A stretch of DNA of 64,000 nt from Amphiscolops sp. MND2022 (lineage: Eukaryota): assembly GCA_964187785.1 (NCBI GenBank), contig OZ076409.1, positions 41,852,001 through 41,916,000 of the forward strand, in the 5' to 3' direction. Within the stretch, counting starts at the first letter, position 1. Each line of letters starts with the position of its first letter. Made by a program: the position numbers and the translations under genes. The notes beneath the pieces were generated by a model. The model was not told the origin of the DNA. It did not search any database and was given only the letters and a program-made list of their open reading frames with translations. Shown piece by piece: positions 1 to 64,000 of this stretch.

Positions 1-20
1 TCATTCAGATTAGTTAAGAG

Positions 21-1098
21 CCCGGGTCGACCCTCCATGGATATCTTAGTAAGATCTTGGCAAGATCTTGCCAAGATCTTGGAAAAATCTTAGCTAAGAT
101 CGTGACAAGATATTGCCAAGAATTGCAAGATGCCATGGTAAGATCTTATCAAGAGAGCCATGTTTCCAAGAAAAATCTTACTAAGAAGCCCAATATGGCA
201 AGAAAAATCTTACTAAGAAGCCCAATATTGTGAAAAAAAATAAACTTAGAAGTCGAATATGGCAAGAAAAAAATTGCTACGAACTGCTCGATATCGAGAA
301 AAAGTAGAATCAGAAAACCATTAAATTAAGAGTTATGGAAAAATAATCTAGACATCATTCAAAACAAAATTACTGAATGATTTTTACAACCATTTCGATA
401 TCGATATTGTTCTTTCAATTGCAAAACTGTCGCCAACAACGGCGTCAGAATAGCCTTGAGCTGAATCATCACCCAAATTAGAGCAATGACCGCCGTTGCT
501 AGCAGTAATAATGCTGCTGAAACAGGCTCAAAGAAAGCTGGAAATATGATTTTTACAAAATTTCAGGATTTTAAGGTCTTTCCTTTGTAACTTTCCGATA
601 GTGGGTCTGGACGTTTGAGAGCATATTTCTCCGCCTCTGGAATCGACAGGAGTGATAAATTACAAGTTTTGGAAAGCCCTTGAAATGACCTTTCACTTGG
701 TACATTCGCATTTCTCAGTCCTAAACAGGTGAGCAGTTATTAGGATCCTCGTCAAAATTTTGGAAGCCAGACTACGTTATCGTAATTTTCACGCATTTTT
801 GCATGGAATTTTTTTTAGCAGGTTTAAGCATTTTGATTATGAAAACGAGTAGAAATAGTCGTTGTTGGGTGAAATGAGCCTTTAGATTGAGTCTCGGCTG
901 CTTGTACCGAAGGTATAGTGTTTTTTTATAATCATAAAATTTTGTCCATCGTGATAAGATACGATCTTGGAATAAGTATTATTTTAGTAAGATCATAATA
1001 AGAATCTTGCCATGGGATCCATGGTTGCCAAGATGTAGTAAGAATTTGGCAAGATCTTGCCAAGACAGCCAAGATGCTAGTAAGAGGGTCAACCCGGG
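21..1098. mobile_element. Non-autonomous CACTA/CMC-like DNA transposon (MITE), family A copy 1
   Basis: TIR CCCGGGTCGACCCTC ... GAGGGTCAACCCGGG; AG on both flanks (19-20, 1099-1100), consistent with a 2-bp TSD; subterminal CAAGATCTTG repeats at both ends. Confidence 0.8.
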
Positions 1099-1410
1099 AG
1101 GTCATGACAGAGATAAATTTTGAGAATGGTATAAAAAATGAATATTCACCTAATGAATTGTAATAAAACTTTAAAATAATCCTAAAACACTTTGATTCAC
1201 ACTACTTTTACAACTACTAAAGTATTTTTTTACATAATTTAACGCACGAGGGGATCCTCATACTATGAAACATGATGGATCATACTATGAAACCATAGTA
1301 TGATCACATTATGAAACATGGTCGCCGATACACGATTCTCAGTACACGAGTACACGAGTTAATTCACTTTCGCCAAGAGAATCTGGCGAATTACATCTCA
1401 AAAAAATTCT

Positions 1411-1452
1411 AAACAAGCCAGGAACAGCCCAAGTCGGTGCCCCTCAAGGTTC
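1411..1452 (+). repeat. 5' fragment of the Helentron-like (HINE-type) repeat family
   Basis: AAACAAGCCAGGAACAGCCCAAGTCGGTGCC matches the start of the full copy at 47688. Confidence 0.55.
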
Positions 1453-2043
1453 AACAAGAGCAAAGTGTTTGAAATATTCAAGAGACAAGTGTGATCTTTT
1501 TCAGTTACAATACAGTGCCAAAACACCCGCGGGGTACCTTTGAATGTCGAAAACGCTTTTTTAAAATTGCAAAAATCAGAATAACTGAATTTTCAAATAT
1601 TTGAAAAAAACGACACACAGCGCTGATATAAACCCAAAGTGTTCAAAAAGAGTCTTTGGTGGCGAAAATTTGATAAATATTTCACCCTTCTTCCATTGCA
1701 CTCATCCAGTATGTCACTGGAGCAACATATAGAAATCTAACGGAAGCGCCTTCTAAAATTCGAAATCGACCATGGATCAGAACTGACAAATAAAAGACAG
1801 ATTCTTCAAACAAACAATTATGATTTTTTAAACCACAACACCTGCTTGGGAATTTTCTTTTTCGATGACATCGAAGTGACCTCAACCAAATGTTCTCTAG
1901 TTACAAGAACAATTTTTGTTCGCTATGTTTTGACAAGTCGAACATGTCGAAAAATACTTATGTTTCATAATTTCAACTCTTTCATTAACATAAACTTTCA
2001 ATAACAAAAACTTTCAAAAACAGACACTCTTAATAAAAGTCGT

Positions 2044-2192
2044 TGTTAGTCAAATCGAAAACGACAACACGAAGCACAGTTCAACAACCGTTTCAGTTTT
2101 TCATTTCAACGTCTTCCACGTGAAGCGTGGAAAGTTTTCGGATCAAATTCAATGTCAGTTTCAGCTTCCGTTTTGGAAAGAATTTCTCAACA
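2044..2192 (-). repeat. Putative 3' LTR of BEL element 1
   Basis: Begins TGTTG (minus) straight after the PPT; visibly similar to 8105-8246. Distal end uncertain. Confidence 0.6.
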
Positions 2193-2209
2193 TCCTCCCG
2201 ACGACGCAA

Positions 2210-5200
2210 TGAAATTAGAGATGAAATTGTACCGAACCACGATTGATTTCACTTTTGAGACAGATGGAAGTGAACGACATTTAATCATACTTTTTTAAAT
2301 CAATAAACTTCGAGAGGTGAAGTCAAATCACTCGGTCTGCGGAAACTTTTTTCGGCAGAGACCACGTCTACAGCTCGGGCTTGACCATCTGCCCAAATAA
2401 CAGAAGGGAAGTATTTCCAATTCGCCAGCAATGTCGCGGTCGTTTTTCATGAACCAAAATAATATCGTTCACTTTAGGTGTCAAATGGCTGTTGCTGACA
2501 TAAGTGTGATGCTGGTTTTAATTCAATTAGGTAATCCCGGACCAACTTTTCAAAAACAGCCCACCAAGGCTTGGAAAAACTGTTGACATCTGGTATTATC
2601 CTGCGAATTCTCAACTGGTGTCGGTACTGCGGACCCAGTAGTCCTCTCCTAATTTCCAAGTGGGCTGGAGTATGCGGTAGACAATCTGATGGAATGTCCA
2701 AATACAAGTAACACAGAGATCTGCTATTAACCACCGCTTCAACTTCTGTAACCGTGGTGACTAACTGGTCATACCCGACCTGAAGCCCCAATAGTTTTCC
2801 AAGAGGTTCTTTCACCGACCTGACTAAGCATTCCAAGATTCCTTCCCACCAAGTAGCAAGTTCCACGCTGAAGTTTAATTTTACGCCTGGGTGTTCGACC
2901 TCCTGACACAAGAAAGACAAAAATTATTTCACTTCCGCACTGGCTCCTTGGAATGAGAAAATCAACGTGAAGTAAGAACTTCTCCTTGCTGCAAATCATT
3001 TGAAAGTCCTCATGAAACTGCTCTTCCGTCCCACTTCCGGATTGATACTTTTGAAGTGCAAAGTGCTTGCGAAGTCTTTTCCGATGTATGTAAAAACCGG
3101 AAAAGTAGACAAACTCTCCACCGTCAGAAATTTTATAACCTACCTTTGCATTTCTCTTCAAAAACTGGCATAATTTCAAGACAAGTCGAACGTGCTGTTG
3201 TGCCCGAATAACCCAAACTGTATCCTGAGTGCAGCAGCCGTGCACCGCTACTATCCATGCTTCACTAACTCATGATAGGTTTGTATGAATAGATCAGTAA
3301 CCTAATCACCTGCCGGTTAAAGAATCAAATTTTTGGCATCATATGAGAGAAACTTTGACTCATGAAGCCTTGTGTTGCACCGTATCAGCCCATCGTCTGG
3401 CAAAATCACCCCAAGGTCCTTGGTTCGTGAAAATTCAATCCGCTCAAACGTTCTGAAGTAAGATAACTTTTCTGCGAAATGCAACCGTTGTAGTGAAACT
3501 AGCCTTCTCTTTTCAGCCTCCTGGAACCATTGTACAAATCCTATGCTCCACGAAACCTCCACAAAACGGAGAAGTTGCTCCAAAATCTTAATCAGTTAAT
3601 AAACCTAATGTGCTGTTTGCTATTGTGTTTGTGAGTGACTTTATCTCATTCAACCTACGTTGAACAAACTGAACCAGTTGAGGCATCTGATTTCTGATCC
3701 ACAGAGGAACTTTTACTGAAACAGACCACAAATGTGTTGGCCCGATCACGTCCCTAAAGTTCTTCCTGCGCTGTTGCCTGGCCTTGCTGATAAACGAGCT
3801 GCCAGCAACTCTAGTCTGGGTATTTTCTCAACCTCCTTCTTTCCACAAACCTAAGTTTTAGATGCAATCAAGAAAACTGAAGTCTGACCGTTCTTTTCCG
3901 TCTGACCGTAACACACCACAGCACGTGCTTTCTTGGACACGTCCGTAAAACTATGCAAATTGATGTTGTACCTGCTTTCAATCTGAACGAACTGCCTAAG
4001 AATTGTCAACTTTTCTTGTTGCAAATCCTGAAAATGTTCTGTGAACCGTTTTCCTGTGTTTCGGGTAAAATATTGTCCCAACCAAACTCCATTTGCCAAA
4101 GTTCCCAAATCATAATCTTTAAGCTCAACAACCACTAATGAAATTATCCCAAATGGATCGTGAACACCGGAAATAACACTCAAAACTCCTTTTGTTGATA
4201 TTTCGGCCGTTCTTTGGTTTCTCGACAAATTTCAAGAAATCTATAAATATCAATTCCTGAACTGCCAATTACGAAAACACCAACATTTTAACTTCCTCCT
4301 GGTCGCCGAACAAACCTTTCAGCCATTTGTCCTCAACAAGTTTGTTGTAAACCACTGAGTTGTTGGGGGGCCATGTTATGTCGACAACTCATTTTTGCAT
4401 CTTTCAATACTTTCACTCACCAATTCGGAAAACAATGTTCCGGCTTCGTTGTCTGAAAGATCATCATCAAATTGTCGACATAAATGCTCTTGAAAAGTAT
4501 TTCAAACTGCACCTATCCTCACGCCGTAACTGCCTGCTCCAACCATCTCTTGAACTGCACCCTGATTGTAGCAATCAAGAGAAATGGACAACAGACAAAC
4601 ACAAAAGCCACACCCGAATACCTAAAATTTACTTCTCTAGTGGGCCGAAGCGCTTCGTCCTAGTGAATTCCTAAACAGTCAATGTCATTCTGATCAAGGC
4701 ATACCTGTAGAACGCTTTTTCAATATATGATAGCACTGTAATCTGGAACAACCGAAACTGCAAGAAAATCGCATACAAAGAATCCAATAACCCGCTTTTT
4801 CAATATATGATAGCAGTGTAATCTGGAACAACCGAAACTGCAAGAGAATCACATACAAAGAATCCAATAAATTCGGTCCATTGAACAAATAATCATTGAT
4901 TGAAAACTCAACTTCGACGACCTGGTTGAATTGTCTGAAACCACTCTCATTTTGGTTGTTGCCTCTTATCCTCCCTGATGTCCGCGTGATGCAGGATAAA
5001 ATGACAGATTTCACCTCATTTTGTGAAACTTCATCCAGAAGCCCTCGACTTTATCTTCAAGCCTTGCTTCGTTTATAGCACTACGTTTTGTTGACTTCAT
5101 CCTTGATGCAGCCAAGCTCCTGTGGTCCTTCAAATCTGTTTGTTGTCGTTCCCAAGGAGTTTTGCCACGTACGGTTCTCCGTTGTTCTTTGCTGATTCTT

Positions 5201-7000
5201 CGAAAGAATTGGATCTGCTTCGTCAACCATACCTAAACTTTCACATCAAGTGATTCATTTTTTGACAAAGTGTCTCTTCCCTGAACAGAGCAAACGAAAG
5301 ATCGAGTGTGTTATCGCTGCTACCTTCACTGCGTGTTATAGGCCCAGGCAATACCCAACGGAACTTGCTGCTTAGTGCACTCAGTTTCTTACAGAAGCCA
5401 CCTACTAATACATCGGGAGTGACAAACGATTATCACATTGCTGAATCGATAAGAATGCTGGCCGACAAAGAACCTGAAATGTCGTCCTTTACATCTTCAA
5501 CAAACTGAACATTGCTCAAAAACCTTTTTGTTTTTTATTGCCTGGATGTTACGAGGATTCAGCAGAGGCCAACAAATGGTCTGTATCCCACTAAATTCAC
5601 CAACACTTTTCTCTAAAGAGCTTGTATGAACCCTCTCTAAACCCATCGTTGACTTTCTTCTTTTTCGTCAGACCCAAATGCGTTCAAAGGAAAAGGCTTT
5701 CGATCAACTGCTTTCAAACCACATCTTGCAGCGAAGTCTGTGATGGAAGACTGCTGCGAACATATCCAAGAAAAAATCTTCCCCTGCAATTTTGCCTACA
5801 CCGTTTGAAATCGTTTTGTCGGCTGTTTCCACCAAAACCAGACGTCCGCTTGAAGAACCTAGTGAAACAGACGTTGAACTTGCCTTGCTTCCACCCGAAG
5901 AACTTTCTGCACCATGAATACGCTCATCAACACCCACTCAACGATTTTTGCTCTGAATCACGACTTTGTTCTTTTTTAATGTGACCGCGATTCTATTGGA
6001 CGCCCGTATCTCCTGCAGATATTCTCCCCGGTGGATGAAACGAGTTCTGCAAGTTTTTTCATTTGTGTAGTTTTGCGGTCTTCGTCCTTGGTTGTAGTTC
6101 TGCTGCTGCCATCGAGGCTGCTTTCAAACCCCCGCAGCATTCCGACTACTGATAAACGTGTTTCCAATTGCTTCTGTAGTCGGCGCTATCTTGAAGCATT
6201 CAGATGGTGGTGTTCGTTGCCATCGCTGAAACAACCCCTAACCTTACAAGATCTCCCTCGAGACGATTGAAACATCTTCCTTTCTCCGTCAAATACATTT
6301 TCCGTTCTTTTGGCCGTCTGAATCACCGCACATTTATAGTAAGGTTTTTAATGCAGAACACTCACCCGTTAACCTGCATATTAGTCACAGATGAACCTGC
6401 TTTACCATTCGATGAACCTCTTTCCAGAAGTGGCCTATTGCTACCTGCTAGTTTCTGTGCTGAGTAGGCACACTTCTCCTAGTCTCAACCTCCTTCTTGA
6501 GAAGCTCCAACAGCTCCTTCAATTCCCAAATCTGCGACAAATTGATTTCTTTTACCTGTAAATTTTTGTCCTACGGCAACATTCCCAACAGAAATGAATT
6601 ACCAGAGACTCAAAGATACTTTGGTTCACTGCCAAAGATTGAAGACCTCTGAACATAACTTTCACTGTTCCCAGAAAACTCCGAAACCTACCGTCATCCT
6701 TTCCCTCTAGAACAGCTGGTAGTTTCACAGATCGATGAAGAGTTTGAAATAAGCCGTTGAGCGTCTCTAAACTGCTTCTAGAGCAGCTGCCAGACACTGT
6801 CGTAACTTGCGCTAGTTATCGGAATACCCGAAATTGTCTCCACAGCCCGCCTTAACAAGCTAAATTTCAGATTAGTGAACTTGTGAATCTTCGACAAAAC
6901 TTGTTTCCATGTACAGCGTGTCCAAACAAGTCCAGAAATGTCATCAATTTGGTTACGTTTCTGTCAAACTTCGGCAAGTCTACATTCAGAAATCTAACCT
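2210..7000 (-). pseudogene. BEL/Pao gag-pol pseudogene (gag, RT, RNase H, integrase remnants)
   Basis: ORF fragments 2474-2920, 3317-3583, 3851-4228, 4694-5014 and an LPKFD gag motif near 6975; many stops and frameshifts. Confidence 0.8.
4713..4870. repeat. ~80-bp tandem duplication inside the BEL RT region
   Basis: CGCTTTTTCAATATATGATAGCA...AATCCAATAA at 4713-4790 and 4793-4870, about 3 mismatches. Confidence 0.9.
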
Positions 7001-8104
7001 TTTTTGATAATGCTCGAACTTTTCAGGTCATCTGTTTTACAGCCGCATCCTTTGAAGTTAGCGTTTGCCAAAGGCACCATATATGGTGCTTCCCGATCAT
7101 CTCCTAACTCGTCGGCTGCTTCTTTACTTTCTCCTAATTCTTCTCCGACAGCACAAACATTTCGAACTCCGCTGCTCGAAATTACAGAAAGTCCAACTAT
7201 CCCTGTACCTTCTTCAACTGGACCATGCAACTGAATCATTGGACTCCACAGAGGTTGCGTGGAAACCTAATCTCTTCTGTTTCAAACATGCTGGGTTCTT
7301 GCGAAATTATGTTGTCACAAATAATTCCTTTTCTTTGCCCAACATGCGTTTGTCTCGAAACGTCCTATCGCAGCGCTATTCCATTGATCGGAACCATATG
7401 ACTCATGTTTTGACCCAAAGCGCAGTGACTCTTCCTTCTTAGTCTCAGGATTGTCATAAAAAAACCGCAAAGAAGACGTAAAGCTCTTGACTTTGAAACT
7501 GACGGTTCTTCCCGCCCGCGTACCATCAGCTTGCCTCATTAGGGTGCCCGTTGTTGCTCTTGTGACTGTATTCCGTACGACACCAGGGTTGAAACGTGAT
7601 TCACCGTACTGTTTCGTTTTCGCCGTCGCCCTTCTTCCTGTACTCAAATCACCAACAACTTCAACGGTGTTAGGATTTTCATCGCTTCTTCTTCTTTCTA
7701 CTTGTAATGATAAAAGCCTTGTCCTTTGCTAACTTCTCTTCAAAAAATTCAATCGCGGAAATGCACTCCTCGGCTAGCATTTACGTCACCTGACACGTTT
7801 CAACGTTTCGTGTCACCGCGGATTCATGAATTTCTTCCTCTTCGTCGAACACCTCCCTCGTCCAATACTCTATCAAAGTTTTTTTCCTCGCTAATCCCGA
7901 ATCCCCAAGTTCTTTCTTCATTGCCGCACCCACGAAAAAGTTTTGCGGAAAATCTTCTGTATCGGAGCGTAACGTCTCCGCCTCTTTAACCAACCTTTGA
8001 ATCTTATTCAAGTGACCCTGTTGCTTTCTATTAATTTCTCTTATCGAAATATTTATTTTCCGCATTGTTTTCTTGTGTATTTTGTTTTATTTTACACTTT
8101 TCCC

Positions 8105-8246
8105 TGATTTCAAAATAAAAACACGAAAGAAAATTCAATAACAGTTTCAGTTCCTCGGCTCAACGTCTTTTACTTGAAGCGTGAATAATTTTTTGAACAA
8201 GTTCGATTTCATTTTCCGCCTCCATATTGGAAGAAAATCGTCAACA
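8105..8246 (-). repeat. Putative 5' LTR of BEL element 1
   Basis: Diverged copy of 2044-2192 (shared GTTTCAGTT, TCAACGTCTT, TGAAGCGTG, TCAACA blocks). Confidence 0.55.
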
Positions 8247-9719
8247 TCGTTTCGAAATGTCGAACGTATCTAAACACCAATGAAACGCTTCTCATCGGAT
8301 GGAGCCGTTACTTTTGTCTTCATTTCTTTTGGTCATTTCATGTTGATATTTTCCACGTTTTATGTGGCGTTTCAAGCTCCCGATTTTCTGTTAAGATTTC
8401 CTAGTTCCCTAAAGCTAATTGTTGCAAAAATTTTTTCTCTTCAATTGGAAGTGTATTTCTCTCATCCAATACTAACTGCTTTAGCAGGTGTAGTCCAATC
8501 ATCATTACAATACTATGCTGCAAAAGTTGATTTTATCATCAAGTGTGAAATGTTTTTTTTCTGTAAAACGAGAGCGAACTGTGTTCTGGTCAAACAGTGC
8601 ACAGTGTGAACAGGAATTGCGGCTTGTGATCATTAAGCGTAGTTGAATAAAAACGGAAACCATTTGAGAAAGTTCAATTTGAATTCGTAACGTGAATGAA
8701 GTTTAAATTAGTCATACTTTGACTAGAATTAAATTTTTGAGTACTAAGAAATGGAGAAAAAAGTCGAATTTTGACTACTTTACACCAAATTAACAATACA
8801 TCCTATTTCTTTTTTCTTTCATGAAGATGCTTCTCATTTTTATTGCAGTCGTTACCTAATTTGACTGTTCTACACTACTCGATTTGACTGGTTTACAGTA
8901 ATTTGCTAATTTACATGAATACATTTGGGTGCTTTACACTTGTTGGACTGTGTTACACCAATATTATTGTCTCCCTATATACACTAAGTTTTTATAATTC
9001 CAGAAATTTAGAAACATAAATCTCGAAGAAATGAAGTAAAATGTATACGTCTTGTAGTTTAACATATTACGTTTGTGGATTGAGATCATCTTATAATTAG
9101 GTGTATGTTGCGAAATGTACAAAAAGTGTTTATGGTACAACAATGATAACTGTGGAAAGTTTTATTCTTATTTCTATGATAGATTCTAACTACTTTGTTC
9201 ACTGGTCACTGGTAATTTGACTAAGTAACTACAAAAATTTGATAATCGAAAGAAGAGCTAAATCAAATCGATCATTTGAACTTTTTCTGCAGCAGTTTTC
9301 TTATTGCTGTCCTTAATGGTCCTACGTGACGGTCATGTCAACGTTGTAAATTATTTAAACACTTGTACAGTAAAAAAAATATGTCGAATTATCGCTTCAA
9401 TTGTACTTTGTCTCACTGCACAAAAATTCTTTCAACGCAGTGTAATGATTTTGTGTTGGATTGTCAGAGCAATTAAGTCGCAAAAGTTCAAATTGTATAA
9501 CATGATTTTATATGTCTTTACACCGAAGTATGAAAAATACATTTAGGTAAATAAGTTCGGATAGAAAACAAATAGTACGGATATTCAGCTACAGAATTCC
9601 AATAAAACGTTTTCTGTCATAATGTATGATATTCGACCGTAACTACAACTAATGAATATCAAGTTCAAGTTTTGTGAATCGTAAGTCAAGTTCAACAAAA
9701 TTACAAGATCGTATGTTTA

Positions 9720-10524
9720 CCCAGTGTTCGAAGCCATGGAACGCTTGCCATGATCATGGTTAATCTTGCTAAATCATGGTTAACCATGGTACCCTTGTCA
9801 AGATCATGGCTAATCATGATACATGGAACGCTTGCCAAGATCATGGCAAGATCATGGCAAGATCATGGCAAGATCTTGGCAAGATAACCATGGTTTGTCA
9901 TGGTCCTTGCCAAGGATATCATGTCAAAAGTTCGATTGAACCATTTTCAGTTATTGTCCGTGTCCTAGTTGAAATTTAAGGGGCGCGAATAACGTCTAAA
10001 GGAATAACACCTAAAATAACGTGTTCCGGGAATAACGTCTAAACGAATAACGTTATTCCTGCTCTCTGTTGGAATTCACTGTTTCTTTAATTGGAGGGGA
10101 ATAAGATCTAAAGTCAAAAAAAGGAAATCTAAACTTTCAGAACGGGAATAAGATCTGAAGTATTACTCAGGTTTTCATGCTGAATGGCTGTTCAATCAAT
10201 GATGCCTTTTGTTTTTCATTCGATACTATACTAGTCTCTAAATATTTGAAGGTATTTAGTGGTTTTTCTTTCTTTTTAGATGTTAAATTTGCTGCACTTT
10301 GTATTTGATTTTTGATGTAATAGCCTCCAATAAATGAAAAATGTCTCTTTTAATGGACAGTTTACTGAAACGTTTTTGATACGAGTGAGATTTCTAGACG
10401 AGTAGCTGAAGGTTCAGTGCAAAAATGTCTGTGGAATAAGATCTGAATGCAAAACGGGAATAACGTCTAAAGCAGCGATCAGGAACATGAATTTTGCAAT
10501 GAAACCATGGTTTCGAACACTGAG
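9720..10524. mobile_element. Degenerate CACTA-like MITE, family B
   Basis: Imperfect TIR CCCAGTGTTCGAAGCCATGG ... CCATGGTTTCGAACACTGAG; subterminal CAAGATCATGG repeats; no matching TSD. Confidence 0.6.
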
Positions 10525-11940
10525 AATTCTCAAAAAAAACGGATTTGCTACCATGGAACCCTTGGCAAGAACATGGGTAATCATGTTTATTTATACATTC
10601 AACAAATAGATGTTGAAGTTCAAGTGAAAAGTCAAGTTCATCATTTGGCTTTTCCTTTGATTAGAGAATGTTCTGTTTGTTCAAATAACAAAGCACATAA
10701 CTCAATGGATTATTATTCGCCCATTCTTGGCATCTCTTTGAGGTTATTAGTTTGCAACTCCCTTCAATCGCTCCTTTCATCAAAAGAAATCGATTCGACC
10801 CTGATGGCGTTCCAACTAGCTCTTGACAATCTGAGACCAAGAAAGTCGTCAGCAGTTCTTGTTACCTAATTTGCGTCTCATTTCGCATTTCAACAACTTG
10901 GATACTCACGTCACTCGAGAATGGCGAATACATTGGAGCTTTTTTATCGGAAGTGTACCGTCAAATTCTTCCGTCTGTGCTATGATATTGGCGCTCACTT
11001 TTTGTGAAAAAAATCTCGAAGCAATCGGGTTTTCGATCCTACCTTGTAAATTTCAGAGTCCACAAGTTCGTGTTGCGAAGTAATGGAAGCATATAAATAC
11101 ATGTATTAAATTTACTCAGAGATACTTTTGTTACATTTTGCATTTTTTGTATAATATCTGAAGAGTTACAATTGGTTTGGGCATCCATCGAGAAGTTCAC
11201 AGTAAAAGCGAGATTTTCTATTTTCCTTGAAAACGTTCCGTCGGAGACGCTTAGTTTTTTGAGTTGACTTCCTTTACAAATTGGCGTTTCATTGTAGCAA
11301 GGCCAGAAAAGGACTTGCTTCGAGGTAGTCAATAATCAAGTACAGCATCTCTCGATCGCATTTTTGGTACGTTTTGCAGCCATTGGGTCTTGTGTGTTCG
11401 CCGGTGAAAACAAATGTCGTAATTGGTTTTGATAATATTTGCCCAACGAATGCCGTTTCCACTTCTATTTTACACATTTCCTTAACGTTTTTTGTTCCTA
11501 GATCATTTTTTAATTTGAATTGCTGTGCATAACGTTATGGATGCAAATTGTAACATCCGATAGCAAAAAACTTCTTAAAGTGAACTGTAGAATTTGACTT
11601 TCTGCGTTGAACTTGAACAACCGGTGGAACAAAACACTTACATAATGAACTTGAAAATTTGTTTGAACATTTTAATTGTCTTAAATTTGAACCTCCGTTA
11701 TGTTGTACGTTGGTACAAAAGGTATACTGGCGTTTTATTGAACTATTTGTTTCTTGACCGTCAAGCAAGTATTCGCGTGACTAACATCTTTAAAACTTTT
11801 TCGCGTGACAAACGTGAAAACTATATGCGCAGTAAAAAATTCGTTCAATCAATGCTTTGTTTGCAAACAGTGTTCTCAAAATGCAAAATTTTTTATCATT
11901 TTCTCTTTCATTTTTGAGGTAGAGTGTTCTATTCAATTGA

Positions 11941-12105
11941 GGGCTCGAGATTTGTGAGGTGCCCATATGGTCGAGTTTTGTTTGGGGCTCGAGCTTTGCG
12001 AGGTGCCCATATGGTCGAGTTTTGTTTGGGGCTCGATCTTTGCGAGGTGCCCATATGGTGACGTTTTTGGGGCTCGAACTTTGCGAGATGCCCATGTGGT
12101 GACGT
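11941..12105. repeat. Minisatellite, ~41-44 bp unit, about 4 copies
   Basis: GGGCTCGA.CTTTGCGAGGTGCCCATATGGTCGAGTTTTGTTTG repeated in tandem. Confidence 0.9.
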
Positions 12106-12109
12106 GTTT

Positions 12110-13390
12110 TTTTGCAGATTTCGTGACATCTGCCAAATTTTCAAACTTGTGAGGCAAATTTCCAAAACCCAGAATAGATATGGACACCATGTTTTCGCTA
12201 AAAGTTGAACAGGATCCTTTGCTACATTTTCAATGAAAATAAGTTCAAAAAATTTTTGAGGAATTTTCATGAAATTTTCGAGTGTTTTTCTTCTTTGATC
12301 CCCTATATCTCAGAACTGAGATTATATACAGGGTCCATAGTTTCGTAAATTGTACAAGCACTTCATAGGTTGCATTTTGGCCTAAAAATACGTCAAATTG
12401 CTTTTCATTTTGGTTTTTTTGGGCAAAAAAGAGTCGAACATTTTTTTCTAATTCATAGCTTATATTTCTCAAAACTGATGAATGATACAGAAACCATTCT
12501 CTTTCGAGAAAAAGACCATGGCTGCGGGATAATTTTTGGACCAACAAAGTTTCCGTCATCAAGTATGACGCCTTCGTTTTTCTGCAAATTGAATTCGTTT
12601 TTCTGCTCTCAAAACTGAATTTTTTTAAAAAGTTTATTTGTTCTTTTTTACTTGAGCACCTATATCTCATGACCGAGATAAAATATGGGGTTCATGGTTT
12701 CGTTAGTTTTACGAGGCTTATTAAGGCTCGTTTTAGGCTGAAACGGACGTCGAATTTTTTTTCGCTCTGGACTTTTTTGAGCAACTAATGTAACGAAAAA
12801 ATTTTCGAAATTTTTCTCCAAATTATAGCTTATTTGTCTCAGAACGGAAAGTAGATACGGAAACCAATCTTCCTCACAAAGAGAGGCAAGGATATAGGTT
12901 ATTTTTGTACTATCAAAGTTTCCGTCATGAAGTATGACGCCTTCGGAATTCTGCCAACATACATTTCTTCATTTCTCTGAAAAAACTTTTCCTCTATCTC
13001 TTTTGACCTTTCATCAAAATATCTTGATCTGAAACTAAATATGTTCACTAGGTTTTGGGTCCTGGTATATACTCGCTTTGTAGCACCTTTTTCAGACCAG
13101 TGAACGTTTCTGCTCGAGCCCAAGCGCGACATGTCGTCGCTCCTATGTTTTTTATTCGCAGATTTCGTGACTTGTGTCAATTTTTCCAAAATATGAGGCA
13201 AATTTCCAAACAACCGAGAACGGATATTGACACCTTGTTTACGCTAAAAAATGTGCATGCTCGTAGGCTACATTTTGGCCGGGAAAAAATTGACAAGTTC
13301 CTGCTTCATGGTTTTTTGCAAAGAAGTTTTGAAAAAATGCAATTTTTGAATGTTTTTCATATTTGATCCCTATATCTCACTCAGAACTGA
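12110..13390. repeat. Diverged ~360-bp tandem/complex repeat
   Basis: Recurrent blocks: CCTATATCTCA at ~12302, ~12659, ~13368; CAAAGTTTCCGTCAT.AAGTATGACGCCTTCG at ~12545 and ~12914; GCAGATTTCGTGAC block at ~12114 and ~13158. Confidence 0.65.
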
Positions 13391-16300
13391 AACCGAACTC
13401 AGAGTACATGTATAAATAATTTGTAGACGCATTCCATAGGGTAAAATTCTGCAGACCCCTGAACGTTTCTGCTTGAGGCCAAGGGCGACCGGTCGTCGGG
13501 CATATGTTTTCGAAACGTTTGAATGAGGCAAACTATAATATAATTTGAAACAATACACATACGATGTGTTTATAACACGCAAACATATTAGAATATGTGT
13601 ACCTATTATGTATATATAACATGTGTGATGTTTGAAATTATATCAATATAAGTGTATGTTTGTAAACAGTCAAAGTTGTGTAAAACAGGCAAATAAATGT
13701 AAAGCAGTCAAATGTAATAGTATAAAACAGGCAAAAGAATTACTGACTTCATTATGTGATTCATTTTAAAAAACAAGAAATAAGAAGTATTGCATAATCA
13801 GTGCATGGTAGTCAAACTTTGACTTCTTTCTCCGTTTTCAACGAATGATTTCTCTGAATAATCAAAAACTCGTTACGGACTTGGACCAGTTTTTTTTGAG
13901 AATAGTTGACCAGTTTACTCTTTTCTCAAATTACGGTTAAAGATCGAAATCCGGAATTTCTCATTCCACTGTGCATGAACATGCACGATGAACACTTTGC
14001 ACTGTTTGAATAACATACGGTTTAATGTAATTTTACGGGAAAACTCTTCACACTTGAAGACGAAATCCTTTCTTGCAACATGTGTTTCTTCATGACAAAG
14101 GAAAGAACGAAAAAGTTCACCACCCGTTGTGGTTTCCGTAGTGTTTTCAAAATTGTGACTTTTTCAATTGATTTTCGATATTCCAAAACGAACGTAATAT
14201 ATATTCAGTCATTTAGTAAATGAAAGAAAGCTAAAAAATTTTATGCTGTACTATCTTCTGCTCTATGGGTTTAATTTTATAGGCGAACGAAGTCCGACTG
14301 GATTGAAGCCTTTTGCGACGTTTCGCACTGAAATTTGAACGACCTGACTGGTTTCCTTATTTTTCCGTCTGAATGTGTGACATCACTCTTCTTTGCTTTT
14401 CTCCGAAGCGTTTAATCTCGAAGCGCAACTATCGGAGCATTTTTATTTCTGAGAAACCTTTTGCAAGTTCGCATTTGACCATGATATAACCTTTGGTTTT
14501 AAGGTTTTTCGATAGTTTTTTCTGCAACGGAAATTTTGAAAAATGATACTTTTGAGAGAGCAAATTTTCTTTTTATCTAAGTTAGGGTCTTTTAGCTAAT
14601 CAGCGTGAACGTACATGAACTGGAGGAACAAGATGCCCAGCGGAGTTTCAGGTAACGTGTGTTCTGGAAAACTTTCCGTTATTCAGAAGGTGGCCGTTTA
14701 TTTTCGGAAAAGTTGCGCAAAACTTCTGCGAATCGTTTTCTAAGTAAAATCAATGCTCCAGTAAGGCATCTTTCGGTCTCGGGTTTTCATGAGAAGCAAT
14801 GCACCAAGAATCACTACAAATTTTCAAATTTTCATTGAACTTGCTTTTATAAAAATGTTTCTGGCACGTAGAAAATGGCGGTTAGTCTGTCGAAAATTGT
14901 AGTACAATTTTTGTTCAAAGCTTTCTGAGGAGACTTAATTCGCTCTAAAATTTTCATTTTTCCACGATTTCTACCGTTTCGCATATCTGGCCGCCGTTAG
15001 CTGTATCTGCTAAACTTTTCATAGGTTTTGCGTGCACGCCAATGTGGGCCTATCTTCAACGCAAGCATTGCGCAAAGCTTTTTTGCTCCTATGTTTCAAT
15101 TATTGATTCGTTGAACTTCTCTGTTTCAATGCAACAATTCTGATAATAAACTAAAGTATGCATCAGTCACTGTAGCATTATCAAAGTGGGGAAGAGACTA
15201 CCAAGGGTAAAATTTTGTTTCCAGGAAGACTTGAGACTTTTCGAGTTGACCATCGTTTCAATACAATCTGTCACCATGCAATATATCAACACAACTTGCA
15301 ACTTGACCCTTCCTTTCATTTTGTTCATCGATTTGCAACGCTTCGTAGGTTCATCAATTTTTATATTTTCAACAATTGTATATGCCAACAATGTGTCAAA
15401 GTAATTGTAATATTTTCATATAAAATAATTGATACACGCATTAATTGCGATGATTTTGAACATTTTTTCAGAAACCTGATACATTTGCACACAAAAATAA
15501 GCTGTCTCGTTAACTGCTCGGTACATTTTTAGAATAAACAGGGTTGGCTTTCAATGAGTTAGTACGGCAATTTGTGCCGAAAAAATCTATTAAAATTTAT
15601 TACCTTGTGTCCCTTGAGCCACTTTGGACTTTTCACACCTTTCTCGATAAAACATTCTTCAAACAAAGGGTTTACAGTTTTACAAAATCCACTGTTTAGT
15701 TTTTTCCTCCACTTCACTAACGCCCTAGTGTTTCTTGGTTGTTTCAGCCTCCACTTTTACTAATTACGCTTTATTTGAAACAAAAGCGGTAAATTTATCC
15801 CCATGTTGCGTTAACTTCCGCTGAAAATGAAGGAAGTTGAACTGGAGACGAATGCTAGACATACTATATTGGGACTTCTGCATCACTCGTTATCCGTCTG
15901 CCGACTATGCACATGCGAACAGGAAAACTGACTGCTTTTGGTTCTTTCAAATCAAAAAACTGAATTTGAATATCAAAAAATTACTGTTCAAACACGCTTT
16001 TCATCAGCAACTCATCAGTCGTATCTTATTTCATGATTAAAACTTCACAACATTGCTTAAAACCATCGTCATCTCAATAGACTTTACCATTATGGAAGAA
16101 AGTTAAAAATGGAAACTTAAATCGTTCAATACTAAAGGAAGCTGCATTTCAAGATCTTTTAAGTATTACACAAGGATTTTGGGCAATTTTATGAGCACCA
16201 TGAAGGTCCCATGAAACACAAAAAATTGAGATATCACTTAGATTTGAGTACAAAAAAGTGGGTTTTGACCTTTTGGCCATCAAGTTGGAATTGCTGTTAT

Positions 16301-16911
16301 TAGTTGCAACCACCTCAACCGTTAAGAACTAATTCTGAGACAGGTGTTGTTGTTTTAAGGTTTCAAAGAGAGGTTATGAACTTATGGAAAAAGTGTGACG
16401 TTTGGTCCTTTTCTCTTATGGTTCTTCAAGAAATAAACTTTGATTACTTCATCTTTGATTGTGCCAAATTCACGCTCAATTTTTTTCGGATTTAATTTTT
16501 ATAACGCAGCTTTCGATTTTCAAACCGACACACTACAGGTTGTACTAATTGGCTACCCGGATTGCACGACGAGGCTGATAATATTTGGCACCATTCAGTA
16601 CCTGCAGTAACTCTTTCGTGACCTTACTAGAATCCAGTTGGAATCATTTATGGTCCAGATAATGGCCAGCTTGAAGGCACAAGCCTTTATGGCTCATACA
16701 ATGATCAATATGGAATCATGAATGCCCACTGGTTTCCTTGAAATGCATCTTAACCATTTTTTTTCATTGAAAAAGAGCTTTTTTCAATGAAAAACTGACA
16801 AGAAGGCCACTTTTGACCATAATGTACCAGAAAATTAGTTGCTGGTTCCGTATATGTTTTGGTAGAGTTCATGAAATAAATTGTATAAATGTTTAAAAGG
16901 CTTGGACTTTC

Positions 16912-17266
16912 TTTTTAGTCGGCGCTTTTTCGTAGAAAAACGCAGACTATAATAGTGACTTTTCTTTTTTTTAAAGACCAACGAAGTGACATTTTATAAG
17001 CTTTATAAGCTGAATTGAACTAACACTAAATGCCACACTACTTCTACTGGCACTTGAGATAGAGGTTAATTAGGCTTTTTTGAGGTCCCCTTTTACATTT
17101 TTCGGCACTATGCGACTTCCCGGGGACCAAAAAAATTTGAAAAATCGATTTTTTTTATTTTTATCTCGTGCGGGTGCTTTAGAAGAGAATACTTGACACT
17201 TTGAAGTCTTTTTGCTATTTTTGAGCCTTGGATATGGTGCCGATTTGAGCCGTTCCCGGCTTGTTT
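16912..17266 (-). mobile_element. Helentron-like non-autonomous element, internally deleted copy
   Basis: Reverse complement of both ends of 47688-48224; lacks the tRNA-like segment. Confidence 0.7.
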
Positions 17267-19216
17267 CTACTCATTCCCACTTTTAAGGTAAATTTGTGTT
17301 TCATTCGAGATCAATCATGAATAAATCACCATAAGATGCATAATTGGTATCTACAATTTTGTTTCCAGTTTTGTGGTGAAAATGAGTGAATTTGTAAAAA
17401 ACTCCGGGTAAAACATTAGTTGGGAAATTCGTAATTGTCTGCTCTAATTAACTATAGTATACGTTACGTTACGTATACGTTACACTAATATACCTTTTTT
17501 GGAACCAGACGGACGATAGACTGGACCATATTTGGCTCAGTTCTTGGTCATCTTGTAACCATAAATATTATGTCCAGCAAGGCGTTCATCATGTTCACCA
17601 TACACATATGACTCTACTAAGATCAGTTTGGATTCATATTGTGTTCATTATCTGGCAGACTATGATCAGCTTGTTTTTGTGTGTGAACAAACCCTGGTAT
17701 CCACTTCTGGATTAAGCTTTGCCAGTCTATTTGAGTGTATATGACTCAGTTTAAGAAGCAGTTGGCTGGTGATGTTAATGTTTAATTGGAGTGTGTCATT
17801 TTCCAGCCATTTTTGAACGCTATTCCGAATAAAAACAGAGAATTTTTTGGACTTGTCTTTTTAAAGACAAACTGGCCCCAGGGTATCCTACTTTTAAATT
17901 AAACAAACTAGAAGGAAGTTATAATTAATTTCAGAAATTGTTGATGATGTATTTTGCCATCAAAAGCACAAATTCGGTTTTCTTTCAGGAACACATCATC
18001 GATCGAATTTTTGTTCATGCTCTGTAATTCTTCAAGCAACTTTAAGGAGTAAAGAATTTACATTTTGAAAGCAAAAAAGATATGCTGTGACGTTTATATT
18101 ACTTCTGTGATCGGTGGATAGGTCAATACTCAAGTCTAAGATAACGGTCTTTAATATTAGAAATTTACACCGGCTCGCACGATTTCAACCGTATGATTTA
18201 CACGGTTTTAAGACATTTTCGATGACCTTACCTGTCATTAAAGAAAACAGGTGGCCTCTTGAATCATCTCAAAGACCGACAAACTACCATTTGATGGTAG
18301 GAAAGTATTACACACATTTGATAACTTCAAGTGAAAACATATCCCCTCTGGGTGAAAGAGCTTCACTTGAGTATTTGTATTGAACTGTTCTGGAATTTCG
18401 CTGGCTCTATCTTAGCATAATTACACTTCAAGAGAAAAATCGTTTCTTGAGAATGTTAGTCACTAAAAACCGTACTTTTTATATCTTGCAAGCGTTATTT
18501 TGTAGTACTTGAAGTAATTTTGTAACGTTACGTTTGTATGAAACAATCACTAATGCTCTAATTTCCACCTCTTTGGAGACTCGGCGTGAATGCCGTGAAA
18601 AATTAAACTCAAAAATATATGATGGCTTTTCATTTTAAATTTTCAAAAACATTGGCCTGTTTCTAGGTATTTAATAGTCACAACATGGCTACTTCGCTGC
18701 GCTTTTTCTGCAACTCCAGTGCCATTGAAAGGACCACTAAAATTGAAGCAGATCTCGAATTCATGACATTTTCAGAGCTCTTTAATTTAGAAGGATCATA
18801 AACCGGTGCTTCCCAAGTGCAGTTATGATTTCATTCAATGCGTTGAATGGTTTTTCACCCTTTTATGTCATTTGGGCAAAATATGAATGAGTGATCGAAT
18901 AGCAACAAAAGCTGCTAGCTTGCAAAAAATTATTCACCCTTCCCCAAACGATTCTAAAAAAAGGGTTGAAAAATACCTGACAAAATGCAGCTGAAGAATT
19001 TTATGGCCAAATATGGCTTGCTTCGAAACTTTGTTACACTAATCGAATAAAAGTGTCTATCAATTATTGAAAAATTAAAAATTTGATGGAAAGTGACAAA
19101 AGTCAAACGAAATTCCCCAAATTTAGGGCTAACGAAGGTCAAACGTACCAAGGTCAGATCTTAATGTACTTGATCTTTTTCCAAGTAGGTCGTGTTTATG
19201 TAGGTCACTTTACTAC

Positions 19217-19431
19217 TGTGACATACGAAGGTCACAACCCAAAAAGAGCAACAGTGTTGTTGTCAAACAAACTCATAAACAACTGACTTAGCTACTGCTC
19301 TATTTATGTTTAGTTGATATGATGTAAAAGATACATTACTCTACCATTATGTATTTGAGATAGATACAATACAGACGAAGAGATACTACCGTACCTAACC
19401 TGTTTTAAATTTAGATTTAGCGATCTTAACA
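19217..19431 (+). repeat. Gypsy 5' LTR
   Basis: Identical to 24977-25191 except 2 adjacent bases (GT vs AC). Confidence 0.97.
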
Positions 19432-19450
19432 TGGCGCAGTAAGCAAGATT
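19432..19450 (+). promoter_or_regulatory. Primer binding site (tRNA-Ser-like)
   Basis: TGGCGCAGTAAGCAAGATT directly after the LTR; resembles the complement of tRNA-Ser 3' ends (recalled, not searched). Confidence 0.75.
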
Positions 19451-19516
19451 TTTCTTTTTCCAAATTTGTCCACCTCTTTTACCCTTTCTACCCTACCAAC
19501 ATACAACTATACTAGA

Positions 19517-20806
19517 ATGGCCGTAGCAACCAAAATACAACTACCATATCTAGAAGACACCGGATTAGACGGTAAGAAACTATATACACCCAAAGAATGG
19601 ACCGAAAGACTCCGGCACTACATAAAAAGAATCTACAACATCGACATCAAACCGATATTAACGGATGACACGGTACCAACCGGAGACCCCTGGAATACAA
19701 AAGAACCAGATATCAGACAAGATTTTATCTGGGGCGCTGGACCGTCAGCAATTGAAATCATCACAAAAGGCGAATTCAATACGGACCCAGATACAATTAC
19801 AACCGACAAATTAATACAGCTATTCAAAGAGTACTATATGCCGAAAAGAAATACATACCACAGCCGCGGAGATTTCTTCTGGGCCAAACAAGAAGAAAAC
19901 GAGACACCAGAAGAACACTGGAAAAAGCTGATAACACTCGAAAAGAACTGCGAATTCAAAGATATTAAACAGGAAGACCTATTAATATCGAAATTCATCA
20001 CGAGTATAACCGATAAAAAACTTCGGGAGAAACTTATCCGCGAGAAGACCCTAAACCTGAAAACCAACGTAGAACTTATCACACAAAACAGCTACGACCG
20101 CCGACACAAACAATCTACCATACCAGCTGCACTTGCAAAAGATAAAGAAATCAAAAAAGAACCAATCCAAAAAATACAACCAAAATTCAAAACCGATAAA
20201 TACGGTGACAGAACAACGCAAAAGAAAAACAACTGCGGATTTTGTGGACAACAAAACTGGAACCCACAACATACATGCCCGGCAAAAAACGCGAAATGCA
20301 ACAAATGCCAGAAAATGGGCCACTTCGCACGAGTATGCCGCAGTAAACAAAACAAAAACGACCAAAGAAGAATCAACTATCTGTAAGAAGCATGTTCAGA
20401 AGAAGAAGAAGAAGAAGAAAGCGAACTCGAAGAAATCCACCAAATAACACAAATAAACAAAATACTACCCGACAACAACGACCACTACGGCGTCGAAATG
20501 ATAATAAACGGGAAAAAGCAAAAATTTATCATCGACACCGGATCCCCGGTCACCATCATGCCATACGAACAGAAAATACACAAAACAAAAGAAATCAAAC
20601 CAATGAAAGAAAGATACCAGGACGTAAACAAAAATGAAATCAAATTCATGGGAAAAACATGGGTAACCGCGGAGTACAACGGGACATCAACCAAACTTCC
20701 GATGCTAATTACCAAAAGAAACGATATCACACCACTACTGGGAGTAAATTGGTTAAAACAACTGCCAATAACAATAAATAAAATCTCATTGGACAACGAA
20801 ACCTAA
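19517..20806 (+). pseudogene. gag: Gypsy gag + aspartic protease (one frame, premature stops at 20384 and 20804)
   Basis: Double zinc knuckle CGFC..H.C / CNKCQKMGHFARVC; protease FIIDTGSPVTI in the same frame. Confidence 0.9.
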
Positions 20807-23800
20807 CAATCAGAAAGCGTATACAAAAAGTACCACAAACTCTTCAACACCAACCACACAATAAAAGACGCCGAAGTCAAAGTACAAATAAATCCGGGAT
20901 GCTACCCAATACAACAAAAAACACGACCGATACCTACCATTTGCAAGACGATGTAAAAAACGAACTGAACCGATTAATAGAATCCGGGCACTTAGAAAGA
21001 CTAGAAACAATCGAAGAAGATTGCTTCGTACCACCCGTAGTAATTACGGTAAAGAAAGACAAATCCGTCAAAATCGCATTAGACGCCAGAAAACTGAACG
21101 ATAGCTGCATAAAGAAAAGACCACACATGCCGAACATAGATGAACTACTCAACCAAATATCCGCGAAACTATCAAAAAACGATACCGACCCAATTTGGAT
21201 ATCCGTAATAGACCTGGACTATGCATACGGCCATATGAAATTAGCGCCCGAAACAAGCAAACATTGCAACTTCGCAATCACAGGAGAAAAAATCAATGGA
21301 TATTACCGTTTCCGAAAAAGATTTTACGGCCCAGCAGACATACCCACAATATTCGAAGAGAAGATGGACCGCACGCTCAGACACGAAACACCCGTATGGC
21401 TAGATGACATCATAGTGGTCACACGAGGCACAAAAGAAAAACACACCCAAAAACTAGAATCAGTACTCACAAAACTCGAAAACGAAGGCTACAAGGCGAG
21501 CAAGAAAAAGTCAAAATTCTACTTAAAAGAGACAGTCTGGCTGGGACACACTATTGCCCAGGATGGAATAAGACCGAACAAAGAAAAGACGGAAGCCAAC
21601 AACAAACTGAACACACCAACCAACACAAAAACACTCAAATCCTTTTTGGGGGCGATCCAATACTTTGCAAAATTCATTCCAAACTTATTCAAAAAAACCG
21701 ACAATATGAGACAATTACTCAAGAAAAACATGAAATGGGAGTGGACAGAAGAACGAAACAATGATTTCAACAATATCATGAAAGAACTAACTTCGCAACC
21801 ATGCCTCGCACACTACAACGGGAACAAAGAAAATATTGTCATCACCGACGCTTGCGGCACCGGTCTTGGAATAGCATTATGGCAGAAACAAAGCAATGGA
21901 GACCTAAAACCAATAGTTTTCGCCAGCCGATACCTCAACGACGCAGAAAAAAATATTCAGTCGGAGAACTAGAACTACTAGCGGTAGTATGGGGATTTGA
22001 ACGGTTCAGATTTCACCTGTACGGAAAACAAGTTCAATTATTCTCCGACCACCAAGCCCTGGAACCGCTTTTGAAGAAGAATAAATCAAATAAACAATAT
22101 AGTGCCCGATTAACCCGGGGGCTTGACAGACTCAATCATTTCGACATCACATTAAATTACACCGCGGGGAAAGAATTCAAATTCACGGATTTTATTAGTA
22201 GAAATCCCACCGAAATAGCTGAACCCGAAAAAAATTACGAAGAAGAATTCGTGATTAACGCCATCGCGCAGCTTGCCACGGCAAATTACCGCATCGGCCG
22301 GATTTTTAACCAATCAAATCACTCCAACACGGCAGTCATGCATGACACGCGACGCACTCAGACTGGTACGCGCTGCAATAAAACAAACAATCATTCAAAC
22401 TTTCAAACGACCGCTAATTACATTAACCATACCGTGACAGACAATTATCATCTGAAAATAGAAAAGAGCCAGACAATGGACAACAACAACAACGAAGATA
22501 CACAAGAACCGGAGAGATACCCCAGAGATGAAGAGGGGAGACTAAAATACCATTGGGGCGCGGACGATACAATCATGAAAATCATAAAGTGAAAAGATAA
22601 TTCGCCGGAAACCAGAGATTTAGTGAGACAACGGATCGCACTAACAAAACCCGGAAACATGCGCCACCACTACAACAAGAAACTAGAAAGACAAATTCTA
22701 GTGCCGAGAAGACCGGACGAAGAAGAACGAAAAGAAGTAAAACGAATCGATCTCCGACTAAAGCGGGAAGAAGAACACCGAATACCCCACATCGGCGGAA
22801 GATATTTCAAAAATTTTGGTGACCAATCGTCACAGGAACACCGAGAACACGGCACATCGGCAGAAACACCAATGGAAACCAGTAGAGAGACCGAGTCGAC
22901 GGCCTCCTCCACCCCCTAAGAACCTGTCACAACCCAAGAACCCGGCGCATACCCGGCCATACCGGTGCAAGAATTTAGAGACGGGCCAATCGAGGAAATC
23001 GCGGTACGCTACGTACGCATCAACCGCGTAATAGAAAACAAAGCCATAAGGAACAAAAAGCAAGAAGATAATGTTAGAGCGGCAGAATTAGACTTCATGC
23101 TCGATCTTGAAACCTTAATCAAAGAAACCGCCGCAGACCCGGACTTGATTGAACTACAATGCTGCATCGAAGACAATAATCTCAGCCAGGCCCCAGAAGC
23201 CTACAAACCAATCATAAAGAGATTAACTCACCGCTGGGGAATCACCATGGTCGACGACAGAATTATCGTCCCAAAAAGCCTCAGATACGCAGCACTGAAT
23301 GCACTCCACTTCGGGCATCCCAGAATCAACAAGATGTGTGGCGATGCAGCCATATTCTGGTGGCCAAACATGCGGGCCGACATTGAGAAAAAAGCAAAGA
23401 CCTGCTCTGCCTGCCTAAACTCCGGTAAGAATTTGAAATGTCAAATACCCAGTACCGAAAAAACAAAAATAGAACCGCCGGAAAACCCAGGCGAAGAGAT
23501 CCAAATGGACTTCACCGGAAACCTAAACAGTAAACCGGAAACCAAAACAGTTCACCGGAAACATTTTGAACACTCCCCTTTCAAACTAATCGCCGTCGAT
23601 AGCAATAGCTGATGGCCGGTAGCAAAAATTTGCAAAAATACGAATCATGAATCCATAATAACATTCCTAAAGGAATATACTAATATTTACGGCGTCCCGA
23701 AATCAATTAAAACGGACAAAGGAAGTGCTTTCATATCAAAAGAATTTAGCAAATACTGTAATGAAAACAATATTACCCGTAAATACGGTACAGCGAATCT

Positions 23801-24976
23801 ACATACTGGAACGGGACTGAGAGAACCATCCAATCCATGAAGAATCTACAAAAAGCCAACTTAGAAGACGGAACCAATCTTAGAAATAGTTTAGACAAAG
23901 CACTATATGTGCTTAGATTTACAACCCATTCTGAACTACAAAAAACACCTTTCAAACTCCATTTTGGACGAAAACCCAGAACGAAATTAACCAACCTAAA
24001 AAATGCTATTTCAGCCGACTCAAAAGACTTGTCTGTGTACATAACCCGAAGCTCTACGGGCGAAATCACCGACCACTTGGTGATGTCCAAGAAGAAGACG
24101 ACCGATCCAAAGTACAGACGGGGGATGACTTTCTCCCAGACGAAAAAACCGCCAAATACGGTCAGTACGAACAAATATCCTTTCTCTTTTTACGAAAAGA
24201 ACTACAAAACGAATTCACTGGGCAGCAAATTTAATAACAAACGGCAAACAGCTATTTCGGGTACAAAACATACAGTTACCACCGAAAAAAAAGTAATACA
24301 CAGAAAACTAATATCCAACCTATTACCATTTCAGAACAATACAACACCGACGAAACGGGTAACCACCCGACAAACGACTGCGGAACAACCGTCTTGCTCC
24401 AAATCAACTGAACCACAAACAACTTGCGTCTACAGAAGGAAGGAACCACCAAAGCCGAACAACCACGAAAACAGCGAAGACTGGATCCGCAGGAAAGACC
24501 AACCGAGATATGAGAAGGGACAATTCACTTCCCCACAGAAGAACACCGGCAACAAGACGGACTTAGACCTGAGCATCGTCTCAGATGACGAATTTAACTG
24601 CTACAACAACAGTGAAGGCAGCCCAATAAGCGTGAATGTGGACCACGAACTACAAATCCACCCGAAAGAAACGAGACTATCGCTGGAGACAGGTATAAAC
24701 CACGACCACATAATAACTAAACCAACAACGCCCGTAAGAAGGTCTAGAAGACTACCATTTGCAAAACAAGCCGAAAAACTAGGCGGTATCCCTTACCAAA
24801 CCAATAATAATCGTAAAAGAAATAAATATAACCATAATCTGTTACAGGAAAAACGGACGACACCACCACAAAACAGTGAAGAAGAGGAAGACCGTAACAT
24901 ACGGACAAAAGAAGAAGTCAACCGTATTATACGAAACCAACACCCCAAACCACAAACCCACATAAAGAGGGGGGAA
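20807..24976 (+). pseudogene. pol: Gypsy RT - RNase H - insert - integrase - long C-terminal tail
   Basis: RT IDLDYAY and PVWLDDII; RH TDACGTGLG, ELELLAVVW, FSDHQAL; IN H..H..C..C, QMDFTG, KTDKG; frameshifts near 20935, 21955, 23820 and stops at 22590, 22917, 23610. Confidence 0.92.
24964..24976 (+). promoter_or_regulatory. Polypurine tract
   Basis: AAAGAGGGGGGAA immediately before the 3' LTR. Confidence 0.9.
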
Positions 24977-25191
24977 TGTGACATACGAAGGTCACAACCC
25001 AAAAAGAGCAACAGTGTTGTTGTCAAACAAACTCATAAACAACTGACTTAGCTACTGCTCTATTTATGTTTAGTTGATATGATACAAAAGATACATTACT
25101 CTACCATTATGTATTTGAGATAGATACAATACAGACGAAGAGATACTACCGTACCTAACCTGTTTTAAATTTAGATTTAGCGATCTTAACA
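24977..25191 (+). repeat. Gypsy 3' LTR
   Basis: Direct repeat of 19217-19431, followed by TSD ACTAC. Confidence 0.97.
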
Positions 25192-25196
25192 ACTAC

Positions 25197-25413
25197 TTCG
25201 AATAAAAATTTCCCTCAAAAGGGTCCCCTTCAATTTTTTTGATGTCTTGCGACAGAAATGTTGAAAAACTCCAAAGGGTCCCCCTTTTAGCGCGCCAATT
25301 TGGTCCGACTTCTGGGTTTTTCAGGTACTGTAAAAAATTAATTGACACTTTGAAGTACTTTTGCCATTTTGAGCCCTAGATATGGCGCCGATTTGTTCCG
25401 TTCCCGGCTTGTT
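25197..25413 (-). repeat. Helentron-like family, 5' portion
   Basis: TTGACACTTTGAAGT...GATATGGCGCCGATTTGTTCCGTTCCCGGCTTGTT is the reverse complement of the family start. Confidence 0.65.
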
Positions 25414-26664
25414 ACATCAATTAGAACAAACATATGGCAAAACCACGTGAGTTACTTCACAAAGTGCAAATTATGGTTAGTGTTAATGTTCTGTTAAAAG
25501 TAAATTTACGAAATCACCTGGTTTGTATCGAATAAAAACTTTGACACCAAAATGATTCGATGGCTTCTGATCCAAAAATGGTTCAACAAGTTGGCTGAAA
25601 TGATTATGCTAACAATTGTCAAGTTGAACAGCTTTCTTTGGCGCAAAATAGTTTTTTGTTTAGCTCCAGCGTCTCCAAATAGGATGAAAAAAGGCTCACA
25701 CAGAAAAAATATTTTCTCAGTGGTTAAACTTACTCAAATTGAAGTCTCTCGAATCAACTAGATTCCAACATCATTCTGTTTCCAATGTTCTAATGTGACA
25801 TAGTTCCACGAAAAGAAAGAATTAAGTTAAGATCTGCATTGTACCAACGACGTATTTTGTAACAAACGATTCTGATTTTAATCTAATCTACTATACATAG
25901 TTTACTAAAAAGTATGTTAATAAAGTTCTAGCTAGTGTCGATCTTTCAGTTTTGTTGATTGACAGTAAACCGAATAAAATCGGACACCCAAGACCTTAAG
26001 AAAAAAGTGAGGGTCATTTTTCAACAGATATCCCGACAGACTCTTTTTGATAAGTTTCCAGAAAATATTGTAACAAAATACGAACTGGCTCGTGCCGTTT
26101 CTGGTTGATCATCGGTTTTGAATGGAAAAATGAACTAGTCCAGACTTTATGAATGAGTTTTCCAGCCTGGAAAGTCTACTTTGTTGGTCATCTTTGGTGG
26201 AACAAAGAAATTTCTCCTGTGTAGCTATTGAGCACCTCTGCCTATCTTTGTGAACATCTTTTGAAGTCCCATTGCTGAAATTATGTTGCTTTTCAAAAAC
26301 AACTTTAACACATGTAAGTATCATTTCAATTTCTCAACAAGTTATGCAGAAATTCTCACCGTAATTTCAGCCACACTCACCGATCAGAAACTAATTTTAT
26401 TCTCAATAAATTTCGTTGTCTAGAGTAAATTTTTTTCGAGCTGAGCTGGGAGGTCAAAACAGTTTAATTAGAATTAGTTTGTACTCAAAAGAAACAATGT
26501 CCATCTGTCTTGACAAACTAATTTTCTCTCCGAAGCTCTCAGAGTAAATCATTAATTTGTTGATTTTGTTTTTGAAAGTGAATGAAATTCCCAAGTTTAA
26601 TATTTGAATGTGTTATAGTCGTCATTTTCTTCACCTTTCTTTACGCTAAATTTAGCATAAACAA

Positions 26665-27685
26665 CCCGGGTTGACCGACACTCCATGGATATCTTAGTAA
26701 GATCTTGGCAAGAACTTGGAACTATATTGGCTAAGATCTTGTCAAGATCTTGCCATGGTATTCATTTTGCCATGGTAAGATCTTATCAAAACAGGCATGT
26801 ATCCAAGAAAAATCGTACCAAAAATCCCAAGATGACAAGAGCAATCTTACTAAGAAGCCCAAGATAGCAAAAAAATGCTACGAACTGCTTGATATCGAGA
26901 AAAAAGCAGCATCAGAAAAACTTCAAATTAAAAGCTATTCAATTTCCAAAACTCACTCACAACTATAAAATACAAGAATATTTTCAACCATTAGAATAAC
27001 ATCAAAAACAACTAAGTAATTTATCATCACTAAAATGAAATCTAGATCTATAAATCACAGGAATAAGATCTAAAAACACTGAATCGAGAACCGAATCCAC
27101 AGAAATATATATGGAAGAAGGTCTAAAGTTCCTCAGAACGACAATCTTTTCTCCAATTTTATACAGAAAACCCCTGAGTGGACCGGAAACCGTGTACGTC
27201 CGTTCTCATTTCACTGGAATGAGGACTCAGATCTCTGGAATAAGATCTAAAAGTCCCCAAAATGTCAATATTGTCGCCAATTTCACCCCGAAAACCCCTA
27301 AAAATTTCCAAAAAACCTTGTACGTCGGTTCTCAATTCACCGTTATAAGATCTAAAACCACTGGAATAAGGTCTAAATTTTCCCAGAACGACAATGATTT
27401 CTTCGATCCTATTCAAGAGAATTTGAATCTTTTCAGGAAATCAAGATCCAGGCTGAGAAATCGCGTAAAGACCCGGCAAAAGAAATATTATACGAATGTA
27501 ACTATTTTCAGCACTCTTGATGTTAGATTGTTTTAAATTATAGTAAGATTCGAGCTTGGGATAATGATACAACTTAGTAAGAATCTTAGTGAGAATCATG
27601 CCATGGGATCGATGGTTGCCAAGATGTAAGATTTGGCAAGATCTTGCCATGACATCCAAGATGCTAGTCAGAGGGTAAACCCGGG
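26665..27685. mobile_element. CACTA/CMC-like MITE, family A copy 2
   Basis: CCCGGGTTGACC ... GGTAAACCCGGG; AA on both flanks; ends homologous to 21-1098. Confidence 0.8.
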
Positions 27686-29939
27686 AAGGCTAAAGCTAAA
27701 ACGTATTTTTAATATGCACAATTGTGATTTATAAAAAAATATTACAAATCTCACAGTGCCATAAATACCAAAGGGGGACCATTTGGACTTCAAATAGACT
27801 CTTTCTAACGGGAAACATCACAAAAAGCAAAAAAGAAATCGGTTGATAGAAAATGAAACTTTTAAAAAATAGTCTCGACGTGCTGAAAACTTTGAAGAAG
27901 ATCCTTTGGTTTCATGCAGCTTTGTAGTTCAAGCAGATGTGAAGCATTTTCCAAGAGGTGGATTTTTTGGCCAGTTCATGTGACCTTGAGCAATTCACTT
28001 TGAAACCACAGCTTCAATCCGACCATGCTTGACCACTTGACTGCAAATATGGTACCATAGTAGATTTGCCTATTCTGAGTCTATCCCGCAAAATTGGGGG
28101 AAATTAACTTTCTTCTTCTTCCTCTAATGGTCGGGGCAAATTTCATAAAACGCTGACATTTCTTTTTGCCAAAAATGACGGATCAATGTTAATTCAAACA
28201 AGGGTTGATCCTGTCCGGCTACGAAAACTGACTAGCTTCCCATTGTTTTTCCCGCGCAACTCAATTAAGTGGAACAAAAGAAGACAAAGATGATTGCCTT
28301 CCTGGTTAAAACACAAAATAGATCCGACGGACCCGGAAATTGACAATTCATCACTATTTGTTCGCCCAACAACGTGAACAGATGAGACTAATTTTGACAC
28401 GGAAGCTGAGTGGCCTGCTGGCAAAATCCTTCTCCTTCAATTAGGTCGACCTCCTCGAAAAGAAGAGTCATAAAATTATCAAAAAGCTGTCGGCAATTCA
28501 TACAAATAACAGAGCTTTGATTCAATAGGGTGAAAAATCGAAACAGGATATGAAAAGGGGGCAAATATTGTTTCCTTTGTTTCCAAAAATCGTTTGGAAT
28601 TCGCCACTCATTTTTGAAATTGTTATAAGCAAAATATTCTTAAGGATAGTTATTTTCAGGTATGAGAGTTGACGTGTAGTTTCTTGGCATTATGGTAGAA
28701 GATTGAAAGAAATTATCCTGATTTCATTTTGTGATTTGTTACGTCTGTTATGCGTCACAAGACATTAGTTGTTTCTCTGTGACAACAGATCTCAAAAAAT
28801 GGTGATTATGAGAAATTTCGTGAATTTTTGGGATTTCGCGAAAATTATGTCTGCTGTACACACGTGTGATATGTTGGATAATCTTCTGTGATTTTCGACC
28901 CTGCAGAAGCACGAAGAAAGTTTGACACTAATTATTGGAACACAATGTCTTCGAGAGTTGAATAAAATTTCGGCATTGCAAGCCGGGAAAATCCTGATTC
29001 GAGTCAATTTGATCAAAGAAACTTAAAAGTCGACCTTGAACGTAATGATCAATATAATTATTCGAGGTCGTAAACCTTCACGGTATGTGTAGAAACTCTC
29101 GTTTTAAGGGGTAAAACAAAGAACAGCTTTCAGAGAAATCTAAAGATGGTTCGAAAAAAGGTGGTCTTTTTAGAGTCTTTGGTTATCGCTTTGTCTTTTC
29201 ATTCTCTCGGCTGTTTGAATCGAAACAGTCCACTTCTTTTGGTGAATATTTCAATTATTCAATAATCCAGGCAAAGAAAATATTCATCTAAAAATCGCAG
29301 CAAACGGACATGCAATAATCTCTATTTCTTCAGATTCCAAATGCACTGAATAGCTGGCGACAGACGCGAATACAATTTCAATTCGGATGCAAATCTGTTC
29401 GAACGATATCTTGTGGGTAACACTTTCCTTGTGTTCAACCTACTAAGATTGTCTTACATCTGTACGCAACCGTCATTAGTAACAAGGCTGTCAACCTCTC
29501 CTGTGTATCGTTAGACCCGCCCGCGGCAATTGAGTTTTCATATTCAAAAAATTTACAATTACGTTGCTACAACATTCGTTTGTTCATATTCACAATGGTT
29601 TGTCCCTAAACTTCAAAGATACTATTTGGACAATCAAATTTTGGGTTTACATTCAGTTACTTTCAAATTTTCTTTCCTTGTAATGAGCTGTTTCGTTAAC
29701 ATGTGACCCTGTTAGCTGAATATTCTTCACTGTCTGGTACAAGGAGTTCCTAGACTTGACTTCAATTTAAATCTGTTAAAACCCGCAGTGTTCCGGAGAT
29801 TGGGATGCTCACGGCCGCTCCGTAACTTTCGCTAGCATGGTTCAACACGCTCCGCAAGTGTAAGACTAGGAATACCACGAAAGGAATGCGCTCTGCTGTA
29901 TGTCACGAATCTTCACAATCAAGTAAAATGCATGGGTTA

Positions 29940-30300
29940 TTAGTCGGCGCTTTCGTAGAAAGAACAGACTACAGTAACGACTTTTCTTTTTTACCATAAA
30001 CCAACGAACTGAGATTTTCTAAAATTTTATAAGCTGTGACTTACTAACTTATAACTTGAATACAGTTTAGGGAGAATCAAGCGGTCGCGGGTTCGAGTCC
30101 CTGCTGCAGCCAGAAACTGTTTCGTGCATCTGCAAAACGTGACGAGAATAAAGAGTCCTCCTTTTGAGTTTGTCGGCTTTGTGAGACTTTCTTTGAAAAT
30201 TCGTAAATGTCTCCTAAAGGTGTCCTGTTGCATAATTGAAAGATTTTACTTTTTTGAACCTTGAGGGGGGCGTCGACTTGGGCCATTCTCGGCTTGATTT
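29940..30300 (-). mobile_element. Helentron-like element with tRNA-derived segment
   Basis: TAGTCGGCGCTTTCGTAGAAA terminus, CGACTTGGGCCATTCTCGGCTTG start, internal GGGTTCGAGTCCC B-box. Confidence 0.65.
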
Positions 30301-30574
30301 GGAATTGCAGTCAGTTCACATTTTTCGCGAAAAAAAATCCCTTTTTTCGGAGTGCGCTATGAAACGACCTTCATAATCGCATATGACCTTGAAGATAACA
30401 TATATCTTTTTTGGGTTTTACCTCCAGAGTTATGTGATTAATTGTTGCCGAAAAAATGATAAACTCCTAATGACAAAATCAATAGTGACGCCACTTGAAG
30501 CCGTGAGTAACTCAAGCAACCGGACATGTCTTGCGTCTGGTCGGTATGTTTCTTAGAGCTAATATTTTGACTAT

Positions 30575-30740
30575 TGTAAAGGCTGATTCTAGTAGCTATT
30601 GCGTTCGAGCCGTCGGCCTGTCCCTGGAATAATTTCAACTTGTGCCCGAAAACTTTACAAATCCGTGATGAAAACTGAATATTTCAACATCTGAAGACAC
30701 TGCCAATTTTCCGTTCTAATATGGTTATACAACATTTCAG
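30575..30740 (-). repeat. Partial 3' LTR of BEL element 2
   Basis: TGTAAAGGCT...CAATTTTCCGTTCTAATATGGTTATACA shared with 39718-39909. Confidence 0.75.
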
Positions 30741-33526
30741 GTACATCGACTAATCAACTAATGTAGAAGCAATATAGAGAAAACAATATGGAAGCAAATA
30801 TTAATGCGTAAATGTGAGAGTACATATTTTGACTTATGTACTGGTAAGTAGCAAGACTCGGCCGGCCCAATGTAAAATGATGAGGTGTCAAAGCCCCCAT
30901 GTTGGAAAGATCACTAGAGTTAGGCGTGAGCGGGCGAGAATTTAGCAGTTGCTCAGTGAGACAAAGAATTGTCGCTAAAAGCTCGTCAGTGCGCCTTTGA
31001 CCATTGAGAACGCAGTATATGGCCTGTTTGCATGTCTTCACCATTCAATCCCAAGAACTTCCGAAATGGGTCATTGCTGCATGGTTGAATATCCAAAAGA
31101 TCTTCTTTTGACGCAGTGTTTCTTGGAAGTCGCAATTTTGCGACATTGATGCAAACTGCTTCAGCTCGTTGTTCGCATCAACGAAGTTTGTCCCATTATC
31201 GCTCGAAATGGTCGATGGATGACCTCGTCTGGCTATAAATTGTGTAACGGCATTCAAACAGGAGTCAGTGCCTAGCAAATACATCACTTCAAGGTGTATG
31301 GCTCTTGTAGACAGGCAGGTGAAGACACACATTTTCAAAGTTTTTCTCATTTATTTCACCTCTATGGGTCCAAACCAATCGATTCCAACATAAATAAAAA
31401 GAATTCAACATTCTCTACCCTTTCTTTTGGTCGGTCAGCCATAATTGGAGGTTAGACAGTGGCACAGTGTTTCCTACATGGAACGCAGCGACTTCTGATG
31501 TTACGCAAGGCTTTCTGAGGCCCAACATCCAGAATTTCTGTTCCAAGCCAAGTCGCATACATTCAACGCCTTGTTAATTATTGTCCAAATAGAATTTCAG
31601 CATCATCAGCCGTGTTGCCGGGTGTTTGAATGGTAGGAGGACTGTGTCTTTAGTATCAAATTCGAAATCAGCTTTGGATAAGTGCCCACGTGCTCCTATA
31701 ATACAACGATGGTCGATAAACGGGCAAAGTTGTGCAATGTTTGATTTGGAAGACAACACTTTTCTATTGAATATTGCTCCATATTCAGTCAGGAATGCTT
31801 CCTTCCGAATAAATTTGAAAATTATTCGTTCTGCATAGAGATATTCGTCCAATGAAACTTTTCCTCTAACTTGATTGAGTCGTCTCCAGCGCAAAATGTA
31901 GCAAATAATGTGGATTGAATTAGTCCAAGAGCTAAATTGATCTCATTGTATCCTTAGTTGCTTTTTCAGCGAAAGAAAAACTACTTGAGGGGTTTCTAAT
32001 GCAACTTCCGCAATATTGCACGCAGCATTAGCTTTTCGCCAGTGAGCTTCGTTCACACCACGACGGCCCTTTTATTCACACACTTGATGCAATTTCGTTG
32101 GCTCTCATTCTTCGTGTGCCACGATCTGCTGGGTTTTGAGCGCTAGGGATATGATTCATTTCACCCAAATAATTTTTTTCGAAGTTTCTCCAATATCATT
32201 CGCAACAAAACTTCGTGGCCTCTTTTCAAATGCATTCAGCTATTGTATCACAGTTGATGATTCGCTCCACATGAATACCGGATCTATTGTAAAATCATGT
32301 TCTTTAAGGATGGATACTTTTATCTGTGTCGCATGAATGGCTGCTGGAAATTCCAGTTTTGGAATTGTGGTAGTTTTTACAGGAGCAACTCTTGTTTCCC
32401 CAAAACGAAACAAACTTAGAATTTGTCACTTATATCAAACCTCAAGTAAACGACGACACAAAGTCCCATTTTTGGGCATCAGCGAAATGTGTAATTATAC
32501 AATTTTGCCACGCTGCCAGTCATAAAATTTGTCTATGAAAAGGTCCTTCAGTGCTGGAGTTTCTTGTAGCTAGTCAACATATCGTTTTGCAAAATCTTGC
32601 GGAATTGCTTCATCCCAAGGTTTTAAATTCTTTTGCCAAAAAACTCGTAGAAGAAGCCGAATTCTAAGTGTGAATAGTGATGCTAATTTCAATGGATCCA
32701 ATATTGACGACGTACGTTACCGACAGAACTACTCTGTGAGTAATAACTGATAGTTCTTTACCAGGCAAACCCACGGCATAATTTGAGGTCATCTGCGATA
32801 ATGTTCCATTCCAATCCCAAAGCAAGATCTTTCTCAGCATCACTCTCCTTCCCACACAAATAATGAACGTTTGATTGCCGTTTGGAAATCTTGAAACCTC
32901 CTTTTCGTAGCAGAGAGATGAGATTTCGTTTCAAAAATTCAGCTTCCTGGATATTTTCGGCAGAAATACAAGTCGTCCATATAGAAATTTCGTTTCACAA
33001 TTCTAGACGCGACCTGGAAAACTTTTCATTGTCTGAGGCTGTACGTTGAATAGAAAAATTTGCACATGTTGGCAAGACGTTTCTCAAATATGTGCTTTGT
33101 GTCGTCATACGTGGATTTGTTGATCGATTGATTTTATCGCCAAACAAAACAAAGGCAATTAGCATGTTCTGTTGGGACTTGTATGCAAGAACATTGCTTC
33201 TATGTCTGCGCTCATGCCAAACGGTTTCTCACGGAACCAAACAATTCTCCCCACACGGTTCTGCAAAAATTCTGGACCAATGCAGAGTCTTTTGTTCAGG
33301 GATTGTCCCTCGAATTCGCTCGCCGCATTGCAGTCGCGCCTCACTTTTCCAGGTTTGTTCGGGTTAATTACTGGGTGATGGGGTAAAAACAACTGAGGAT
33401 CTTTTTCTGTCTCTTTTCGGTCAGGATCAGATGGTTCAAGTATCCGAAAATAACCCGGTTTTCGAGTGACAAGAACTGCTTAACTGGACATCGATAGTTG
33501 TTTGGAAGACTGGAATGAGGAAAAGT

Positions 33527-36500
33527 CCACAACATTCCCACAGTGTACCTCTCTTTTTCAAAATGCGTTGTCTTCTCCAAAGTATCAAGTGGTTTAACAA
33601 CTGATCTGGATCGCCCGTCAACTTCCACTCGTGAACCATAACTTTCGTTGTCCCACCATGTCTTGATTTGTTCGTTCAAGTCGAAATCTGCAGGTTGGTA
33701 AACTGAACTATGACGACAGAATGATGTCAGTGACGACAGAATCTTTTTTGGCAGTCCACCCCATAGGACATCGAACAGCCAAGGGTTCACCTTGGTCACC
33801 GCGTTGATATACTGAGCGTCGAGTCAATGAGAAGCAACCTATTCCCAGGAGTGCTTTGACATCTTTCGGATTAAACTTGTTGGTCGAATACTTGATCAGT
33901 TGTGGGTATTGACTCTGCAATAGTCGAATATCATAGAAACTGTCGTTGATGACAAAATTTTGATGAATAGCCATATGGATATCTTAGTTTCCGTAGTCTT
34001 CCGAATGAAACGTGACTTTGACAAACTCACTGTCGTGGCATTCATTACTTTGTATTCCACTAACAGTCAGACCACGTTTGACTCGCTACAGCCTTACAGA
34101 ATCAGTTGATCGGCTGATGACTTATCAATCCATGACACACCAGACCCATTAACGACTGATGCAAGGATCTTCACTTTTTTCCCGTTGTTTGATAGGTAGA
34201 ATGCCAAAAGTGTTCACACTTACACTAACATGGGTCTCTTTAGTCTCCGTTGACGTTGTGTTAGAGATTTTGTTCCTTTTCTGGTCGGTGCAACAATCTG
34301 TTGTGACGCCTTTTGCAGCCGTTTATTCCACAGTCTTCCATTTTGCAATCCTTGACAGCATGTCCTTCGCGGAAACATAGGAAGCGCTCTTTGTTCTGCT
34401 TCACTTTTTTATACCGGTCGAAAGTAGCAAGTTTCTTCAATGCGTCACAAGTTCAAAATTCATGGGCATTGCCGAAGACACCGCATTTAATCGGAGCCTT
34501 AGGGCTAGCATTGAATGTAGGCAACCCACTCTAATTGGTGGTCGCCGACATGGATGATCGTGCTGTTGTTGCTCGGTCAGTCGACGTGGACTGCTTCTTG
34601 TCGCTGCTTTGTTTGAATTGAACCAGCAGTTCATCAAAACAAAAGCAACGTTGATCAACCACCCACAAACTCTACTCAACTTTGCAGTTTGATATTTCTA
34701 TCCTTTTGCAAAGGACAGTCATTTCGTTTTCAACCCTGGAGGTAGTTTTCTCACAGCGCTATTCAATAGAGACTATGAGCAAAAATCTTCTGTAAAACCG
34801 CACTGATTCAAGACACTACCACCCGTTGTTATGAACTGGGCATATTCAATGATAGCCGGTGAGTCATGAAATTTGTTGAAAAGGTAAGAGTGTATAAGTT
34901 TCATTAGAGCATTAACCACTGTTGCGGACTAACGTGTACCAAGCAGTGTGATTTAACGCCCCAGAGTTACCAAGACCTGCACATGCGGCTTTGGCATTGC
35001 CTTTGACCAACGTCTTTAAATGGCACGTTTTGGCATTGTCCTCGATTTGCGCATCGTGAATGAGTGCATTAAAGATATTGGACCATCCCAGAGGATCAAA
35101 TTCAGTTATCTTCAATTTTGGTAGACCAAAAAAATGTCCAATTGGGGAGGACAGCTTGGTAAATTGGCGTTGTGTCGAGACGTGACACCCTGTTGGGTTT
35201 TGCGCTGGCAGATTGTTCATAATGTTGGAACTTTTCGGCTTCTATCACTTCCGTCAATAATCCTTCTGCCTTTGCGCTCGGTTGAAAGATCCGCTCTCAA
35301 TTACCTTCCGTGGTTGTCCCCTACTTCGTGCAGTCACTGGTACTGGATCGCTTGAGATAACAGTGTTTCTTTCTGCAGTTTCCACAACATTCTGCGAAAT
35401 TTACTTTTAAATCTCCAGGAAGTCTGTTTTGATCTAACCAGCTTTTGATGTAGCTGTTTTCGTCGTCATCAAATGATAATGACATCACCCTGGGACTGAC
35501 AGTCGACCCATGACATGAGCCTTGTGCTACTTCAATTTGAAAACTCGTTCCATGCATTTTAATGGATGTCTGATCATGTAAATCTGCCAGCTCGCATGCT
35601 TCATTTGAACAAACGGAACAATGCTGAACTTGCATTGCTTCTTTTTCCATTTCCCGCTGCTTGCGTTGTAGCTCGAGTTCTTTTTCTTTTCTCTCAAACG
35701 CCATTCGTGAATCTTCTTCCAAAAATTTCGCTCGACTCTCAAGTCGACGAAGTTCACTTAGTCGTGAAGATCGAAGTCGGGTGTTGGAATGTTGATACTT
35801 GAAGGCTCACTGGCTACATTTTCCATTGTTGATGGAAAGTTGCTAGTGGATTGCTTCAGCTCATGACTCACGTCTGCTGGAGCATTGAACTTCGTAGAGC
35901 CTTCCTCGTACTTTGTTGACACGTCCCGTGAAAATGTGTCGTTGAGACTCTTCAAAAGTTTCAAGCGCTGGTTCATTTTCTCGGCAGCATATTCTTTGCG
36001 TTTGCCATGATCTGTTTTAGCAGCATTATTCGAAAGATCCTGAGCTTCCGAACAATCGTCGGCTACTTTTGCATTGTCAGCCTCAGGTTACACTGACTGG
36101 AAATACATTTCTCTGCTCTCTCGATCTTCATAGCCAATGCGTTCAATTGTTGCTTTCTGAAGTCCTCAGTGTACATTCCCACAACATTCCCACAGTGTAC
36201 CTCTCTTTTTCAAAATGCGTTGTCTTCTCCAAAGTATCAAGTGCTTTAACATCTGATCTGGATAGCCCGTCAACTTCCACTCGTGAACCATAACTTTCGT
36301 TGTCCCACCATGTCTTGATTTGTTCGTTCAAGTCGAAATCTGCAGGTTGGTAAACTGAACTATGACGACAGAATGATGTCAGTGACGACAGAATCTTTTT
36401 TGGCAGTCCACCCCATAGGACATCGAACAGCCAAGGGTTCACCTTGGTCACCGCGTTGATATACTGAGCGTCGAGTCAATGAGAAGCAACCTATTCCCAG

Positions 36501-38806
36501 GAGTGCTTTGACATCTTTCGGATTAAACTTGTTGGTCGAATACTTGATCAGTTGTGGGTATTGACTCTGCAATCGTCGAATATCATAGAAACTGTCGTCG
36601 ATGACAAAATTTTGATGAATAGCCATATGGATATCTTCGTTTCCGTAGTCTTCCGAATGAAACGTGACTTTGACAAACTCACTGTCGTGGCATTCATTAC
36701 TTTGTATTCCACTAACAGTCAGACCACGTTTGACTCGCTACAGCCTTACAGAATCAGTTGATCGGCTGATGACTTATCAATCCATGACACACCAGACCCA
36801 TTAACGACTGATGCAAGGATCTTCACTTTTTTCCCGTTGTTTGATAGGTAGAATGCCAAAAGTGTTCACACTTACACTAACATGGGTCTCTACAGTCTCC
36901 GTTGACGTTGTGTTAGAGATTTTGTTCCTTTTTCTGGTCGGTGCAACAATCTGTTGTGACGCCTTTTGCAGCCGTTTATTCCACAGTCTTTCATTTTGCA
37001 ATCCTTGACAGCATGTCCTTCGCGGAAACATAGGAAGCGCTCTTTGTTCTGCTTCACTTTTTTATACCGGTCGAAAGTAGCAAGTTTCTTCAATGCGTCA
37101 CAAGCTCAAAATTCATGGGCATTGCCGCAGACAGCGCATTTAATCGGAGCCTTAGGGCTAGCATTGAATGTAGGCAACCCACTCTAATTGGTGGTCGCCG
37201 ACATGGATGATCGTGCTGTTGTTGCTCGGTCAGTCGACGTGGACTGCTTCTTGTCGCTGCTTTGTTTGAATTGAACCAGCAGTTCATCAAAACAAAAGCA
37301 ACGTTGATCAACCACCCACAAACTCTACTCAACTTTGCAGTTTGATATTTCTATCCTTTTGCAAAGGACAGTCATTTCGTTTTCAACCCTGGAGGTAGTT
37401 TTCTCACAGCGCTATTCAATAGAGACTATGAGCAAAAATCTTCTGTAAAACCGCACTGATTCAAGACACTACCACCCGTTGTTATGAACTGGGCATATTC
37501 AATGATAGCCGGTGAGTCATGAAATTTGTTGAAAAGGTAAGAGTGTATAAGTTTCATTAGAGCATTAACCACTGTTGCGGACTAACGTGTACCAAGCAGT
37601 GTGATTTAACGCCCCAGAGTTACCAAGACCTGCACATGCGGCTTTGGCATTGCCTTTGACCAACGTCTTTAAATGGCACGTTTTGGCATTGTCCTCGATT
37701 TGCGCATCGTGAATGAGTGCATTAAAGATATTGGACCATCCCAGAGGATCAAATTCAGTTATCTTCAATTTTGGTAGACCAAAAAAATGTCCAATTGGGG
37801 AGGACAGCTTGGTAAATTGGCGTTGTGTCGAGACGTGACACCCTGTTGGGTTTTGCGCTGGCAGATTGTTCATAATGTTGGAACTTTTCGGCTTCTATCA
37901 CTTCCGTCAATAATCCTTCTGCCTTTGCGCTCGGTTGAAAGATCCGCTCTCAATTACCTTCCGTGGTTGTCCCCTACTTCGTGCAGTCACTGGTACTGGA
38001 TCGCTTGAGATAACAGTGTTTCTTTCTGCAGTTTCCACAACATTCTGCGAAATTTACTTTTAAATCTCCAGGACGTCTGTTTTGATCTAACCAGCTTTTG
38101 ATGTAGCTGTTTTCGTCGTCATCAAATGATAATGACATCACCCTGGGACTGACAGTCGACCCATGACATGAGCCTTGTGCTACTCGTTCCATGCATTTTA
38201 ATGGATGTCTGATCATGTAAATCAGCCAGCTCGCATGCTTCATTTGAACAAACTGAACAATGCTGAACTTGCATTGCTTCTTTTTCCATTTCCCGCTGCT
38301 TGCGTTGTAGCTCGAGTTCTTTTTCTTTTCTCTCAAATGCCATTCGTGAATCTTCTTCCAAAAATTTCGCTCGACTCTCAAGTCGACGAAGTTCACTTAG
38401 TCGTGAAGATCGAAGTCTGGTGTTGGAATGTTGATACTTGAAGGCTCACTGGCTACATTTTCCATTTTTGATGGAAAGTTGCTAGTGGATTGCTTCAGCT
38501 CATGACTCAGGTCTGCTGGAGCATTGAACTTCGTAGAGCCTTCCTCGTACTTTGTTGACTCGTCCCGTGAAAATGTGTCGTTGAGACTCTTCAAAAGTTT
38601 CAAGCGCTGGTTCATTTTCTCGGCAGCATATTCTTTGCGTTTGCCATGATCTGTTTTAGCAGCATTATTCGAAAGATCCTGAGCTTCCGAACAATCGTCG
38701 GCTACTTTTGCATTGTCAGCCTCAGGTTACACTGACTGGAAATACATTTCTCTGCTCTCTCGATCTTCATAGCCAATGCGTTCAATTGTTGCTTTCTGAA
38801 GTCCTC
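33527..38806. repeat. 2.6-kb tandem duplication inside BEL element 2
   Basis: 33527-36167 and 36179-38806 are nearly identical (scattered substitutions, one 14-bp indel); 11-bp filler at the junction. Confidence 0.97.
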
Positions 38807-39698
38807 TCTCAACTTCAAAGAAAATCGTTTTGATTGACAATGGCAAATTCCGGACTCACCAGGACTTGTTGCTTGTTCAACGCTTTGTCTATTGCGTCTT
38901 TCATCTCTCGGACTGTTGGTAAAGCTGGTTTAACCTCAGTTGATCTAGCATCCTGTCAAATAATCCGTCTTAACTATTTCATCTTGAATCTTGACACGCG
39001 CGTCACTAATTTGGTCAGATAAATTACAGTAGCATGGAAACTGACCTTTATCCTTCAAATGATTGAAATGATGAACTGTTTAACATCTTTTCAGTTTGCT
39101 GAACTTTGTTGAGCATTCCTTGTAAAGTTTTTTTAAAACTCGTTTGACAATGCAAGACCCAGTGACGCTCTGACTGATACGTGTCTTTGAGCAAGCGAAT
39201 GCAACTGTCGTATTCGTTTTTTTATTCTTTCAATGGAATTGCTATAATCTTGATAAAGACTACCCAATTCGTAAATCTTGGGATCGTATTCTTTTCCTTT
39301 AGCTTTCAGTTCCTCGAACTTCGAAACTGTCGGTGTTATGGCATCAATTGTCTTAGCAACTCGCATTTCGTGTTGACTCAATTCTGCAGAAATGGATGAA
39401 TTCTTCAGGGCGTCCAAAAATAACAACCTGTGTTGTTCCGCCTTTCCTTACTGTCAGTAACTTCGTGTCGGTTACGTCAAATTCCGGCATCTTCGTACAG
39501 TAACTTCTGCTAAATTTCCAGCTATGTAGTTACTTGGTCAACCCGACGGACAATGAATCAGGTCCTCTGTGACGTGAATGCAATGTCCAATTAAATAAGA
39601 CTTTTGATCTTTTATAAGATAGGAGCAAACCAGTTGAGTATTTGCCAATCTACCAAAGATAGGAATTGAAGAACAGAAGTTAAAGATCCAGAATAAAA

Positions 39699-39714
39699 CC
39701 GGGTCGCAGCACTA
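39699..39714 (-). promoter_or_regulatory. Degenerate BEL primer binding site (tRNA-His-like)
   Basis: Minus strand TAGTGCTGCGACCCGG a few bases after the LTR end. Confidence 0.6.
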
Positions 39715-39717
39715 AAA

Positions 39718-40148
39718 TGTAAAGGCTAATTTTAGTAGCTAATGCGTTGGAACAGTCGGGCTGTCTCTTGAATTATTTCAACGTGCAAAAATTTGTAAAG
39801 TTTTCGAAGACTTTACGAATCGGTGATGAAAATTTGATCTTTCAACTTCTGAAGACACTCACAACTTGCTTTCAAGAAGTCAATTTTCCGTTCTAATATG
39901 GTTATACATAATTGCAGATTAAACGCAAACAAATATGAGGGCTAAAGAACGTTTAACAGCAAATGGAGGGTAATATTTGCCAGAAGAGATATTTTGATCG
40001 AAAAGTCCTAAAACTCCCATTAAAGTTTGGCTCAAAAAAGGGATCATGGCTGTTTTTTGGTTGATTCTTTCATTGGGGCCAGCGTTATGGTTCTGCAAAG
40101 TCACCCAATTTGAGGTTTTTTTTTCTGTTCTGGTTTTCAGGCCTTTAT
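39718..40148 (-). repeat. BEL LTR flanked by a PBS on one side and an integrase C-terminus on the other
   Basis: Ends ...TTTACA (minus) at 39718; the start near 40148 is approximate. Confidence 0.65.
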
Positions 40149-40606
40149 GTCACCGGCTATGGTTCTCTTGGGGAGGAACGCACCCAATGTCGTCCAACAC
40201 AGGGGACAACTTGACTGTATGTCGAGAATCAACTGCAGATTGGGTTAGGATGTCGCAAGATAGAATATTGCCAATATTACCAAAATGACACTTTTTGACT
40301 CTACCAAGCCGGTAAAAACCCTCTTTTTCACGATGGTCGATAATCCACACCAGATCATTTGCGAACAATCCTTTTACCATTTCTGGCGAATATTATGCAC
40401 TGGAAGATACTCTTCGAGCCATCTTGACCAAATGTTGTCCATTTGACCTTGAGCCACTCGGAACATCTGTGATTCTGTACATTTGCGCATCAGGCAAACA
40501 AGGAATAGCAGAACTCGGCCAGCAAAATATAAAACGAAGGGTAACAAAGCCTCCATGTGGAAGGGATCACTGAAGTTAGGCGTGAGCGGGCGAGATTTTA
40601 GCAGTT
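40149..40606 (-). pseudogene. 3' end of a BEL integrase (C-terminal WxRWxxEYL domain) from the same family
   Basis: IWSRWLEEYLP, DLVWII..YRLGRV, VKLSPV; 40560-40605 matches 30905-30950. Confidence 0.85.
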
Positions 40607-43495
40607 CACTACAATGGGTTAATGTTTCAGTTATTGTGAGAAAACATCAGTGGTAAATCATGATTAGTTTTGAATTCTAAATGATTCGCAATGCATCACA
40701 AGAACTCAAAGCAAAAAATATATGATTGAAAGTTTTGCTTACTGTCATGATCAGTAAACAATTAGTTCAAACTATTAAACTTTACATTGACATAATTAGA
40801 TACACCGAATGACTAGAATTTGTTTGCATGTGTTATCCAGGGTAAATTTTGCTGTAGTATGTATGTGTTTATGTACATGTGCGTTAATTAATTAATCGCG
40901 TAATTCAGTCAATGTTAAGGTGTAATGTAGTCAAAGTAATTAAACGTCAAGCTACTATTCAATATAAATTCATGTGCTTGAAGTACTTATTAAAGTAGCG
41001 TAAACCAGTCAAATTTTGTTCATTTACACTTTTCGGTAGTTTCAAAAATGAATACTCATAAAAAATGAAATTTAATCAAATTTTGACTAATTTACACCTT
41101 ACACAATTAGTGAAACTCCATTTGAACAATTTGGACTGTTTTACACCATATACTATTTACGCATCTTGACTAGAATTCACCGCGTTCATATTACACCTCG
41201 CTGCACCACTACATTATTGGGTTCCGACATTTTTTGACCAATATACACTAATTGACTACTTTACCCAAAGTACTTTTTACACCTAGTGATTACTTCCCAC
41301 TTTTGCGGGATATGTATCGAAATGTTTTTTTTTCTGTACTGGTTTTCAGGCCTTTTCATCCATTATATTTTGATTAGAATAGACTCTTTCTTCATCATTT
41401 ACGTCACTGAGAGGCGTGGAAATCACACTTTCTCAGGTATGATTTCTTAAAAAATGCGAAGGTATTTTCTTGGAAAAACTGACATGAAGTTAGCGCTCGA
41501 AAACGCCACAAAGTTCAATGATCCTTCAATGGACAAGCCTCGTGACGTTGCAACTCTCGTTATAAAAGTTGTAGTTGGGAAATTGAGTGTAACTAATGAC
41601 TTCTGATTCGGAGTGAGATACGTGATTTTTCAAATGTATTCGGCCTAGTTCCTTGAAAATTAACAACACGGATGAACTTGACAATCACCTTGAAATTATC
41701 TCGCCTTTCTGAGTTTTGTACACTGATCTCCGACAGTATCCGGTGAAAAGTTGATACTCTGTGATTTCGAAGAGGCAACGAAAATGATTTTGATGGTAAT
41801 AAAAATAAAATAACGATTATCCGGCAAGTAGGTCAAACTAAGAAAACTACGTAAATGCTTTTCTCACTTGACTTCTTGCTGGTTGAAACTGTTTAATGGT
41901 CATGCAGTTTGAATAACGTCAATCGAGCAATCTGCTCTTTGAATGAACTGCAGTTTTCCCAAGAGATGTATTTTCTGCTTTTTACGACCTCTTTCTACCT
42001 TTGGAACTGAGATACTTTTATAGTCCATTAATGCAACCAGCATAGATTGCTGTTGAATTAACAAAATGTTTTAAGTTTGGGTTTTGATTTTTTTCTCTCA
42101 CCTACACACGTTTTTAAAATTGAAGTTTATCCGATGAATCATGTTAAAGAACATCTTTAAATTTTTAAATCCAAACCTTTTCTATTTAGCTGATGTCATA
42201 TACATTCATATCAACTGCTTCAATTCAATAATATTCAGTCAATATTTCCAGAAAAAATTGCAAAAGAAGTCTTCGTGAAAAAAAATTTTCCTTGCTTTGA
42301 AATTTTTCAAATGTGTAGGAAATGAAAGGCCAAAAAAGCCTCAATTTAGGCTAAGAAAACTCTAGAAATTTATTTCAAGTGTATACCTCAAGATTGGAAA
42401 GCAAAAGCAAAATATTACAGTGACAGATCCATTCATATCAATTTTACAAACATTAGCATTTCTATACTTTTTTCAAGTCCACTCATGCACGGTGCTCAAA
42501 AAAATATCAATGAAAATTGTGGAAGAATTTTCTGTTGTGCCGGTTTGTTCACACGGTATACAATCAGACGGAGATCTTCAAAAGAGTAATTTATGCAACC
42601 TGGCCTGGAATTATGCAATAGATATATCGTCCCATAATATCCCAATGCTGATTTCACAGACTGCGCAACATTCTTGAGCAATGTATTTTTCTCTGAAATA
42701 GCCGCTACTTCAGAAGTTCAAAGCAATTAAGTTCGGGTGAATGAAGAAAGTATGCCGTGAATTTAGGCAAAGCCGACGGTCATAATCCAATAAACTGTTG
42801 CTACGACAGTTCATAATTTAGAGGCATGCAGACAAATTTTGCTCTTTGAAAGCTGAGCAGATCAAATGCTTCCCCGAAATTTTGATGGAAATGCTCTTTT
42901 CAAAGCGCTGAGAGAATCAGTACTTAGTGCAAAACAGCAATTTACGAATCCTCTTCAAAAATTTTGTTCATCTACTTTAATTTTCGATACTCTTAAATCC
43001 CTTTAATGATATGAATTAGGACTGAAAAAATTGATAGATTGTAACTGGAGAGTTGTTTTGAATCGGCGTTTTCTATAACAAAAATGACCGGCTCTTACAG
43101 TGGCAAGTTTTTTTGTCACACCAAAGACCTCACTATGAATGATCCATTTTTGGCGACTTTGCGCCAAAGTTCTAAGGGTACCCAAGGAGGCTTACGGGGA
43201 TTGACTGCATGTTTTTCATGGTACCGTCTACTCGAAACTATCGTTTGTGTAAATTAAAGTGTGAATACAAAGTGATCGAGTCGGTAACGAAGTGGGAAGT
43301 ATTTTCGTTTTTAATTGCATGGTTAAAATTGCAGTGTAATCCTACAAGATTTTATAACCGTTATTCTGTTACGAATACCCAATTATATGAACTATTCTTA
43401 ATATATTCTGACCGGCAGGTTTTTAATTTTGCAAGGTTTTATTTAAAAATACTCTGAATGCAGTCCTTCAGCATTTTCATCCAGTGGGTTTTCAT

Positions 43496-44237
43496 CCCGT
43501 ACTGAGACTCCATTCAATCCCATCAATGGGCCATCGCAACTTTTACCGATGGGCCATCGATGGGATTTGAATTATTGCCCAGCGCATGGGGGCAGTTCTG
43601 GAGCATTTTAGTGTTAAATATATTTAATTTTAACCTACTCTCATTTCCTTTTGAGCCTGAGCAAGCTTTCTCGAGCCTGAAAATCACTTTTAACGGAGCC
43701 TTGCCTTTGAATCATTTGAAAAAAATTGAAAAACCTGGCAAAATTGCAATTATTCGCATAAAAATGCGACGGAATCGAGCTTCAATTGTTGAGAAAACCA
43801 TCTGTTTGTAAGAAGAAAAAAGATCTGAAATATGCAGAAATTTGACTCTGAAAATACGTTTTTGTATCGAAAAATTTGGAGTTTTTTCCTTGGAAAATCA
43901 ACAGAACCCGGTTTTTCACAAAGGTAAATAATATGGATAACTATGTATAACTTCATTTCCGAATAAAATATTTGGGCACCCTCGAAATCCCAAACAAAGT
44001 TTAAATAGACTGAATGAAAAACATGAACATTTGGAACATGGCCAAGTCGAACGAATTTTTGTGATGGAAAATTTCAATTCCCATCGATGGGTCATCGATG
44101 GTCCATCGATGACCCATCGATGAGATCATCGTTAAAAAAACCTCATCGATGCCCATCGATGGACCATTGATGGCCATCGATGGGCCCCATGGGACTGCGA
44201 TGGCCATCAATGAACTGCGATGGGATCTCAGTACGGG
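43496..44237. mobile_element. CACTA-like MITE, family C
   Basis: TIR CCCGTACTGAGA ... TCTCAGTACGGG; many subterminal CCATCGATGG palindromes; flanks AT/GT (TSD imperfect). Confidence 0.75.
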
Positions 44238-45691
44238 GTGGTTGTTTGTGGTGCGGGGTTTGATAGAAAACAGCTCATATTGAACCATGAAGGCTGTCGG
44301 TTTCTGCATTTTCTAACTTAAGGATAAGATGACTGTTAGTAATTTCAGATCGCATTCTCGAAATAATTGTGGATTAGAAAATGCGGGTTTTTCTCCATCT
44401 GATAATCCTGGGATTTGTCATTTCCATTTCAGAAGAGACATTTTAGCTGGGAAAAGTTAAGTCTCGATGCTGTCATGCCGAGATAGTTCTCGAATTTAGT
44501 AACGTAATGCAAACTAGTATACACTTGAACACTTCTAGAAACTTTTAATAAAAATTTATTAATTAGTAATTTATTTTACTTCGGTTAAACGTGCAATGCA
44601 CATAAAGGGTCACGTGTGCTTTGATGTGTATATTTGTGACGTAACTCTGGCCGCAAAATGGCTCCTTAGGAAACTAACTTCTGGTTTTGTCAGTATTTTT
44701 TCAGCGTCTTATCCGCGGAATATGAGAAACAGCCTCAAGCCAAGCCAAAATGCCTACTGTCATGTTTGCCTCGAGAAACGAAATTCCAAAAACTGACCGC
44801 AAAAAACTTTCAACAAAGTAAGTGCCACTTGATTCGGAGTCAAAGCGATTTGATTATTTTCTTTAAATTATTTAAACCGAGCCTTCATTGTCCTGCAATT
44901 TTTGTATACAATTTTGAAGAATGTGAGCTTGAATTCAAACTGTTTTAACAGTTCTGAGGTTCGTGATTGATTGACTGGCTGCCGTTATTTCAAAATCCGT
45001 TCTGAAGCATTCACTTGATTCACAGAGCTGTTCCTTGAGATTTGCACTATCTATATTTACTATCTATATTTGTGTCGAACGTTTGTCAGCGATTTTAGAA
45101 CCGCTTAAAACCGGTGATGTAAAACAAAATAACTTGAGTCTAAAATCACACAATCTGCTATATTTTCTCACCTTTTTGTCGGCCGAGTTCCAAACCTGTT
45201 GAAACTGGCTATTGATGCCCACGATTGGTTGAATCTTGGAGAGTTTTTTCAAAATTGAAACAATCACTTCAGACATAATTGCAACACGACGCCCGCTGAT
45301 CAGAGGAATATTTCTAGCGACATCTTTCAGGGCACCAGTGTAGCTGATACACTACAAAATTTGCACAAAAACAGAAATCGGAAATTTTGACGGGTTTTTT
45401 TGGTCTTTTTGGTTTATTTTAAACCTTTGCAATAACTTCGGATTTTTAATGTAAGAAGTGAAATTTAGGTAATTAATTTAATTTCTAACACTTATATAAA
45501 AAAGTTCGAATATCTTCACATATAATTATGCTACGAACCTAATTTTTCTTTGTTGATTTTTGTGGTCTATTTTTTGTATAAAATTGGTACATGGCCAAAA
45601 TTGGAAAAAAAACTCAACTGAGGGATTAATTTTTCTTGCACATACGGAACGCATGTGAATCCTGAATTTTATGTATGTTAGCTAACATCTA

Positions 45692-45775
45692 AAAATACTG
45701 ACCCGGCAGATAAGGCCTAACATTTTACGACTTAAGTCGTAAAATGTTAGGCCTTATCTGCCGGGTCAGTATTTT
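45692..45775. repeat. Perfect 84-bp palindrome with no spacer
   Basis: 42-bp arms centred on CTT|AAG at 45733/45734. Confidence 0.95.
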
Positions 45776-45851
45776 AGATAATTTATCACTCACAAAGAAA
45801 AGAATGCAAAAAAAATGACCGACCCAATTTACTGCTTGAGATATTGATAGT

Positions 45852-46289
45852 CTGGGGTGTGGGATTTTTAGACCGTGGACCGAAACCGTAGTGCCAAACC
45901 GTAACCCGTAAACCGTAGTTGTGAAAAAAGCGAACCGTACACTTATGAGAAACACGAGCGAATTGTTTTATACATTTAACAGCAGTGTTTCTATGAAAAT
46001 TTTGGAGCGAATTCAATTGTTCATTCTCAAATAAGAACGTCTTTAAAAGACGAATTCGTTCAAAATATTTTATTTTTACGCTATAATTTGCAGAGGGCGT
46101 TCCCTCAAATACTATTTTGGGACAAGAAACATGAGTGCTTTGATAACACCATGAAAAGGATTTTTGATGAAGAAATTTAAATACTTCTGAAGCAAAAGTG
46201 TTTTTCAAACCGTACCCTGAAACCGTAAACCGTAGACGATAACCCGTAAACCGTAATTTCGATTCAACCCGTACGGTTCCACACCCCAG
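45852..46289. mobile_element. hAT-type MITE
   Basis: TIR CTGGGGTGTGG ... CCACACCCCAG; perfect 8-bp TSD TTGATAGT (45844-45851, 46290-46297); subterminal AACCGTA repeats. Confidence 0.9.
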
Positions 46290-47687
46290 TTGATAGTGTA
46301 ATGTTCAGTAGCCAACAAGATATTTCTCATTATTACTCCAAAGAGATTGTCCTCATCGAACTTTTTCCCCACCGATTGAAGTGCTTCCAACATCCCTTCG
46401 TCATAACTTGAAAGTGACAGCTTGAATTAATGATCAAAAGGAAGAATTTGGGTCAAACTTACAACATTTAGCATAATGAATGATCCCACCTACTTCAATG
46501 TAGTCATATGTTAATCATGTTTATCGACTAAAATTTCTACTGACCCCTCAAATGCAATCTTGTTCATAGAAATTTTAACATTCGAAGCAACCTTTTTTCT
46601 CAGATGAAGTGCTTTATTTTCTTATCGCTTTGTTCAAATATTATCATAGTTGAAATTCCCGGGAGTAATGGGAAAAAGGCGCTTTTTGATAGCAGTCGAA
46701 GATAAGAACGAATTCTGTTCTGGCTCCGAAAGAGAAATGTCAGAAGTTATTCATGGCCATGATAAACGACGCTGTTGTAACAGTGATTTTTTTGCTGGTA
46801 CATGCGAAATGTCAATATTCTTCTAGACGGCTTATCGCCGAGTCGAATGGTACTTTGGTCTAATGAAATGTGGTCGATTGAATAATGTCCTGATGACAAG
46901 GGTTCTTAGTAGGCGCATTCTGTATGAAAGACCCGATTATAATTGTGACTTTACAGACACACGCCAAGTGAGATTTACAGTTTCGATGCCCGCACAGAAT
47001 TTTTTCATGTTCACGAAGCTACAATAGGTTAATTTTCAGGTTTTTTTACCACAGTGCGAAATTTCTTGAATTTTTTGCCAATTTCACCGAAGAGATTTAG
47101 TTTTGGCAAGCCTAAAGTGTCATCTTTCAGGTTTTCGGTTTTCCAGAAATGTGGGTTTTTTTATTTGAACTTTCGTCCTAAACATTCAAGAGATTTTGCC
47201 TTTTTGAGTTTTAAGGGAGTGTCAACCTGGCCCGTTCCCGCCAGATTCTTTCAAACACTGATTTTGATGCCTTGAAATGGTGTGTAGAAGTGCTAATTTT
47301 GATGGATCGAAAATGAATTCCCTCACTGATGGCACCATACTATTTTCACTTGCTACGTTGAAATTCACAGTCATGAATCAAAATGTTAATATGTTACTTG
47401 GTTGTAAATTTCATAAATTCTGCTTAAGATGACGATAAATTATAGAGAATAAGTGAATAGGGATGAATAAAGCAGGGACGGCCCAAGTCAGCCCTCAAGG
47501 GTTCCAAACGTTCAATAACTTCAACAACCCATGGTAGTTTGTAGAGCGCACTGAAGATATTTGAACTCTAACGAAAAGTTTGAGATTCGGAAAAAAATTG
47601 CGCAATGCCGAAACATCCAATTAGGAAATAAAAATTACAAACTTACGGGAAACTTTTCTGGTGCACTGGACAAAAGTCTCACCATGT

Positions 47688-48224
47688 AAAAACAAGCCGG
47701 GAACGGCCCAAGTCGGCGCCATATCTAAGGCTCAAAAATAACAAAAGGACTTCAAAGTGTCAAGTATTCTCTTCTACAGTACCCGTTTGAGGAAAAATTG
47801 AAAAAAAATCCGATTTTTTTTTGAAATTTTTAAAATTTTTTGGTCTCCCGTAAGTCGCATAGTGCCGAAACATGTAAAATGGGGCCCTTTGGAAGTTTTT
47901 TAACATCCATTCTTTTGCAAAATAGACAAAAAAATGAAGGGTGGACCCTTTGGAGATATTTGCGAAAAAAGTCTCACAAAGCCGAAAAAAAATTGCACAA
48001 AAAAATTTTGGTCATGGCGGGACTCGAACCCATGTCATTCTGCTTGTCAGACCTCGAAAAAGCCGTAGTGGCCAAGTGGCAGTGAAGTAGTGTGACACAG
48101 TTTAGTGTTAGTGCCGGTTTAGTGCCAACTTATAAAATTTATAAAATCTGTCAGTTCGTTGGTCTTAAAAAAAAGAAGTCACTACTATAGTCTGCGTTTT
48201 TCTTCGAAAAGCGCCGACTAAAAA
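47688..48224 (+). mobile_element. Helentron-like non-autonomous element (HINE-type), longest copy
   Basis: AAACAAG start; subterminal inverted AGTCGGCGC / GCGCCGACT; terminal hairpin GCGTTTTTC-TTC-GAAAAGCGC; A-runs at both ends and no TSD. Superfamily inferred from structure only. Confidence 0.7.
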
Positions 48225-48483
48225 TTGGAGTTAGGCTCAAATAGATTTCGCGTTATATGGAAATATATATTTTTAAAAAACAAAGAGGGATTTTTGCTGA
48301 AATGGAAAATTTTTCACAGCCAAAGGTCCCGTGTTGATTTGTGATTCACGTGAAATTATAAAATAACCAAATAGAGTAATCTTCGAATAAATTTTAGTTG
48401 TGACACGGAAGTCAAAGAATTTTTAAATGCAATAATAGTTTATCAACTAGTTGCTTTCAAGAACTGAGATATTGCAAATGCGG

Positions 48484-48759
48484 ACTACCCATCATAGGTA
48501 GTTGGGAAAAACTTAAAAGATTACAAGGTTTGAGTCCTTGACACTTGGGTTCAAAAACTCATAGAGACCATATTTTTAATATAAAAGTGTTTTCAATTAG
48601 TGACGCAGGCGATTAGCTGAGACAGCAATTCAAGTGGCCGTGACCCAAAATATCCCTGTTTTGAGCCCTTCTAGAGTAAAAAGTTTTTGAACCCAAGTGT
48701 CAAGGACTCAAACCTTGTAATCTTTCAAGTTTTTCCCACCTTCTACGGAGAGGGTGGGA
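48484..48759. mobile_element. Small fold-back MITE
   Basis: 57-bp inverted arms 48503-48559 / 48682-48738 with 1 mismatch, extending imperfectly outwards. Confidence 0.75.
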
Positions 48760-49482
48760 AATAAGTTAGTTGGGCTTGGGCGAAGATGGCGTCCTATTTT
48801 ATATAAAAGTATGAATAGTTTAGGAGGAGTATCAAGCAGTTCCTTGGGCCTTATACAGCCAAACACGGCTCAAACCGTTTATACGAGGGATCAGGGATCT
48901 TCCAGGACATGACTTTACGACTTCTAATGACTGACGACGAAACTTAATTTATGAGTCTTTGGAATAAGCTCAAATTTTCCACGTTGTTAATTTTCAGATA
49001 AACATACAAACACGGACGACAAAACAATGTTATGTTAATCAACATTACTCAATGGATTTTGAAAAACTGAAATGCTTTGCTGCAATAATGATTCATTCCT
49101 TGAAGGATAAATTTGTTGGAACTGTTTTCCTTTCCACCGTGTTTTAGGCTTAACCCCAGAACTAGACTGTTGTTAGTAGAAGTTTGTTTACAAGAGGTTA
49201 TTCCCATTCTACACAAAGCTCAATGACAACTTCAAAAAAGCTCAAAATTAGGGAAAACATTGACTTCATATCTAAATTGTTGATGGCATGTTTTCGATCG
49301 CAATTCATCAAATATTGAAGTTTATTGTAGAAACATTTAATGAATGTTTTGAGAATGAAACAAAAACTTATCACGGCCTAGTCTTTTTCGAACAAATTGC
49401 TCTTGACTGTCACGCCAAGGTGACACCAACATGAAAGAAAACGTTTGAAGAGCGAAAATTATAGCAATTCGGCAATCACAGC

Positions 49483-49651
49483 AGTAGTATACGAATTCCC
49501 GATTCGGGCCAGTCAAATATATTTTTTTTAAAAAATGTTAATTATTATTATTTTTAAAATCAACGTTTTTTTCACAACTAACTGTTAAAAAATAACCAAG
49601 GCAAACCATCTAAAAATTAGTCATTTTTCACAACTGAAAAATTAACAAAAT
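49483..49651 (+). repeat. Polinton left TIR
   Basis: Inverted match to 63659-63830, differing mostly in homopolymer lengths. Confidence 0.95.
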
Positions 49652-49671
49652 TGATGAAAAATAACTATTAA

Positions 49672-50067
49672 ATGAGTTATTTATCATTCAAAGAATTTGT
49701 TAATAAATATGGATTAAAAAATGAAACAACTTCCAATGTAGAAATAAAAGAAATCTTAAAACTCATGAACACATCTTGTGGAATATATATGAGAGATGAT
49801 AAATTTATAACCACCAGTGGTATAGTTAACTTACATCCAACTAAAGGAACACGTTGGGTTATGTTTACAAACCAAAACTATTTCGATTCATATGGCTGTC
49901 CACCACCACTAAATATAACAAAACAAATTAATAATGGTATCTATTCAGAATATCAAATCCAGAAAGACGACAGTTATTGTGCAGCGTATTGTTTGTATGT
50001 GTTGTATCTCACAAATATAATTGGCTTCAAAAATGCAGTTTTAAATTTATACTACCAAAATTTATAA
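49672..50067 (+). CDS. Adenain-like cysteine protease (catalytic His replaced by Arg)
   Basis: GIVNL..GTRWV (family GxHWV), YFDSYG, QIQ..DSYCAAYC. Confidence 0.9.
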   Translation: MSYLSFKEFVNKYGLKNETTSNVEIKEILKLMNTSCGIYMRDDKFITTSGIVNLHPTKGTRWVMFTNQNYFDSYGCPPPLNITKQINNGIYSEYQIQKDDSYCAAYCLYVLYLTNIIGFKNAVLNLYYQNL

Positions 50068-50074
50068 TTCTTAA

Positions 50075-50269
50075 ATGAAGAATATTAATAATTATTCAGC
50101 TCAATTTAAAACTATTCAAAAACCAATGAATACCAATGAGAATCAATTTGATGAGAAAATAATAGAAAACAATAATCCAAAAAATAATCAAAAAAAGAAA
50201 TTATCAAAACAAAACCAAGACTTTATAAATAAGATATCCGCAAGTGAATTTAAACAATTTTTCGCTTAA
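50075..50269 (+). CDS. Small hypothetical Polinton protein (64 aa)
   Basis: Tightly packed between PRO and mCP with a TAAATG start. Confidence 0.6.
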   Translation: MKNINNYSAQFKTIQKPMNTNENQFDEKIIENNNPKNNQKKKLSKQNQDFINKISASEFKQFFA

Positions 50270-50272
50270 TAA

Positions 50273-51334
50273 ATGGATCTATCAAATTTTGTAACCTATG
50301 ATAAAAAAGAATCTCTTTTATTGAGTATTGCAAAATCTAATCAAGAAATTGTTGAAAATACTCATTCTAAACCACAAGAAACTTTAGAATTTAAAATGAA
50401 TGAACAAAAAGAATCTTTTTCATTCGATGTTCCCTTGGAGCTGCCAGAACAATGGATGATGGGAGTAACAAGTTTAGAAGTATATAACAGTGTATATAAT
50501 ATTACCAACAAAAATAACTCATTCCAGATACAACTAACAGACGAACAACTTAATGGGATTGATACAAAACTTGCAATGAATATTGAATACCTTCATAAAA
50601 CCAATCAACCAGATTTCAATAAAACAGTTTATGGTTTAATAAATACCACTTTCAAAAATAAAAAGAAGCTTCTAAAAAGTGATCTTGATAAAATCAAGGA
50701 TATAATTAACCAGCATGAAAGTGAAAACCTTCTCAATAAACTTAAAATTTTCGAAGTTATTGATCTCCCCATTATGAATGAAAAAATAGAAATAAAACTC
50801 CAACCTGGAATATATGAACTAAGTGATCTGAATACAGCAAAACAACAAAAATTACAATATTATCAAGATCATCGAGAATATAAAATAAATGGTGTAAATA
50901 TTAACATTGAAGCAGATACAATATCAATGAAATCAGTTTTAACAACTTCTAATCCCATTAATTTTAATTCAAAATTAAATGAACTTCTAGGATTCACAAA
51001 TACACACTATATACAAGGAACTCATATATCAGAAAAACCAGTTATGATAACAACGACAGACAAAGTTCATCTGAAATGTGATTGTGTAGGTGGTTCAATT
51101 GTTAATGGTATACAAGAACAAATCTTGTTTAGTTTTAATCTTTCCTCCCCACCAGGATATAAAATTATAGAAGAACCCATAATTATTTTGTATAAAAAAA
51201 TAAACAAAACAAGGTTAGATAGTATTCAATTTTTCTTAGAAGATTCCAACCAAAATCCAGTTGATTTCAATGAGGGAAACATTAACATTTATAATTCAAA
51301 TCATCTAGATTTAATTCTAATAAATGAGCTTTAG
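50273..51334 (+). CDS. Minor capsid protein (penton), C-terminal frameshift
   Basis: LEVYNSVYNITNKNN, VHLKCDCVGGSIVNG, PPGYKIIEEP..LYKKIN, NPVDFN; the expected ETLTFIIQI tail lies in another frame from ~51277. Confidence 0.8.
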   Translation: MDLSNFVTYDKKESLLLSIAKSNQEIVENTHSKPQETLEFKMNEQKESFSFDVPLELPEQWMMGVTSLEVYNSVYNITNKNNSFQIQLTDEQLNGIDTKLAMNIEYLHKTNQPDFNKTVYGLINTTFKNKKKLLKSDLDKIKDIINQHESENLLNKLKIFEVIDLPIMNEKIEIKLQPGIYELSDLNTAKQQKLQYYQDHREYKINGVNINIEADTISMKSVLTTSNPINFNSKLNELLGFTNTHYIQGTHISEKPVMITTTDKVHLKCDCVGGSIVNGIQEQILFSFNLSSPPGYKIIEEPIIILYKKINKTRLDSIQFFLEDSNQNPVDFNEGNINIYNSNHLDLILINEL

Positions 51335-51707
51335 TAAATTTAAAAATAATTCATACTGTGTTGGTGGAAAACATTATTCCGCTACCACAAATATTCGTGG
51401 AGATATCACTCAAAATAAAAAAACAGGAGCACCTGTTAAATTATTAAGAGGCACTTGTTCAACTTGTAAAAGAAATAAGAGTCTCATTGTTTCTGATCAA
51501 ACAATACAAGCAGAAGGATTAGGTGACTTTTTCCGAGGTATAGGAAAAGCCGCCAAGAATGTCGGAAAGAAAATTTTAAATAATCCTGGACGAGCATTAG
51601 AACTCGCAGCTAATATTGGTACAGCAGCAGCAAGTAAAAATCCAAAACTTATTGCCGCAACTGCTCCTGATATTATAAAATTTGTTCATCAAGGAAAAGG
51701 CCTGTAA
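51324..51707 (+). CDS. Candidate virion core / membrane-lytic precursor protein
   Basis: Cys/His-containing N-terminus (YCVGGKH..CSTC), amphipathic GLGDFFRGIGKAAKNVGKKIL, AEG-L and GKG-L sites; probable premature stop (GKGL*LGKIH). Confidence 0.7.
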   Translation: MSFSKFKNNSYCVGGKHYSATTNIRGDITQNKKTGAPVKLLRGTCSTCKRNKSLIVSDQTIQAEGLGDFFRGIGKAAKNVGKKILNNPGRALELAANIGTAAASKNPKLIAATAPDIIKFVHQGKGL

Positions 51708-51774
51708 TTGGGTAAAATTCATTGATTTACAGCCTTGCTGTAAATTAAATTTTATTATTTATGAATAATAAATT

Positions 51775-52727
51775 ATGTATTCAATTCATAATCGAGATGA
51801 TTTAGAAAAGTTAAAAAAATTGCAAGAATCAAAATCTTTAATAAAAGCTGAAAGATTAAAACAACTCCTAGGGAAGCAAGATTTTCATTACGATATGGAA
51901 GAAGTTTTTGAATCTGTTACCAAAAATCAGACCAAACAACAACAACAATCTGAAAAGCGAATACAAGCACTACGGGATTCTACTCAAACTACAACACAAG
52001 CAATACAAGACCAAACTAGAGCAATACAAGAAACGAGTAATACTCTTAATAAAAAATTACATAAATCAGTTAAAGAAGGAATACAAGAATATGATAAAAT
52101 TACAAATTGTAATAAATTGTTACAGATCTGGTTAACTCAAACCAAGTTGATTCTAGTATCGTTAAGACAGTTTCTAATTTGCTTAATGACAACAACAAAA
52201 GTCAATGTAGTTTAGAACCCGTGGAAGGAAGTTCCAATTTTGTCACAATTAACCATACTGATCCTCAACAAGTACTAATCAAAGGTTCAACAATGACTTT
52301 CCCGAATGGTAGCACGTACTATTTAAAAGATCCGGATCTTTCATTCTTTATAACGAATACACACTTCGATAATCTACCACAAAATAGCAATATAATTCAC
52401 AGTTTTTTAAATGATATGAAATATAATATATATCATGCAGATAAAAAATCAAGAATATATCATTTAATTAAAGCTATATTTAATACATACTATCAACAAC
52501 CCCAATTAGGAACTGGATTGAATTTTATTTTCCTTCCATCTGATCCAGATGAACTTGTAGATCAAATAAAACTACTTTATTTTGAAAAAGTAGGAGGAAA
52601 TGATAATCCTATGCTTAGTGAACAAATCATAGCAAGTGCTGATAAACTTTTACAATACCAATGCATTACAACAAATCAGTATCAAAACCTTATACAAACT
52701 TTTAGTTTGCAAACCTTTGGTTTGTAA
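51775..52727 (+). pseudogene. Conserved Polinton accessory protein, split by a frameshift
   Basis: Overlapping ORFs 51775-52215 and 52179-52727; Q/T-rich coiled coil; C-terminal GTGL..LPSDPDELVDQIKLL..K.GGN motif I associate with Polinton proteins. Confidence 0.65.
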
Positions 52728-52736
52728 GCACTTTTA

Positions 52737-53726
52737 CTAAAAAGGATCAGTTTGTGGACTAAACACCTGGTATTGCGGATTAGATTCATTACATATCATA
52801 TACTTACTCCCATTTTTATCTTCTAACCTATTTATTAATAAATAATTATACTTATCCCGCCATGCTTCTTTACACAAACTTTTGAATTCATCATAAGACA
52901 TATCAAAACCAGCAATATCTCTATAAATGTGTTCAACATCTTTCAATGTTTGTTGAAATAAAATTATAATATTACTATTGTTTCTAATTGTTCTTTTAGG
53001 TAAATCAAAGTATGACTGTGATAAATAATAAACATCTAAATCATCATGTCTTCCTCTAGTAGAAAATGGATCTATTAATTTCTGTGAAGTGTCCAACATA
53101 TCATCAAATACAACACAACAATTTTGAAAATCTTGTATTGTTCTATCTTCTAGATCTTCGTCCACTGAAATATTTTCTATTTCTGTATTTGTATATTGTC
53201 CCGGAGATCTAATTATTATATGTATTTGTTTTTCTTTATCATATAATCGAATTAATTGTAATTTGTTTAATAACAAATGGGTCTTACCACAAAATGATGG
53301 GCCAACTATCAATGTCCTATTACAATTATTATCAATATTATCATTATCATCATTTGTAATGATATTATTTGTATGATTATTATTATCATAATTTTCATTA
53401 TGATTTATAATTTCATTATTTGTATAATTATTTTTATCATGATTTTCATTATGATTTATAATTTCATTATTTGTGTAATTATTATTATCATGATTGATAA
53501 TACATCTTTTTAAATGTTTTGATAAACAAGTTTTATTGAATTCCTTATTACAGAATTCACATTTTACGTTTTTATTGAAACATTCTATACATGTACTATA
53601 CAATTTATCATTTTTATATTTGTAAAAATCTGTTTTCAGTATATTACACACTTTACATCTTTTTTTATTCTCACAATCGGAACAGACAGATTTTTCATTA
53701 CTTTTTCCACAAATTATACACTTCAT
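52737..53726 (-). CDS. A32/FtsK-type packaging ATPase 1 with N-terminal Cys-rich region and Asn-rich linker
   Basis: Walker A GPSFCGKT, Walker B VVFDD, TRGRH..YLSQSYF..TIRNN; ORF open. Confidence 0.93.
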   Translation of the reverse strand: MKCIICGKSNEKSVCSDCENKKRCKVCNILKTDFYKYKNDKLYSTCIECFNKNVKCEFCNKEFNKTCLSKHLKRCIINHDNNNYTNNEIINHNENHDKNNYTNNEIINHNENYDNNNHTNNIITNDDNDNIDNNCNRTLIVGPSFCGKTHLLLNKLQLIRLYDKEKQIHIIIRSPGQYTNTEIENISVDEDLEDRTIQDFQNCCVVFDDMLDTSQKLIDPFSTRGRHDDLDVYYLSQSYFDLPKRTIRNNSNIIILFQQTLKDVEHIYRDIAGFDMSYDEFKSLCKEAWRDKYNYLLINRLEDKNGSKYMICNESNPQYQVFSPQTDPF

Positions 53727-53732
53727 TTATTC

Positions 53733-53846
53733 AGTAAAAATCACTAAATCACTAAGCAAATTCACTACGGGCATATCTTCTTAAGTGTAACTTCTTTGCT
53801 TAGTGACAAAAAAATGCTCTTAGTGAATTTGCTTAGTGATTTTACT
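53733..53846. repeat. Intergenic inverted repeat between the two ATPase genes
   Basis: AAATCACTAAGCAAATTCACTA (53746-53767) / TAGTGAATTTGCTTAGTGATTT (53821-53842), perfect 22-bp arms with imperfect extensions. Confidence 0.85.
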
Positions 53847-53890
53847 AAGAAAATTACTAAGAAATCGAACCCATTTTTTGGGTAATTATT

Positions 53891-54928
53891 TCATTTTAAT
53901 GTATTTGCGATGCCAGCTTTACTACCGTAACTAATTGCTTGTTCCATTATAATATTCTGAAATTCCTGTTTAAGTGAGTCTGAAATAAGTGGTTGTTGCA
54001 TTCTATCGATGTAATTGTCTATTTTAGATTCATTTACTTTAATTTTATTTTGTTTACAATAATATACATAATAATAAGCTACATTAAAAGGTGTTATTTC
54101 ACTTGTTTGATCTGACATATCTTCTAGGAATATTTTAAGTTTATTATATTCTTCACCTGTAAAGAATTAACTTTCATATTTTACATAATCCTCTGGACCC
54201 CATTTATGTTTAGTTGTATCGTAGACTAGTTGGTATTTGTGATTGAGTATTTTATACTTTTGTGATCTAGTATCAAATTCAATTACACCAAATTCTAATT
54301 GGTCATGATATTGTTTCCAATTAAGTTGTTTGATACTATAACAACTCATCATTGTTTCGAAAAATGTATCTGGACTATTTATTGTGATATATAACTTAAA
54401 ACAATTTTCTCTAACAACAAGTAGAACATCCTTTGAATAATGTGCTTAACTAATAAGATAAATAACTTGTATATTATGATGTCTTCCAAACCGGAATAAG
54501 TTTTCTACGTTTGTTTTGAGTTGCTTATAAGCACCCGCATCATCTAAAATGATTGTTTTATCAGCAAGTGATTCAATGTTAATATTTTGTAACTGCAACA
54601 ATTGTATAAATCTACCCGGGAACTCGGCTTCATCTCTACCGAATACTATAAAATCGCTTTTAGTTTGATCTAAATAATACTTCAGGAAACTAGTCTTACC
54701 TGATCCACTAGTACCATACACCAAAAAATGACAATTGGTATTTGTGATTGGTTTGACTTGTGGCTCGTCTTTTGGTTGATCAGTTAGATGGGACTTTTTA
54801 AATCCCTTGAATTGTTTTAGTTTTTGGTGTATTTTTTCGTAATGTCTAGGTCTAATATAATACCAATAAATATATAAAACTATAATAACAATTACACATA
54901 ATAAACCTATATAAAATTTTTTATTCAT
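53891..54928 (-). pseudogene. Second A32/FtsK-type ATPase with N-terminal transmembrane helix (346 codons, 2 in-frame stops)
   Basis: ORFs 54446-54928, 54167-54352 and 53891-54118 share one frame; GTSGSGKT, IILDD, FRFGRHHNIQVIYL..HY..VREN; hydrophobic FYIGLLCVIVIIVLYIYWYYI. Confidence 0.88.
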
Positions 54929-54942
54929 TTATTAGGAAATAA

Positions 54943-55797
54943 ATGAGTGAAAAGATGAAAGAAATCACTAAAGAAATATTCTCTCCTGTAATCAAGAAGT
55001 TTCAAAGAATTCAAATACAAACTCACTATAAAGATGAGTGTTGGAGTATCGATCTGATAGACAGGTCTAGCTTAGCAAAATACAACAAAAACTACAAATT
55101 TTTTTTTACAATAATTGACAATCCTACTAAATATGCATGGGCAATTCCTCTTAAAGATAAATCAGGAAAAAGTACAACAACTGCATCTAAAAGTCTTATT
55201 GAAAAAGCAAAAAGAAAACCTGATAAAATTTGGTCAGATAGAGGTAAAGAGTTTTATAATAAAACATTTTTGGATTTTCTTAAACAAAATGAAATTCAAA
55301 TTTATTCAACTAATTCAGATTTAAAAGCTGTTTTTGTTGAACGATTCAATAGCACATTTCTGGACTTAATCAAAGAACCCATGTACATTGAAGGAAAATC
55401 TTGTTGGTTGAATCATCTTGATGCTGCTTTACAAAAGTATAATAATCGTGTCCATGGTACAACAAAAATGACACCTTTTGAAGCTAATAATCAACCAATA
55501 GATCCACCTACTTTTGTTAATAAACCGGAACAACCCAAATTCCAAGTGGGAGACCATGTAAGAGTTCCTGATAAACGCAATTTATATAGTAAAGGTTACA
55601 CAACAACTTGGAATAGAGAACTTTTTAAAATACATAAAATTAATCCAACTAACCCAGTTACGTATGGTTTAGTAGATGAAAACAACGAACAAATAGAAGG
55701 AAAATATTATGAACAAGAACTTTTAAGAAGTATATTCAACTATAAATCTCACAACAAAACGTTAGAAAGTATGAATATTTTCCACCAGTATGGGTAA
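54943..55797 (+). CDS. Retroviral-type (rve, DDE) integrase without chromodomain
   Basis: WSIDLID, IWSDRGKEF, VERFN; KFQVGDHVRV..KGYTTTW C-terminal domain. Confidence 0.95.
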   Translation: MSEKMKEITKEIFSPVIKKFQRIQIQTHYKDECWSIDLIDRSSLAKYNKNYKFFFTIIDNPTKYAWAIPLKDKSGKSTTTASKSLIEKAKRKPDKIWSDRGKEFYNKTFLDFLKQNEIQIYSTNSDLKAVFVERFNSTFLDLIKEPMYIEGKSCWLNHLDAALQKYNNRVHGTTKMTPFEANNQPIDPPTFVNKPEQPKFQVGDHVRVPDKRNLYSKGYTTTWNRELFKIHKINPTNPVTYGLVDENNEQIEGKYYEQELLRSIFNYKSHNKTLESMNIFHQYG

Positions 55798-55814
55798 TTA
55801 TATTTAAATAAATA

Positions 55815-56531
55815 ATGTCAATTCATAAATTTGGTTATAGTGCCGGAAGCTTACAAAAAGATAAGATTGAGAATTTAGATAAAGAATTGGAATCACAAAC
55901 CAAATTAATCAACTTAAAACTTAATGATATGCAAAGCACCATAAATGGTATGACTGATAACCTACAAAATACCGAATTGCGTGTACAAGAAGTTAATTTT
56001 GATGATGGTGAAATCAAGGTAGTAGTCAATGCAAAGTTATTCTTAGACATAAATATAAATATAGAAGACTTGAAAATCAACCTGAAGTACTTAGAACAAG
56101 ATGTTAAAAATAAATTTTTAGAAAAGAAAAAAGAAAAAATTTTGGATGCTGCCAAGTTAGTGGACGAACAACAAACCATTTTACGTAATCATTTCGAGAG
56201 AAACCTTATTTCGGAATTGGAAAAATGTAAAAATCAAGCAGTCAAAGATACTATACAGTTACTATACAACAAAGGATTGTTTGACTCATTTGAAAATAAA
56301 GACCAAATCTTTAATGAGTACTTATATTTTCATGATGAATACTTGTTGGAAAAATACGGAAAAGAAATAAAGACATCAGATGGTGTGTAATATTTATCAG
56401 ACTTGGACTATTCAACGCGAGAAGATATTTTGAAGTGCTTAAATATAGATGAATACAAAGATATTGTTGATCTTAATTATAGAATGAAACTAACCGATAC
56501 TGAGACAACCTTTATACTTTTTAAAGACTAA
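55815..56531 (+). pseudogene. Coiled-coil hypothetical protein, probable premature stop at 56388
   Basis: 191-aa ORF; the frame stays open for 46 more codons to TAA 56529-56531; N-terminal MSIHKFG. Confidence 0.6.
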
Positions 56532-56565
56532 TTACTTTATAAATTAAGTTTTTATTTAAAGTTAA

Positions 56566-57087
56566 ATGAGTGAAAAATTGTACCCTTGTTTACAACCAAG
56601 TGATAGTCTTGATCTTAGAACAAAAGAAATAAATAGTTTTAATAATTCAATTCAAAATATAAAAGATATTCAAAATTTTTATAATCATGAAGCTAAAAAG
56701 TATAAAAAGAAATCTAAAACATATAAAATTATAAACGGTTTGATTCAATCTATTGATGGAGTTTCAGTACTAGCAGTATCATCAACATGTGTCACGTTGA
56801 GTGTCACAGGAGTTGGACTTGTTGTTGTACCTATAGCAAGTGGTATAGGTGCAGGTTTATGTATATTTAGTAAAATTGCTGGAAAGTACCTGAAAAGAGA
56901 AGAACAACACAATATTAAAAAATATACTCTTGCTGGAAGAACACTACATGATTTCTGTAAACTACATTCAAAATGTTTAGCAGACAATAAAATTGATCTG
57001 AATGAATACAACAAATTAAAACAAACTTACGATCTATATAAAACAAATAAAACTAAATCAAATTCTGAGTTTACTTTTTTAGGATAA
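56566..57087 (+). CDS. Membrane protein with hydrophobic hairpin and N-terminal LYPxL motif
   Basis: MSEKLYPCL; basic helix followed by VSVLAVSSTCVTLSVTGVGLVVVPIASGIGAGLCIFS. Confidence 0.75.
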   Translation: MSEKLYPCLQPSDSLDLRTKEINSFNNSIQNIKDIQNFYNHEAKKYKKKSKTYKIINGLIQSIDGVSVLAVSSTCVTLSVTGVGLVVVPIASGIGAGLCIFSKIAGKYLKREEQHNIKKYTLAGRTLHDFCKLHSKCLADNKIDLNEYNKLKQTYDLYKTNKTKSNSEFTFLG

Positions 57088-57155
57088 ATTTATTTAGTAG
57101 AAATAAAATCAGTATAAATTTTAAATCATCATCATGAATATTTATTCTTTTATAA

Positions 57156-58395
57156 ATGGAATTATTTTCTTTGAAAAATAAATATGCTATGGATAAACCA
57201 ATTCATAAAATTGATTTTATTAAATACTTACCTGGTAGTTTAGCTACAATCAACAACAATAATTCAAATATTTCCATCATCTTCCCAAGAGAAGATGCAT
57301 ATATTTGTTTACAAAACTCATATATATCATTAGAATTTGAAGTTCTTAAAAATGATGATACAAGATATGCAGATGGTGATCAAATAAGCTTGGTCAACTT
57401 TGGACCTGTTGCTTTATTTAGTGAAGTTAAGTTAACTACTAGTTCAGGTAAACATTTAGAAAAGGTTAATAGATAAAAGATAATCTACACCCAATTTCAT
57501 TGATGTATAAACTTTTAACATCTAATCAACAAACAAGTCAATTGATGTACGGATTTGAAGAATCACAAGCAACTAGAAGACAAGAACTAACAAATAATAA
57601 AACAGAGAAAGGAACCTTTTTTGTTAGAATAAAATTAACTGATATATTTGGATTTGCTGATCAAGAAAAATAACTTATGGATTGGGTTATACTCTAACTT
57701 TAAAACGAAATAATCATAATGATCCTATCATCAGGGACAATGGTGTAGATGCTGCAAAAATAAATATAAAAGACATCTCCTGGTACATTCCACACTACAC
57801 ACCATCAATGGAAAACCAACAACTCGTGATGGATCAAATAATAGACAAAGATCCAACTGAACTGTATTATATTGAACGAGTTGTTTTTAGAATAGATGAT
57901 AACACGAATAATTCGTGGACATTTGAATTAGGTAACAGTGGAGAATCGACACCAAGTTTTATAATTGTTGGATTTCAAGCTAGAAATAAAGTTGATTCAC
58001 AAACACGTGATGATGCAATATTTGATAGGTTACCTGTTTCAAATGCAGTTTGTAAAATAGGATCAGAAAAATATCCCGATGATGGAATAGAATGTGACTA
58101 CAACCGGGATAAGTATGATCAAGCATACAGTGAAATTGAAAACTTCTATTTGTTAAAAAGTGAAACTAATCTACTCAATCCATTTATTGATTTGCACAAA
58201 TTCAGGACAAATTATAATTTTTATGTATTTGACTTATTCAAACAAGATGATAATATTGCGAGTCAACCTATTAGATTAGAATTTAAACTTGATGCTGCCA
58301 TTAATGTAGCAGACTATATAGCTTATGCCCTAGTCCTAACACCCAAGCTGATAAGTATCAGCAGTGATGGACAAAAGCATTTTGATTTATTATAG
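57156..58395 (+). pseudogene. Major capsid protein (double jelly-roll), two frameshifts
   Basis: REDAYICLQNSYISLEF, PVALFSEVKL, SWYIPHYTPS, PSFIIVGFQ, IGSEKYP, FYVFDL; apparent 11-bp insertion at ~57468 and 1-bp loss at ~57668; about 410 aa reconstructed. Confidence 0.85.
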
Positions 58396-58521
58396 ATAAA
58401 TATAATAATTTAAAAATAATATTATATATATATATATAAAAGGGTATCAGAGATTCCTTATTCAAAAAATATAATAAATAAATTTTAAAATAATATTTTT
58501 ATTTTTATAAATTAAATATAA

Positions 58522-61500
58522 TTATAAAACATGTGCTCGATCACTTATCAACTTCACAAGTTGTTGATGGGTTAGATTTTCTTTTTGGTACCAAATATTC
58601 AATAAATTTCTTCATCTGTTTTCTTGCTACCGTCATCATTTATAATTAAATTTTTATAATACAAACCAATTAATTTCAAACAATATATACAAGGACAATC
58701 ACCTTTTTGTGTGTGTTTATCCCATGGTAAACTTTTTATTGGATTTATATACAAACGTTTATCATCAAAAGGATTCAAACACGACTTAGGTTGTTTTTCA
58801 ACTGTAAGGTTGTGTAAATTAGATCTAATTGATATATTTGTAGAACTTGATGTTTCTGACTTAAACAATGAATTTTTGTAGTGTTCACATTTGGGAGCTT
58901 TTTGTATTCCTTTTTGTTTCGCTTTTTGAATACTATTGTAACTAAAAGAATATGACTTTGATCGCAATGCTGTGAAGGTATCTAACACCAAAACTGGACT
59001 TGTTTCAATTTTCATTTTTCCTATAACTTTTTTGTTAATAGGATCATATAATTCATCACTTGGGTGTAATTCACTGAAATCAATTTCATCTTTGTTTTCT
59101 TGTAAAAAGTTTATTAGTTCTTGGTGGTTTGTATCAAAACTCAGAATAAAACTATCATTGTCCATGTAGTGTAGTTGTATGGATTGTTTCCAATATGGTT
59201 GTAATTTGTTATAATAAAATTCATACATTAATAGTTTTGATAGTTCTAAAACTGTAAAACCTAAATAAATTGGTTTATCAAAGACTCTTTTTTCTTTATC
59301 AAACTTGTACACACTAAACTTAGAATAATGATCCACAAGCCTTTGAAACTTAACTTGGATTGTCTTTTTATTATTTGATCTATTTGAGAATGATCAATGA
59401 ATTCTAGATTGGTTCTATCTCTTACATTTTCCATAGTCTTCCCAAAAAAAGCATTATTCATTAATTTATAAAGATCCTTTTCAAAGTTTGTTTTCGCTAC
59501 TGTGCGTTTCTGAGTATTATGATCGATATATTTACCTAACCATGGACTTTGTTTAAACTTATAGATAGTATGTATCTTCGTTACTTTCATCCCTTGGTTA
59601 AGATAAAACTTAAACATCCTATAATGTATCATATTTTTCGATTTATTGGTTACATCACACATAAGTTTTGGGGTTGGTTTGTAATTAGGTTGATTTACAT
59701 TATTCATATAAGCTGAGAATAAGTCTGGATCTGCTTTTGTTTGATACGGACAAAAAGGAAAATTTTTTGTTTTTTCTTTAATTTCTGCTGGATATTCTAA
59801 ATCACATTCAATGAAGTAACCATATTCACTATCATCAGGTATTTGTAATAAATCTTCTACTAATTGATCTTGTGAGTAGTTTTCTGGAAGTTGTAGTTTT
59901 TCGAATTCGCCTGTAGGAAGATATTGACTCATTGCCCATCCATATAGATTATTTGCATCGATATATAAGATTTGTTTATTTTCATCAGATTGCACGTGAC
60001 GATCACCCATAACACTTGAAATTCCTCCACGGATATTATTTTCAAGTAGTAGAAGTAGGTTTTTATCTTTTATAAAGTTTAACTTTATATTAGTCAACTT
60101 CAAACCTGCTTTCCATGTATAACCAGGTAGAGAGTAACTATACAAAGCATTAATTTTATATTCTCGTGTAGAACTTTCCACAAAGTTTTCAAAAACATCA
60201 GCTAATTGAAGAACATCCATTTTTAAATATAACATTTTTAATTCTCTTCCATTTTAATTTTATTTTTATCAATTAATTCTTGGGTTCTTTTTATATCATC
60301 ATCTGATGGATAAGATTGTGTTAATGTTGACCAATAATCTTCTTTGGTTAGATTCAATGGTTCCTGAAAGTTATCAAAATTTAAGTATTCATATGGATAA
60401 GCTAATTTCTTTTTAAATAATTTGTTTTTAAATCCATTTTCATCCATTATTGGGAAACTGTCTAAACTCTTAACTAATTTATCTAAACTACTACTTAGAA
60501 AACGGTATGAATCCAGGAAACGTAAGCAACCTACTTGAATTGATACATAATTTTCCATTGACTTTGGGATTATTTTTGGTTCATACCCCTTTTCGAAAGC
60601 TTGTATTAAGAGTTCTTGAAATATAAGATGACAATCATACCCAGAGAAGTTGTGGAAAAATATAGGAACAAAACTTGATGACCTTTGTTTACAATTTATG
60701 TTACATATATTATGAGCTGCTCCTCTGTATTTTCCTGTTAGATGATCATGATCTCTTACCTTATCTTCTGTAAAAGGCTCTTCACAAAGCCAACACTCTT
60801 CTGCAAGTTTGAATGATTCTTCTTCTTCAGGAGTTATTTGTAATTCTAAGTTTGTTTTAAAATATTTATTTGCTTCTAGTTCTTATTTTAACATTTCCTT
60901 TACAAACCACTTGGTACAATCTGTTCCAAAGTATGAGCTGTACTTGTTTCCAAATGGTGAAACTACATAAAAGCCTACTGCAATTGGAATTTAGTTAAAT
61001 AATACTTTGGGGTTATTTTGAGGTTGATTGATACATTCGAAATCAGCATATACTCTTATTGGTACAGGAACTTTCATATAATAATCTTCGAACTTCAACT
61101 GATCCTTCCAACTGAATGTGATTTTAGTTGGTTGCTGTTTTTGACAACGATCTATATGATCAATTAGAACTGGTTGTGAACTAAATGCTGTTAAACATCT
61201 TCTACACACCCATCGCATGTGTCAATCTTTATTTATTAGACAATGTAACCTTGTTATTAGACAATAGTGATTCTCATACAATAACAAATCTATTTGTGGT
61301 TGTAAGTAATTTTTGTTAACGTGGATTGGTGTTAAAACATTTCCAGTGAGTTCAAATACATTTATGTTTAAATTATTTAAGTTTTCGAACTTGAGAATAT
61401 CTTTAATTTTCATGGGGAATTCTAAACCATTTAAAATGAGTTTGTTCGTGTGCATTGAATAACTTGATGTTCTATTTTTATGATCCTCAACGGGAAAAAG

Positions 61501-62282
61501 GTGTGCTAGGATGCACCACAAAAAGCAAAATTGATCATCATTTTTTATATTCATAATTGATTTATTATTCTTATACTTTTCTGGCAACTCAATGTATGAA
61601 GATGCTTGAATATCATTAATTTTATATATTTCTAATATAACTTCTTCTATTTCTTGAAATTGAAAACCTGATCCTTCTAATTGTTCATCATCTAGTTTCT
61701 GCATTAATGTGTTATGAGTATCTTGTTGTGTACCGGATTGCAAGTGATTATATATTAAATCTGATTTTATCCATCTTTTAAATACTTCTTCTTCTCCATT
61801 GACTATTTTTGAAAATTTAGCTAGATATCTCAATTGATATTAATATCGGGGAAAATAATTTTTACTAAGTAAGTCATTTATGTTATGATCAAGATTTTCA
61901 GTTGGATTTATTTTAAGTTTAATGTATGTATTTTCATTCATAATTATTTCTACTCCATTACCGAAGGTGTTTTGTATACCGAAGGTGCTTTGCATATTGT
62001 TTTGTTGACGGTTTTGACGGTTTTGTAAATGAATTTCACTTTGGAAATGTCTTGTTTTATCAGATATATATCTATTACAATCTTCACACCAAACACGTCG
62101 TTGTTCGGTTTTATTTTTATGTTCATCTGAATTTAGATGACTAGACTTACCTGATAAGGGCATATATAAATTACAATTTTTACAATAATATTGCTTAATT
62201 TTTTTTGATGACCTATTGAATTTATATGATCGGATTTATAAGCTTTTTTATAATCAGAATTACAGATACTACAATTCTCCAT
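58522..62282 (-). pseudogene. Protein-primed family B DNA polymerase (pPolB) with N-terminal zinc fingers, OTU-like protease and EndoVII insert
   Basis: ExoI VYADFEC, ExoII FHNFSGYD, PolA YIDANNLYGWAM, PolB KLMNNAFFGKT, PolC YMDNDS; at least 8 stops or frameshifts. Confidence 0.95.
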
Positions 62283-62356
62283 TTCCTTTTATTAAGGAAA
62301 AAATAGTTTAATTAAAATTTTTCAATATGTCTTTTTTAAAAAAAATGTTTTTTTTT

Positions 62357-63142
62357 ATTTTTCTCACCTGTGGGTTCAAGATGAAAAAATTTGTTAGGAA
62401 CAAAATTTGTTCATATTTTAGATGTCTCCAATTTTATTTACTGACTTTTCACGGTAGGACCAACCAGTCTTGAGAAAAATGCGAAAAACCATATTTTCAC
62501 ACCTGTTTTCTCACCTGGTAATCAGTGGGTCCAAGATACAGAAAACTTTCTTCCAGAAAAAAGTTTGTCTTGTTATTGTCTATAACTTTGATTTTCTGCG
62601 TCGGCATTGTAGGATGACTCAATTTCGAGAAAATTGAGAAAAACCAATTTTTCACACCTGTTGGGGCAGGTGGTAATCAGTGGGTTTTCAGTAACGAGCT
62701 GAATTTTGGTGAGTAGATTTCTTTTCTGATGCACTACATTTTTGTTCCCATGAGTCATCACGCTAAAACTAACGGTTGAGCGAGTTCCTTTGATCTTGCA
62801 AGTTTCAAGGTCAACCCTGATCTCAACACCTGTTCGGGTCACATACAAGCTGAGTATACCATAAGAAAGATCATATATGAGAGTGGACCTAATTTACAAC
62901 TGTTACTAGTCTTACTCCAACCGTTTTCGTGAAAATTGAGAAAAACCATTTTTTCACACCTGTTAGGGCAGGTGATAATCAGTGGGTCCAAGATACAGAA
63001 AATATTCTTTTTGAAAAAAGTGTATCTTGGTATTGTTTACAATTTTGATCTCCTATGTCATTTCGCTGGGAAGAGTCATTCTCGAGAAATTGGGGAAAAA
63101 CCCTATTTTCACACCTTTTTTGGCACCTGGTAATCAGTGGGT
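62357..63142. repeat. ~155-bp-period diverged tandem array upstream of pPolB
   Basis: Core TTTTCACACCTGTT..(CACCTG/CAGGTG)GTAATCAGTGGGT ending at 62530, 62685, 62987, 63142; partial cores ending at 62375 and 62839. Confidence 0.85.
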
Positions 63143-63658
63143 TACTTTTAGAGGACACCCTTAAGAACAAATTTTGTGTAATTTTTAATTTTCTACAACT
63201 TTTATTTCTAATGTTTTTCTCAAAAATGATTTCCTGTTGAGATATTGAACAAAAAATGTTTTCCCATGTATTAAGATTAGGTATAATTCACTAAGTCATG
63301 AAATAACTCGCTTGGAATTTATACTCGGTGAAACAAAAAGGCAAACCAAAATTCAAACCAAAACTCAAACCAAAACCAAAATTCAAATAATTTCAGAAAT
63401 TATCAGAATTTCCGATTTGGTTTAAATGCTTTGATCTACTTTCATGTTTCTCGAGTGTGAAATGTCATTTTGTCATCACTGCACACTTCACTGCAAAAAT
63501 GAATTGAATTGCACATGTTACACTTTTAAGCCAGCGTTGCTGTAATTCAATCCAAAAAATTTTTGCTACACAAACTTTCTCTATTACCATAATGGAGGTT
63601 AGTGAATTTTTGCTTCATGACAAAATTGTTTATTAATAAATTTTGCTCATTGATTTTT

Positions 63659-63830
63659 ATTTTGTTAATTTTTAGCTGTGAAAAATGACTAATTTTTAGA
63701 TGGTTTGCCTTGGTTATTTTTTAACAGTTAGTTGTGAAAAAAACGTTGATTTTTTTTAAAAAAATAATAATTAACAATTTTTAAAAAAATATATATTTGA
63801 CTGGCCCGAATCGGGAGTTCGTATACTACT
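63659..63830 (-). repeat. Polinton right TIR
   Basis: Inverted match to 49483-49651. Confidence 0.95.
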
Positions 63831-64000
63831 CACAGCACCTTGAGGAGTCTGCATTCCTTCATAATTGCTTTTCCATTTAGGCTTCAAGCAAACTACGAAT
63901 TCATGTCGAACCTGGATAAAGATCGCTAAAGCCATTTAAAAGCGCATTCAAAGAAACAATTAACAAATTTTCATCCAAAAACCACATCTGAAAATTTTGA

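Follow-up and report, generated by a model that had tools for sequence, protein, structure and literature searches.

Structure and gene content of the element

The window, by which we mean the whole 64-kb stretch of DNA that was analysed, holds a Polinton at positions 49483–63830, a whole but broken integrated copy. It is bounded by a pair of terminal inverted repeats (TIRs) of ~170 bp that can be aligned over 173 columns at 94.2 % identity (E 9e-70) and that end in 5'-AGTAGTA...TACTACT-3', with CACAGC on both sides as a target-site duplication (TSD). Polintons as a rule combine TIR ends of the form AG...CT with a 6-bp TSD, and this element has both. The original prediction of a complete Polinton with intact ends was borne out. 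The GC content of the element is 28 % as compared with ~38 % in the flanks. No second copy was found within the 64-kb window, the remainder of which is repeat-rich eukaryotic DNA that includes a decayed LTR retrotransposon. This setting, together with the kin of the element, points to an animal as the likely host. The features are as follows.

49477–49482, left copy of the TSD, CACAGC
49483–63830, Polinton element, 14.3 kb
49483–49651, + strand, left TIR, 94.2 % identical to the right TIR
49672–50067, + strand, adenain/Ulp1-type cysteine protease, 131 aa (phmmer E 1e-7 to 1e-11 for the best related loci; alignment)
50273–51334, + strand, minor capsid protein (mCP, penton), 353 aa (phmmer E down to 3e-19; alignment)
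51324–51707, + strand, ORF3, 127 aa, DUF5679-like zinc ribbon and strongly amphipathic basic helix
51775–52727, + strand, ORF4, conserved Polinton accessory gene whose C-terminal part matches contigs L002, L003, L092 and L019
52737–53726, − strand, ATPase-1, packaging ATPase of the A32 type, 329 aa, frame open; Cys-rich zinc fingers at the N-terminus, Asn-rich repeat
53891–54928, − strand, ATPase-2, predicted N-terminal transmembrane helix, A32/FtsK-HerA core and C-terminal domain of ~100 aa
54943–55797, + strand, rve (DDE) integrase, 284 aa, open frame (Pfam rve, E 3.5e-11)
55815–56531, + strand, ORF8, 192 aa up to a stop at 56388–56390, with 46 further codons open in-frame
56566–57087, + strand, ORF9, conserved Polinton protein of 173 aa, open frame, matching L002, L003, L089 and L092
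57156–58395, + strand, major capsid protein (MCP), double jelly-roll, ~409 aa (PF21738 in Pfam; fold of the intact relative P0060)
58522–62282, − strand, protein-primed DNA polymerase B (pPolB), ~1250 aa; zinc fingers at the N-terminus, Cys/His region of OTU-like type, endonuclease-VII-like insert
62460–63143, four-copy repeat with blocks of ~65 nt at spacings of 155, 302 and 155, non-coding, upstream of pPolB
63659–63830, − strand, right TIR, inverted repeat of the left TIR
63831–63836, right copy of the TSD, CACAGC

About 12 tightly packed genes had been predicted; the genes number 11 and cover 83 % of the element. Their order is protease(+), mCP(+), ORF3(+), ORF4(+), ATPase-1(−), ATPase-2(−), integrase(+), ORF8(+), ORF9(+), MCP(+) and pPolB(−). 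All six Polinton hallmark genes are present, and the predicted set of pPolB, rve integrase, protease, A32 ATPase, MCP and mCP was recovered through Pfam, homology and fold. The protease, mCP, ATPase-1, ORF4 and ORF9 were identified via homology to related loci, the protease having no Pfam protease match; NCBIfam and PHROGs contributed no more than generic matches of the P-loop, transposase, endonuclease VII and intein kinds. Sequence and position together point to a single-jelly-roll mCP, the open frame of which carries an insertion of ~70 aa that is absent from the five relatives compared. ORF8 is the sole gene without a counterpart in related elements, and no family match was found for it in Pfam, NCBIfam or PHROGs.

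The integrase, ATPase-1, mCP and ORF9 frames are open in this copy. Lesions are found in pPolB (four in-frame stops and four frameshifts), MCP (two frameshifts, near 57475 and 57665), ATPase-2 (two in-frame stops) and ORF4 (one frameshift, with frames overlapping at 52116–52215). The protease frame is open, with an Arg in place of the catalytic-motif His present in 5/5 relatives. Because of these lesions and this substitution the copy is unable to replicate by itself, as had been anticipated; the accompanying claim that each gene has few lesions does not hold for pPolB, which has eight frame lesions.

The motif TAAATG, known from poxviruses, stands at 8 of the 11 gene starts as compared with 28 of 494 ATGs (P 1.5e-8, the motif having been spotted prior to the test). 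These starts include both ATPases and both capsid genes, and the motif is absent at pPolB; none was found at gene starts in eight related multi-gene loci. The TAAATG start of ATPase-2 indicates that this gene belongs to the element's own expression scheme, and as the capsid genes have the motif too and pPolB does not, ATPase-2 may be co-regulated with the virion module.

Several membrane-active ORFs had been regarded as atypical. This could not be upheld for ORF4 and ORF9, homologues of which occur in L002, L003 and L092, and amphipathic or hydrophobic accessory proteins are a described class in the Polintons/Mavericks (Polintoviricetes; animal adintoviruses), with PLA2X, GasderminX and cupiennin-like membrane-active genes given as usual adintovirus cargo by Starrett et al. 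(PMC8502044). ORF9 has a hydrophobic central segment (KD19 2.25). ORF3 is similar at its N-terminus to the DUF5679 of a DUF5679-PLA2 protein encoded by L003 (pairwise E 2e-5); where L003 has this fusion, the window element has instead a DUF5679-like zinc ribbon joined to an amphipathic helix with a hydrophobic moment of 2.10. ORF3 is likely to be a membrane-lytic virion protein. GasderminX and cupiennin-like accessory genes are features of Beta adintoviruses; in a comparison on this point ORF3 showed its amphipathic helix but no match to the similar-looking L003 gene. No ORF of the element had a Pfam match to gasdermin, and no Pfam match to PLA2 was found in 19 ORFs though the nearest modules carry one (L003). 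A PLA2-like gene in the virion module is a feature of Alpha adintoviruses and of the phospholipase-bearing group 2; phospholipase is common in group 2 Polintons according to 10.64898/2026.06.19.733378.

Capsid protein, polymerase and relatives

In its TIR ends, TSD, pPolB, rve integrase, cysteine protease, A32/FtsK ATPase, double-jelly-roll MCP and mCP the element is like other Polintons/Mavericks. It differs from them in having two ATPases, one predicted to be membrane-anchored and one with zinc fingers, and also in lacking a detected PLA2, in its long-stemmed MCP and pPolB and in its TAAATG starts. We regard it as a variant of the Polintons, set apart by the second ATPase with its predicted membrane anchor.

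Among the closest known systems are elements on seven contigs from IMG/VR and JGI (L002, L003, L004, L092, L005, L023 and L063) that share the PF21738 MCP family and the pPolB type; the endonuclease-VII-like pPolB insert was checked in L003. Most contigs of this type have homologues of ATPase-1, mCP and integrase, and some have homologues of the protease, ORF4 and ORF9. They differ from the window element in pPolB sequence (32–35 % identity), in gene order and in having one soluble ATPase each. Two features taken as novel in the original prediction are shared with such contigs: an MCP of ~410 aa is matched by MCPs of 399–407 aa in L005, L023 and L063, and the compact size of 14.3 kb loses its distinction beside related viral contigs of 15–19 kb.

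A double jelly-roll MCP was confirmed through the modelled fold of the intact relative P0060 (pLDDT 85, pTM 0.86), for which Foldseek returned the double-jelly-roll MCPs of PBCV-1, mavirus and iridovirus at E ~1e-12. A search with a piece of the MCP gave 1305 clusters among 1432 candidates. Identity is 79–92 % in the best 120, which lie almost all on long ENA contigs with one sequence per contig and include 91 with an MCP of at least 390 aa. Full-length identity among representatives at the 50 % level falls from 80–90 % to 51 % and then to 39 % or less, at lengths of 408–460 aa. In an MCP tree made by a quick method, the PF21738 group contains a long-stemmed clade (SH-aLRT 99) composed of the family together with three or four outliers.

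The polymerase gives a similar picture. The pPolB of the window aligns at 80–91 % identity over the whole of relative P0235; it has an altered motif C and no intein. Among the 89 pPolB matches listed, identities are 65–94 % and 16 proteins have at least 1200 aa. The Cys and His motifs can be made out on inspection, and the PF03175 score is weak or absent: P0235 had no match at E<=0.01, whereas sister pPolB proteins match at E ~1e-14. According to PMC8502044, Beta adintoviruses have an OTU-bearing PolB that is <30 % identical to the pfam03175 type; judged by the profile score, our pPolB would fit Beta, while the nearest modules have the phospholipase common in group 2. A FastTree phylogeny places the family in a fully supported long-stemmed clade with the sister families L026 and L027, which come from contigs of similar kind; L028 falls outside. 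No report of endonuclease VII in a Polinton pPolB was found in the literature searched.

There are hundreds of relatives at 80–94 % identity, many of them full length, on long contigs, and a few at 65–82 % on short contigs from other sources. From the counts and lengths of the MCP and pPolB matches we infer a large and fairly recent family that has full-length ORFs, and the expectation that intact relatives exist holds at the protein level. Close MCP relatives with DNA were absent from the viral-contig and metagenome-contig collections, as were close pPolB relatives from prokaryote genomes. An undescribed lineage had also been proposed. The long-stemmed MCP and pPolB clades make this lineage distinct among the sequences compared, and no support came from the short MCP, the size or the accessory ORFs; it is not proven undescribed, because the trees contain no named reference Polintons.

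The two ATPases

ATPase-1 matches the single ATPases of L002 and L003 at E 1e-32 to 1e-33 (34 % identity to L003) and, judged by this alignment, corresponds to the one ATPase that related elements carry, here with zinc fingers added. No close relative of it was found in the viral-contig collection. ATPase-2 is recognized by Pfam as Pox_A32 (E 3e-5); the contig search returned for it one weak match, confined to Walker A (L001). The two proteins are 26 % identical over 104 columns. ATPase-2 lies on a long branch apart from ATPase-1 in the ATPase tree, and a joint clade has a p-AU of 0.11. A recent duplication of ATPase-1 as the source of ATPase-2 is therefore unlikely at this level of identity, and a common origin is not rejected.

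The presence of two ATPases, put forward as unusual in the original prediction, proved real and is indeed so. Among 105 Polinton-like loci fetched, 40 others bear an A32-like ATPase, many of them partial and some duplicates, and none has two ATPase genes; the three ATPase matches of L097 are pieces of one gene. The search with ATPase-2 gave 1045 candidates and, at E<=0.001, 325 clusters, the best 120 of which are 59–92 % identical. The Walker A, Walker B and arginine-finger motifs are kept in 110, 112 and 109 of these 120, respectively. A 19-residue window of KD>=1.8 followed by a basic stretch is present at the N-terminus of 96 of the 101 relatives that are long enough, and hydropathy thus predicts a membrane helix; no window of KD>=1.8 was found in the 40 other ATPase-bearing loci. 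ATPase-2 also has an extra conserved C-terminal domain and, after the fourth core strand, an invariant His where ATPase-1 has Gln. Conservation of ATPase-2 across divergent subgroups suggests that it has been under selection. In the searches made, no other 14-kb genome was seen to pair an anchored with a soluble A32 ATPase, and no report of a two-ATPase Polinton turned up in the literature searched, which was mostly openly available article text.

The side-by-side layout of ATPase-1 and ATPase-2 at the DNA level was seen in the window copy only. Linkage across the family is suggested by similar member counts (845 sequences in the best 120 ATPase-2 clusters and 666 in the best 120 MCP clusters) and by contigs of equal size, a proxy that gave ATPase-2 matches for 9 among the best 120 MCP matches and for 14 among 89 of the 120 pPolB matches. 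ATPase-2 may be limited to some subfamilies, since its 325 clusters compare with 1305 for MCP. This smaller number speaks for a rival reading, in which the element is an ordinary member of a catalogued Polinton or adintovirus family and ATPase-2 is either already mapped there or a passenger of some copies, a reading that also draws on the membership of the MCP in PF21738 and on the counterparts in related elements of every gene except ORF8. We consider it improbable: full-length MCP identity drops from 80–90 % through 51 % to <40 %, ATPase-2 is conserved across subgroups that are 60–92 % identical, and double-ATPase Polintons were not reported in the literature searched.

The model of ATPase-2 is weak (mean pLDDT 60, <50 in the C-terminal domain) and is reliable for approximately residues 60–235. 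Within this core the best structural match is the STIV2 packaging NTPase B204 (Z 13.5, rmsd 3.3, 160 aligned residues), ~2 Z above the next, and the fold is alike in other A32/FtsK-HerA NTPases. VirB4, TcpA, HerA and Zot follow at Z 10.8–11.7, so that the fold cannot separate packaging from transport; the membrane-anchored proteins TcpA, TrwB and Zot share it at Z 9.6–11.7. There is no sequence-level kinship of ATPase-2 with B204, TcpA, TrwB or Zot (13–16 % identity). The top neighbours of ATPase-2 in the Atlas and BFVD are all viral P-loop or A32-type proteins.

Proposed roles of the two motors

The field has yet to settle whether Polintons of animals form virions, and by what route they exit one cell and enter the next. 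PMC11071308 describes a protein-primed copying of the linear genome by pPolB, insertion of the element by the integrase, a shell formed of MCP and mCP, and maturation of this shell by the protease. We favour, at somewhat better than even odds, a decayed Polinton of a high-copy family in which ATPase-1 is the ordinary packaging motor and ATPase-2 a predicted membrane-anchored assembly or packaging motor. Polinton copying by pPolB starts from the TIRs, and insertion by the integrase creates the 6-bp duplication. ATPase-1 would fill capsids with genome DNA, and its zinc fingers may read the four-copy repeat at 62460–63143 near the right end, a candidate packaging or regulatory signal. This repeat had no match in Rfam. 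It was also considered as a microRNA-like hairpin cassette, which the short and inconsistent hairpins of the four blocks (z −2 to −3.5, 30 shuffles) do not support. The N-terminal helix of ATPase-2 would sit in a membrane and would tether to it either packaging or the genome; most likely, then, though with only modestly more confidence than doubt, ATPase-2 couples virion assembly or packaging to a membrane.

The structural matches to TcpA, VirB4, HerA, Zot and TrwB (Z 9.6–11.7) could alternatively reflect a DNA translocase of the TrwB/FtsK/Zot kind, acting across the nuclear envelope or from cell to cell and separate from capsid filling. Coupling proteins have a membrane anchor ahead of their FtsK-HerA core, a layout predicted for ATPase-2 as well. 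We hold such a translocase to be unlikely, as the best structural match is a viral packaging NTPase, the top Atlas and BFVD neighbours are all viral, and none of the genes stands out as a channel partner, even if ORF9 is hydrophobic. Slightly less likely again is a protein that remodels host membranes, or serves as scaffold at a replication or assembly site, without directly moving DNA. The invariant His in place of the Gln of ATPase-1 and the extra C-terminal domain might be explained in this way, and larger viruses do have extra paralogues, Medusavirus stheno having two A32-like proteins (BFVD ranks 1 and 21); however, Walker A, Walker B and the arginine finger are all kept, as expected for a ring-forming motor.

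The recent copies with full-length ORFs, the shared start motif and the predicted membrane-anchored second motor provide a concrete handle on Polinton virions. A bolder proposal, which we regard as tentative and would not expect to hold in full, is a membrane-containing particle, or a genome pumped across the cell membrane, by means of an anchored FtsK-type motor that works beside the usual packaging ATPase, together with a homing intein in related elements that moves among endogenous copies in a likely animal nuclear genome and drives escape changes at the polymerase active site. If true, the particle or pump would be an architecture comparable to PRD1 or to conjugative pumps and not described for animal Polintons.

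The intein occurs in a sister family represented by P0317, in which a complete 346-aa intein with a LAGLIDADG endonuclease is sited in pPolB motif C. P0317 had no sequence match in the PDB, and its intein no close relative in the viral-contig collection. Homing endonuclease inserts are known in Polinton pPolBs, with intein invasions proposed as their source (PMC11071308); an intact intein in a Polinton pPolB was not reported in the literature searched, and a word search of PMC10710043 gave no match for Polinton, animal or metazoa. If an animal chromosome does turn out to be the site of the sister-family intein, this would be an example of homing by an intein within the nuclear DNA of an animal, for which no published case came up in the literature searched. 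Among the 15 members listed for the P0317 cluster, the intein is present in seven and absent in six, and in intein-free alleles of the family the target site varies in three ways. The intein recurs in another subclade (L027), where intein identity exceeds extein identity.

An intein in a sister polymerase family

The protein-primed DNA polymerase B (pPolB) P0317 and its cluster, which lie on long contigs, form a sister family that is 59% identical to the polymerase piece of the decayed Polinton in the window (window element). We found that pPolB of this family is interrupted at motif C by a 346-aa intein, which starts with Ser, carries a LAGLIDADG endonuclease and ends with His-Asn, followed by Thr. 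Among the 15 cluster members listed of 136, seven have the intein, six are without it and two end short of the site. The same intein recurs at the same pPolB site, with one stop, in a different subclade (related locus L027:10-4197, equivalent to P0336). Between the P0317 type and L027, identity is 65-79% for the intein versus 52-62% for the exteins. In length, two contigs agree with ones that bear close relatives of the window element's major capsid protein (MCP).

Intein-free members of the cluster have three differing sequences at the insertion site. Upstream of this site, two intein-free polymerases, P0352 and the related P0318 (the only two measured), retain 95-98% identity to P0317. As judged from sequence, this diversity at the site combined with close upstream identity is as would be expected if cleavage had selected for escape alleles. 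In the family of the window element, the site is empty and canonical (48 of 55).

TAAATG at gene starts

The motif TAAATG, which matches the poxvirus late-promoter motif, is present at 8 of 11 start codons of the window element (gene starts, 49672-58395), compared with a background of 28 of 494 ATGs. The start of pPolB (58522-62282, minus strand) is without it. All three long ORFs of L028, the nearest outgroup to the window element by pPolB, have TAAATG, and none of the eight other multi-gene loci examined had the motif at gene starts.

Other elements and sequence composition

Further elements were detected in the window:

19430-25051: decayed LTR retrotransposon with gag zinc knuckle, RT, RNase H and integrase zinc domains
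33368-38396: duplicated retrotransposon-like fragments
45692-45775: perfect 84-bp palindrome, left flank
48500-48741: 242-bp MITE-like element with 60-bp inverted ends, left flank

The domain order of the LTR retrotransposon suggests that it is Ty3/Gypsy-like. Its CpG observed/expected ratio is 1.17, against 0.54 for the window element (49483-63830) and 0.92-0.94 for the flanks. The low CpG content of the window element may reflect either decay through methylation that is specific to this element or avoidance of CpG by the virus.

Zinc fingers are borne by ATPase-1, the A32-type packaging ATPase of the window element (52737-53726, minus strand), and a four-copy repeat lies near the right end (62460-63143). 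A AAACCAAAA-type repeat forms a strong minus-strand hairpin at 63355-63430 (z -5.9; 100-nt window, 30 shuffles), approximately 230 nt inward of the right TIR (63659-63830).

Follow-up and report, generated by a model that had tools for sequence, protein, structure and literature searches.

A Polinton/Maverick element in the genome of Amphiscolops sp. MND2022 codes for two adjacent A32-like ATPases. The upstream one (here ATPase-M) starts with a conserved predicted transmembrane helix; the downstream one (ATPase-Z) is soluble and has a zinc-finger-like N-terminus. This is a two-ATPase Polinton lineage, found in one genome, with an apparently undescribed family of anchored A32-like ATPases. A first-pass annotation had read the locus as a heteromeric or membrane-tethered DNA-translocation motor, suggesting packaging into a membrane-containing particle or a second DNA-transport role. 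Part of this reading stands: there are two selected ATPases of the A32/FtsK-HerA type, they did not arise by recent duplication, and one has a conserved predicted anchor. The motor and the particle are treated below as proposals of graded likelihood.

Gene content of the element

The analyzed stretch of 64,000 nucleotides (the window) is from a eukaryotic host genome of 1.07 Gb. A low-GC block within it (49483..63830; 14,348 bp, with AGTAGT...ACTACT ends) is a complete Polinton/Maverick. This classification is based on its terminal inverted repeats (49484..49651, plus strand, and 63659..63829, minus strand; ca. 170 bp, 94% identity to each other), the 6-bp target-site duplication (49477..49482 and 63831..63836, plus strand), a retroviral-type integrase gene (54943..55797, plus strand; PF00665 (rve), E 3.5e-11) and a double-jelly-roll major capsid gene (57156..58395, plus strand; PF21738, E 7.8e-18, with a Pfam match also at E 1.6e-22). 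The capsid gene is split in the window copy and is a single frame of 415-422 aa in other copies. A long minus-strand gene (58599..62235), fragmented in the window copy and one frame of ca. 1,280-1,290 aa in others, is taken by us to encode a family B polymerase. This putative label is based on family-B-like motifs; Pfam reports Endonuclease_7 alone. Four more plus-strand genes (49672..52727) presumably code for a protease, a minor capsid protein, a pVI-like and a PZ-like protein; a Pfam scan of these candidate frames gave no match.

The two ATPases

ATPase-M (53891..54928, minus strand) consists of an N-terminal hydrophobic helix, a linker and the ATPase core, followed by ca. 105 aa that form a C-terminal helical domain. 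In the window, it is a 346-codon frame with two internal TAA stops (X161 and X254), as the first-pass annotation had it. One stop lies in an in-frame 9-bp insertion (54446..54454, minus strand) that is missing in all four aligned copies (4/4), and the other is a stop codon at 54167..54169 (minus strand). Both breaks are private to the window copy: among the loci collected, the exact sequence over either break occurs at the window locus only. The predicted transmembrane helix (residues 7-25; 54854..54910, minus strand) is called from hydropathy and is helical in the structure model; it lies in a hydrophobic stretch of approximately residues 5-25 (19-residue Kyte-Doolittle mean 2.47). Walker A (residues 72-79; 54692..54715, minus strand), a Walker B of the form DD and the GRH arginine-finger motif (54479..54487, minus strand) are all present. 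The first piece of the broken frame exceeds the Pox_A32 cut-off (23.9 versus 22.8 bits), while the whole frame read with X scores 22.0 bits. Homologues of ATPase-M pass this Pfam cut-off, and its ESM Atlas neighbors are viral Pox_A32 clusters. The C-terminal domain has no Pfam match, and a sequence search against the PDB returned nothing beyond weak P-loop matches.

ATPase-Z (52737..53726, minus strand) is an open frame of 329 aa with a Cys-rich zinc-finger-like N-terminus and an Asn-rich linker. It has no hydrophobic helix (hydropathy maximum 0.73). Walker A (residues 142-149), DD (208-209), GRH (225-227) and the glutamine sensor (Gln 237) are present in all six aligned copies. A Pfam scan gave no Pox_A32 match to ATPase-Z; its assignment as A32-like is based on the motifs, its ESM Atlas neighbors (Pox_A32 at score 0.93), the profile-profile comparison and the tree. 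The zinc-finger-like fusion had not been mentioned in the first-pass annotation, which had correctly placed two minus-strand genes here, each with Walker A, Walker B and GRH. The spacer between the two genes (53727..53890) contains a 34-nt inverted repeat (53746-53779 / 53809-53842).

The two proteins are distant relatives, with 28% identity over 105 aa in BLASTP (E 0.004) and a profile-profile probability of 95% (E 3.7e-8, 111 columns). In the profile alignment, the invariant E102 of ATPase-M, which follows the second strand, is replaced by glutamine in ATPase-Z. By analogy with FtsK/RecA, this may be the position of the catalytic glutamate.

Conservation of the anchor and relatives of ATPase-M

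Of 30 copies, 26 keep the helix in frame; the other four have frameshifts or a lost start. It was called in 98 of 100 eligible near homologues (120 in total, of which 6 lack a Walker A match and 14 are short at the N-terminus), in 15 of 17 longer distant homologues, which were hand-picked, and in none of 120 ATPase-Z homologues. These calls are based on hydropathy rather than on a dedicated predictor, and a cleaved signal could look alike. The hydrophobic N-terminal helix of the first-pass annotation, for which loss of the reading frame had been named as the counter-finding, is thus conserved in frame. Flanking charge favors a C-in topology in the Amphiscolops family only (+5/+6 versus +2) and is mixed among distant homologues.

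A profile search with ATPase-M in 1.84 billion representatives gave 326 matches, mostly fragments. The distant homologues are environmental records on contigs of 1-8 kb. In an alignment of 15 rows (22-67% identity), every row has G72, G77, K78, E102, D129, D130, R149, H150, H160, R170 and N172. The C-terminal domain can be aligned for the majority of rows. Because a conserved N-terminal helix and a C-terminal domain accompany the core, in place of a bare soluble motor, ATPase-M is considered a variant A32-like ATPase. Its polar sensor is a histidine. This was considered as a sign of a pseudo-enzyme and dismissed, as histidine is also found in the sole ATPases of other families.

Two metagenomic contigs (L067 and L068) carry a stand-alone zinc-finger-like gene beside a distant ATPase-M homologue; with pairwise E values of 1e-4 and 0.002, these genes weakly resemble the ATPase-Z N-terminus. 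There is no second ATPase in the 1.3-3.3 kb available from them, and the two-ATPase pairing is therefore shown for one genome only. In IMG/VR, four queries with ATPase-M and one with ATPase-Z gave no match, and a further, fifth query with ATPase-M gave three that were weak and partial. None of the three was counted as family: two were below E 1e-8, and the third matched the profiles of both ATPases equally. Ten short matches at the level of Walker A were obtained in prokaryotic genomes (none counted) and none in phage records.

The structure model of ATPase-M (pLDDT 79, pTM 0.55) has the STIV2 packaging NTPase B204 as its top match (Foldseek E 1.3e-5; VIA Z 15.7, rmsd 2.7, 164 residues). With Z scores of 13.2-14.3, VirB4, HerA and the coupling protein TcpA are 1.4-2.5 Z below B204, so that the fold cannot separate packaging from other DNA transport. 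A Foldseek search of BFVD has A32-like proteins at the top. The C-terminal domain falls outside the span of the structural matches.

Copies, linkage and selection

The two-ATPase family has more than 250 copies in one genome. In a DNA search, 40 of 1,222 candidates were scored and the best 30 loci, including the window, were taken. In a protein search, 150 of 1,818 candidates were scored and are 83-100% identical. A second subfamily, 65% identical to the first, was reached via a 65%-identical homologue and is matched by all scored candidates (104/104). As the sampled copies are the best-scoring ones, the samples are biased towards intact copies.

The two genes are closely linked. ATPase-Z lies beside ATPase-M in all 29 other copies picked by ATPase-M, and ATPase-M is present in 28 of the 29 other copies picked by ATPase-Z (the two sets have five loci in common). 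The sole miss, L085, has unrelated sequence upstream of ATPase-Z. All 20 copies of the second subfamily have both ATPases, with both frames at full length in 15. The order integrase / ATPase-M / ATPase-Z is kept in all eight whole elements mapped, while other genes are rearranged between the two subfamilies. In each of these elements, the ATPase-M and integrase genes are arranged head to head, 14-34 bp apart; in the window copy, the start codons are 14 bp apart on opposite strands.

The first-pass annotation had envisaged that ATPase-M might be disrupted in every copy with a neutral dN/dS. This is not what was found. Of the other 29 copies, 13 have an open frame of 341 aa and two more a frame of nearly full length. 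ATPase-M is broken in about half of the 30 copies; its neighbor genes are broken as often or more, with the integrase intact in 7 of 30. For variants common to at least 3 of the 30 copies, pN/pS is 0.11 for ATPase-M (29 synonymous, 14 non-synonymous), against 0.08 in the core of ATPase-Z and 0.10 in the integrase gene. For single-copy variants, it is 0.75, 0.85 and 0.76, respectively. Judged from the variant pattern, these near-neutral values are the expected decay after insertion.

Between the subfamilies, the ATPase-M core has a dN of 0.18-0.25 and a pS of 0.69-0.87 (15 pairs). Its synonymous sites are at or near saturation in all 15 pairs, and omega is at most 0.11 where computable. For comparison, dN ranges from 0.14 to 0.24 in ATPase-Z, from 0.18 to 0.25 in the integrase and from 0.10 to 0.13 in the capsid gene; pS is 0.37-0.61 for the neighbors and thus lower than for ATPase-M. 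The helix has a dN of 0.23-0.58, its sequence changing faster while hydrophobicity is retained. On the basis of these substitution patterns, both ATPase genes are under purifying selection in this Polinton family.

Origin of the two ATPases

A Pox_A32 search of the genome revealed other Polinton families. Among 20 stretches of 20 kb, 7 belong to the two-ATPase family and 13 to other families, and each of the latter has one match to an A32-like ATPase. There are at least five other Polinton families with a single ATPase in the same genome. A tree built from 31 cores places the anchored ATPases in one group (100/99), within which the Amphiscolops members are nested. ATPase-Z, on a branch of length 1.31, joins the single ATPases of the closest sister family with weak support (93/86). 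From these groupings, ATPase-Z is most likely the continuation of the ordinary Polinton ATPase, and ATPase-M is most likely a member of an old, separate family. A recent duplication of ATPase-Z as the source of ATPase-M was discarded, since ATPase-M nests among remote homologues; this agrees with the first-pass annotation, which had described the two as very divergent. A clade of ATPase-M and ATPase-Z, in which long branches meet, is not rejected (AU p 0.135), and a very old duplication would thus stay compatible with the tree.

A small membrane frame in front of single ATPases

The ATPase gene of the single-ATPase families starts where a small hydrophobic frame ends. This small frame occurs in several forms (87-97 aa with two hydrophobic stretches; 190 aa; 52 aa with one). 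When fixed rules were applied to 12 stretches, two of which gave no ATPase, a hydrophobic frame of 52-190 aa was found to end at most 15 nt from the start in 7 of 10 single ATPases, which are related copies and stand for about four or five independent families rather than ten, and in none of 80 other long frames. Among the three misses, a broken homologue of the small frame occupies this position in two; the third has none. The single-ATPase element L109 and the decayed element L127 have no such frame. At least two unrelated sequence types occur among the small membrane frames, and in tblastn neither resembles the ATPase-M helix; for these reasons, the following argument is positional only.

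In the two-ATPase family, ATPase-M occupies the position of the small membrane frame. No such frame is found between the two ATPases in the spacers of nine other elements. One intact two-ATPase element has no small hydrophobic frame on its coding strands; the only one detected is a 40-aa antisense frame inside the capsid gene. A frame named pm, with unexplained function, adjoins the ATPase gene in vertebrate Mavericks, according to the accessible part of the source (PMC8097293). The membrane-ATPase of L125 was considered as a further anchored family and rejected; it is a single-copy fusion of a small membrane frame to an ATPase, and the frames are separate or broken in its three sister copies.

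Comparison with known systems

As far as the consulted parts of the literature go, the element resembles Polintons/Mavericks (polintoviruses, adintoviruses) in size, AGT-AGT-ended repeats and 6-bp duplication, and also in coding for an A32-like ATPase, an rve integrase, a double-jelly-roll capsid protein and a putative polymerase (PMC10748475, PMC8097293). It differs in having two ATPases where those texts speak of a single one, in the predicted anchor and the extra C-terminal domain of ATPase-M, and in the zinc-finger fusion of ATPase-Z. In the openly accessible literature searched, which included PMC11161782, PMC4028283, PMC10551542, PMC8328091, PMC8575486, 10.1101/2025.02.07.637071 and 10.1101/697771, no Polinton with two ATPases or with an anchored ATPase was found; such elements may be present in subscription papers, Repbase, figures or preprint supplements. 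The first-pass annotation had left room for such elements being already well documented; the search turned up none.

Walker A and B, the arginine finger and the polar sensor are shared with vaccinia A32, PRD1 P9 and STIV B204 (PF04665), and among the A32-like/FtsK-HerA viral ATPases the predicted fold of ATPase-M is nearest to B204. ATPase-M differs in the N-terminal helix that precedes the motor and in its sensor histidine. Viral packaging ATPases are described as motor domains with little else attached; for filamentous phages, transmembrane domains are mentioned (PMC11703096). FtsK/SpoIIIE, TcpA/TrwB and inovirus gp1/Zot are likewise membrane-anchored FtsK-HerA ATPases; those, however, are prokaryotic cell or filamentous-phage systems, whereas ATPase-M has a short A32-type core with one helix and is encoded by a eukaryotic capsid-encoding element. 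Several A32-like entries per virus are found in BFVD for giant viruses (Medusavirus stheno, Gaeavirus, Tupanvirus), but these have large genomes, while here two motif-intact ATPases are found in a 14-kb element.

The PRD1 vertex (P9, P6, P20, P22) is an analogue in its proposed logic, which would combine a soluble ATPase with a membrane component; in the accessible text of the source, PRD1 packages through the small membrane proteins P20/P22 under the ATPase P9 (PMC4267777). In PRD1, two small proteins without enzymatic activity make up the membrane part, a role that a second ATPase would play in the present element.

Possible functions of the anchored ATPase

The predicted anchor and the slot position may tie the genome packaging of this Polinton family to a membrane, as far as can be judged from gene order and sequence. 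We tentatively propose that ATPase-M is the membrane-tethered part of the genome-packaging vertex, a possibility that we take seriously while stopping short of calling it probable. ATPase-M would be fixed in the membrane via its single predicted N-terminal helix, in an N-out/C-in topology that would place the ATPase on the ATP-bearing side. The zinc fingers of the soluble ATPase-Z would recognize DNA, and ATPase-Z would dock with it on ATPase-M; the two ATPases would form either one mixed ring or two stacked rings. ATPase-M would have assumed the role that the small membrane protein has in other families, similar to the P20/P22 conduit under P9/P6 in PRD1, and the Polinton particle would contain lipid. 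It is tempting to extend this to Polintons in general, with a soluble A32 ATPase and an adjacent small membrane protein in most families and, here, a two-motor vertex of anchored ATPase and zinc-finger ATPase; we consider this extension conceivable but somewhat unlikely.

The two ATPases may instead have separate jobs, which we regard as unlikely. ATPase-Z alone would package, and ATPase-M would be an independent membrane DNA pump in the style of FtsK or a coupling protein, moving element DNA across a host membrane (the nuclear envelope, the endosome at entry, or from cell to cell). Helix, linker and motor are the architecture of FtsK (PMC11703096, in the part consulted), and VirB4, HerA and TcpA are near structural neighbors. 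The head-to-head arrangement with the integrase in all whole elements mapped would also fit, as would the grouping of ATPase-Z with sole ATPases that suffice for the elements of the sister families. The best structural match, however, is a virion packaging ATPase, the ESM Atlas neighbors are viral Pox_A32 clusters, and ATPase-M directly precedes ATPase-Z on the same strand, at the place taken by the small membrane frame in single-ATPase families. A division of labor in the opposite direction, with ATPase-M as the anchored working motor and ATPase-Z as a DNA-binding adaptor or regulator of weak catalysis, appears distinctly improbable. It would account for the invariant E102 opposite a glutamine in ATPase-Z (a position that may be catalytic, as in FtsK/RecA) and for the zinc-finger-like domain of ATPase-Z and its long branch; but all six aligned copies of ATPase-Z retain the canonical glutamine sensor along with Walker A, DD and GRH, and constraint on the ATPase-Z core equals that on the integrase.

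ATPase-M might also be an accessory gene captured from another virus that acts on host membranes or signaling and moves no DNA. This is hard to favor, even though its clade holds homologues of 22-46% identity from unrelated environmental records, its elevated pS relative to the neighbors looks as if the gene had been exchanged alone, and its C-terminal domain has no counterpart in Pfam. The gene retains all ring-ATPase motifs, is missing beside ATPase-Z in just one of 29 ATPase-Z-picked copies, and lies amid core genes, whereas accessory genes of vertebrate Mavericks sit in the flanks, according to the accessible text (PMC8097293). That ATPase-M is a dead or redundant duplicate with a helix that arose by chance is hardly credible. 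Breaks in the gene, both in the window and in roughly half of the 30 copies, would suggest decay, but the neighbors are equally or more broken, common variants of ATPase-M indicate strong purifying selection, and helix and motifs persist down to 22% identity. With both ATPases also present in 20/20 copies of the second subfamily, this reading is refuted.

Implications for Polinton biology

Tectivirus relatives of Polintons contain a membrane. Polinton virions have so far not been observed, according to the consulted parts of PMC8097293 and 10.64898/2026.06.19.733378. The anchored ATPase-M and the small membrane gene are concrete proteins with which a membrane in Polinton virions could be tested. 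That a 14-kb element pays for two intact motors is unexpected for A32-type packaging. Phylogenies that use the ATPase as a single marker could take the wrong paralogue in two-ATPase Polintons. If it is true that Polintons generally package through a membrane, their virions would be PRD1-like lipid-containing particles.

Regions flanking the two ATPase genes

The start codons of the upstream, putatively membrane-anchored ATPase (ATPase-M) and of the integrase are divergent, with only 14 bp between them (window 54928-54943). Across the eight whole elements that were mapped, the gap always falls between 14 and 34 bp. The spacer between ATPase-M and the downstream zinc-finger-fused ATPase (ATPase-Z) contains a 34-nt inverted repeat (window 53746-53842), and a 9-base motif of this repeat was found again in nine of nine spacers, covering both subfamilies of two-ATPase elements. 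The motif is possibly regulatory.

Distant homologs of ATPase-M on two short metagenomic contigs are flanked by stand-alone zinc-finger-like genes (L067:275-1261 and L068:575-1219), and both of these weakly resemble the N-terminus of ATPase-Z.

Between the subfamilies, synonymous divergence is higher for ATPase-M (window 53891-54928) than for ATPase-Z, the integrase and the capsid gene. This excess hints that genes have been exchanged between elements.

Polinton families and other repeats

The Amphiscolops genome contains at least six Polinton families. Young copies, having identical inverted repeats, are present in the second two-ATPase subfamily. In the stretch that separates the start of the polymerase gene from the element's right inverted repeat, a 99-nt repeat occurs four times (window 62432-63142). 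Elsewhere in the window, an A-rich element of ca. 6 kb (19217-25191) is bounded by 215-nt direct repeats (99% identity) and is likely an LTR retrotransposon, and ca. 2.65 kb are duplicated in tandem at 33527-38481 (97-99% identity).

In the other Polinton families of this genome, which have one packaging ATPase each, a small predicted membrane-protein frame adjoins the start of that ATPase (loci L113, L115, L117-L118, L119-L120, L121, L123 and L145-L146); this holds for 7 of 10 ATPases, compared to 0 of 80 control frames. This frame may be the counterpart of pm, which adjoins the ATPase in vertebrate Mavericks. In one decayed copy (L125:9314 to L126:309), the small membrane frame and the ATPase are fused in-frame, which shows the ease with which an anchored ATPase can arise.
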